A stretch of DNA of 64,000 bases from Tubulanus polymorphus (Eukaryota; Animalia; Nemertea). How positions within the stretch are numbered: the stretch's first letter is position 1; every line of letters starts with the position of its first letter. The DNA lies in assembly GCF_964204645.1 (NCBI RefSeq), contig NC_134028.1, forward strand, positions 19,537,653 through 19,601,652. The letters run 5' to 3'. This document shows, piece by piece, positions 1-64,000 of this stretch. The position numbers and the translations under genes were made by a program. The notes under the pieces were generated by a model. It made no database searches, was not told the origin of the DNA, and was given only the letters and a program-made list of their open reading frames with translations.

Positions 1-83
1 GGAATTCTGACTCTGAATTCCTGGATCCGGTCCCAGAAGCGGCAATTGCTTCTGGGGTCGTTCCTGTCGCAAGCAATTGTGGG

Positions 84-1211
84 TTGCCCCAGACGATGGG
101 GGCTTCCCTGGCTCGCAATGTATCTCCGTCCCGTTCAGTTTTATCCGAACCAGCGGGGGACATGCCATTTAGAGCAATGATAAGTGAGTTCTTTGTCAAG
201 CACGGGGCAACTCGCGCTAAGCCCACAGCAGCTCCTCTGGTCGGTGAGTCAATGGAAGCTTATCGCCCTCTTAACGTTTTACGGGAATCGTCAGCGGTTT
301 CGAGAGAATGGGCTCGATTGGATACGCAATTATGGGGTGAATGTCGGCCTGGAACATTTTCATTTCCCCCTCCAGAACGGGGTATGAAATCTGGGAAATG
401 TTTTAGTTCAACCGATCCACCTATAGGCGCATTTCGCTCGGCGTATTACGCAACTCCAGGTGCTGTGGATCACAGTCATAACTGCCTGGATGCTGATTAT
501 ACTTTGATCAGCCCGGATACTGTTACAGCACAGTCGGGTATTCGTTTGCCTAAGTCCTGTTTGGTGGCCATGACGTCAATCCTGGACAATCTTACCAGGG
601 TTGGTTCGTTTCAAGATATGGCACTTAAGGTGTTGACGGGTGAGCTTCGCGAGACTCACGCCGCCGTTCATGCGGGCTCCGACCCAGAGTCAGTTGCCCT
701 AAAACTGGAGGGAATGGACCGGATTATCCAATCTTTGGCTCGGTCTGTTTCGCATGTAATTCCGTTGTCGGTTCGGGGTCAGGCTAATCTGGTGTTAGCC
801 TCCCGTCAGTCAGTGATGGACTCCAGTTCCAAAACTCGTCTACCGTATATGGTGTCCAATGCTTTGCTGAGAGCCCCATTGGGGACGTCTTCACGTCTCT
901 TCTCCGGTTGGTGCGCTCCGGTTTCCGCAGAGCTGAGGAAGATTCGGGAGGTTCAGGCCAAGTCCAACCCCCGGACTCCGTGGAAAAAGCGTTCTGGTCC
1001 GACGCCGGCGGCGCAAGGTTCGGCACGGACGCAAATAGGACCATCTCAAACTTCAGCGCTTTCTCAGGCGGCTTCGGATGCCGGTTGGAGAACTAGCGCG
1101 CAACTTCAACAATCGTGTCAAGCCTCGTCCGGTCGTAACAGTTCCGGTTCGTATCGAGGCATGGGGAAGGCTCCAAAAAGGGGCTCTTCCTTTCGGAAAA
1201 ACTCGAAATGA
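84..1211 (+). CDS. DIRS ORF1 (gag-like), 5' part probably outside window
   Basis: 375-aa ORF directly upstream of RT, with a basic Ser/Gly-rich C-terminus. Assigned by position. Confidence 0.7.
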   Translation: MPQTMGASLARNVSPSRSVLSEPAGDMPFRAMISEFFVKHGATRAKPTAAPLVGESMEAYRPLNVLRESSAVSREWARLDTQLWGECRPGTFSFPPPERGMKSGKCFSSTDPPIGAFRSAYYATPGAVDHSHNCLDADYTLISPDTVTAQSGIRLPKSCLVAMTSILDNLTRVGSFQDMALKVLTGELRETHAAVHAGSDPESVALKLEGMDRIIQSLARSVSHVIPLSVRGQANLVLASRQSVMDSSSKTRLPYMVSNALLRAPLGTSSRLFSGWCAPVSAELRKIREVQAKSNPRTPWKKRSGPTPAAQGSARTQIGPSQTSALSQAASDAGWRTSAQLQQSCQASSGRNSSGSYRGMGKAPKRGSSFRKNSK

Positions 1212-3248
1212 ATTCTTGGGACCAGTGGGAGGTTGTCTGCAGCAGGCAGCAACCCACTGGTCCGACCTCTTTGGAGACGGTTGGCCCTCCCGGGTCGTCT
1301 CTCGTGGCTACCGTCTCCGTTTCCTAAGGCGACCGCGCCTGATGAGGTCACCACCCGACATGCGGCCAAAACCAGGTCAGGAGCCCTTAATCTCTCCGGC
1401 TCTCAAGGAACTGGCAGAGAAGGGAGCGATAGAACCAGTTTGCAACGAAACTTCTCCCGGCTGGTTTTCTCGAATATTCATGGTACCAAAGGCCACAGGG
1501 GGTCAACGGACAGTAATAGATCTGTCATCCCTCAATCGGCACCTAGACATTCCAAGGTTCCGGATGACCAAGCCCAAGGACGTGATTCAAGGGCTCCGTC
1601 CGGGTCAATGGGCGGCTTCATTGGACCTGAAAGATGCTTACTTTCAGGTTCCAATTCACCCAAGATCTCGGCGATTTCTCAGGATAAAGTGGAAAGGCCG
1701 CCAGTTCCAATTCAGGTCTCTTCCATTTGGCCTCAGTACGGCCCCGTGGGTTTTCACCAAGTTGGTCAATTCAGTTCAGAAGGTACTTCAGTCAAGGGGT
1801 GTTCGACTGTTCGTTTACCTCGACGACTGGTTAATAGTCGCGAATTCGGCTCAGGAATGTCGGGAGGCAATGACCTCAGTCTTGGACTTAGTCCATCAGC
1901 TAGGGTTCCGCGTAAACAGGGAAAAATCTCAGTTGACGCCGGCCCAACAGTTCACTTATCTGGGCATGGACTTCGATCTCCGAATCGGCAAAGTCTTTCC
2001 GTCTATGGTTCGAGTAGCCAAACTTCAAGAAGCTGTAGCGGGAGTGTCCACAACCCCGAGAACAGCTCGTTACTGGTCACGGCTTCTAGGCTCCATCAGC
2101 TCCATGGGTCTGGTGGTGCCCTTAGGCCGCCTCAGAAGCAGGCGCTTGCAACAATATTGGAAGGGCTTCTGGTCTCAGTCGAAGGGCAACTGGGGGGCCT
2201 TGATTCCCGTACCTCCAACCGATCTAAGTCCGGATCTTCAGTGGTGGGCGGCAACTACGAATCTTCGGCTCGGGGTGTCACTAGCCCTGTTAGAGGCTCC
2301 AGTTCGTGTATTCACGGATGCCAGTCACCAAGGATGGAGGGCACATCTGGAGAACCGAGTCAAAGCCGGGAGATGGTCTCGCTACGAGGCCGCCAACCAC
2401 ATAAATTTCCTAGAAATGCTGGCCGTGTGGAAGGCCCTGAAGTTCTTTCACAGGAGAGTGGAGGGCCACCACGTTTGGTTAGCCACAGACAATTCAACAG
2501 TGAGGGCTTACCTTCAGAACCAAGGGGGCACTCACTCAGAAACCCACACAGGTATGTCGGCCAAAATTCTTCTTTGGTGCCAGACAAAGGGCGTGTCCCT
2601 GACTGTGGCACATTTAGCAGGGAAAAGGAACGTGATGGCCGATGCTCTGTCTCGTCGAGGTCAGGCTATTGCGACAGAATGGGTTCTCCACCAAGAAGTA
2701 GCCGATCGGGTTCGGGGCATTTTTGGCAATCCGCTGCTGGATCTGTTTGCCACCCGGTTCAATCGGAGGTGTCCTCTGTTTGTGTCCCCGTTTCCAGATC
2801 CGGAAGCGTGGGGGTCGATGCCTTCTCTCTGGACTGGTCGGGGATGCATGCGTATGCGTTCCCGCCCACACCAGTCCTGCCGCGCTTACTTGATCAAATA
2901 GAGAGATCAGTCAAATGCAACATAGTTCTGGTAGCACCATGTTGGCCGGCTCAGAAATGGTTCCTACCACTTCTCAGCCTACTGTGCGACAACCCCAGGA
3001 TTCTTCCGAATTTCCCATCGCTTCTGTCTCAGGGGAACTTTCGGCATCATCCAAACAGCCAGTGGTTAAATCTGCTCGCCTGGCCATTGTCCAGCGATCC
3101 TTGTCAGCTTCAGGCTTTTCAGAACAGGCTGCCTCCTTTATCGCAGGATCTAAGCGGCCATCAACAAGTACCATTTACGATGCCAAATGGAGTCATTTTG
3201 CGGATTGGTGTGCTGCAGGGGAAATTGATCCATGCTCACCCTCTGTAG
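1208..3248 (+). CDS. DIRS pol: reverse transcriptase, RNase H and Dam-like methyltransferase (frameshift ~2812)
   Basis: RT motifs LDLKDAYFQVP, LPFGLSTAP, YLDDWL. RNase H motifs FTDAS, HINFLEM, TDN, NVMADALSR. MTase LDLFAT...DAFSLDW...YAFPP continues in the 1233..3248 frame. Confidence 0.92.
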
Positions 3249-4160
3249 CTCAATTGGCAGATTTTTTACTGCACCTATTTGTAGTAAAAGGTTTGCAGGT
3301 CATAACTATTAAAGGTTACCGCTCCGCGATTTCTCATACATTGCGTGCGTCTGGATGGCCAAATGTAGCAGGGGATCATTGGATATCCCAGCTGGTTGCA
3401 GGGTTTTCTATTTCCCGGCCTCGGGTAACAAGGACAGTTCCACCGTTGGATCTGTCTGTAATTTTGAAGAAGTTAATGGAGGCTCCATTTGAACCTCTTT
3501 CGGCAGCGTCATTTGCAAATTTGTCAAAAAAGACTGTATTTTTGCTGTTCTTGGCTTGCTCGGCCCGTCGCTCTGAGATTCATACGCTTTCAGTCCGACA
3601 AGGTCATATTGTCTTTGGGCCAGGGAATGAATTTGTTTTCCCTGCGGCCTGCTTTGGAATTTTTGGCAAAGAACCAACGACCAGGCTCGGTTGGGCGTCA
3701 ATGGCGAATTGAAGGCCTAAAACATCGAGTGGAACCGGGCATCCCGGACAGGACTTTATGTCCTGTGCGGGCGTTGTGTTTCTATTTAGATCGCTCTGCT
3801 TCACGGAGGGGTTCACGGGAGCGGTTATTTATTCCGCTGCTGGATCACCTAAAGGGGGATATTTCGCGGGACACAGTGGCCCGATGGGTCTCTTCACTGA
3901 TCAAGGACATTTTATTGAAGGAGAACCTTTCCTCGGAGGGAGTGGTTTCTCATCAAGTGAGGTCTATAGCTACTTCCTGCACAGCCTTTTCGGGTGCTCC
4001 GTTGGAGGAAGTCTGTCGGGCCGCCTTTTGGAATTCACCGTCGACATTCACGTCATTTTATTTACGGGATGTTTCAGGCCAGTTAGGCTCATTAGCTTCA
4101 CTTGGTCCTGTTGTCATGGCTCAAGGTGTCCGTTCTTTCCGATCGGACCCTTTAGTGTAG
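2915..4160 (+). CDS. DIRS tyrosine recombinase (frameshift ~3640)
   Basis: SARRSEIH (catalytic R), LCPVRAL, HQVRS (HxxR) and FYLRD (catalytic Y), split over ORFs 2915..3712 and 3489..4160. Confidence 0.9.
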
Positions 4161-4419
4161 AATATTTATGTTGCATTATCAGGATCACAGGAGGTATATC
4201 CTTGTACATAGTTTGGGCTCATATCTGCAAGTATTAATTTCGCAAAATTCTGGGGGGCCCCTGAGCTGGACGGACTCACTGTGGCCAACCGGTCTTCCCT
4301 GTGCTACAGTGCTCCATTCCGTGCTTGGGTAAGTGCTCTCTTTTTCCCTCTTACCTTGCGTTTGAGCGGTGGTTTTTCTATCTACCTTTCCCACCATCCT
4401 TGTGCTAGGCTAGTCTAGC

Positions 4420-4735
4420 AAAAACCATAGGAAAGGGTACAGTACTCGTCGGAAATATTACAATTTTTGGAACTAAAATTTGTACTTCCGAGTAGTACTT
4501 ACCCTTTCCTATGGTGGGAATCCCGCCCACCTGCCCCGCATAGCTGTTTTTTTGGTCTGCTATGACGTAAAAAGATGGCGGATTTCGCCGGTGGCTAAAT
4601 GCAATACCGCAGGGCCGGGTCGTATAGAAAAACCATTGGCGATAAATCCAAATTTAGAAAATATTGGCAAAAACCATAGGAAAGGGTAAGTACTACTCGG
4701 AAATACAAATTTTAGTTCCAAAAATTGTAATTTTT
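4420..4735. repeat. DIRS ICR and right terminal repeat
   Basis: aaaaaccataggaaagggta at ~4420 and ~4670. ~4455-4515 is the reverse complement of ~4675-4735. Confidence 0.85.
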
Positions 4736-4800
4736 CCACAATTTGTTACACCAGAAATTAACATATTATGAGGCTCAAATATAAATAATTCCTTATTCAT
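4731..4800 (-). pseudogene. A32/FtsK-like packaging ATPase, N-terminus, cut by DIRS insertion
   Basis: Reverse strand reads MNKELFIFEPHNMLISGVTNCGK (Walker A GxxxxGK) and then DIRS sequence. Confidence 0.8.
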
Positions 4801-5938
4801 TTATATATTTTTAATTTTACTTGATAATATCCATTCATTGAATTTATCTGGCCATCCAACCCATTTTACTAAAGAATATTTTTTTTCTTTTAACAGTTTT
4901 TGTTTTTAATACTCTTTCAATTTTATATTCTTGTCCTAGATTTTCAGTAGTTAAACTCAATTCTTCTTCATAAAAATACCCATCAACTTCTTCACCATTT
5001 AAATCTTCTAATTTATAGACATATGGTTTATTAACCATAAATGTTATAACCTTTTTTATTTTATATATTTCCCTAGTAAAATTTCGATCGTATCCCTTGT
5101 CAAATATCTTTTTATATTTAGAAATTCTAACATTTTGACCAACTTTAAATTTAGGTTCACCAAAATCATCTACAAGAAATGCTCCATATAAATTATTCCA
5201 AACAATTTCAGCATTTTCAGGTTTTCTAGCATCAATAGGTTTCATTCCAATAGAAGAATGATAAGAATTATTATATCCTTCTATCAATTTTGGTAAAACA
5301 TCAATCCATTTAAAAGTATTATTTGCTGTAAAATATTTCTACATTCTTGTTCTCAATGTTCTATTAAATCGTTCAACAACTGCTGCTTTTTTATCCGATT
5401 TTGTTGAAAAATATTTAATATTATGAAAACCTAAGAGTCCATGAACCAATGAATTATCAAATTCTTTTCCATCATCAAATTGTATTTTTTCTGGTTTTAG
5501 TTTATCATCTGAAAGAAATTTTCTTAAAACATTTGATGTTTGTACAGCATCTTTTCTATAAAGTGGGAAGCTCCATACATAACGACTAAAAATATCAATT
5601 ATATTCAATATCCACCAATAATCATCATTATCTTTCTTAACATTTTTCATTTCAATTAAATCTCCTTGCCACTGTTGATCTACATAACTTACCATAGTTT
5701 TACGAGTCTTATATTTTCTAACAATTTTTTTATGTGTTGTATATGTTGGTTCTTCTAACATAAATTCATTTATATCTTTATATTTAACTAAATTTTGTGG
5801 GATTATCTTATCTAATTTATCTTGTTTTACTTGACGCCATATTTTTTTGGTAGAAGAATAAGCAACCGAACTCTCAGGGTTGTAATATAAATTTCTTAAA
5901 TATTGTTCTTTAGTATTAGGAGTTTTTTTACCACCCAT
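4801..5938 (-). pseudogene. Polinton retroviral-like (rve) integrase with C-terminal chromodomain
   Basis: WQGDL, IDIFSRY, QFDDGKEF, VERFNRTL, YNNSYHSSIGMKP, FKVGQNVRI, then YKIERVL...KW.GW. Internal stop at ~5339 and frameshift near 4880. Confidence 0.93.
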
Positions 5939-5968
5939 TTATATATCGTTAATTTAAACTTTACATTT

Positions 5969-7219
5969 CTAATATTGAATACTATCTAATTTTGAATTTA
6001 CAATATTTAATTGTGCGTCAGATATAATATGAATATGCATTTTGAAATTTAAGCTTCCTTTTTTCTTTTTCATGAATAATTGTATTCCATCTTTAGTGTT
6101 CTGTAGTTTTTTCCCAGAACCATGTAGTGAATTATCCTCTGTTGTTCTAAAATCTAACCATAATGCATATTTATTGCCGGTATAATAATCAATTTGATTA
6201 ATATTACAATTTTCAAATGATTTTACTTTTTCATTCATAAAATGTTTTCTAATTTCTGGCCATTGATCTATCATTCTCATTCCTTGACAAAATATTTTAT
6301 TTGCTATTCCTTCGATAGTTATTTCTACTTTTGTTATTTCAGGATTATAATAATTATCTACCTTTATTGCGCCATTAGTATATGTTGCAATGGTAAAAAA
6401 TATTAATATACCTTTAATAGATCTTCGTGGGAAGTTAATATTCTCATTAATTATTTCATCATTTGCATTAATAGTTACAGTTTTAAATTTATCAATATAA
6501 TCATATAGTAATGAAAATCCATGATTGTATTGAGTTTGAATTGTATTAGCAACATTTTCATTAGTTACTGTATTATATTCTAAACATATATTCGATAATT
6601 TATAACCCATATCTTTAACAACGTTAGATAATACAATTTCATTTACAGGAGCAAGTGTTATCTCAAATATGATATCTTCTTGAATTGCATATTTATATAA
6701 AGGTGCATTATTATTTATCAATTCAAAGTCTAATGGAATTTTATATTTGCTTCCATAAATCTTTTTAATCAAATTATCTACCTCATCAGCTACTACTGCA
6801 TTATTGGCTTCAGATCTTAATTTATTTTGGTTTTCCGATTGAATGCCTTGAAATACCATATTATTTCTATTTTATTTAGTTAACCATAAATCTTTATAAT
6901 GCGTAAATAAATTATAATCATCTAATGAGAAAACTGTTTCTGGTCCAATCTTTATAGTTAATTTTTTAATCAAATATCACCCAACATTAACAACAACATA
7001 ATTATTATTATTATTGCCGGTTACTTTTATATCGGCTGATAAATAAATACTATTTGGAACATAAAAAGTATTTTGTGTTAATCGAGGAATTCTAACATAT
7101 AAAGTTTCATCAGGATTAATATTAGAAGGGTTATGAGTAATTATATGATGTGATCTTTCTGCTTTAATAGCATTAGATATTCTAGAATTCTTAGAAGGAT
7201 TTATATAACTCCCACTCAT
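5969..7219 (-). pseudogene. Polinton major capsid protein (double jelly-roll type), frameshift ~6977
   Basis: ORFs 6977..7219 and 5969..6859 join to ~415 aa (ITHNPS...YALWLDFRT...DAQLNI). Resembles Polinton MCPs from memory; near-identical paralog at 61131-62378. Confidence 0.75.
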
Positions 7220-7239
7220 TTATTTAACAAAAAAATTAA

Positions 7240-8694
7240 TTATTTATTTTTTATTATGTTTACTTGATATCTTTTGATATCATATTCACTAACCCAAAAA
7301 TAATAGCACTTACAACTGTAATTAAAATAAAATAATATGTTCAGCAGCAAAGTTAAGAATATTCCTAGCAGATTTCAATATAAAACCAACAATTGATGCA
7401 ATAACTCCGGGTAATGCTGCAGCAGATTTTTTAGATAGTTCCCATAAATATTTTGCTAATTTCTTTAAACCACCCTTAACTTTATCTTTTATAGAATTAT
7501 TATCATTCGGGGGTTTATCCGGTTTATTGGGAGTAGGAGTAGATTTCAGTGAATTTGATATAGCTAAACCAATTGTTGTGAATACCATAGTTACAGATGT
7601 TATAATTGAAAGAATTGTTATACCTTCTAACTTAAATAATAATCTTATTCTATCTTTTAATTATATTTCAGAATTTGGTTTTATTAGATATCTTTTAAAA
7701 ACATCTTTTAACCTTTTAAAATTATTACCATATTCTTTTAATAATTTATCTCTTTCTTTTTCCTGTAATTCTTTGTTATATTTTAAATCATCTATTTCTT
7801 TTTCTAAACGTAATTCCTTTTGCCTATATTCTATTTCATCATTTACATGATGATCAAGATCAGACTTTAATTGTTCTGATTCTTTTCTTGATTTAAATAA
7901 ATCATCTTCTAAAGTTCCAATTTTTAAATCTCTTATACTTTTATCATGCGCAATTTTATCAGATGCAAGTCTTATACCAATAATTTCTCTAATTGCTTCA
8001 TCAGAAAATATATTTAAATCTGCTAATTCTTGATTTCTTGCATCAAGTAATCCATTTGGTAAAAGTTTTTCAATTGGTGCTTTATTTGATATAAGTTTAC
8101 CAGAAGTTGTTTCTGTTTCTAAATTATCATTGATTGTATCAAATAATTCATTAATTCTTTGTTTAAATACTTTTTTATAGGGTTTTATTTCTTCTTGTGT
8201 TACATTTTCTATTTCATTATTAATACTAATTTTTCAATTCTATCTGGTTCTAATTTTTCCAAGGTTGATTCTGTTAATATTTTGTTTTGATTTTTATAAG
8301 AGATATCAATATAATAATCTTTTTCCAAACGATAATAATAATCACCATCTAAATATTGTAATTCTTGTACTAAAAGTCTAGCGCCTCTATCATTTATATT
8401 ATATCCAGATTTTTTAAATATAGGTTTGAATTTATACATTTGGTCTATATAATCTAAATCTTGTCTTACTAAATATGGATCTTCATTTTCAGGATTTATT
8501 CTCGATTTAGTTCTTCTATCAAATTCACCTGTTGATATGGTTTTAGAACTACTATCTGTTAAATTAGAATTATATGCTGATTCATCATCATTATCAATAT
8601 TAGTTTCTGCATCATTATAATCATCATCAATATATCCTTCATTATTATTTCCCATTTCTCCCATTTCATAATCTTCTACACCTTCTACATCCAT
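7240..8694 (-). pseudogene. Polinton protein with acidic N-terminus, coiled-coil middle and C-terminal hydrophobic helices
   Basis: Fragments 8209..8694 and 7322..7588 are collinear with the paralog at 59532-61110. Confidence 0.65.
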
Positions 8695-8709
8695 TTACAT
8701 AATAAAAAA

Positions 8710-10013
8710 ATTAAAATTTGAAATATAATATTCCTCCTATAACAATTCCTATACAAGTTAAAGCTAATTTAGCATTTTCATGGGATTTATTATCATCATT
8801 TAGTTTAATTATTTAATGTTGAATATCATCAGTTTTAATATTTTCTGTAGTATTGTAATCTTTTATTTTGGAATCATTATCCAATTTAATATTTTTAGTT
8901 TTCGTTTCTGTTGATTGAATATGTTTTTTATTTTTTTCACCTTCCATTAATTTTGGAGCAGTAATTATCTTTTTATTTATATCATTTAATCCAAATAAAT
9001 TATTTATTGTTGCAGTTTTAATTAGATTATTATAACCAATTATATTTCCCATCTCTAATACTAAATCATTAGAAATAATTAATAGATTAGGGCCTATACA
9101 ATAATTTAATCTAATATGTGATTTATCTAAATAATTTTGATATCTTACAAGGTTTTCTGGAATCGATCTATTTTTATCATTATGACTAGAATCTTCAAAT
9201 AATACTTTGAATTGTTTCTGCGCATCAAATGAAGTACTATCATTTCCAACTATTGGTGATCTTGTTTCAACTTGTGCACCTAAAATACAAATTAAATAAG
9301 TTCTAATTGATTGATTTATTCTTTGTATACCAGGTTTTGTAAAACCTTCACCATTATCTATAATAAAACTATTCCAACCATCATCATTATCGATTTTATA
9401 ATTATGATAAGCTGAAATTCTATGCATATAATCAATTCTTTTTATTTCATACTCTTCACCAATACCTTGCAATTTACCATGCGCTCTAAAATCGGAATTA
9501 ATATTTATATTAAATTCATTATATATTTTATAAAACTTAGATAGATTAATATTATTATCCAATTCTTTAAAATATTTCGATCCAGGTAAAGGACATTCTA
9601 ATTCATTTAATATAATTCTAATTTGAAAGTATGCATGAAATCTAAATATTGTATGAATGAATTTTTAATCTGAATAAGACAAATTTTTTATATAAATTAT
9701 TCAAGTGATCATTCCAACTTATACCACACCCTGTTGTTGCACAATAAACAGCAAAATTTAATTGATTCTGCCAATATTTCATATTAGATTTTATTTAATA
9801 TATATTATATTCATCTCGAGTAAAAGTAACTTCATATGTATTAAATATGTTTTCCATTCTAGAAATGAAAAACTTTGTTTCAGTAACATAAATTTCTAAA
9901 TTAATTAATGAAGGTAAAACTACATTTTTATATGTTATAATACCATTAAAATCTATAGGTGGAATTAAATATCTATATGATTTATTATATTGGAAAGCTT
10001 TTGGAAACCCCAT
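8710..10013 (-). pseudogene. Conserved Polinton hypothetical protein with a C-terminal transmembrane segment
   Basis: Fragments 9795..10013, NFAVYCATTGCG, FRFHAYFQIR, 8813..9562, ending CIGIVIGGILYFKF. Confidence 0.55.
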
Positions 10014-11467
10014 TTATATAATTAAAAAATTTATAATTTATTAATTCTTTTAATAATTTATCTTGTTCTTCAACTGTTATATGGCCATTTAAACTTATTA
10101 TAAAATCTAGTGTATTCTTCAATTTATTAATTTCTTTTATATTAGTTTTAATTTTTTCTTTATTACTTTTTATATTTAATTTTGAACTTATACCGGTTAA
10201 AACACTTGAACTTAAACCTAGCACACCAATTGATATAGCTTAAGGTGTTAATGGTGAGAATATTGCTAGAAATGTTATTACAGAACTAATTGTAACTGAA
10301 CCACTAATAATAAGATAATATACTAATTTTACTTTTTAAATATTTTTTCTTTTTTATCTTTAAGTCACTTTCAAATTCTAATATTTGTTTTTCTAAATAT
10401 ATTTTTAATTTAGTTTTATTTATATCATGAGGAATAATATCAATATTATCAACTTTATCATCCATTTATTTAACAAAAAAATTACTAATAAGTAAATTTA
10501 TATGCAACAAATATAACAATAACTGTTCCACCTAAAATCCAAATTATTTCATATTTCTGTTGTTCTTTACTTGGAGTATAATAATCTAATAATTTAGGTT
10601 TGTATAGATGTAATTTTTCTTTATTGGTTACCGCGTTATATAAACTCATTGCATCATCAACTGATTGAAAATCTCTATGTGAAATCTTCTGATCATATAA
10701 TTCTTTGTTAATATAATCCATATAGTTTTGCCTCTTTTCTCTGTATTCTTCTGCTGCTTTATTGTATTTCTCTAATGCTAAGTTATGTCTTTTTTGTTCT
10801 TCTAATTAACTATTTTTATCTATATGCCTAAATAAATAACTACCACCAATAAATGCTGAAGCGTTAACAATTGCTGTTCCTATAATAGTTAGAATTAAAG
10901 AAGCCATTTATTTAGCAAAAAATTATGTAATTATATAGGAGTAATATATTTTTGTTTTTCCAAATAATCAATAGTTAAATTAGATAAAGTTACTGCTAAT
11001 GTTAATTTTAAGATATCATTTATATCAAATCTATCAACATTAAATAATGGTATTAAATACTTTTTTTAATACCATTGAATAACCAACAGTTCCAACTGAT
11101 AGTAATGCTCCATTATATAATCCAGTTATTATCCACTTATTATCACTCATTTATTTATCAAAAATATTACTATCTTCAAAATATTTAGTTATCTTAGTGA
11201 TGATTAATTCAACATTTATTTCATTACTAGTTTCATTTGTATATATTTCAATTATTTTTTTTAAAAATATCATCGATGATAAAATCTTCATCTAATTCAT
11301 AAAATCTTAAAGATTCTCTAATTAAATTAGTAATCTTTTTTCTACATTTAAAGTTTCTTTATCTATTGTTGTTTCATACTCAAATGTTGTTTCATTAGAA
11401 AATGCAATATTTTTAATATGTATTTTCACCATCCAAAACATATACTCGGTCCAACAGTTATATTCAT
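9985..11467 (-). pseudogene. Cluster of small hydrophobic or coiled-coil Polinton ORFs (starts 10465, 10907, 11150, 11467)
   Basis: Short ORFs, each starting at TAAATG, e.g. MASLILTIIGTAIVNASAFIGG...EEQKRHNLALEK. Several are interrupted by stops. Confidence 0.55.
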
Positions 11468-11489
11468 TTATATAATGAAAAAATTACTC

Positions 11490-12247
11490 TCTACATCTTA
11501 TAACTAATTCATATATCACAGGAAAGTTATTTAAATCAATTAAATATCCATTATGATTTCTTATTTCTAATTTAAAATTATCAAATTATGGTATACAAGG
11601 TTTAAAATCACATTCAGCTAAATTATAATTTATTTGCGTTCCAAATTGTTTAACATTTTTAATGGTAAAATATTTAATATACTAGAATTACAAATTGTAT
11701 CTTTAGTTACTTCAAATGTTTTTGTAGGATTAATAAAATTACAATAGATATAGAAATGTATGTAAGGTATTAAGTTTGATCTACCTTCTGCGCTTACTGT
11801 AACAATATCTGGGTTAATTCCTTTATTAACAGTTTAGCTAAAGGTTTTCTTACTGTAAATTTAAATTGTTCTTCATGAGCTAACCTAATCTTTATTTTAT
11901 TAGAACTATCACTTTTTGAAAATCTAATACTAAATCCGGAATCACTTCCTAATTGAGCTCGAACTTTTCTATTAATTTCTTGTGCTAATGTATCTAAATT
12001 ATATAATCCTGGTTTTAAATATATAAAAAACCATTTATTCCTTTTTTTTGTAAAAGATTGAAAACATTAAATGTTCTAGACTTTTATTCGATATATCATG
12101 AAAAGAATTACATAAACTTATATTAACTAATTTTAAATCAACACAATTCTTAAATTCTCTATCTAATTGTATTAGTAAATTATGAGATTTATAATTTGTT
12201 AGTTTTCTTGAATCAACAAATATTCTATATTCTTTTAATTCTACCAT
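11490..12247 (-). pseudogene. Probable minor capsid (penton-like) protein, fragmented
   Basis: MVELKEYRIFVDSRK...LKLVNISLCNSF...LKPGLYN. Beta-rich and ~250 aa once frameshifts are bridged. Confidence 0.5.
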
Positions 12248-12315
12248 TATTTATAGCACAAAAAAATTACTGCTCATCACTAAAAATTAATTTTAATTAA
12301 GTTTTTCCTAAATAA

Positions 12316-13487
12316 ATGGATGAGAAGATAGGATGTGAAATTTGTGGTGAACTTCTAAGAAAAAGTAATATGGCTCGACATATGAAAAAACATGATGAAA
12401 ATTATAAACCCCCTAAAATAAACTGCCCAAAATGTAATAAATTGTTCTCAAGAAATTATGTTAAAACGCATTCAGAGAAGTGTAAAATTAATGGCGCAAC
12501 GGCTAATGTTGATAGTAACGAAAGTAATAGTAGTTCTGTTGAAGTTGAACCTGAAATTATTTGGAAAAGACCTTTCTTATTCTATGATAAGGATAATATA
12601 AAAGATCATTTCTGTGAGCCTTGTCGAATGAAATTTAGTCCTGAAAATATAGAAGCTTGGGAGAATCATCAATTTCGAAAGCACATTTAAATTTCTAATA
12701 AATTTGAAACAGAATTCAATGAAAGAAAAAATAGTCTATTAGAAAAAATAAAATATGGGAAAACGTTACCAGATAATAAAGAAACAGTCGAAAAGTTAGA
12801 AAAACAATATAATGAATTAACAAGAAAAACATATTATTGTAAATATTGTAAATTGATTATTACAACAAGTAATTCAAATCTACATAATAGAACAATAAAA
12901 CATAAAGAAAACGTAAGAAAAAACTTAATGTAGATCTATTACTATTATTCAAAAATGTCCAAAATGTATTTATGAGTACTTCAGACAAGAAGGTTCTGTG
13001 ATATTATGTAATGTATGTGGATGGGAAAAAAATTTATGGGGTGATGAAAAAACTAGAGATTTTCTCATAGAACCAAAATTAAAATATCTAGATGAAATAT
13101 TTAATATATCATACACCAGAATATAAGCAATGGCTTGAAAAAATGGAAATAATAGAAAATAAAAATGGTGAAATAACTAAAAAAGATATAATAAAAACAA
13201 TTATTCCATCAACATTTAACACTCAAGAAAAGAAAATGTATTTATATTTATTATTTAAAGATTATTATAAAAAACCTAAATTAACAGAAGAAGATATGGA
13301 AAATATAAAAGAAACATTCAAACAAATATTAAGATATTATGTGGATAATAGAATAACAAATTCAATCAATTATGAATTCTTTTTAAATAAGATTGTAAAT
13401 TATTTAAACATCGATATTATAATTCCATTTGATGAATTAACAACAAAAAGAAACAAAGAGAGCGAGATGAAATGTGGAATAATATAG
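12316..13487 (+). CDS. Polinton C2H2 zinc-finger ORF(s) and a downstream hypothetical ORF
   Basis: CEICG...MARHMKKH, CPKC...THSEKC, CEPC...HQFRKH, and a further CKYC...H unit after the stop at 12690. Confidence 0.7.
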
Positions 13488-14033
13488 AACTTTATTTGAA
13501 TGAGAAAAATTAAATGGAAGAACCTAAACAAAAGAAGAAACCAATAGTGATTTCGAGTTTGATGATATTGATCCATTTTAATAACCATAAAGTAATGTTT
13601 TTATACCACCATCTGAAATATGTCTATTATCATCAAATGGATTTAAACTAGTTTTTTCAACTTCATTAATGTACATCTCGTGATCTTCTGATCTTAGACA
13701 ATTCATTTTATGTATCATTACAATTGGGTTATATAAACACTTTATATAATCTTGAAATTCTATGTGTTTATCAACTACATGTTCTGTTACTCCTTTTAAT
13801 TTTTTAGCTTCATGATCTTTTGTTCTGTAACTATACATTTTACTTCTTATCCCAACAAATTCAATCATTTCATCACCCCCTAATTCATCTCAAAATTTAC
13901 CAGGAATCTTTTTATTATCATTGCTAAATAGTTCATGATCTTTGTGATAATTGCTAAAATCAAAATGATGTTTTAATGTTTTTAAGTCTTTTGTTATGTC
14001 ATTTGTCTTGATTTTTAGTATGTACGCATCCGT

Positions 14034-15099
14034 ATTGACCGCTATTAATGGAAATCCACAGTTAAATGTACCATCTTCAATTGATAAATCATAAACATAA
14101 TCTGTTGGGTTATATATTTCAAATAAATCTTTAACTTCTTCTGTTAACTCATTTTCTACATGGCTTAAATTAAAGGAATTTGGTTTAGATTTAATCAATC
14201 CAATATTCATATTAAAACCTAAAGAATTGCATAATATATTCAATCCTGATATAAGCAACTTTTCCTTTTTGAGCTAAAGATATCGTTTTGCGGGTTTTGA
14301 AACTTTTTGAACCATCTGCAGCATAGAACCCAATGAAGAACCATTTTCTTAAATTATCTTTTGCATTTAATACATAATCTGGAAGTATCTTTTCTTTTGT
14401 TGAAGTATTACTTTTCACTATTGCATGAATATAGAATTCATCATTATATTTTATAGCAAAATCTTTAGGATTATTTACAAGTATTCTATAAACTGCTGAT
14501 GATTTCATAACATCCATGATTCTAAATGTTTTATGTGAATAAACTTCTTCACAGAATGTCTTAATTCTTTCTAATAATTTCAAGTCTTGATTGCATAAAT
14601 ACCAACAATATTTATTCCCCCAAACATAATTATACACACCTGCTGAACCATCACCCATAAAAAATCCTTTAATAAAATATTCTTTTTCTTCTAATGTTTC
14701 AGGTTCTATATTATAAATATTTTCAATTATTTCATCAAATGACATATGATTCATTCTTTGGAAAAATCTTTTATGTAATAATTCATCTCCAATTTTTATA
14801 TCAGTTGGTTTTATTTCATCGCCATTTCGTTTAATTAAACTATGATCTTCAGTAACATCTACAAACCCTAATTTAGTTCTAACTCTATAGATTTTCTTAT
14901 TTGTTTTATGCCTAATAATATTCTTTAATTTTTTCCATCCATTTCTTGTACAAACATCTATTAATTCATTTATTTGTATTAATTCTTTTTCACCATACGA
15001 AATATAACATTCATTTTGTTTTGGAATTATTTCTGAAATTCTTCTAATTAATATTTGGTTATTGAATTTTAATAATATTGGGGTGTCTGCTGTAACAGA
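14034..15099 (-). mobile_element. Intein with LAGLIDADG homing endonuclease in pPolB motif C (~355 aa, one +1 frameshift at ~14253)
   Basis: Block A SVTADTPILL, block B DVTEDHSL, LAGLIDADG blocks FIKGFFMGDGS and FFIGFYAADGS, block F YVYDLSIEDGTF, terminal N followed by T. Excision restores LYFD-TDAY. Confidence 0.93.
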
Positions 15100-15684
15100 A
15101 TCAAAATATAAGATTTCTATATGTTTTTCCCCAAAAAGTGGTTGTAAAACATTATAATAAAAGTCATACATTAATAATTTTGATACTTCTAAAACAGTTG
15201 AACCAATGAATATAGGTTTATTAAATTTCATTGACGTTCTTTTTAATTTAACTGCTGTTAAATAATCTTCAAATCTTTTATTTCCTAAATGTCTAGGACT
15301 TGATTGTTAATGTCTTAATCTTTCAGAATTATTTACTAATTCAATATCATTTCTATTTCTAATATTTTCACATGTTTTACCATAAAAACTATTATTCATT
15401 AATTTGAAGAAATCTTTTTCAAAATCTGTTTTTGATATGGTTCTCTGTTGAGTATTGAAATCTATATATTTTTCTAACCACTTCGATTGATTAAATTCAA
15501 TATATCTATGTACTTTCTTTAATTTCATTCCTTGTTTTAGATAAAATTTTAACATTCTATAATGAACGATATAATTGTATTTATTATTTTGAGTAAGTAT
15601 TAATTTTTCTGTAAAAACATGATCTTTCGGTTTTATTTTCTTCTGGTATTCACTTAAATAACTATCATCTACGGTTAAATGTTC

Positions 15685-18332
15685 CGGTTCCTGAACTTCG
15701 CTGAAAAAGCTGAAACACTGAATCGCTGAAATAAAAACGCTGAAATTTCAGGGAATTTCCGAAAAACGCCGAAATTTCAGGGAATTCCCGAAAAACGCTG
15801 AAATCGTGCTAGGTACCGACAATACACGTTTTGAAATAATATCCGGGCCGGTATCCGCTGCCGAGTCCTGAACCGTCTTTTAGTCTCCACCTTCGGTTAC
15901 AGAGACATGCATGGGCAGTATGTGTGGAGTATACTTCTAGAGGGCCACTTGTTGAACAAATTAATTCGCTTGAAATCCGGATTTTTAATGCATAAAGGCA
16001 GCATGATGAGGAAAACCCATTCACAAACCGTGCAAGCCAACTTAAACACTATGCTCAATATTCCAAGAATATGGTTTACTTCTATCGTTCATGTATAAAA
16101 CAGGATTATAAGCAACTTTTCTTTTGTCAACACGTTGATGGGCGACGGACTATGGTATTCTCTGAAGGAGGTAAATTAAATTTGACAGCTAGTTATATAA
16201 ATGATGCAGCTTTTGGACAAAAGGGATCTAACTAAATTTCTTTTTAATTCACCGTGGAATGGAATGGATTGACGCCAATGACATGCAGTAGGCCCCTACT
16301 TATAGGTCATACTAATTAGCGTCAACCAATTAATCTAAATCGGGCAAACCATTCAACAACTGTAATTTATTTGTTGTGTTGTGATAATAATAGGTTTTTT
16401 TTTTTTAAATGACATACCAACTGTTAGAAAAATGTACCGATTCTTATTTTTAGACTACTACGGTATCTATAAAAGGAGGAGTCATAGATAAAGTTGATTT
16501 GCTCAGCTGGACACACTTCTTGTCAAGTACATCATCTCAAGTATTGGGTGTTTTGTAAGTTTGATTTCAGTATTTATTTACTAAGTGCTGTTCCCTCGGA
16601 CCTCAGTGCTTTCAAACTAGGCCCACCCCATAGGCTATATCTCCAGAGTGTGTTAGCCACTATTCTTTTATTTCCTACTTTAAATGCACTTTTTTTCTAT
16701 TTTTAGACTCGGGCTAAGAATGTGCAAATTTGAGATACTGAGAAATCAGATGGCACTAGTTAACTTGAACTGCGAAATTTGCAGCAGGATAGCTGAACGA
16801 CACAATTTTTAAAAACAAAATGGCTATTCGAATGCTATTTCAGTAATAACTTGATTCAACCAGAGAGAAATAAGTCAATTGGGGATGTACAGTACACCCA
16901 CTTTACTTCCCCGTTTTCCTGGTACCAAATTTTTTATCTTAAGCTAAGCAATATTCTAAGGTATGCTAGTGAATTTCATTAGAATATAAAGCAATGGAAC
17001 CAGAATTTTAAGCCCGAGTTAAGCGAACTATTGATTCTGATATAATGTAAGAACTGATTTCTTTTGTGTATTCTTATAATGTGTTAAGTATTATTTTAAG
17101 CTGTTAAATAATATAATTAGACAAACGTCAAATTATTGGATCTTTCTTGTTGACTCATTTAATTTTGTGAGTTTAGAGTTCCAGTCAATCCACAATGTGC
17201 AGTGCCTAGCCTTCATCTAGTACTAAAGCCAAGCCTGTGTATGGGAAAACGTTGTTCGACTCTCATAAGCCAGACAAATAAAAACTTGCAATACATTGCA
17301 GATAGTAGTCTCCAGCAAGTAGACAGAGAAAGTAAACCAGGTTTTACCCCGTACCCTACCCGGCATCTTCACCTGTCAAGGGATTCGAACCCACTACACT
17401 AAAGCTGTTCTCCGAACCGCTTGACCTCGAGTCGTTACTAGCCGACCAGAATCAGGTCGGGCCAATCACAGCGCTTGTTACAAACGACATTTGGCATCTA
17501 TGGAATTTCCCGGTAAATGGACCAATCAGCGAACACGTAGCGAAAACGGAAGTATTGTCGCGTGTTGATATATGACGTCATTCGCAAAAACGCCGGTAAT
17601 GAAATCGCGCGTCGTGAGGCCAGGTGGAAGCGAGTTTGGGAGCGATACTGGTCTCCTGGCAAGCGAGGATGCCTACCCGGGAACGAAAGACACTCCAAGA
17701 CTCCTTCCTTGAAGAGATTGTAGAAATATGGCACCCAATCGTAGTAATGCTAAGTACAGTATACTATGACGGTTGAACCTTTATTCACACCAAAATAGAA
17801 TCAAAGTAGTCATAAGTTCCATGATAGCACTTAATTTGGGTTATCAGGTTCAGCCTTACTAGCTGTACTTTCATTCAGCTACTACTTTTGTATGAGACTT
17901 GGCAATGATAAGTTGGAAGAAATCACCAAATATAAGAAAAAATATTGAGAATAAATATTACTGTAATTAAGAATTTATTCAAATGAAGTGATAATTTCAT
18001 TGTTAGATCGTACCGGTATATGCGCATAAAACAAAAAACACATCTAACAATCCACGCAATCCGCAATCGATCAAGTCGAACATGACGACGACCTCAAGGC
18101 ATGTCTCTGTAACCGAAGGTAGAGTCTAAAAGACGGTTCAGGACTCGGCAGCGGACACCGGCCCGGAAATAATTTCAAAACGTGTATTGTCGGTACCTAG
18201 CACGATTTCAGCGTTTTTCGGGAATTCCCTGAAATTTCGGCGTTTTTCGGAAATTCCCTGAAATTTCAGCGTTTTTATTTCAGCGTTTCAGCTTTTCAGT
18301 GTTTCAGCTTTTTCAGCGAAGTTCAGGAACCG
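15685..18332. mobile_element. Non-autonomous DNA transposon (Mutator-like) with ~225-bp TIRs and 9-bp TSD, inside pPolB
   Basis: Termini CGGTTCCTGAACTTCGCTG...CAGCGAAGTTCAGGAACCG. TSD TAAATGTTC at 15676-15684 and 18333-18341. No transposase ORF. Confidence 0.9.
17340..17443 (-). mobile_element. tRNA-derived SINE head
   Basis: B-box GGTTCGAATCCC on the minus strand, no complete cloverleaf. Loosely similar sequence at ~37975-38107. Confidence 0.45.
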
Positions 18333-20255
18333 TAAATGTTCTGGGTAACAATAAGGTAAGTTTCTTGTTTTAAACTTTATATTTTCAGGATATTCTAAAT
18401 CAACTACAAAGAAATAACCAATTGGTGCTTCATCTTTTAAACTCGCAATTGCGCTTTCCCAGTCAGTTTTATCATCATTTGTTAACTTCTGTTAATTTAA
18501 AATTTTTGTATGGTTGAGGTTGCATCATTGCCCAACCATATACATTATTAGCGTCAGTATATAATAACTTATATTCATCATTTGCTTTAAAATACCTATC
18601 TCCCATAACACCACTAATTCCACCTCTAATTGATTTTTCAAATAATAAAACCATGTCTGGTTCTTTTAATAAATCTAATTCTACATTTGTGTATTTTAAA
18701 CCACATTGCCAAGTTAAAACAGGACTAGAGTAGCAATAACAAGGATCAACATTAAAATGATTCAAATTAACTTCTCTAAATTTTTCAAATATGTCAGCCA
18801 ATATCATAACATCTGATTTTAAATATAAATCAACTAATTCACCATGATTTTTCATCTTAAAATGGTTCCAAATATTTAATGTTCTATTAAACACTTCATC
18901 TTTCACATACTCCTCTTTTAATTGATCATAAAATTGATCTTTTAATAATTTTGTTACATTAAAATCATCATGTGTTTTATAAAATGAATAAGGAATTGCG
19001 CCTTTATATCTCAATAATTTAAAATCTTGTTCATTTGGATAATAATATCGAGTTATAACAAAATCATTATCAACTAAACTTTTTGATAAATTATCTAATG
19101 AACTTGCTAGAAATCTATAAGAATCTAAAAATCTAATGCAACCAAATTGAAATGAAATATAATTTTCAGATGTCTTAGCTAATAGTTTAAAATCATATTT
19201 TCTTACATTTGTACCATTCATAACATTATATTCTTCTATTTCTTGATTAATTGCCCCTAATTTTCCCGATAATTGTTTTATAAATAGATGGGTATCATAG
19301 CCTGATAAATTATGAAATAATATTGGTACGAAATTAACTTTCTTAGCTTGTAAATTACAATCTTCATGAGCAGCTCCACGATATTTTGAATTTAAATGAT
19401 TATGATCTCTAACTTTTTTATCAAATGAATAAAAACGTTTTTCACAATAACAACAATGAGTTGCATAATTAAAATCAATTTCATCTTCTTTTGTCATAAC
19501 TATTCTTTTATTTTTGTTTAATAATTGCACAAAATCACTTTCTAATTCAATTATCTTGTTACAAAAATTATTAACTACATCTTCACCTCTAAAAGAAATA
19601 TATTGACTTTCATATAATTCAGGATAATTTTATTTTATGTAAATTCCATAAGCAGCAGCTCTTTGATGAACTTTTTTAATTGTATTTATAATTGGTGGGT
19701 CTTGTATTGTGTCTTAATTTAGTTCATTTCCTTTATCCATTGATTTTTGTTATATATTTCTTTTCTATCTTGATCAGTTAATTCTTTATTCAACGATTCA
19801 AAATCCCCATAAATTACAAATGGAACAATATTCTTAAATTCATGATTAGTAAATTCCAATTTATAATCTTTTTCTGTTGGCATTATTAATTTACAAAAAT
19901 CTTTATTATCACATAATTCTTTATGTTTTAGTAACGCATTCTCAGTTCTAAATTTAGATAAACATTTTCTACATAGATAAATTTTATGACTGTTAAAATC
20001 ACTTTCTGTTCTAAAGAATAAATCAATTTGTTTTAACCACATATATTGTTCATTTTCATCTTTTTTGTGATATAACAAATCTATAGCATTTTCATCATCA
20101 TAATATTCTGTTAAATATATAGCTTCCAATGTATAATCTTAAATATTTTCGCCTTTTGTCTTTGGTAATTGCATTAATTCGAATACATTAATTTTTAAAT
20201 CATTAATTTTTTCTATTTTGGGTATCATTTTTATAGTTACTGGATATTGATCGAT

Positions 20256-22277
20256 TGTAGCGGAAATTCGTTTCAATTCGTTCTGTTCTTTTTATTTTCC
20301 AGCTGCAGAGTCCTCCCCAGCTCAGTCTAAAATTCATATTAAATTCCTATTAAAACTTTGTATGATGTAAGATAAAACCTTATAATGTATTTGTAACTCT
20401 GAGACAAGAATGTTTAATGCTTTGGACTTCGGTCTGGTGGATTAGAAACTATTTTTATTTCTATCTTAATGAAATATTGTATGATTTAATCTGAATTCAA
20501 AAACTGTACCTAAAGACCTTTTCTATGTGTTCGGGTCACTCCCGGTTTGTATTTTTCGAGTTAATGTGCCTTAATCGATGTTCCCGTGCTTAAATCGATA
20601 TTTTTATGCTGTGCTCTGTGCCCGAGATGGCGCCACTATACGGTTCTTAATTATATTGTGTGCTCGGGGTGCTTTGTTTTAACCAATTAGATGGGGTTAC
20701 GTCATAATCTGGGCTCTATAAAAGGCAAAAATGTGCCCTATTAATTAGTCTCGGTGCACATTCTTAGGTGTGTATTACTAAGATTTTGAACTATGGGGGG
20801 GAGGGATTAATCTAATTTTCTTAGTAAGTCATACTTAGCACTGATTCTCTTTAAGTATTTCTTGGTCCTTATTCTCAAAGTTGTTTTTCTTCCAAGATGT
20901 TTTCGGAAAACCATCTTTCAGGGTTCAAGGAGGTTTTCTCCTTCGAATTATTCCCCGAAAGTATTCTTCTTTCCGATTTCCTCTCTTGGTTTTTCCCTCA
21001 ACTTTTGAGTTTTCGGAGTAGTGACCATCTCTTACATAAACATAATAGGAAGAATGATTAAATAAATACTTAACTGGAACTATGATTAAATATAGCGAAA
21101 ATTCTTATCTTTATTAAGAGCACTTAGAGTTACATCTTCTTTAGCGTAAAACGAGCGCAGGGTTTAAGTAACTATTGTTGAGTCGTAATGTTAGAATATC
21201 TGAAATCTTTATTCCTAATACTATTGAATTCTGGTGCGAGTCGTGCACTTGTATTAAGGGCAATATGCCCTTGTTAATCTCCTCCTTTGGTGGCCGGTTG
21301 GCCATCTTATCTACCTTAAATGTTGTAAATAAGAGATAACCTCGAGGTTGTGTATATATTGTTCATTGTTCGAATATTTCCAAGAAATAATAAATAGTAT
21401 TCAAGAGAATATTATCATATACATAAAATTCTAAATCTTTGCCTTTTTCCCTAAACTATTTTTGTGGTGTCGGATTTACTATCAATTGAGGAAAGGATTT
21501 TCTTGTGCATTTTTGGGATTCTGTGACACCATAAAATATTCTTGAAGAATCTTGTGGGTTGGAGAGTTTAGGGCATCATGTAAGTCTTCAAAAAGGGGAA
21601 GCATTGAGGGCACCCTCTAGTGGGAGAGGCCAAATATTGGTGAATGCTCCTCGTTTTATTTAGTTGGTATCTATTATTCTTTTTGAAGCTAAACGCCTGA
21701 TCAGGTCGGCTGTGGAGGCCGGAAATACTTGTAGCGCTGGACGCAGTCCTGTATTTCCTCCTCAGTCGGAGAGAAAGCTAGGGGATTTTTATTTTATTTG
21801 ACTCATTCATGATTCTTCTATTAATTCTTTTGGTCACAGTTTTTCATACATGCACACGCCTTTTTCATGGGTGATTTGTGAGGACATTCAGTCACCCGTG
21901 TTACCATTATGACTTATCACTGAGAATTAGGACTCCTTTAAGTATTCTCACTCACCAGAGGAAGACTTGACCTTATTTTTGCGCGTTAAATCTCATGGAG
22001 GAAAACAAGAGAATTTTCCCCTTCTAGCTTCTCTACCTCCCAGATGCTAGTGACGTGAGCGAACCCTAGAAGCGACGCCTATATGCAACTTTTTTCTTAA
22101 ATGTATAGGGTTATAGAAAGAGAGAGAGAGAGAGTTACCTGTATTCCCTCTTGGTCGAGGAAATTCCGAGAGTCGAGACCTTAGACTTGACATTATGAAT
22201 TTTAACGGAAACGGAAGTAGATTTTTGTAGTCACTTGCCAGAGCACGCTACCCCGAATCCCGGTATTCCGCTTCACA
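20256..22277. mobile_element. 2.0-kb non-coding insertion with TG...CA termini (solo-LTR-like) inside pPolB
   Basis: Termini TGTAGCGGAA...TTCCGCTTCACA, TATA-like CTATAAAAG at ~20716. Removal with one AT restores in-frame TLFKI-DQYPV. Confidence 0.75.
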
Positions 22278-25034
22278 ATTTTAAATAATGTTTCATATTT
22301 CCGGTAATTTGTTATTCTAAATCTATGCTTAATATCTTCTGTTGGATGTAAGCAACTAATAATTGACCATAGAAAACATTTATTATCTTCATTTTGAACA
22401 TTTATTACTGCTTTTGTTGAAAATTGTAATTTAATATAAGATGATGCTTTAATATCCTTTTCTGTTATAAAGTTTGTATCATTTTTAAACATTTTATTAC
22501 TTTTTGATGTTTTATTTCTTTTTGTATTATAAACATTTAAATCTAAATATATAATTTCATTTAATGATAAACCAGAACCCTCAAAATATCTTTCTTCAAT
22601 ATGACGTTTAAATTCATTAAATATTTTTTCTAACTTCTCTTTTATTTGTGTTTTTGAAATTATTTCTTCAGAGAGTGTTTGAATATTATAATCCATTTTT
22701 TCTTCTGACTTAATAAAACTTACTTTCCCAGAGATATTAATTTTTGGATATTCAACATCTGTTATCAAATCTAGTATATTTCTATTATTTCATTAAATTT
22801 ACTATAATCTTCTATTGTTGTACCTTTAAAAAATCTAAATGTAATAGCTACAGGACCAATTTTACTATGTAATGTTTCTAAAATTTCAATTGTATCTTTT
22901 ATTTCAAGAGTATCGATATAATTTCTAACATTTTCCATGTAGGGTTTATTTGAAATGGATTTAGTTTTTGAAGTTGGTTTTTTTACTTGTTGAGGTTTAT
23001 CATCGAAATAATCTTTTCCTAAAACATTATTACTCAAATTTTGATGGTGTTTTTGTGATTCGAGATGTGTATTATAATTCCTTTTTACTATAAATTCATT
23101 ACAAACTTCACATTTTATTTCATCCACATTCATATTTTCTAATCGTTCTTTTCTTTCATTGGAATTTTCTGAAGTTTCAAAATCTATAACCTTTTTTATA
23201 TGATTTGAAGATTTTTCATGTTCAGATTTATTAGATTTATCGATGTATTTTTTTACAATATGGACAATAATATTGATTTTTATTAACATTATTGTTTTCT
23301 GTCTGGTGTTCATTCTCCCCCATTTATAAGGAAAAAAATTACTTGTGGTGATGAGTGGGGATTACTTCCCCTTGTATACAACAAACACGCTATTAACCGT
23401 TCTCACCCAAGCCTCACAGCATCTATTTATCCGAGCACAGTTGACACGCAATCACTGTACTACAGTAATAGCACACGCGTTAATAACCGTTCTCAGTAGC
23501 GACTCACTGTATTGATCTATCCACGCGCAACTGTTGTTACGCGCACTCACTGTATATGCGTATCACAGAGCAATCGTCCGTTCTCACTAGCGCCTAGCTG
23601 TGATGACGAGTGTCTCGTCTGGTATGAAATGAGTTATTTCACTCACACTTTACTCACACTTTTATGTTTAAAAATCTAATTTTTATCAACTCGTTAATTA
23701 CTCGTTACTTTTATAATTAACATATAAATGATTTTAAAATATATGAAATTCATGTAAATAATGTTCATTTTTATGAGTTTCGCTACTAATTCAAGTAGAA
23801 ATTGCTATTATTTTCATGTTTTTCATTTTTACGAGCTCGTACCCTCGTACTCTGGGTTGAAAACGCCATCTTCTAATTACTATCAATGATAGGTCGCTCA
23901 AATTGCTCAGCAGTTATATCCGAACGAAAACAGGTGGCCGAAATCAACGGAACGACTCATCTTGGAATAAGTCGCTCTAGCTAAGGGAGTTACGCAAGGT
24001 GGTATCCTAAGTCCTCTTCTCTTCACTGTCGTTATTAATGATATACACAGTAATCCAAAATGTACCAGACCGAGTAAATTTCCAAAACGACCTAAACAAG
24101 CTGTGTTCCGTACATGGTCAGAAACATGGAAGATGGGCTTCAACCTAAAAGGCATGATACGGATATTGGATACAAAGAAAACCCAGATTCAGATTATACC
24201 CTTGTGTTCGAGAGAGAAGATTATTTTGTGCGAATTAAGATTACTCATTATAACAAAAGACCATTTAGTTCCATCAGAATTTTGTTGTTTGGAACGAAAA
24301 CGCTTCGATCGAACAATGTACTTGTTCGAACCAGGGAAGTGTGATGAGATGGAATACGGACGCTTTTAATTGCCGGATATAGGCTATTCAATTCAGCCCG
24401 TACATCAAAGGTTACCGCAACAGCAGTAAGGTACGCTTATCGAGTGTGTGTTACCAGCTGAACGCCAGTCAACATCAACTTTGATTCGGTCGCAGAACAA
24501 CCCGCAATAGTTTTAGCCCGATAAATGTTCTGCGATCGATACTACGCATGCGCACTGCAGTTCATTGAACAACGTGGAAGTGGCTGTGTATACACATATT
24601 TTTCTTTAGAAAATCGGTTGAAATTCAACAATTTCTCGTAAAATTTGTCCAAAAAGGTATGTATTTTTATTCTTCTATATCTCCGAAACCCGGTATCGGA
24701 ACATTAAGTATTTATATTGTGATTAAAGTCTGTTTTTATGTGTTAAACATATGTTTTTGCCAGTTCGTTCCGATTCCGGGTTTTAGCGTTATTTGGGCCT
24801 TGAAGATGTCAAATATTTCGGCCCAGACTCGCGCAGCTTTCGTTTCTGACTTCATGTTGCTATGTTACGACACAAACATATACACGAAGTATGATCTTTA
24901 AAATGTGTATTTACTACATAATAATGTTACTTAATAACGCTTACATTAGGCCTACAAATTATTGTCTCCCATATAAACCAAGTTGCCTAAATAGCATCAG
25001 CAATCTCATTTAATTAACCTTTTCTTGTTTTTAG

Positions 25035-25300
25035 TCATGGATCTTTGTCGATTGTGTGGAAAAATGCGAAACCTCCGGATCGTCGTCCTATCGATAAAAA
25101 TAATTTCAAAAGCCATGTGAAGGAGTTGTTCAACATTGATTTTGATGATGATAATGAACAGTACCCGATATATATCTGTAATATGTGTCGTGTCAAATTA
25201 CAAAAATGGCGTAAGAACAAAAACGTTAAAAAAACTGTCCCTGTGACTATCAAATTAAAACAATGGACATGTAAACCACTGGTTAATTCCAAGTCTGGAC
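25035..25300 (+). pseudogene. Exon remnant encoding a C2-C2 zinc domain (RAG1-N/Chapaev- or ZAD-like)
   Basis: Splice acceptor at 25034, then MDLCRLCGK/(frameshift)...KELFNIDFDDD...YPIYICNMCRVKL. Confidence 0.45.
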
Positions 25301-25879
25301 GGCAACGTATTTGTAGTCAAAATTTTATCGATCGATTTTCCATAATGTACTGCTGCCATTCCATTTGAACTGAATTTAAATACTCGATGGTTAATCACTT
25401 CAGTCATAGCCTTTTCCAAATATATACCGTTCCTGCGAAAATAATAATAATGATTATTATTTTAACATGTACTTATCTGGATTTTTTATATTATGTTTAT
25501 ATATTATTTTCTGTATTCGTTTATTATTTTATAACCTAAAAGGATTGTATTGATTATAAAAATAAATGTAAAAAATACCTGTATGTGTGTTTTCTCGTGA
25601 TCAGATCGCAGTCTCTGGTCAGCTGAGCCTGAGAAGTACCTATATGAAAAAGAAAAGGAAAGAATAAAGTGCCTGCAATTAGGTGGAAACTATTCCGATA
25701 TTTCATTGATTCAAAAGGAATAACACTCACTAGAATCGGCCGAATTAGTTGATCCTGATCCAGAGGATTCCCGTAATATTTCCGTATCGATCTGAACCAA
25801 TTCGTCACTATCAAAGAATAGATCGTCAAAATCGTCATCATTTATAATTTCGTCGACAACCGTTGCCATTTTAATACAG

Positions 25880-26330
25880 CGGAAAGAACCGATATCACGA
25901 TTGATAAAACACTATATCCGTCTGAAGCGATGTAGAGATAATCCCACAATGATAACGAAAAAGTCCAAAAATGTTAGTAGTTTATTCAACGTTTCGTCTA
26001 TGTCCTAATAGTCATCTTCAGAAATAATGAATACTACAGAAATTATGAGAGATATATACAATCCAGAGACAAAGAGACTAATTCAAGTAATCAGAGATGA
26101 TACTAACTAAAGGAAAATTAACGTAGAAACAGTTACACGCTAAAACAGATTAAAGAGAAGCAGTTAAGAGACAAACTAGGGGGCACTTAAATTTAAGACA
26201 ATTGTGAATACAAGTTGATTGACTAAAATTGATGAGGGGAAATCAGGTGTTGAGTTTAACCAGTTTACAGAGGAATTTTTATATAAGTTTATTATGGGAT
26301 GAAAAACCGATATTCGGAAACAACTGAATT
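25880..26330 (-). mobile_element. Penelope-like element 3' end and pLTR fragment
   Basis: Reverse complement of ~58985-59470, including the hammerhead-like core at ~25983-26025. Confidence 0.8.
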
Positions 26331-28589
26331 ATTACGGAGATTCCCGATCTCGCTGGTTATCGCTTATCGGCGCGTTACGTAACAAAGCGCTCGCCGACGA
26401 ACCGTTATCGGCTTTAGGGCAATTACAACGCACATTCGACAAGAGCTGCACAATAGCGTCCGTATTCCATCTCATCACACTTCCCTGTTCGAACAAAAAA
26501 CTTAATGTTCTGATCAGAAAATCTCGTTCGAATGCAAACGATTCTGTTTGATCGAATGCTTTCGTTCGAACAAAAACTTTTCTTCGTTCGGACAAATAAA
26601 TTTGTCGAGCGAAAACGATTTTTCTCGAATGGATGTTTGAATGAAAACGATTCTAGTCGATCGAACAATTTGTTCGATCGAAAAACCTTTCGTTTAAATA
26701 GAAATTTATTCTGACGAAAACAACTTTTCTCGACGAAATTTTCAATGAAAATCATCATTTTTGCCAATAAAATATCGTCGATAATTGTGATTGATCATTG
26801 GAAGTCAGAACCAGTTAATAACTAATACATGCCTTCTAATTGATATGATTCCTCCTTTACAGGGAACTAAGCTTTAACCTAGTAGAGGCTACTAACCTCT
26901 GTAGGCCTATGTATATGCGTAGGCCTAGCATCCGGACAGATTGGTCTTAGGCCTATTGAATTTCAACACCCTCCTAAACATCGTAATCCTACACCTTATT
27001 CAACGGGGATAGGTCTCTGGGGTACCGTACTCAATTCTTGAAATCGATTTCATTTTCGGATTATAAAGAAAGAAATCTTTTGTAAATCGTAGCAATGTTG
27101 CCGGATTTTTATTTCTATTTTGTTTTGAAGCTCAATGCAACGAGTCCGTTAATAAACTTAAGAATTATACTGCGTTTGTTTGAGACAGTAAAGCTTAGTA
27201 CCGGTAGGTCGCGTACAACTCGATAAACACTTCAAGTGACACAACGAACTGTCCCCCTGGCGAACGCTTACTCCGAATATCAAGCGTGAGTCCAGCTTAC
27301 GGATCGGAGTGTGTTATATACTTATATTTAGTTGATACTTTGTGCATTTAACAATGATCGGTATGAACTGTAGAAAAAATAGAGTATTGATATTATAATA
27401 AAATGGTTGAAGCCCGCGGCCGAATAAAGTTATAATTTCTTTTATTTTGATACCTCGTCGACACTACAGCTTTTCTCCGCTACGTCTCTTCGGCGTGTTT
27501 AGTTTAGGCCTACGACTCCCCGGTACTCTAATGATTTATCCTTGTAAATACACGGTAAATTTGGTAAAGAAAAATAGATATTGTAAAACTAACTGTTTGA
27601 AGCCCGCGGAGAAATCACTGGTAGTAATAAATTTATTTGTACTTGATTTGATTCTCATGGCGAGGAAAACTCGCAGCAGATCCGCGTAACGACGATGTCA
27701 AGACACACGTTGATATTTACAGCTCGACAGTGCTTGTAATATTGAGAGTAGTAAATATCATGTGGATCGGTAAAGTGTATCTATGAAGAAAATGGGTAAT
27801 TGTTAAAATTACCGTTTGAAGACCGCGACTGAATGTGAAGTCTTGCGGCAATAAATTTGTTTATTTATACTTGAATTGATAATCGAAGTGACCACTAGCC
27901 TGCGGATGATTTCGGGATGACGACTCTAAAAACATGTCGCCTCATTGAATGGGGCTCAGTTTTTCGATGTTTACAGCCCGACAGTGCTTTTGTAACGTTG
28001 ATTCATCAAAATTCCCATGCAGTATTCTGTAGATCGAAGTGAGCTAAATGAATTAAACAGTTAAAGCGGATTGTATCGGAAACAGTGGTATGGTAAGAAA
28101 GCCTTTGCAGTTTTGAATCAATTGTCAATAATAATAATAAATATGAGGAATATCAATAGGGTTTTCCGTGGTGTAACAGAAAACCCTAGCTACAGCATAA
28201 CGCCACATCAGCTATCATTTCGATATGTTTCACACAGTGAGTGCATAAATAAAAGTTAAGACCTCACTGGTAGCCCAGCAGGAGTATTTTAATCGCAAGT
28301 TTCAACTGAGATCTTCAATGAGTGTATCTATGAGTGTATCTATGAGTGTACACACTGGAGTGTGTGATGGGCCGCGATACGTCACCAATGTTTACGTGCC
28401 TCACTTTGGATTTCAAATATGGCGGCTCTCATCTGCCGTAAATTTTGCTGATAACAGTATTAAAATCGTTGTATACAAGTTAATTAGGAAGAATTGGAAA
28501 TTTCTACTAGCATTATGCTAAACAACAACAAGAGTAGAAATGAATGGCCAATAAAAATTTTTTGACCGCAGTTCCCAGGTACCTTGGTA

Positions 28590-28885
28590 TTGTAGTAACT
28601 GTAATGGTTCTTTTACTAAATGCCGAAAGGCATTGCGCGATAGCTGTCAACAGTTAAATTTAATTATCGATGTCAGTCTCCACTTATTTGATAGTATTGT
28701 TGAGCCATTTTTGCTTAATGCTTGTGAAATATGGGGCTTCGAAAATGTAAATATCTTTGAAAATGTGCATCTATTATTCCGTCAAGTACGTCCTAGACTG
28801 AATAAGTAGACACCCAATTTTATGGTGTACGGTCGAATTCCTCTTGAAATTGACATTAAAAGTAGTATGGTAAAATTCTGGCCAA
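28590..28885 (+). pseudogene. Degenerate non-LTR retrotransposon ORF2 C-terminal fragment
   Basis: LHLFDSIVEPFLLNACEIWGF...TPNFMVYG, resembling the LINE post-RT region. Confidence 0.6.
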
Positions 28886-30002
28886 TCCCTAGCTAATCCC
28901 TAGAAGATTTTGCTCAACTCAAAATTTTTAAAACATGAACTCCCTTTTCTGTACAAAAAACAAAAGAATCCTGATAAACCTTTCTAAATTTATTCGAATA
29001 TGCTCAAATTAAGTTGTAAACATGTATAATAGAGATGTGTACTGGATCCCCACGCTGTTATACCGTCATTCTGTATTTATGTAATTATTAATGTATGTTT
29101 TGTTCAATGCGAATTGTAAAATTTGTGAACAATCAAAATTGAATCACTCGTTATCATTTATCAACTTCGCCATAACAATCTCACGTGCCTGTGCCGCTCT
29201 CTCTCGCTGGCGGTCTATCAATGCGCATAGCACTGTCCGCTTGACTGCGTCCGCATCCACGGATCTAACTATGCACTGTTTATTAGAAACACATTGCCCC
29301 CGTGCACAACTTATATATATATACTTTAAGGCAAACTCAGCACGAGGTGTGAAGTACGTACCAACTGCACCCCTTGACTGAGAAATCCATCCTTATTGGA
29401 GCTGCAACGTCGATGTCGTACAAGTACACATCGAATACCAGGACCATACTCTCATCTGCATAATTTGCGTTTCGAAATGTGCTTCCTTTTAATCTACTCA
29501 GCACACGGGACAATCAATTTAGAGGACTTCAACATCAACCGAGAAAAAAAACTAAATACTTTCGGACTATTTACACGAGGACAAACGACCAAAAATGTAA
29601 TAATGGACAAAATTATCTACAACCTTGCAATATATATCTTTCCAAATTATCTATGTATTAAAAATAAGGCAGCCAACAAAATCGACCCCAATCAGCCGGT
29701 TCAGACTGTTTGGACGATTGTTTGAATGAACGGAAACAAACAATTCTGACTCGACCGCTGACCACACAACTATATTTGCACTTCGATTTCCGATTTCAAA
29801 ATCAAACCCCATGTTTCGCCCGCGACAGGTGTGGTGGGTTTGTAAAGGACACGAAATCAAACAATTAAATAGAAATCTATCAAACAAATAGATAACGTGG
29901 TCAATCCCTATTTTGAGATAAAAAAGCAATCTATGATTAAATAACATATCCGGGTTATGATTATTTTAAAAACAAACAAACAACATCAGCTGCTGCTGCA
30001 AT

Positions 30003-33000
30003 CTAGACATCAACTAATGCTCGCATCAAGGGTTTCCGGCTGTCAGACGGGGAAGGTCTTGGATCGAATCCCATTTCCGAGAGAATGTACGAATCCTTCT
30101 CCGCACGATCTTGTTGCACATCCCTCGTCTCCAGTTCGAATTTACGACCTAATTGCTGAATAATGAGACCTTGTTTCTCTAGTAACCGTTGTAAACCTCG
30201 TAATCTATAAAAAGATTTATAATCCATATCATTGATTGATCATCAGTTTTCGAGCGGGGTTCGTATGTTATATTTGTACCTGTTTTTCTGTGACGCCATT
30301 TCTTGAACAATTGATTTTAATCTATCACTATCAACCTCGTCGTCTTCCTGTATGAATCGGGTGGATTTAGTTGTCCCAAAAAATTGAGCTCGAAACTAAA
30401 TGGAAGAACACAGAGGAAAAATATGTTCAAGATCCGGACCGAGTTTTATATTGACCCAGTTCCATCGCAGCCCAGTTTCATCGGGACCCACTTCCATCGC
30501 AGCCGACATCCACGGTTCACGAGGCCCAGTTCTAAGTCCAGCACTGGTTCTCGTTGGGTTTGAATTTTCAGTTAGTGAGCAAGTTCTAACCAGTTGTCAG
30601 AATTAATTCATCTTCAATGTCCAAATATTGACCGAAAAATCGTGTATCTACGTCCAGGACCCGTATTAGCTAAAATGCAAAATCTTAATGCGGTATTCCA
30701 TTCTAGTGAGAGATTTATAGTTACCCTCGAGAAACAAGACATGTCAGAGTTAGGTCTGATTGTGTGAGTTTTGAAATGTACTTTTCTCTGAAGTGAACGA
30801 GGAAATGTGGTTTCAATATCACTGATCATCTGGAACTAAAAATGGAACAAACATCTTATCCTAATCTCTATCCACTTGATTATGATCGAGGGAGGGCGGT
30901 GCTGTCGGGGATTTACCTGCATGGCTAGACGTTTAAAATATGCACTCTTCTGAATTTTATCAATGTCACCCACAGCGATACCGACCTACAAACAAAATAT
31001 ACAAAATTATTTAAAACAAAATTCTTCATCATTTAGATCATTTCATTTCTAATTAAGACGATCTTTAGGTTCGTTTATAGAGTGAATTTTTCTAATCACC
31101 ATTCAAATAATATGAGAAATTTTGGATAGGCAGTAGATAGACTATAATATTCGGGTAATGTTATCCCAAAACGACCTCCAAAATAGGGCAAGCTTTATTT
31201 TTTTTCAAACCCCGCAACGTGATCACTGAATTAGTATTGAAATCAATGTTTTGAGTTTTAAGAGAAAAAAATATTACAAAAGGAAATAAGCATTTCAGCA
31301 TATGTTCGATGATGAGTTTACGGCGGGGTACGGAGTGGCCGGGTAGTTCAGGTTATAAAGGTGTTCACGGTTTCGTAGTGTAGAGATAGTTCAGATGGTC
31401 TTGGCAAAGTGGTCCAGGTGGTTTTGGGTGTAAAGTGGTTCCTGGTCCTAGGTGTATATATGGTTCAGGGTTTCGTGGTGTTAAGTACAGGTTCAGATGG
31501 TTTCGAGGTGTAAAGTGGTTCAGATGGTTTCGTGGTGTAAAGGGGTTCAGATAGTTTTAGGTGTAATGGTTCTGATGGTTCTGGCGGATGAAATTATGAA
31601 CATACCAATAGATTCATGATCATGATGGGCATCACAATAACGAATACAACCAATAGAATGAAACAATCGTGTTTGAACGGACTCAATTCTGATCCTACAA
31701 AACTATCTTTATAGTTGATTTCGCCTACAGTCATAATCATAACAGTCACTGCATTTGCTTCAAATGTCTCAAATACCGGCTGAAAATACACATCATTATT
31801 CATACACATACGTTATCACATCCCGGTCTATCGAATCCCCGCGGGTACAATTATCTATCCACTACTCCTCAACTCAGGCGTGTCTACCTATGCATGATAA
31901 TTTAGTGCATTGGGTTTCCAATTGAAAGCAAATCAAGAACACCAATATGAAACACTAGGAATCAATCGATTGGTTTGATCATGGACGTATCTAGTTTAAA
32001 CGTCCATGGTTTGATTTAATTTGTGTTTTCCTGCTTTACAGGGGTCAGCACCTCTAGCAGGCTGTTAATAATGCAATTACTATCAAACCCATGATAATTG
32101 TAGGCATCAATATGATAAAAATTAATAATAAAATGTTTGCCTCATGTACAAAATGGCCCCAAATCACCATCGACGATATTATCGATGTAATTGATTTCAC
32201 CGATTGTATTCACAGCGATACACACAACATTACTGATATAATCAGAGAATATAGCCTGAAAATATAGAATATATCAATCAGAGCGAGGGGCGGTAGAGGA
32301 GGCAACACAACCCAGACACAGAGCTCCCAAGTGTGGAGGAGGGATGGTTCGGATTGAGATACATACCGGTATGTAAAACTTACCAATTTTCCCATAACGA
32401 TGTAAAATGCACTTCCAAATGCACAAATAAAAAAAAACACAATAACCAACATCTGGAATTCACAGAGATGCAGATATTGATGTTCAGTTTATGACAATAT
32501 ATACCCCACACTGTGGGTTGGGATGTCAACCCAGTCACAATTACCTTTATCGCTGATTTAAAAACTGCTGTGAACATTATCAGATAAATTCCCAACCAAT
32601 CAACCCTGCGAATAGAAAATTCAAACAATCATTCAAATACGTATAACAGACTGTTCTATTTGGACGATAGGGAGGAAGCGGGGGAGGAGGGGTGGTTGTT
32701 TTACCTGCGCATGTACATGATGAAATTAAACCAACTGAGGAACATAGCGATCCATCCACATCTCCACTGCATCAAACACGGTTTAGTCATTGGTGGATAT
32801 ATATATCCACAAGTGCTGATTAATAGTGCTAGCACCAGGTAGTTATAAACATCGAAGAAATACGACATTTTCTGCAAATAGAGAATGTAAATGAATATTG
32901 AAACATTCTCTACCCGGTAAATATGCATTATTTGGAGTCAGTGGTCACCCGTTCGATTTTTATGAAAGTAGATCTTTTCTAGCTTATTTGGGTTGAGAAT

Positions 33001-36000
33001 CTTACTATACTTGTTCCTACAATCTGTCCCCAAATCGAGAAAGTTTGAAAGCACGGGCATATTTCAAACGAATACGAATGAAAAAGTGTTACCAATGAGT
33101 GAATCTTTTGAAATCGATGCTCAAATTTTCTAAGGGGCGGCATCTGCGCTGAACTTCGTCCAATGAGCGGGGAGGTTGGTTCGAACCCCCTTAATACGGG
33201 CGCGTTATTTTACCTGTCGAATTAGTGAGACAATCTCGCGTACAAAGAATGTGACGACCATCACCAGTAACAGAACATCGACAACAGCGAAAAAACTATA
33301 ATCCTGATCCTGACGCATTTCCCTCGTCATCTGACCATGCTGTCAAAAATCACAGATCAATTCATTAAACAGTGAAATGTCAAATTATTTACTACGCAAC
33401 ACTTTATATAGATTCTACGTAGTTTCTACTATGTATGATTCTTAAATATTGAAATCATCATTAGGGATTAATAGATTAATAGATATACCTTACCTTCATG
33501 TAATAATCAACTAATGTGGAGTTTAACTTTTCACTTTCATTGAGGTAAATTGGACAATGATGGAATTCGTCGAATAAAGTGGCGTTTATAGGAAAATCAA
33601 CGACATGAGCCGTGTAGATATTCAATAACAATACAAACATCACATAGAATAACAGATTACTGTAGAAGAGATACCGAACACATTTCACCCTGAAATTTCA
33701 GCAGAATATGGAAGTTTAATGTACATACAATACCGAACACAATATAAATATGGCGGTTACGTAATATGATAGACTTTCTTACCATTTAACTGAGAGTAGA
33801 TTCTGGGAGAGAGGATGAGATAATAGATCCGTGGATTTAGCCTTTACCATTGTCTGTAAACAATCAATAAACAACAGGGATGAGAACGCCGACCTGTAAA
33901 ATCCGCGGGTTATTTTTCTTGAGTGACATACGCGAACCAGCTGACGGCGTAGCCGTCAGCACTAGCAAGCGCCGAAGACGCGAAGCTATTTCGGGGGTGT
34001 TTGGGGGTCCTCCCCCAAGAAAATTTTAGAAATTAAATACGTTTTCCGAGCACTTAGAGCGATCTCGAACCCATGAACGACTATTATATTTTGGAAGGTA
34101 ATGGCTAGTTCCAATGTGGTACATCCTCATTTGATGACATTCAGCATCTCATGCATTACGGGTCGAGCCCTGAATTATTGCAGTAAAAATGCGCCGATGA
34201 ATGCTCACTAAAAATCATCACCAAGTAGTGTATAATATCCGAAAGCGTTCGCCACACACACGCAGCAACAGTAAGTAGACCTATATACGTTACTACTGTT
34301 GCTGTGCGTGCGTGTCTGCAACCGATCGATAAAATACATACAAACTCAGCGTAGTACAAATCACATACAAAATCACTGTGTTGCAATGAATATGCATTGA
34401 AATGCGATACTTTTACGTGACGATAAGTAAAACAGGCACTGAACGCTTTTACGGTTCACCTGATTACCGATCGCGCCGGACCAATTGAGTGAGATCATCA
34501 CCCCCCCCCATACTTTTACATCATTTTTGGACTATTTGGAAAATTGATATTTTTCAATACTGAAATCCGCGGGAAACCGCGGATCCGCGGGGAATTCTCA
34601 TCTCTGAAACAATCAGTAGACAATAGGCAAATAATTAGTAAATGATAGGACTGTACATACATCCATAGCGAACCATCTTTGTTTTTTACACATCGGATCA
34701 TCAGGTCCCGGATCTAAAAACGTGTAATCAAATGTCACCTGAAAAATTGAAATCTTTATAGCATTAATTTGGCGGGAGGTGGGGAGCAGGGAGGGGAGAG
34801 GAGGGGATACGGAAGGGGAGGTAGGTTATGTAGACTATCCTATAAATCTTAACTTAACTAGTCAGCAGGGGAGGAGGAGGGTGGTGAGGTGGATAATGAG
34901 AAACCTCTAGATTTTTATCCTCATGATCATCAGTTGATGCTCGGACGCAGTGGTCCATTACTACTTTAGCTGCTTCCGGTAAACGTTCAATCAGTCTCTG
35001 CATCGGTGTATATTCATTCTTATCCCTGATACACATTGATTGTCTCCAACTACAATATATAAACAATCACATCATCAGGGGCACCAGTTAGGGGTGCAGG
35101 GCCTATCCTTGATTCGCTAGAGCATTTTGAATAGACTCCGTGACCAGTGCAAGATAACAGGTTTCAAAATCAATAAAAATTCGCTCTCAACTTATTAATT
35201 TCAGACAATTACTAATCAGCATGAAGATTTTGTGATTTTTTGACGCGATTAGAACCGTTACAATAATGTTTTTATACATTGATAACTAGTGTGCCTTATT
35301 TAAGTCTGGTATATGGTGATGATAACACATAAGATAACAATTAGCATTGTGAATTTTGTGATTAAATATATTTCATGACTTGTTTCGATAATTTACAATA
35401 ATCATTTTTGAGAGGATGTGCACCACAAGATTCCGATCGGGCTGTAGATAACGACTAAAAGATAGATGCATACATAAACCAAATCTAGACTATGCATCAA
35501 CGCGTAATGAAAACTAGATTCTCTTACTGACGGGTTGACGACGCTCCAAGTGACTAGACGGCTTAGGAAAGTGTGTAAATATACTTCATGTGCGGTATCA
35601 ATAGTCACAGTAACAGGGAGCACCGACAGGGGGCGTCTCAAATACGCCTTCACAGAATTCTACTTATGAAAACTTTCAGTCATAAAATATTCTGATATAG
35701 CAAACTACATTCAAAACGACTGAAACCTTTTATGTTTAAGTAGCGCTATTGCAGCCTCATTGGCTAAACTGTTAATTGCAACGTCTAATGGCGAATGACC
35801 GTGCGAATTCTTCAATGTGACGTCAGCATGGCGTTCTAATAGTAACCGGACTGCATCAGCGTGATTACTCGAGCAGGCGTGATGTAATGAGGTGTTCTAC
35901 AAAATAAAAACATGTACAACATTTACTTGAACTACTGTTATGATTTCGGTTATTTTCAAGGGCGGTGATATGATTGGGGTTATTTTCGTTTTAACCCAGA

Positions 36001-39000
36001 AGATGTGTGTGCGTGTTGTAAATGACGTTTGTTATGTTTTAAGATGTTCTTATTTCTATTTTTGTAATTAGTTCTAAACACTGTTTTTCCTCCCTATACC
36101 ATGGAAATGGTTGGAGTGTAATGGATACCCGTATTCGTCGAAATTTGTCTTGCAACAGCTTTGCAAACAAGGAACACATATTGAAAAGACACTTATCCGT
36201 GTTTTGACGATAATACTACGAAAATCCCACATTAAAGACGAAAAAAATAGAGTCCGAAACTTTATTCAGTATTCCTGAAAATGACTATTAGTTTATAGTC
36301 GAAACGTTTAATAAACTACACGAGCTCAAGGAAAAAATTTCGGACTTTATTTTTTCGTCTTTATAGTGGGATTTTCGCAATATGAAGGAAAACATATGTT
36401 TCACTCCAGGGGCGGTCTGCCCACGTGACGTACAATTAACATACCTTTAATTTATCGCCGTCGTTAACATTAGCATGATGATCTAACAATATGATCATAG
36501 TCGGGGTGTTGCCATAGTGAGCAGCTAGTATCAGTGCAGTACAGCGGCTATCATCTCTATACGATGATGGTTTTCATTAATTATAGAACATTTTGATTAA
36601 TTTAACACCACATTCATCTTAGAACATTTATTGATACTTACTTTGATGTTGTATCTGCCCCGAAAGACAACAATACTTTAACCACGTGACGATGCCCGTT
36701 AATACTAGCCAATAAGAGCGGAGTTCGGCCATCGATGTCATCATCGTTTAATTCCGATTTGCTAGCTTCTATTAAACTTTCAGCGCAAGCTAAATTATTC
36801 GATTCAGCCGCGATGTGCAACGGGGTTTTCTCATCAGTATCTTTAACACTAGCGTCAGCACCAGCTTCCAGTAGAATCCGTACCAACTGAAAATTCAATA
36901 GATAACATATTTTGAGCCAGTGGCCCCAGGATTCGATCACTAAAACCCCTTGGGTTCAGTTGGCCAAAATGTGGCATAAAAGTTTATCATCGGGATCCAG
37001 CTCCACAATTTGACTCTCGAGTTAAAATGTCTACTCATTTCAACCGTTTTAAAAGATGAAATTTTCCGGTAGGTTTTTAGTGCCCTGTTTCAACGGGTCG
37101 AAGCGGTATAGCGGTGAACATTTGACCTAACTTGACTGTACATTGTGACATTCACTGTCAACGATGTATAGGATGAGCACTCGATGGTTATGAACTCTCA
37201 CAGTTCGATATTTGTTTGTTTTTGTTCGTGTTGCCTTTGGACCTTGGTTTCCCAAGACTAACCCTATTATATTGGTTTATTCAACCTCACGACGGGACGG
37301 CCTTTGAGGTGTTGCCCGCACACCGTAAGCAGCCAACAGGACTCAAAACCACTTGTCATCAGCACTGATAGTAGTTACAACAGCATCGCGCCTTATCTCA
37401 CTGAGCTACTGAGCTACCGAGGCCGCTTAGATCCGTTAACTCTACTGTTACATGCGATTTTTTCCCAGAGCGGACAGTGGGATACTTATAAAACACGTAC
37501 CGAATTATTGCCCACATACGCGGCGTAGTGTAAAACATTTTGATCGTTCCTATCTTTTCTGTCTAAAATCGATTTACCATTCTTCTGCAAAATACATACG
37601 TAAAAACACCACATCGGTTTAGAGACACATCCCCGGCCGTCCGACCCCCTCATATATCCTCAGGCTCCATAAACTTACAACTAACATAGACATGACAGTC
37701 ATACTATGTTCACCCTCTACAGCCCAGTGAAGACATGTCTTTAAAGATGTATCTAATGAATTGATTTGCGCTCCGTTATCCAATAGAAACTCAACAGCTT
37801 CCGTCTGACCTTTCCAACATGCCACGTGCAACGGACCTAGACTATTGATGTCTTTAGCATTGATATCTGCTCCCTACAACAAACAATAAATGATTATTAT
37901 CCCAATCCCTACAAAACTAAAATAACAACAAATCATTGATGAGTCTGTACCGAAAATTCCTTCGAGGTTTATAAGTACCCCACCTGTCTCAGACTAGAGT
38001 TAACGTGGGCACATCACAGAGGACGGGTTAAACCTGCAGGTTCAACCAGGAAAATGAAAGCAACCTAACTGATGAAGAAAACGTTGCGTCTCCACAGTAC
38101 TAGCCGGTGATCAGTAAATTGTTCAGCTGAGCTTTTGAAATAAGAGGTACTTATTAAGGGAACTCTCGACTGAATGATCCTTAGAGATCTTTTTACTTTA
38201 TAGCGGCAGACGGTAGAGGCGTAACTCTTTAGGACGGTCCGGTGTTACAGAAATAATCTTGTATTACGGTACTGGTTTGTGTTTAAAAAACGACTGACAA
38301 GACGCGGGATATGTTTAGTGAATTACCTGATCGATCAGTATTTTAATGATAACCACACGATCATACATAGCCGCTTTATGAAGAGGAGTCATTTTTTCGC
38401 AATCACGAGGGTCGATTTCCGCTTTCCAATCGAGTAGCAACTGGACTAACTCGGAGAATCCGTTCACAGCTGCGATATGTAACGGCCTCATTAGATTCGC
38501 CTGTGAATAATGAATACAGAAATATGAACACAGAAATAATGGTGATTTATCTTAGCTGGGTTGGAATTCCTTTTATATTTGTTGTCTTTTTCTCATAGCA
38601 TTTCAAACAAATGGTAGATGTGGGGGGGGGGGGGGTAATGATTTAAGTAAAGTGTTTCCTGTCGCTATCTCACGCTAGGGGGTAGGGGGGGGGGTTGTTG
38701 ACCTTGTAATTTGGAAAGTAATAGAAAGAAATGTAAAAACAATCTTGTCTTGTTAAGAATAAGTTATTGCCTTCTCTTTCAAGGTGAATTCTGTAAAAGT
38801 TGTAAGATCTGCATTGAGCCGTGGTGCGCAAGACTAGCTCTGTTAAGGGACTGAGAGGCTTGGTCTATTGGTGAGTCGAGTTGAGTGAGTTTAACATCAA
38901 AGAATGATGATTAAGCAAAATCAATCAAAAGCAACACCACCCGTTTCAGATGATATCGAGGATGTCGAAGAAACCATTGCATACCGTTACCGTGTATGTT

Positions 39001-42000
39001 AGTTGTGGTTTCCACTATGAATAACGAGTTAAGTTGAGCATATTCTTTTGTCTTGTACGACATTCACTGAACCTGAGGACATTTTGGTGCCGAAACATGG
39101 CAATGTCGACAGCAGAGAACGATGTTCAGGCCCTGCTGGGTAATTGAAGAGGCAAGAAAGGTGCGAGTGTGGAAGGTAGTCCAAGAAGTGATGGAGATGG
39201 TTATGACAGAAGATGTTGCAAGGCTGAAGAGACTACGGTGAGTTATTTTGAGAGGCGATTGAATCGGTGGAAGAAACAGCAAGAAGAATGGTAGAAGCAC
39301 CCATCGATGCAGATGAGGGAGAAAACCTGGTAATGGAGGCAGAAGATAATGTTGGTGTGCTAAGGGATAATTTGTACGATATTGATGGCATTATTCGAGA
39401 ACATGAGACTCAAGAAATTCCAAGGTTAGCAAATACATTTGGCCCAGCACATGCGAATAGACTCAATCTACAAAAATTGAATCTACTAAAACTTAATAGG
39501 GGCATGTTACAATGGAGATCATGTTGAGACTCATTTTGTTCGGCCATTGATAGACAATAATATACGTTTTGGATGTAGAAAGATTCCCATACCAGAAAGC
39601 TCAGGTTGCTGTAGATCTTTTGTTAGAAAGATTTGGACAGCTTTACAAGTTAAGGAATTTCCTATGTGAAGGAACTGTTGCAATTGCCAAGGACTGAGGC
39701 CTCATCCTCTAGTTTGAGAGGATTATATGATGAAATTGAAAATTGCCTGAGAGGTCTTGAGGGACCAGGAAAATCACCATAAAATTATTGTAACCTGTTG
39801 GTTTCAATCATCATTGTGGAATTGCCGTCAAGAATTCGGGAAAATTTGATACGTTCTCAAATGTTCGATCTCCGGGATCTTACCGAACTACGGTTTGGGA
39901 TTAGGCAAGAGATCGAAATCCTAGAAGCCAATGGGATTGAAGATGGATTCTATTTCCTGACGACGATGAAAGGACTAACTTTCACTTGAATTCCACCAAC
40001 GTTGAAAAACCACGCCACAATGTCAATACTGATAAGGTCGTCATTGGTCTGATGATAAGATGATTGCTTCGCCGGAGAAGCGATTACAATTTGTGAAGGA
40101 ACATAAACGATACTTCGATTGCCTCCAAGAATGTTGTATCGCAACGTAGAAGTCTATTTTGTGAAATATAGAAGATATGTCATCATAGAGGTTTGTATGG
40201 TGTTTTCAAGTGGGAAAAACCCAGGTTGAGAGCTGAACCCTGTGGGCCAGGTTTCATGTTTCTAATGATGGCACAAAGTCCAGCCAGATATAAATGAAAG
40301 ACGCTCACCCTGAATATATTGTTCGATGGCGCCTCACATAGATCATACTTGAGAACAAAACTAGCAAGAAGGAATAAAAATGGGCTTGAGTGATTCTACA
40401 TAATCTGCCATCTAACTGCCCCACGTCTTGCTCTTGGCTAGCCTTTGAGGTAACTGGTTGTAGATTTCACAGGATCACATTTAGTGAAAGAAAGTGGCGA
40501 AACCATTACTGTCCATGTGTACCGTTCTACAGTGGAACCTTATTACATGTATTACGAACTCGGATACAAGGATTCATCGGATAAACAAACATAGAAATTC
40601 GTCCAAAGTACGACAATTTTGTTAATGTCATAGTGTTATAATGGACATATTTTCTGTTCCGTGTTCGCTGTAAAGAGGTTCCAGTGTATCAAGCTGTGGG
40701 CCAGTTAGTGCTGCAAGCTGATGCCAGCTGCTGTCATGTTAAAAACGGAAGCATTTACAAACTTACCGTGGTTTCATTTAAAGTAGTTGATTCCAAATCA
40801 CATCCCTACGGAATACATTCGTAAATACATACAATAAATAACTATACAACCGATACTCATATAAGCATTAATAAAATACAGCTCCAGACCACAAGCTAAG
40901 AATGAAATAAAACACCAAGGTGAATACTTGTGTGAAATCATTGAGATTATTTCATACGAACCTTTCTAACTTTGACATCGGTACCTTCATTCAGTTGTAG
41001 CCTGTCACACTACAAAATGTAATGAAACAATAAAATCAGCAAAAGGAAAAATCAACGAATTTGGGACGAATTAGTTCGAAATCATCGGATTCAAACACCA
41101 GCGAGATTCAATCATTTGCTTAAACATCATTGCGCGTTGGTGAGCCAGGCTGTGGGCCAGTAGTGCTGCGACTGTTGGCAGCTGTCAGCTTAAAAATGGA
41201 AACATTTACAAACTTACCGAGGTTTCATTTTTAGTGGTTAATTTCAAATCACCCTACAGAATACATTCGTAAAACATGCAATAAGGATACAGCTAATACT
41301 CATAAAGCATTAAGAAAATACAGCTCCAGAAAACAACATGCGTAGAATGAAATATCACACCAAAAATATTAGTGGAATTAAGAATATTTCATACGTACCT
41401 TTCTTACATTAACATCGGCACCTTCATTCAGTAATAGCCTAGCACACTGCAAAATGTAATGTAACAATAAAATTAGCAAAAATGAAATCATCAGCGAAAT
41501 TTAAGTACGAATAAGTTCAAAATAAAAAATAAAAACATCATCGAAGCTAACGTCGAACCGACAGTGAAATTTGCATACTACATTGCATATATACTGATAT
41601 ATAGTTACCTCTAAGTTTCCGTTTTGCACAGCGTAATATAAACTAGTATTACCTTCATTGTCTTTTTTACCGATATAAGAACGTTTATACTCCGGTATAT
41701 AATCATCCGAATCCGTTACTGAAACATGATTTTATACAACAATTGATTATATGATTACTTGAATGGGGAGGGGGTTAGTCGTGTAACATCGCCTCGTGGT
41801 ACAAAAGCCAAATAATATGAGGCAGATTTCTCGTATAGCATCAGAGCCGCCTCTCACTCTTCTCCCTCTCCCTTTTCGCCCTCACCCCCCATATGCGTTC
41901 AATATCCCATCCTCTCTCAATCAATCGATTGTTAAAAATGATCGATCACTGGAAATACTATGACATTTTCGATCGTAGGTGTTCTAGTAACATGTTGATA

Positions 42001-42778
42001 TGGAACGGCACCGATCCCGTACAAACAAAATTTTGTTTCAAAGCACTTGGACTTCAAATATATATTGTTGGCATCAAATGGTAAGATGAAGATTAAGTCT
42101 GAAGATAGTAAGAAATAGTTTATTTAAGTTGTATAGTATTCATTGGTTTGATAATTTTATTATTTGGGCCAGGAGTTTGTACCTGCATCAATCAATAATC
42201 TCATGACCTCTGGATGACCTTCAGCTGATGCTAACATCAATGGTGTCACATCATTGATATCTGTAGCCAAAGGATTAGCGCCTTTATCCAACTATAAATG
42301 AAGTGTGAATAAATGAACTCAAAAACTAATTTCGATTTTGAGTCCATGAGTGAATCAAATAGCAGTATGCTTCTCGAGCTTATCAATGATTGACCTACCA
42401 GGATCTTACAGGTCTCCGGACTACCATGCAATGCCACCTCGTGGAGAGGTGTGCTGCCATCGTCGTCGGTAACATTAGCGTTTGTTATACCCTGACCACC
42501 GCCTTTAGATTCTAATAAAATCTAAACAGAAAATCAAAATATCCAATATTTACAAACTACATCAAATGACGGAGTTACTGACTGAGACAATTTATATGAT
42601 ACCTGAACCATCCACTGAAAACCTCTCCTCGCTGCCACGTGAAAAGCCGTTTTACCTTTAGCATCAACTGCCTTCACATTAGCCTGGTGTTTTAATAAAA
42701 TTAGCGCCACCTCACGGCAATCGTATTTACTAGCTAACATCAATGGGGTCGAATTCTCATTACCACGTACATCCGGGT
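30003..42778 (-). CDS. TRPA1: TRPA1-like ankyrin-repeat TRP cation channel (5' exons not found in window)
   Basis: GT-AG exons read in frame: 42603-42778, 42399-42521, 42183-42291, 41609-41718, 41399-41446, 38327-38500, 37679-37873, 37501-37584, 36642-36886, 36445-36556, 35727-35896, 34905-35049, 34661-34738, 33783-33853, 33494-33689, 33214-33339, 32705-32871, 32545-32605, 32384-32452, 31606-31779, 30917-30985, 30725-30835, 30280-30395, 30003-30204. Many ankyrin TPLH repeats, LLSHPL...KW, six TM segments, pore GEINY, MNLLVGIAVGDI...KRLAMQ. Subfamily call only; orthology not tested. Confidence 0.9.
31345..31585. repeat. Degenerate ~30-bp minisatellite (GGTGTAAAGTGGTTCAGATGGTTTCGT)
   Basis: About 8 diverged tandem units in a TRPA intron. 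Confidence 0.7.
32081..32255 (-). other. Duplicate TRPA pore/S6 exon (candidate mutually exclusive exon, +1 nt as assembled)
   Basis: TTTTCAG acceptor and GTAATT donor, 175 nt versus 174 nt for exon 31606-31779. Encodes ...NTIGEINYIDNI...LMPTIIMGLI. Confidence 0.85.
33875..34606. mobile_element. hAT-like MITE in a TRPA intron
   Basis: Termini CAGGGATGAGAA...TTCTCATCTCTG, partial flanking duplication AAACAA, subterminal ATCCGCGGG repeats. Confidence 0.6.
36218..36380 (+). mobile_element. Penelope pLTR remnant in inverted arrangement with a degenerate hammerhead
   Basis: ~36219-36261 is inverted relative to ~36338-36378. The centre CCTGAAAATGACTAT...ATAGTCGAAACGTT resembles 59375-59410. Confidence 0.65.
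38750..40600 (+). mobile_element. Decayed BEL/Pao LTR retrotransposon (gag and protease remnants), antisense in a TRPA intron
   Basis: LNLQKLNLLKLNRGMLQWRSC*DSFCSAID resembles BEL gag; LRGLYDEIENCLRGLE; protease-like ILFDGASHRSY at ~40315. Boundaries approximate. Confidence 0.7.
40690..41510 (-). repeat. ~440-460-bp tandem duplication containing TRPA exons
   Basis: ~40693-41080 is similar to ~41149-41520. 48-nt exons at 41399-41446 and 40962-41009; microexon candidates at 41218-41253 and 40767-40805. Confidence 0.85.
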
Positions 42779-42904
42779 CTTCGTGTAAAATCACAGAGAG
42801 AAAATAATTTACGTATTACAAGCAAATCACTAAAATCACTAAATGGAAACCATGAGTAATATTTTAAAATGACGTTTTCAGATCAGAGGTCGAGAGGTCG
42901 GCAC

Positions 42905-44477
42905 ATCACTCATCACCACTTTTAATTTTTTCCCTTAATAAATGAGAGACAAAAAAGTATTCTTAGCGTCAATAAATAACAAAATAAAACCAGCAAAAAA
43001 CGATATGAAGTAAAAAAATTAGTCGATGTTACAAAAGAAATTAACAAAAAATAATGAAACTGGAAAAGATAAAACTAAATATGGGTTAATGTAATGTTAG
43101 TACAACACGAGAATTTAAAGTACTTTTACCCGATAAATGGGTTACATTGAATAAAGACGAATTAAAAGATTTGGAAGGTTATAAAGTAATTTATCATGGA
43201 AAAGATGAAGATGGCCATCATGTTTTTGAAGTTGTTGAACTAATATTTTAAAAATAATAGAAAAATAAAAAACAAAAATAATAAAAGTAATAAAATAATA
43301 AAAATTAAATATCAAGAATCCGAAATGACTTATCTGGACAATTTAATTGCTCCGCATAGATAGACAAAAGTAGTGAGATATCTAATTAATAAAAAAATAG
43401 AAATATTGTTAAATAAAATTGATTATTTTTTTGCTTTTTTCTAAAATACTAATCCATTTTTTATAGTGAATTTTGGAATTTCAGAAGTTTTTTCAATTTT
43501 AACAGTAGAAGTTTCAGAATTATTAACAACAGAAATTCTATTCGATACTTTATACCAATCACAACCAATCAAAACGAGTACAATTACAAATCCAGTTGAA
43601 TAATAAAAATATTCTTCAAACAATTTAGGAGTAGAAATAACATTACTTTCATCTTTATCAGTAACATATTCATTATTTAGATTTTCTTTTTTTAGCTTTT
43701 TTAAATTCTTTTGATTTAATTCCTAATTGCCGAGACCATTCAATCTGTTTCTGTGTTCTTGGTTTTTTCTTCACAGTTAATTCCTTCACTTCCCCCACTT
43801 CGCTCATTTATAATAGCAAAAATTGTATTATCAATGTTTGAAAATGTCATAACTCCAGTTGATAATAATGTCATAAATGTCATAAATCCACGTAATTGAA
43901 ATCATAAATATCCAATCAATTCTGTCGTAAAGAGTAATGTGATGATAAAGATTTTTGCAAATTAATAATGCCTACAGAAAAAGATTATCCTTGTTATTGT
44001 TATAACAAGGATCAACATTAAAATGTTTTAAGTTAACATTTCGAAATTTTTCAAATATATCAGCCTATATCATAACATCTGATTTTGCATATAAATTTAC
44101 TAATTCACCATGATTTTTCATCTTAAGATGATTCCAAATATTTAATGTCTTATTAAAAACTTCTTCTTTCACGTACTCATCTTCTAATTGATCATAAAAT
44201 TGCACTTTTAATAGTTTTGTTTCTTCGAAATCATCATGTTGTTCATCGTGTTAAATAAAATGAATAAGGAATTGCACCTTTATATCTTAATAATTTAAAA
44301 TCTTGTTCATTTTGATAATAATATCGTGTTGTTATAAAATCATTATCAACTAAACGTTTTGCTAGATTATCTAATGAACTTGCTAAAAATCTATAAGAAT
44401 CTGAAAACCTAAAACAACCAAATTGAAATGAAATGTAATTTTCAGATGTTTTAGCTAATAGTTTGAAATCACATTTG
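42905..44477. mobile_element. Polinton relic with pPolB exonuclease fragment (43985-44477, minus) and small ORFs
   Basis: 43990-44475 is highly similar to 18735-19200. TAAATG-started small ORFs at 42942(+) and 43807(-). Confidence 0.85.
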
Positions 44478-44915
44478 TAGGGTTTTCTGTTTCTTCACAG
44501 AAAACCCTATTGAAATTCGCGTGATTATTAGGGTTTTCTGTTGCTTCACAGAAAACCCTATTGAAATTCGCGTGATTATTAGGGTTTTCTGTTTCTTCAC
44601 AGAAAACCCTATTGAAATTCGCGTGATTATTAGGGTTTTCTGTTACATCACAGAAAACCCTATTGACATTCGCGTGTTTCTTATTATTAGGGTTTTCTGT
44701 TATTTCACAGAAAAACCCTATTGATATCCGCGTGATTATTATTAGGGTTTTCTGTTATTTCACAGAAAACCCTATTGATATCCGCGTGATTATTATTAGG
44801 GTTTTCTGTTATTTCACAGAAAACCCTATTGATATCCGCGTGATTATTATTAGGGTTTTCTGTTATTTCACAGAAAACCCTATTGATATCCGCGTGATTA
44901 TTATTATTATTATTT
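44477..44915. repeat. 45-49-bp hairpin satellite (TAGGGTTTTCTG-N-CAGAAAACCCTA), 9 units
   Basis: Direct tandem repeats, each holding a perfect 12-bp stem. Confidence 0.92.
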
Positions 44916-46234
44916 TCTTCCACACTATTTTTACCAAAAGAACACAGGCTTTGTTACCTTACCGCTGTTTCATATACAATCCATATAATATCGTTCAGCT
45001 CACTGAGATCTACAAATAGCCCGCGTGTTTTTCCACGAATCATCGTTACAAAAGCGCTGTCGGGCCGTAAACATCGAAAATTTAGCCCCATTCAATGGGG
45101 CGAGATGTTTTTCGAGTCGTCATCCCGAAATCAACCCGCAGGCCGACTGTCACTTCGATTATCAATTCAAGTATAAATGAACTAATTTATTGCCGCACAC
45201 TTCAAATTCAGTCGCGGTCTTCAAACAGTGATTTTAACAATAGCCCATTTTCCTCATCAAATCATATTACCGATACACTGGAAATTTACTACTTTAGATT
45301 TTAAAAGCACTGTCGAGCCGTGAACATCGACGAATCGACGTGTGTTACTACATCGTCGTTCCGGGGATCAGCTGCGAGTTTCTCCTCATCATGAGAATCA
45401 AATCGAGTACAAATTAATTTATTACTACCAGTAATTTAGCTGCGGGTTTCAAGGAGTTAGTATAACAATACCTATTTTTCTTTACCGAATTAACCGAGTA
45501 TTTACTAAGATAAATCTTTAGTGTACCGAGGAATCGTAGGCCTAAACTAAACACGCCGAAGAGATATAGCGGAGAAAAGCTGTTATGTCGACGAGGTATC
45601 AAAATAAAAGAATATATTACTTTATTCGGCCGCGGGCTTCAACCTCTATATCAATACCATCAATACTCTATATTTCCTACAGTACATACCGATCATTGTC
45701 AAATGCACAAGGTATTTACTAAATACAAGTATATAACACATAATCCTTTCCGTATGCTGGACTCACACTTGACATTCGGAGTAAGCGTTCGCTGTGGGGG
45801 AAAGGGATCGTTCGCTGTGTCGCTTGAAGTGTTTATCGAGTTTTACGCGGCTTTAGGCCTACCGGTACTGAGCTTTACTGTCTCAAACAAGCACAGTACA
45901 ATTGTTGCGTTTATTAACGGACTCATTGGATTGAACTTCAAAACAAAATTTACGATATTTAGGTGGGTTGTTAAATTCAATAGGCCTACGACCAATCTGT
46001 CCGGATGTTAGGCCTACGCATATACATAGGCTAGTAGCCTCTACTAGGTTAAGCGTTCGCTGTGGGGGAAAGGAGATCGTTTGCTGTGTCGCTTGAAGTG
46101 TTTATCGAGTTTTACGCGACCTTAAGGCTTTAGTATGGTGGCTGATAAGGGCCATGCGTAAAAAAACACGTATATGCAAATGAGGGCGACATTATGACAA
46201 AACGACAAAACTAAAATAATGCGACAAAACAATA

Positions 46235-47810
46235 ATTTTGGTTTTGTCGCCCGCGACAATTCATTATTTTGGTTTTATCGCCAGCGACAATTCATTATTT
46301 TGGTTTTATCGCCTGCGACAATTCATTAATTTGGTTTTGTCACCTGCGACAATTCATTAATTTGGTTTTGTCACCCGCGACAAATCAATATTTTGGTTCT
46401 GTCGCTCATGCCAATTCAATATTTTGGTTTTAACGCCCGCGACAATTCATTATTTTGGTTTTATCGCCCGCGACAATTGATTATTTTGGTTTTATCACCC
46501 GCGACAATTTTTTTTTTGTCGCGGTCAAAACAATACTTTGATTTTATCGCCCACGACAATTCAATATTTTGGTTTTATCACCCGCGACAATTCATTATTT
46601 TGGTTTTATCGCCCGCGACAATTCATTATTTTGGTTTTGTCGCACACGACAATGGCGACAATTCAAGATTTTGGTTTTATCGCCCGCGACAATTCATTTT
46701 TTGGATTTGTCGCCCACGACAATTCAATATTTTGGTTTTATCGCCCGCGACAATTCATTATTTTGGTTTTATCGCCCGCGACAATTTTTTTTCTCTTTTT
46801 GTCGCGGTTTTATCGCCTGCGACACTTCAATATTTTGGTTTTATCGCCCGCGACAATTTTTTTCTCTTTTTGTCGCGGTTTAATCGCCTGCGACACTTCA
46901 ATATTTTGGTTTTATCGCCCGCGACAATTCATTATTTTGGCTTTATCGCCCGCGACATTTCATTAGTTTTGTTTTGTCGCCTGCGACAATTGAATATTTT
47001 GGTTTTGTCGCCCGCGACAATTCATGATTTTGGTTTTATCGCCCGCGACAATTCATTTTTTTGGTTTTATCGCCTGCGACAATTTATTATTTTGGTTTTA
47101 TCGCCCGCAACAATTCATTAGTTTGGTTTTTTCGCCCGCGACAATTCAAGATTTTGGTTTTGTCGCCCGCGACAATTCATTATTTTGGTTTTGTCGCATG
47201 CGACAATGGCGACAATTCAAGATTTTGGTTTTATCGCCCGCGACAATTCATTTTTTTGGATTTGTCGCCCACGACAATTCAATATTTTGGTTTTATCGCC
47301 CGCGACAATTTTTTCTCTTTTTGTCGCGGTTTTATCGCCTGCGACACTTCAATATTTTGGTTTTATCGCCCGCGACAATTCATTATTTTGGCTTTATCGC
47401 CCGCGACAATTCATTAGTTTGGTTTTGTCGCCTGCGACAATTGAATATTTTGGTTTTGTCACCCGCGACAATTCATGATTTTGTTTTTATCGCCCGCGAC
47501 AATTCATTTTTTTGGTTTTAACGCCTGCGACAATTTATTATTTTGGTTTTATCGCCCGCGACAATTCATTTGTTTGTTTTTGTTGCCCGCGACAATTGAA
47601 TATTTTGGTTTTGTCGCCCGCGACAATTCATTATTTTGGATTTATCCCCCGCGACAATTCATTTTTTTTGTTTTGTCGCCCGCGACAATTGAATATTTTG
47701 GTTTTATCGCCAGCGACAATTGATTATTTTGGTTTTATCGCCCGCGACAATTGTTTATTTTGGTTTTATCGCCCGCGACAATTAATTTTTTTGGTTTTGT
47801 CGCCCACATT
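46235..47810. repeat. ~31-bp satellite TTTTGGTTTTATCGCCCGCGACAATTCATTA
   Basis: About 50 tandem units, which produce spurious repetitive ORFs in all three plus frames. Confidence 0.97.
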
Positions 47811-47887
47811 ATTAGCTTTTGAATAATTAGGCCAATTAATAACGTTATAAAGACTTATGCTTTCGCCTATTTTGAAGTCGATTAATC

Positions 47888-48319
47888 TGATATTGTACGG
47901 AAGCGATAAAGGGCCTCGAGTTTTCATGTTCAAACTCGACAAGTCGCCATATTTATGTCGATATATCGCGATATATTGTGTCAAGTCCACATGAATATGT
48001 CTACATATCGTGACGTTTTCACGACAAATTTCGCTTATTTGCTCATTTTCCACGGGACAAGCCGTCATTTGAAGACATGTCTAAATGTAAGATGAGGACG
48101 CCAGTAATATGACGACTGAGTTTCAAGTCGTCATGAATATGTCGACTTGTCGCGAGGAAAATGGTTAAGAAAACGAAATATGTCGTCAAAACGTCACGAT
48201 ATATCGACATATTCATGTCGACTTGACGCGATACATCGCGGTATGTCGACAATAATATGGCGACTTGTCGAGTTGGAACGTGTCATCTCCGAGGCCCCTT
48301 ATCGCTTCCGTAGATATAG
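47888..48319. mobile_element. MITE with ~30-bp TIRs
   Basis: TACGGAAGCGATAAAGGGCCTCG versus GAGGCCCCTTATCGCTTCCGTA, with internal inverted symmetry. Partial second copy from ~48408. Confidence 0.65.
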
Positions 48320-50779
48320 TGTCGAATATTAAGGTCATTTTGGCAGATTCTTTTTTTTAAAGTGATATTAAAGCGATCATTCAAGTGAACCTACTTAATG
48401 AAAGATCTGGAAGCGATAAAGGGCCTCGAGTTGTTGCGTTCCAACTCGACAAGTCGCCATATTTATGTCGATATATGGCATCAATTCGACATGAATATGT
48501 CGACATATCGTGACGTTTTGACGACTTGAAACTCAGTCGTCATATCACTGGCGTCCTCATCTTTCAGCAACGCCAGTCACATGGAGTCGTAGGTGTTCTA
48601 CTTTCTGCGACGCGACACGACTGTCACAACCAACCGACGCTCTTGCGACTGGCAGAAACTAGTCGCACACAATCGTATTGCAAGCGACTTGCATCGAAAC
48701 TTGCGATGCAACGCGAGGATCGCATCGTGTCACAAGAACAACCAACGTCTGGCTTTAAGTTACTGCGGAGCACCAGAAATTATCTTTTTTTTCGTTCAAA
48801 AGACCTTTGCTTGAAAATTCTTTCGTCGGAACAAAATTTATTTCGTTCGAACCAATAATATTCTATACAATTGAACCAATTTGAAAAAATCGTTAGAACA
48901 AAGTTGAACAAACTTTTTTTTGCCAAACGAAAGGTTTTTTGTTCGAACAATTGTTCGATTGAACAGAATCGTTTGAATTTGATCAGAATTTTCTTTTCAG
49001 AACATTAAGTTTTTCGTTCGAACAAGTATATTGTAAAAAGTTTTTTCTTCGAACCAAAAGTATTAAGTATTTCGTTCAACCGAACAGAATTGTTTTCATT
49101 CAAACATTCGTTCGAAAAAATTGTTTTCGCTCAACCAAATTTTTTTGCTGGGACAAAAAGTTTTTCATTTCAACAATAACAAAGCTTTCAGAATGAAGAA
49201 AAGTTTCGGTTCAAACAAAAAGCGTACAAGATTTTCTTGTCGGATCATTAAGTTTTTTGGTCGAACAGCGTGTTAAGGTCGTTTTGGAAATTTACTCGGT
49301 CTGGTATATTTTGGATTACTGTGTATGTCATTTGTCAGGACATTAAACAGAAGACGACTTAGGATACTACCTTGCGTGACTCGACTAGTTAGACCGACTT
49401 AATCCAAGATGAAGCGTTCCGTTGATTTCGGCTACAAGTTTTCGTTCAGAGATAATGCTGAGCCATTTCGGCAACCTATCATTGATACTGTTTCCTAATA
49501 GCCTTGTTTAGTATTGGCTGATGTTGTACCTTATTAAATGCTTTGTCGAAATCATAAAGAGTAATTATCGCCTAACAGTCGATTTTCCAGAGTCAAATAG
49601 GACATCTGGTTCAGTTGTCCATGGTTTCAAGAAGGTCTAATTGACTGTTTGTCGAGCTTCCTCTTATAAAACTGTATTAACCATTGAACAGGATTCAAAG
49701 ACTGTGCAGAAAACCCGTTATCGCTGCTTTGCAGCTATATTTATTATTATTTTCTTCCACACTATTTTTACCAAAAGAACATAGGCTTTGTTACCTTACC
49801 GCTGTTTCATATACAATCCATATAATATCGTTCAGCTCACTGAGATCTACAAATAGCCCGCGTGTTTTTTCACGAATCATCGTTACAAAAGCGCTGTCGG
49901 GCTGTAAACATCGAAAATTTAGCCCCATTCAATGGGGCGACATGTTTTTCGAGTCGTCATCCCGAAATCAACCCGCAGGCCGACTGTCACTTCGATTATC
50001 AATTCAAGTATAAATGAACTAATTTATTGCCGCAGACTTCACATTCAGTCGCGGTCTTCAAACAGTGATTTTAACAATAGCCCATTTTCCTCATCAAATC
50101 ATATTACCGATACACTGGAAATTTACTACTTTAGATTTTAAAAGCACTGTCGAGCCGTAAACATCGACGAATCGACGTGTGTTACTACATCGACGTTCCG
50201 GGGATGAGCTGCGAGTTTCTCCTAATCATGAGAATCAAATCGAGTACAAATTAATTTATTACTACCAGTGATTTGGCTGCGGGTTTCAAGGAGTTAGTTT
50301 AACAATACCAATTTTTCTTTACCGAATTAACCGTGTATTTACTAAGATAAATCTTTAGTGTACCGGGGAATCGTAGGCCTAAACTAAACAGGCCGAAGAG
50401 ATATGGCGGAGAAAAGCTGTTATGTCGACGAGGTATCAAAATAAAAGAATATATTTATTCGGCCGCGGGCTTCAACCATTTATCAATACTCTATATTTCC
50501 TACAGTACATACCGATCATTGTCAAATGCACAAGGTATTTACTGAATACAAGTATATAGCACACTCCTATCCGTATGCTGGACTCACACTTGACATTCGG
50601 AGTAAGCGTTCGCTGTGGGGGAAAGGAGATCGTTCGCTGTGTCGCTTGAAGTGTTTATCGAGTTTTACGCGACCTTAAGGCTTTAGTATGGTGGCTGATA
50701 AGATAAAAAAACACGAATATGCAAATGAGGGCGACATTACGACAAAACGACAAAACTAAAATAACGCGAGAAAACAATG

Positions 50780-53440
50780 ATTTTGATTTTGTGGCCCGCG
50801 ACAATTCATTATTTTGGTTTTGTCACACGCGACAATTCAATATTTTGGTTTTATCGCCCGCGACAATTCATTATTTTGGTTTTATCCCTTGCGACAATTC
50901 ATTATTTTGGTTTTGTCGCCCGCGAAAATTCAATATTTTGGTTTTATCGCCCACGAAAATTCACTACTTTGGTTTTATCGCCAGTGACAATTCATTATTT
51001 TGGTTTTGTCGCCCGCGACAACTCATTATCTTGGTTTTATATTTGGTTTTTGTCGCCCGCTACAATTTTTTGTTTGTTTTGTCGACCGCGACAATTCAAT
51101 ATTTTGGTTTTATCGCCCGCGACAATTCAATATTTTGGTTTTATCGCCCGCGATAATTCATTATTTTGGTTTTGTCGCCCGAGACAATTCATTATTTTGG
51201 TTTTATCGCCGGCGACAATTCATTATTACGGTTTTATCGCCGGCGACAATTCATTATTTTGGTTTTGTCGCCCGAGACAATTCACCATTTTGGTTTTGTC
51301 GCCCGCGACAATTCACCATTTTGGTTTTGTCGCCCGCGACAATTCACCATTTTGGTTTTGTCGCCCGCGACAATTCGTTATTTTGGTTTTATCGCCCGCG
51401 ACAATTCATTATTTTGGTTTTATCGCCCGCGACAATTCATTATTTTGGTTTTATCGCCTGCGACAATTCATTAATTTGGTTTTGTCGCCTGGACAATTCA
51501 CCATTTTGGTTTTGTCGCCCGCGACAAATCATTATTTTTGTTTTGTTGCCCCCACAATTCTTTTTTTGGTTTTGTCGCCCGCGACAATTCATTAGTTTGG
51601 TTTTGTCGCCCGCGACAATTCAATATTTTGGTTTTATCGCCCACGACAATTCATTACTTTGGTTTTATCTCCAGCGACAATTCATTATTTTGGTTTTGTC
51701 GCCCGCGACAATTCTTCTTTTGGTTTTGACGCCCGCGAAAATTCATTATTTTGGTTTTATATTTTGTTTTTGTCGCCCGCGACAATTTTTTTTTTGGTTT
51801 TGTCGCCCGCGACAATTCATTATTTTGGTTTTATCGCCCGCGACAATTCAATATTTTGGTTTTATCGCCCACGATAATTCATTATTTTGGTTTTATTGCC
51901 CGCGACAATTTATTATTTTGGTTTTGTCGCACGAGACAATTCATTATTTTGGTTTTATCGCCCGCGACAATTCATTATTTTGGTTTTGTCGCCCGAAGAA
52001 AATTTTGAAGACGCTTTGATCAATTACCTTGATCTTTCGTTTATATTTGAATCTACCAAAGGCCCATCAGCATAAGAAAATTGGGTCGATCTGACTCAAG
52101 ATGGCCGTCCTATGACCTTTTTAGTGCCCAAAAATGTCAAGTTTGGCCAGAATTCTAGGTCCTGTAGCTTCCTACTGGTTTGCCATTTCTCATTGCAATT
52201 GCTGATGGATATTCTTTAGAGAGGGAAGTTTTATACCTGGGACAGGTATTTTTGATCAGCCAATTATGACGCAATTGGCGGCCATCTTGGTGTCATCAGT
52301 ACTCATTCGTAGGTGGGAAAAAGTTTTTCCACAATTAATTGATACCTAAGCATATTGTGTTACTATATTCAATTGGAAAGTTGTAGCCCATAACGTGTTC
52401 TATGATTTTGGTGAGTTTCAAGGTCATTGGTTTTTGTATGTGGCCATCAGGGGGCGTTGAATAATACAATAACTTAGTATCGCTATATTATATTTGTACC
52501 AAGGCATATTTTGTTACCATGATCAATGTCAAAGTTGTAGTTCATGACATCGTCTATGATTGTGGAGAGTTTTTAAGGACATAAGTTATTCCATATAGTC
52601 ACCAGGGGGCGTTGAATAGTAGAAAAGCTTAGTTTTTCCTTATTAGATTGGTACCTAGGCATAGTTTGTTACCATGATCCATTGCAAAGTTGTAGTTCAT
52701 GACATCGTCTATGATTGTGGTGAGTTTTAAAGGACATTAGTTATTCCATATAGTCACCAGGGGGCGCTGAATAGTAGAATGGCTTAGTATTTCCTTATTA
52801 GATTGGTACCTAGGCATATTTTGTTACTATGATCAATTGCAAAGTTGTATTTCATGACATGTACTACGATTGTGGTGAGTTTTAAGGTCATTGGGTTTTG
52901 CATATGGTCACCAGGGGGCGTTGAATAGTAGAATAACTTAGTATTTCCATATTAAATTGGTAACGAGGCATATTTTTCTACAAAATCATAGCTGCTCACA
53001 TGTTCTATGATTGTGGTGGGTTTCAAGGTCATTGGTTTTTGTATATGGTCACTAGAGGGCGTTATGTATTGAAATTGTTAGATTGTTGAGCATTTGAAAC
53101 CACTGCCCAAGTGAGCATGGTGTCCCTGGACCCCTAGTTTGGTTTTGTCGCCTACGACAATTCATTATTTTGGTTTTGTCGCACGCAACAATTCAATAGT
53201 TTGTTTTTGTCGTCCGCGACAATTCATTATTTTGGTTTTATCGCCCGCAACAATTCAATATTTTGGTTTTATCGCCCACGACAATTCATTATTGTGGTTT
53301 TATCGCCCGCGACAATTCATTATTTTGGTTTTATCGGCCGCGACAATTCATTATTTTGGTTTTGTCGCCCGTGACAATTCAATATTTTGGTTTTGTCACC
53401 CGCGACAATTCATAATTTTGGTTTTGTCGCCCGTGGTTTT
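50780..53440. repeat. Second array of the ~31-bp satellite, interrupted at ~52000-53137
   Basis: Same unit on both sides of the insertion. Confidence 0.95.
52000..53137 (+). mobile_element. Helitron/Helentron-like non-autonomous element with internal ~160-bp tandem repeats
   Basis: About 5 units containing CACCAGGGGGCGTTGAATAGT. The 3' end has a short hairpin followed by CTAG inside a T-run. Confidence 0.6.
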
Positions 53441-56400
53441 GTCGGAACATTAAGTTTTTGGTCGAACAGTGTGTTAAGGTTGTTTTGGAAATTTACTCGG
53501 TCTGGTATATTTTGGATTACTGTGTATGTCATTTGTCAGGACATTAAACAGAAGACGACTTAGGATACTACCTTGCGTGACTCCACTAGTTAGACCGTCT
53601 CACTCCAAGATGAGGCGTTCCGTTGATTTCGGTTACAAGTTTCCGTTCAGAGATAACTGATGTGCCATTTGGGCGACCTATCATTGATACTGTTTCCTAA
53701 TAGCCTGTTCAGTAATGGCTGATGTTGAGCCTTATCAAATGCTTTGTTGAAATCCACCGTTGAACAGGATTCTAAGACTGTGCAGAAAACCCGTTATCGC
53801 TGCTTTGCAGCTATATTTATTATTATTATTATTATTTTTTCCACACATTTTTTGTCAAAAGTACATAGGCTTTTTTACATTACCGCTGTTGCCGATACAA
53901 TCCGTCTGATATCATTCAGCTCAGTTCGATCTACAAATACTCCGTGCGAATTTTGAAGAATCAACGTTACAAAAGCACTGTCGGGCCGTAAACATCGAAA
54001 ATTGAGCCCCATTCAAAGAGCCGACATGTTTTTCTAAGTCGTCTTTCCGAAATCTACCGCACGTTTCTTGTCACATCGATCATCAATTCAAGCATAAATT
54101 AACAAATTTATTACCGAAAGATTGCACATTCTGTCGCGGTTTCTAAAAACTAATTTTAACAGTAACCCATTTTCCTCATCAAATTATATTACTGATACAC
54201 AGGAAATTTACTACTTTAGATTTTAAAAGCACTGTCGAGCCGTAAACATCGACAAATCGACGTGTGTCACTACATCGTCGTTCCGGGGCTGAGAATCAAA
54301 TCGAGTACAAATTAATTTATTACTACCAGTGATTTGGTTGCGGGCGTTAAGCAGTTAATTTAGCAATACCTATTTTTCTTTACCAAATTAACCGTGTATT
54401 TACTATGATAAATCATGAGTGTACCGGGGAGTCGTAGGCCTAAAGTAAACACGCCGAAGAGATATAGCGGAGAAAAGCTGTTATGTCGACGAGGTATCAA
54501 AATAAAATAATATATTACTTTATTCGACCGCAGGCTTCAACCTCTATATCAATACCATCAATACTCTATATTTCCTACAGTACATACCGATCATTGTCAA
54601 ATGCACAAGGTATTTACTAAATACAAGTATATAACACACTCCTTTCCGTATGCTGGAGTCACATTTGAAATTTGGAGTAAGCGTTCGCTGTGGGGGAAAG
54701 GAGATCGTTCGCTTTGTCGCTTGAAGTGTTTATCGAGTTTTACGTGGCTTTAGGCCTACCGGTATTGAGCTTTACTGTCTCAAACAAACACAGTATAATT
54801 GTTGCGTTTATTAACGGACTCATTGGATGGAACTTCAAAACAAAATTTTCGACATTTAGGAGGGTTGTTATTCAATAGGCCCACGACCAATCTGTCCGGA
54901 TGTTAGGCCTACGCATATACATAGGCCTACATAGGCTAGTAGCCTCTAATAGGTTAAAGCTGAGTTCACTGTAAAGGAGGAATCAGATTTATTAAAGTGC
55001 ATGTTAATTAGTGATTTACTGGTTCTGACTTGTAACGATCAATCACAATTATCAATTTTATTGACAAAAATTAAAATTTTTTTGAAAATTTCGTCTGAGC
55101 AGACAGCTTTATAAGCCAGACTTTTCATCATAAATGAAACTGGTATTTCTTTAATTCCTATGACTTAAGCCGGGGGTGGGTCGGCCTTGCGATGGCTTGT
55201 GACTCACTGCGAGGCCATTCACTGCGACCGCCAGCGACGATTGTGTCGCAACGACTCATCGACCTACGCTCCCTTGCGACAGGTTGTGACTGTCAGCAAC
55301 GCCAGTGACAAGGAGTCGCACGTGTTCTACTTTCTGCAACGCGACACGACTGTCACAACCGACCTACGTGCTCTTGCGACTGGCAGAAACTAGTCGCACA
55401 CAGTCGCTGACAATCGTATCGCAACCGATTTGCGCCAAAACTTGCGATGCAACGCGAGGATCGCATCGCGTCACAAGGCCAACCTACGTCCAGCTTTGAG
55501 TTACTGCGGAGCCCCAGAAATATCTTTTTTCTCGTTCAAAAGACCTTTCGCTTGTAAATTCTTTCTACGGAACAAAATTTATTTCGTTCAAACCAATAAT
55601 ATTCTGTTCGATTGAACCAATTTGAAAAAATCGTTAGAACAAAGTTGAACAAACTTTTTTGTTGAAACAAAAGGTTTTTTCGTTCGAACAATCGTCCGAT
55701 CTAACAGAATCGTTTAAATTTGAACAGAATTTTCTAGTCAGAACATTAAGTTTTTCGTTCGAACAAGTATATTGTAAAAAGTTTTTTCTCCGAACCAAAA
55801 GTATTAATATTTTAACGTTGAAATAAACTACTATCTCGAAGTTTCATTTTCGGACTTTTTATTATCATTGTGGGATTCTCTCCTCATCGCGTCAACACGG
55901 ATATAGTGTTCTACCAATCGTGATCATGCTACCCACGGCTACATAGGCTAGTAGCCTCTACTAGGTTAAAGCTGAGTTCACTGTAAAGGAGGAATCAGAT
56001 TTATTAAAGTGTGGCTGTCAGCAACGCCAGTGACAAGGAGTCGCACGTGTTCTACTTTCTGCAACGCGACACGACTGTCACAACCGACCTACGTGCTCTT
56101 GCGACTGGCAGAAACTAGTCGCACACAGTCGCTGACAATCGTATCGCAACCGATTTGCGCCAAAACTTGCGATGCAACGCGAGGATCGCATCGCGTCACA
56201 AGGCCAACCTACGTCCAGCTTTGAGTTACTGCGGAGCCCCAGAAATATCTTTTTTCTCGTTCAAAAGACCTTTCGCTTGTAAATTCTTTCTACGGAACAA
56301 AATTTATTTCGTTCATACCAATTATATTCTGTTCGATTGAACCAATTTGAAAAAATCGTTAGAACAAAGTTGAACAAACTTTTTTGTTGAAACAAAAGGT

Positions 56401-56644
56401 TTTTTCGTTCGAACAATCGTCCGATCTAACAGAATCGTTTAAATTTGAACAGAATTTTCTAGTCAGAACATTAAGTTTTTCGTTCGAACAAGTATATTGT
56501 AAAAAGTTTTTTCTCCGAACCAAAAGTATTAATATTTTAACGTTGAAATAAACTACTATCTCGAAGTTTCATTTTCGGACTTTTTATTATCATTGTGGGA
56601 TTCGCTCCTCATCGCGTCAACACGGATATAGTGTTCTACCAATC

Positions 56645-59057
56645 GTGATCATGCTACCCACGGATCGAAATATCGTATTAAAATTCTTCTTCTTCACGTT
56701 CCCGTACCTCGTCGCTAGCTTCCGAAATTATGAGAAATGCTATATCAAATCCAGGACTACCAAAAGTAAAGTCAAGTTCCTTCAGGAGTGTTATGCCGAA
56801 AAAGTGGTTCCGCGATCACTTTCTTGGATTTGGAAATACGACTCCAGCTCTGCGTTTCCACCCGAAGCTAACAAGCAACTCAAATTCGCTATAGATCGTG
56901 CTAAGGAAGACTGTAACTATCAGTTCTACAAATTCCGTCAATCTCAAAATTATTTGAAGTCACACGTACCGGACCTATTCCTCTGGAAATCGCTCTCCAC
57001 TATTGTTCAAGGCTCTGGAAAATCTCATCAGCACAGAAAGTCCGTGGATCTTACCAACCAACTGAATAAACTCATTGATTCCAGCCCTTGGACTAGATTT
57101 AGCAACACCGAAAACATAGTAAATTTGTCTTCAACCACGTTATCTTCTACTCAGTGTCAACTTCTCGGCTACGGTTTGAATTTTTCTCTTCCTCATCAAG
57201 ATAAACATGTTTTAGACTTTGTCACCCAATTGGAATATCGCAAATCATCTCCGAACAGTTTGGACTATAACTTTATATTCATGAATCTACAGGCTATTTG
57301 CGATCAACTCAACAGGAACCTCTTTGAATATCTACCTCGTCGATTTCGGCTAGCCCTCCAAGAACTACGGAAGTTAAAGACTATTAAAATATCTAAGGCT
57401 GATAAAGGTGGCAAGATTGTGATTTTAGATCTGGATAATTATAATGTTAAAATGCAATCTCTCTTGGATAATCCTGGTGTTTATAAGAAACTTAAATCGA
57501 ATCCTCTTCCTCGTATGCAAGCTAATTTCAACAGAAGTCTTTCGGATATTATTAAACGTTTCCCCTCCGCTAAAGAAACTCTGAATAAGTTCCATTCACG
57601 TCTTCCCTCTTTACCATATATCTATGGATTGCCTAAAATTCATAAAGATAATGTTCCACTGTGCCCTATAGTCTCCAATTGTAATTCTCCTACATACCGG
57701 TTATCTAAATTTCTCGCGAAACAGTTATCTCCGGTGCTCGGTTCGATCGTTCTCTCCGTCGCACCTTCGCCATAATCAACACTTACTTGAACGTATTAAG
57801 AATATTATCCCTGGCAACGACAAATTTATATCATTTGATGTTACTTCCCTTTTTACCAATGTTCCTCTTGGACCTACTCTTGATTTCTTAAAACGCAGAT
57901 TACCATCACTTAACATTAACTTCGGCATTCCTACGGATTGTATCATCGACCTTATCTCTATTTGTACGACGGACTCCTTTTTTGAATTCAACAATTGTTT
58001 TTACGAACAGACATTCGGTATCGCTATGGGAAATCCTCTTAGTCCTATTCTAGCCAATTTATTCCTAGAACATGTTGACTCTGAAATATTGCCTTTTTAT
58101 ACTGATATTCACCCTAAAATCTGGCTCAGATATGTTGACGATGTTCTGGCTTTGGTTCCCTTTGACTTCAATGTTGATAACTTTCTTGTATATTTAAACT
58201 CCCTTTACCCGTCTCTGGCTTTTACGTATGAATGGGAATCTAATAGTAAAATACCTTTTCTGGATGTTTTGATTTTTAACTGTGGATCCTTTTTGAAATT
58301 CGCGGTTTATAGGAAACCTACCAACGCTGAATCCTACCTCCATTACTTCTCTTTTACTTCTCCGGATATTAAACTCGGTTTAGCTCAAGGATTATTTCTT
58401 CGCGCTTTGAGAATTTGCGACCCCTTATTTCTACCCGATGAAATTCACCATATTAACCAATCTCTCAAAAAACTTGCCTACCCCGATTTCCTATTGAAAA
58501 AAGCTCTACTTAAAGCTCGTACTACGCATTTTAGAAATAACAACCTTAGAACTCCTACGTTGGCTACCGATAAACAGCCTATCATTGTACCGTATGTACC
58601 TTTCCTCGAAAATGCTAAAGTTTCTCTTCGGTCACTAAATAAACAACTTATCTTTAAATACAATAATAAACTTAGTAACATATTGATTAATAACAAACCG
58701 AAAACCGAATCCCTAAACTGTGGAATTTATAAAATACCTTGTAAAGTTTGCGACAAAGTATATATAGGAGAAACAGGTCGGAATCTTAATCAACGCATAA
58801 AAGAGCATAAATTAGATGTAAAACACTTTAAACCTGAAAGCGGAGTTGCTAGTCATGTTTTTCAGACTTCACACAATTTTGATTTTGCTAATGCTGAATT
58901 AATTTACCCTTGCAGCGATAAAACTAGAAGACATATTTTGGAATCTGCATTAATTATTGAAAATTCGAACAACGTTGTAAACCTTAACAATGGTTTTTCA
59001 CCCCATAATAAACTTATATCAAAATTCCTCTGTAAACTGGTTAAACTCAACACTTGA
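56645..59057 (+). pseudogene. Penelope RT plus GIY-YIG endonuclease (~800 aa, single frameshift ~57745)
   Basis: KADKGG, YGLPKIHK, SFDVTSLFTNVP, MGNPLSP, RYVDD, PFLD, VYRKPT, GIYKIPC..CDKVYIGETGRNLNQRIKEH. Confidence 0.95.
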
Positions 59058-59367
59058 TTTCCCCTTTGATTATTTGTTATTTGTTCTCTCATCAAATTCG
59101 TCTCTGACTTAACTTGTATTCACCTTTGTTTTAATTTAAGTGCCCCCTAGTTTGTCTTTCTTTTTACTACTGACTTTAAGTTTCATTTATATTTATACTC
59201 ACTATTGTTGTTTATAATTACCCCTTAGTTTGCTTCCCTTTTAATCTATTTTAGCGTGTAACTGTTTCTACGTTAATTTTCCTTTAGTTTGTATCATCTC
59301 TGATTACTTGAATTAGTCTCTTTGTCTCTGGATTGTATATATATATCTCATAATTTCTGTAGTATCT

Positions 59368-59420
59368 CATTATTCCTGAAGATGACTATTAGGATATAGT
59401 CGAAACGTTGAAATAAACTA
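59368..59420 (+). ncRNA. Minimal type I hammerhead ribozyme in the Penelope pLTR
   Basis: TTATTC-CTGAAGA-stem II (TGACTAT/ATAGTCG)-GAAAC-GTT-GAAATAA matches the CUGANGA...GAAA core. Confidence 0.7.
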
Positions 59421-59531
59421 CGAAGTTTCATTTTCGGACTTTTTATTATCATTGTGGGATTCTCTCCTCATTGTATAGGAATTGTAATCGGAGGAATATT
59501 ATATTTTAAATTTTAATTTTTTATTATGTAA

Positions 59532-61110
59532 ATGGCAGAAGGCGGAGAAGATATTCCATTGGAAGGCATGGGAAATAATAATGAAGGATATATTGATGAT
59601 GAACCGCAACCCAATTTAAATGAAACTAATATTGATGATGATAATGAATCAGCATATAATTCTAATTTAGCAGATGGTGGTCATAAAGCCCTATCAACAG
59701 ATGAATATGATAGAAAAACTAGATCGAAAATATATCCTGAACATGAAAATCCAAATTTAGTAAAAAAAAATTAGAATATAATCAATATATTTATAAAATG
59801 TAAACCTATATTTGAAATATCTGGGTATAATATAAGTGATAGAGATGCTGAACGTTTAGTAGAAAATCTAAAACTTTTTAAAGGTAAATATTATTATCAT
59901 TTGGATGGTGATTATTATATTGATATCACTAATCAAAGAACAAGACTAAATAAAATATTAGCGGAATCAACTTTGAAAAATTTAGAGACATTTAGAATTA
60001 AGAGAATAAGTAATAGTAATGAAATAACTGATGTTACACAGGAAGAAAGAGATGATAATATAACAGAATTTAGTGAAAGAATTGATTACTTATTCAAAAT
60101 AATCAATAAAAATTCAGAAACAGAAATGGAAGAGTATAGAGATCGATTAGATAAATTAAGATCTTCAACACCCGAAACATCGAGAAGAGATATTCAACAA
60201 ATTGATAATGATTCAAGTCAATTACAATTAGGAAAACGTTTAGATAACTTACTGGATACAATGAATTCATTTGAAGAAGATATGATTAGTGTTTTAGATA
60301 CACCCGGTACAGAAACTGGAATAAATCGAATACAATCTTTACTAGAAAAAGGATTAATTGATTTAACTGATGATGAATTAGTAGCATTTCGTAAAGAAAT
60401 TAAAGGTATGCAAGAATCATCTGTTGAAATTGCTAATATTAAGATGAGATTTTCTAAAATAACCATGTTAGAAGAAGAATTAACTAATGCAAATGAAAAA
60501 TTAAAACAATTAAATAAAGATCTTCAAGTAATCGAGGAAGCTGATTATGAAAGCAGAAAGTTAGCTTCAGAAAAAAAAAATTGATGATTTAAAATATAAT
60601 ATAGAATTACAGAAAGAAGAAAGAGATACATTATCAAAATCATATAATCTTAATCATATTGAAAAATTAAAAGTTATTTTTAAAGATTTGTTGATAAAAC
60701 CAGATTCTAGAATATCATTAAACGATAGAATAAGATTATTATTCAAATTAGAAGGAATAACAATTCTTTCAATTCTAACAGCTGTAACTATGTTATTTAC
60801 AACAATTGGTTTAGCAATATCAAATTCTTTGAAATCTACTCCTACTCCAAATAAACCAGATAAACCTCCAGATAATAATTCTATACAAGATAAAGTTAAG
60901 GATGGTTTAAAGAAATTGGCGAAATATTTATGGGAACTATCTAAAAAATCTGCTGCAGCATTGCCCGGAGTTATTGTCTCAATTGTTGGTTTTATATTGA
61001 AATCTGCAGGAAACATTATTAACTTTGCTGCTGAACATATTATTTTATTTCTAATTACAGTTGTAAGTGCAATTATTTTTGGGTTAGTAAACATGATAAA
61101 AAATAAATAA
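59532..61110 (+). pseudogene. Paralog of the 7240-8694 acidic/coiled-coil/membrane protein
   Basis: MGNNNEGYIDD...ESAYNSNL and FTTIGLAISNSLKSTPTPNKPDKPP...AAALPGVI are shared. Frameshifts fall in A-runs. Confidence 0.75.
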
Positions 61111-61130
61111 TTAATTTTTTTGTTAAATAA

Positions 61131-62378
61131 ATGAGTGGGAGTTATATCAATCCTTCTAAGAATCATAGAATATCTAATGCTATTAAAGCAGAGAGATCAC
61201 ATCATATAATTAATTACTCATAACCCTTCTAATATTAATCCCGATGAAACTTTATATGTTAGAATTCCTCGATTAACACAAAATACTTTTTATGTTCCAA
61301 ATAGTATTTATCTATCAGCCGATATAAAAGTAACCGGTAATGATAATAATTATGTTGTTGATAATGTTGGAAGATATTTGATTAAAAGATTAACAATAAA
61401 GATCGGTCCAGAAACAGTTTTCTCATTAGATGATTATAATTTATTTATGCATTATAAAGATTTATGGTTAACTAAAGAAAACAGAAATAATATGATATTT
61501 CAAGGAATCCAATCAGAAAACCAAAATAAATTAAGATCAGAAGCTAATAGCGATTAACTAATGCTATAGATAAATTGATAAAAAGTATATATGGAAGCAA
61601 ATATAAAATTCCATTAGACTTTGAATTGATAAATAATAATGCGCCTTTATATAAATACGCAATTCAAGAAGATGTTACATTCGAAATAACATTTGCTCCT
61701 GTTAATGAAATTGTAATATCTAGCGCTAATAAAGATATGAGTTATAAATTATCGAATATATGTTTAGAATATGATACAGTAACTGATGAAAATATTTCAA
61801 GTATAATTCAAACTAAATACAATCAAGGATTTTCATTATTATATGATAATATTGATAAATTTAAAACTGTAACTATTAATGCAAATGATGAAATAATTAA
61901 TGAGAATATTAACTTCCCAAGAAGATCTATTAAAGGTATATTAATATTTTTTACCATTGCAACATATACTAATGGCGCAATAAATGTTGATAATTATTAT
62001 AATCCTGAAATAACAAAAGTAGAAATAACTATCGAAGGAATAGCAAATAAAATATTTTGTCAAGGAATGAGAATGATAGATCAATGGCCAGAAATTAGAA
62101 AACATTTTATGAATGAAAAAGTAAAATCATCTGAAAATTGTAATATTAATCAAATTGATTATTATACCGGCAATAAATATGCATTATGGTTAGATTTTAG
62201 AACAACAGAGGATAATTCATTACATGGTTCTGGAAAAAAATTACAGAACACTAAAGATGGAATACAATTATTCATGAAAAAGAAAAGAGGAGACAAAAAT
62301 TTTAAAATGCACATTTATATTATATCTGACGCGCAATTAAATATTGTAAATTGTCAATTAAATAGTGTTATGTATTAA
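61131..62378 (+). pseudogene. Polinton major capsid protein, copy 2 (frameshifted)
   Basis: Near-identical to 5969-7219. Confidence 0.75.
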
Positions 62379-62410
62379 AATTTTAACTTTGATAAAAATT
62401 TATATAATAA

Positions 62411-63376
62411 ATGGAAGGAGGTTAAGTATATAAACATATTCCATACATCGATACACATGAAAATAATGATGGTTTATATTATGTAATACCTTGTAATATA
62501 GCTTTGATATTTGATCCTATTTTCAAAATTTATAAAACTAAACTAATAGAAATCGATAATAATAAAAGTGGTGTTGTTGATAATTTAAGTAATGTAATTG
62601 ATAATAATGTAATACCTTCTACATCTAATAATGTAATACCTTCTACATCTAATAATGTAATACCTTCTACATCTAATAATGCAATACCATCTACATCTAA
62701 TAATGTAATACCTTCTACATCTAATAATGCAATACCTTCTACATCTAATAATGTAATACCTTCTACATCTAATAATGGAATACCTTCTACATCTAATAAT
62801 GAAATAATATTAAATATTAGTGAAAATAGAAATTATTGTGATCATTGTAAAGGTGAATTTTCAAACGCCCCATCAAATTGGAATAAACATATGAATACAA
62901 AGGTACATATTACTAATGTAATAGAACGTGTTGGTTTAAGAGAATTTATAGAACACCCATTTAAATATGTTACAAAGTTTGTTTCAAATAAAAAAGTAAA
63001 TGGTAAAGAATTATATGAAGATTTATTATTAGCAACACCTAATAAAAATGAATTAGATTTAACCGATGCTAATAAAATATAAGGATCAAACACTGTAAAT
63101 GAAATATTAGGAGCAAACACTAATAAAGATGATGATGAAAATATAGTTACAGATAAGCATATTGATAATAAAGATTCTATGAAACATAGAGTAGAAAATA
63201 ATGATAAATCTGATTGGATGAATAAGCATAACAATGAAACAACTATTGATGATGCGGTAAAAAGGGTGAAGAATAAGTATAAAAATAAAACAACTATTGA
63301 TGTAGATTCGGTAGAGCATTTGAATAAATTGTTGGGGCCTGATAGTGAATTGGAGAGTGATGATGAAAGTGATTAA
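62411..63376 (+). pseudogene. Hypothetical protein with 24-bp repeat (NNVIPSTS x8), a C2H2 finger and an acidic tail
   Basis: Repeat at ~62603-62800, CDHC...WNKHMNTKVH, broken by stops and frameshifts. Confidence 0.55.
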
Positions 63377-63554
63377 GATATTAATTATATTTAACTCAAA
63401 TAATAATATCAGTTGAAAATTGTATAAAATAATAGTAAATAAAAAAGGGGGTTTTAAGTATTTAAGGTATTTAAGGTATCTAATACATATCTAATACAAT
63501 CTAATACATAAAATATCTTATTTTATAAACTGATATTCATATGGAAATTGAAAC

Positions 63555-63645
63555 CCCAGGTATTAGGGTATCTAATAGGGTATCAGGTATTAGGGTATCT
63601 AAAAGGGTATCAGGTATTAGGGTATCTAATAGGGTATCTAATACA
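63555..63645. repeat. 28-bp tandem repeat CAGGTATTAGGGTATCTAATAGGGTAT between convergent genes
   Basis: Three units. Confidence 0.8.
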
Positions 63646-63660
63646 TAGGTATACAAATAG

Positions 63661-63930
63661 TTATTTTATAAATTTATATTCATAGGGAAATTGTAGTCTC
63701 AGTAATAATTTTGAACCTTTATTATTCTTTAATTTATTCATATATTCATCATGTAATTCAGTAGGTATAATTTGATTTTCTTCCAATGATTGTTGCATAG
63801 ATTTTCTATCCTTATTGTAGAATAAAACTAGAAATCTTATATTCTCCCTAAAGTCTTTAAACATTGAATTATATTTTTGATTTAAAACCCATGTTGTTAT
63901 CCCGAAATGTCTCCCAGAGAAAGCTATTCC
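63661..63930 (-). pseudogene. A32-like packaging ATPase, C-terminal part
   Basis: IAFSGRHFGITTWVLNQKYNSMFKDFRENIRFLVLF (GRH, Q and R.N motifs). Confidence 0.75.
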
Positions 63931-64000
63931 ATAGGCTTGATATTCGAAAATGTTATGACACCAGTAGAAATTAATGTCATAACCGATCCTAATTGAAATG

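Follow-up and report, generated by a model that had tools for sequence, protein, structure and literature searches.

Introduction

Can an animal chromosome carry a complete homing-endonuclease intein and, if so, where did it come from and does its family still move? Metazoan genomes are said to be without inteins, according to the accessible text of two reviews (PMC5784728, PMC8529194). The question is raised by a 64,000-nucleotide stretch of DNA assigned to the nemertean Tubulanus polymorphus (hereafter the window), in which a first-pass annotation, made from the letters alone, had reported that catalytic motif C of a Polinton's pPolB (a family B DNA polymerase primed by a protein) is split by a 1066-nt insert. 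That annotation also took the split site, of the form YxD/TD (a slash marks the junction), for a known PolB intein site, and indeed the pol-c site is known in family B polymerases from the Mimivirus PolB intein and from archaeal PolI position III, as set out in the part of PMC549080 available to us.

Results

A pol-c intein splits motif C

A six-frame reading of the window, reads that skip the insert and an empty (intein-free) relative all concur on the split. On the minus strand, the N junction at 15099 reads HIEILYFD/SVTADTP and the C junction at 14034 reads FNCGFPLIAVN/TDAY. Two independent sources fix these borders: 41 reads from which precisely 14034-15099 is missing, and the empty relative P0334 (L001). 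The parts of the intein are as follows.

14034..15099, minus strand: full-length intein (Hint domain plus LAGLIDADG endonuclease), pol-c allele, with a frame break near 14250
14842..15099, minus strand: N-terminal splicing region, from Ser1 (15097-15099) to block B TEDH (14842-14853); TIGR01445 match above cut-off
14647..14676, minus strand: first LAGLIDADG motif, FIKGFFMGDG, acidic residue retained (six-frame reading, alignment)
14311..14340, minus strand: second LAGLIDADG motif, FFIGFYAADG, acidic residue retained (six-frame reading, alignment)
14034..14099, minus strand: C-terminal splicing region, with block F YVYDLS (14082-14099) and block G ending Val-Asn

All of the splicing blocks named at first pass, together with both LAGLIDADG motifs, are present on six-frame reading, and the class 1 residues are Ser1, a terminal Asn and Thr+1. 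The span of 1066 nt equals 355 codons plus one nucleotide, and tblastn places a frame shift at ~14253. A profile search for Hint and LAGLIDADG domains had been proposed as a check; in it, the 295-residue N-terminal piece passes the cut-offs of TIGR01445 intein_Nterm (31.8 bits, cut-off 24.5) and PF14528 LAGLIDADG_3 (23.6 bits, cut-off 22.5), and its match to PF14890 Intein_splicing (E 3e-6) falls below cut-off at 27.5 against 35.8. The 80-residue C-terminal piece, searched alone against profiles, gave no match.

Relative to most PolB inteins the C-terminal splicing region lacks one residue, and its penultimate residue is Val, where His is usual though not obligatory in class 1 inteins. The Val was rightly called atypical at first pass: it occurs in none of 58 pattern-matched Polinton-type rows (His in 49, Lys in 8, Gln in 1) and in one of 129 complete inteins, and P0344 has Ser at this position. 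Since His, Lys, Ser and Gln are all found among relatives, the Val may be tolerated, or it may reflect decay.

The carrier is a decayed Polinton polymerase

The intein lies in a pPolB gene that is itself in pieces, accompanied by further Polinton genes and candidates.

22277..23289, minus strand: pPolB N-terminal piece (alignment to the empty relative P0334, L001)
20259..22276: second insertion in pPolB (alignment to P0334)
18333..20258, minus strand: pPolB middle piece, PF03175 DNA_pol_B_2 with a weak Endonuclease_7-like insert (profile search)
15688..18332: first insertion in pPolB, with inverted repeats of ~230 nt at its bounds; very high copy
15100..15687, minus strand: pPolB N-extein piece, running from motif B to motif C's first Asp; contains a stop (15307-15309)
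13584..14033, minus strand: pPolB C-extein, from Thr+1 on; stop at 13890-13892
13092..13487, plus strand: weakly VLTF3-like gene, tail-to-tail with pPolB (E 0.01, below cut-off)
5972..6871, minus strand: candidate capsid gene, common to a second Polinton copy
4847..5938, minus strand: RVE integrase of the Polinton, one internal stop (PF00665, 39 bits)

The element is assigned to the Polintons because it combines a protein-primed pPolB (PF03175 match, 44 bits) with an RVE integrase. Its N-extein piece is 90-93% identical to that of the empty relative P0334, and L001 likewise contains the VLTF3-like gene. The candidate capsid protein has no PDB or PHROG match, and its model, built from two sequences only, reaches a pLDDT of 32. 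No Polinton protease was recognised in the window, and neither terminal inverted repeats nor a 6-bp target duplication with matching termini were found for this truncated copy. The insertion at 15688-18332 (2.6 kb, no long frame), which has a depth of ~3,000 at its end in run X6, is probably a non-autonomous DNA transposon.

The window copy is a decayed intein pseudogene, as its frame break, two stops and two pPolB insertions make plain; the stops and insertions in pPolB identify it as such, and it yields neither polymerase nor whole intein. At first pass one extra base had been reported to break an otherwise 355-codon frame; the frame does change at ~14253, but the broken state of pPolB itself had been overlooked. 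Reads at 14253, which had been suggested as a further check, lack the break in 72 of 91 cases, so that it is not common to most reads of the family, and 254 of 260 reads differ from the window within the stop at 15307-15309. Decay is a simpler reading of the frame break than assembly error: 19 of the 91 reads are without the majority difference, and further lesions mark the gene.

Two more Polinton sequences lie in the window. The second copy (59200-64000, plus strand) is inverted relative to the first and 87% identical over 2 kb to 5956-7991; within it are a 24-nt tandem repeat and, where the window ends, a frame resembling an ATPase, and a weak terminase-like match (E 5e-4, 63664-63999) adjoins it. 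A third, rearranged pPolB remnant (43100-44500, minus strand), 88% identical to 18736-19200, adjoins a TRPA1-like gene and ends short of motif C.

The same intein occupies the same site in many other pPolBs

Profile searches prompted by a few fragments turned up numerous pPolBs interrupted at this site by this intein: P0344, P0343 (a cluster of 136), P0346, P0349 (a cluster of 121), P0350, P0352-54 and P0281, besides the close intein-bearing fragments P0063 and P0275. By Pfam, P0344, P0343 and P0350 contain PF03175 plus intein or LAGLIDADG domains. Leaving aside the close fragments, the exteins are mostly 36-60% identical to that of the window. Both acidic residues of the endonuclease are retained in 29 of 30 complete, in-frame Polinton-type inteins, a set that includes near-copies from a few families. 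Outside the Polintons, the nearest relatives lie in RNA-primed PolBs at YGD/TDS: most of the best 150 among 1925 representatives are long PolBs interrupted there, and among 129 complete inteins extracted from the matches gathered by then, 100 follow YGD and 8 follow YMD in a pPolB.

Many of the intein-bearing pPolBs lie on contigs of 0.1-1.0 Mb and are often fragmentary, a pattern suggestive of copies that decay in the chromosomes of eukaryotes; P0352 bears the label of a clam-symbiont MAG, which is probably host carry-over. The distribution is patchy, since a metagenome scan gave 40 pPolB loci, all matched through the extein, and none of the 40 has the intein. Neither the intein frame nor the candidate capsid had a match in scans of viral contigs.

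Some related inteins were found in other contexts. P0165, P0294, P0295 and P0297 (a cluster of 55) are near free-standing intein frames on many long contigs, with ~11 residues before the intein and a few after it, possibly a duplicated solo intein or an effect of gene calling. Others interrupt a PF03747 (ADP-ribosylglycohydrolase) protein and topoisomerase II-like proteins, with D ahead of the intein and TD behind it (P0384, P0348, P0431, P0438, P0441 and P0443), suggesting non-allelic spread.

Filled and empty copies coexist in one species

Both intein-plus and intein-minus pPolB copies, which the first-pass annotation had proposed to seek in reads, were found. About 40% of the sampled words occur in four runs of one study; X6, of which 12% was used for depths, comprises raw DNA reads from another study with the same species label, and X5, a marine metagenome with a small share, gave 11 short pieces only and was left out. 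In X6 the median depth is 219 over the intein and 328 over the flanking extein, set beside a single-copy reference of 8.5 (from the ten bins of lowest depth among 30 across the TRPA1 region). Intein against single-copy depth gives ~26 filled copies (range 16-50), and depth likewise puts about two thirds of pPolB sites as filled; these figures are rough, because the likeness cut-offs differed (85 and 90), and they come from short reads. At least 95 reads come from empty sites, in three junction classes: 41 exact, and 41 and 13 with other letters beside the site. The intein reported at first pass is thus real, but it is not the single case it had been taken for: it belongs to an old, widespread clade with filled and empty alleles.

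Proposed homing, loss and escape at the insertion site

We consider it probable that the window intein is a decayed copy from a family founded by one ancient capture from an RNA-primed giant-virus PolB, whose uninterrupted members persist by homing. The main competitor likewise starts from one ancient capture, after which the intein would have passed only vertically down the Polinton lineage and been lost precisely, more than once; it would still splice but would home no more. In its favour, a 25-row tree of the exteins, built without the intein, agrees for the most part with the intein tree, although it needs 4-5 changes of intein state; the filled and empty pair P0464/P0467 is near-identical up to the site (299/300 and 169/169 identical), with no divergence around it; and 41 reads skip the intein exactly. 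Vertical descent alone sits poorly, however, with the retention of both acidic residues in 29 of the 30 complete copies despite exteins that are only 36-60% identical. It also has to accommodate P0350, a distant pPolB without a BLAST match to the window extein that carries the same intein; this intein falls inside the clade, where its place next to the window's group is weak (95/78; 97/84 one node deeper).

In the P0343 family, where filled alleles coexist with empty ones (P0455-P0460), the sequence is locally mosaic at the site, and this too speaks against vertical descent. Compared across 7 filled and 5 empty proteins among 15 listed from the 136-member cluster, the two states differ by 2.8% overall and by 50% in the 12 residues around the site, a divergence that ranks 2nd of 1180 windows of comparison. 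The filled flanks are similar to the P0281 lineage, matching the prediction of co-conversion. Among the empties themselves the divergence there is 23% (8th of 1180 windows), and the site takes the forms YFD-TDA, YTD-CDS or YGD-TDA, variation that is consistent with escape, albeit in small numbers. On these grounds we judge descent with loss unlikely.

Apart from a motif C that is non-canonical (DTDA, DCDS), P0455-P0460 are near-identical open frames. A reading of the P0343-cluster members of 1191 residues as canonical empty sites was rejected, as their site residues differ.

The intein lies in a chromosome that is very likely animal

The reading of a captured, homing intein family places the window copy in a host chromosome, next to the following gene.

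31597..42815, minus strand: host TRPA1-like gene, many exons (intron-split ankyrin-repeat gene)

One exon of this ankyrin-repeat gene matches TRPA1 (E 1e-6). TRPA is not proof of an animal, as choanoflagellates also have it. The contig is nonetheless very likely animal, because of its repeat load and a read depth that implies a genome of a few hundred Mb. Contigs of run X1 match the TRPA1 introns with no differences over 657 and 555 nt; X1 is not independent, since it may be the source sample.

The intein sequence could instead derive from outside the animal chromosome, through a chimeric assembly, a free virus or the DNA of an associated protist, and it fits such an origin that no single read or contig in the runs searched joins the intein to TRPA1 exons. 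We regard this as very improbable: runs of two studies with one species label contain both the TRPA1 region and the intein at high depth, read identities spread widely, as in an old repeat family, and the pPolB has stops and a very high-copy repeat inside it.

The surroundings contain other repeats. A reverse transcriptase with RNase H (1039-2901, plus strand) lies in GC-rich sequence left of the Polinton, a zf-AD domain frame (25018-25368, plus strand) lies within a multicopy repeat, 44400-56500 holds 31-nt and 51-54-nt repeat arrays with 4-5-kb segmental repeats, and a Penelope-like retroelement (RT and GIY-YIG) occupies two overlapping frames at 56552-59057 (plus strand).

Trees point to giant-virus polymerases as the source

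Phylogeny against PolB inteins, another check proposed at first pass, gave a single Polinton clade nested among motif-C PolB inteins. This clade is recovered by FastTree at 100 (20 of 138 rows), by IQ-TREE at 100/100 (16 of 67 rows) and at 100/99 in a hand-thinned set with the last 10 residues removed (9 of 53 rows). The trees are rooted on motif-B inteins, and their non-Polinton rows were picked by similarity to the window intein. In them the clade lies within starred groups of motif-C inteins from RNA-primed PolBs, of giant-virus type where named. Together with the pol-c allele, this bears out the claim, made at first pass, that the pPolB intein came from an RNA-primed PolB.

The C-end that is one residue shorter is common to the Polinton clade and a subset of motif-C PolB inteins. 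A pattern for it matches 21 viral contigs, 19 of which hold motif-C inteins in long PolB-type frames and 17 of which are labelled as giant-virus MAGs; prokaryote genomes gave no matches. As sister of the Polinton clade, the short-C-end group is recovered by FastTree (93) and not by the careful trees, one of them run without the C-end signature; the AU test neither rejects nor establishes this placement (p 0.258). L042, L046, L052 and L057 are giant-virus PolB inteins of ~220-230 residues with the same short C-end, and are probable mini-inteins that lost part of the endonuclease.

The comparisons of sequence make a giant-virus origin of the Polinton intein well supported. The reverse course or another source, with giant viruses receiving the intein from Polintons (or from archaea or phages), could draw on trees that disagree over the sister group and include no archaeal pol-c inteins, but is the least probable reading of all, given that the Polinton rows make up a single derived clade within a far wider diversity of motif-C PolB inteins, that 50,697 phage records gave one weak match and the prokaryote C-end search none, and that the nearest Atlas cluster is viral (phylum known for one member only).

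A predicted splicing and homing cycle

An AlphaFold model of the natural relative P0164 (48% identical; 61-row alignment) has a pLDDT of 89. Its top PDB matches are TliVMA, PI-PkoII, PI-PfuI, PI-SceI and I-DmoI, and among named BFVD entries the best matches come from phycodnavirus, pandoravirus, megavirus and marseillevirus polymerases; P0164 is thus predicted to fold like PI-type inteins.

Class 1 splicing proceeds by an acyl shift at Ser1, transfer to the +1 residue, Asn cyclisation and ligation. By analogy with this mechanism, uninterrupted members of the clade are predicted to splice out of pPolB: the acyl shift at Ser1 would be helped by the Thr and His of block B, transfer to Thr+1 and then Asn cyclisation would follow, and ligation of the exteins would restore the Asp-Thr-Asp motif of motif C. 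Since motif C would be restored only on ligation, the polymerase would presumably be inactive before splicing. The predicted endonuclease would cut intein-free pPolB alleles, and repair off a filled copy would convert the empty allele along with some flanking codons. Such conversion may take place among co-replicating genomes, or among integrated copies themselves.

Discussion

The window intein resembles known pol-c inteins, as far as the accessible text of PMC549080 describes them, in its motif C site (YGD/TDS there, YFD/TDA here) and in its Ser1, Asn end and Thr+1. Unlike them, it resides in a protein-primed PolB (PF03175) of an integrating Polinton, where theirs is an RNA-primed PolB (PF00136), and it occurs in many copies, in a nuclear genome very likely to be an animal's. 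Its identity to the nearest giant-virus-type inteins is ~40-45%.

HNH and VSR insertions have been reported in Polinton pPolBs (Jeong et al., PMC10748475), and Krupovic et al. (PMC11071308) suggested that pPolB endonuclease insertions stem from intein invasions, both from the portions of these papers available. Such insertions share with the window pPolB an endonuclease domain inside the polymerase; here, in contrast, a complete Hint and LAGLIDADG intein sits inside the catalytic motif. The words intein, Hint and LAGLIDADG do not occur in the obtainable main text of Jeong et al. (PMC10748475), nor intein in that of PMC8502044, and an intein of this kind in a Polinton pPolB is not described in the accessible text of PMC12220804, PMC3671162, PMC5718144 or bioRxiv 10.64898/2026.10.13.758929. 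The first-pass annotation knew of no prior account in animal Polintons, and full-text literature searching found none; a Hint/LAGLIDADG intein in a Polinton pPolB is undescribed in the literature searched, though Repbase, InBase, subscription journals and supplements could contain an older report. The pol-c intein clade in Polinton polymerases is apparently old, widespread and undescribed.

Other virus-derived or related elements offer partial parallels. Intein-bearing viral PolB genes lie on nuclear scaffolds of algae and a labyrinthulid, according to the text available of PMC10710043; there too a virus-derived intein was brought into a eukaryotic nuclear genome, but the carriers are giant-virus-like polymerases in non-animal hosts, whereas the carrier here is an amplifying virus-like element. 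Inteins of invertebrate iridoviruses (Bigot et al. 2013, as cited in the accessible part of PMC5784728) are likewise in animal DNA viruses, though not in pPolB. Metazoan Hedgehog/Hint domains also bring the Hint fold into animal genomes; in the passages at hand (PMC5784728, PMC8529194) these are cellular genes without an endonuclease that cleave and do not splice, whereas the window element has splice junctions and empty alleles. As for the iridovirus inteins, we know of no description of them as integrated multicopy elements.

It is conceivable, if somewhat doubtful, that animal Polintons host living homing inteins from giant viruses, with germ-line conversion, escape at motif C, and past replication of these Polintons in one cell with a giant virus, in the manner of virophages. 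With the finding, the pol-c allele reaches protein-primed polymerases, a step over a wide evolutionary distance; a jump of this kind by direct homing was judged implausible even for mimivirus and archaeal PolBs (PMC549080, in the part available). It would mark gene flow from giant viruses to Polintons, and bears on whether Polintons are virophage-like. Where one genome contains both states of the site, sequence can serve to measure homing, co-conversion and target escape, and splicing would gate Polinton replication. For metazoan genomes, the Polinton offers inteins an entry route, as a virus-like transposon that amplifies there.
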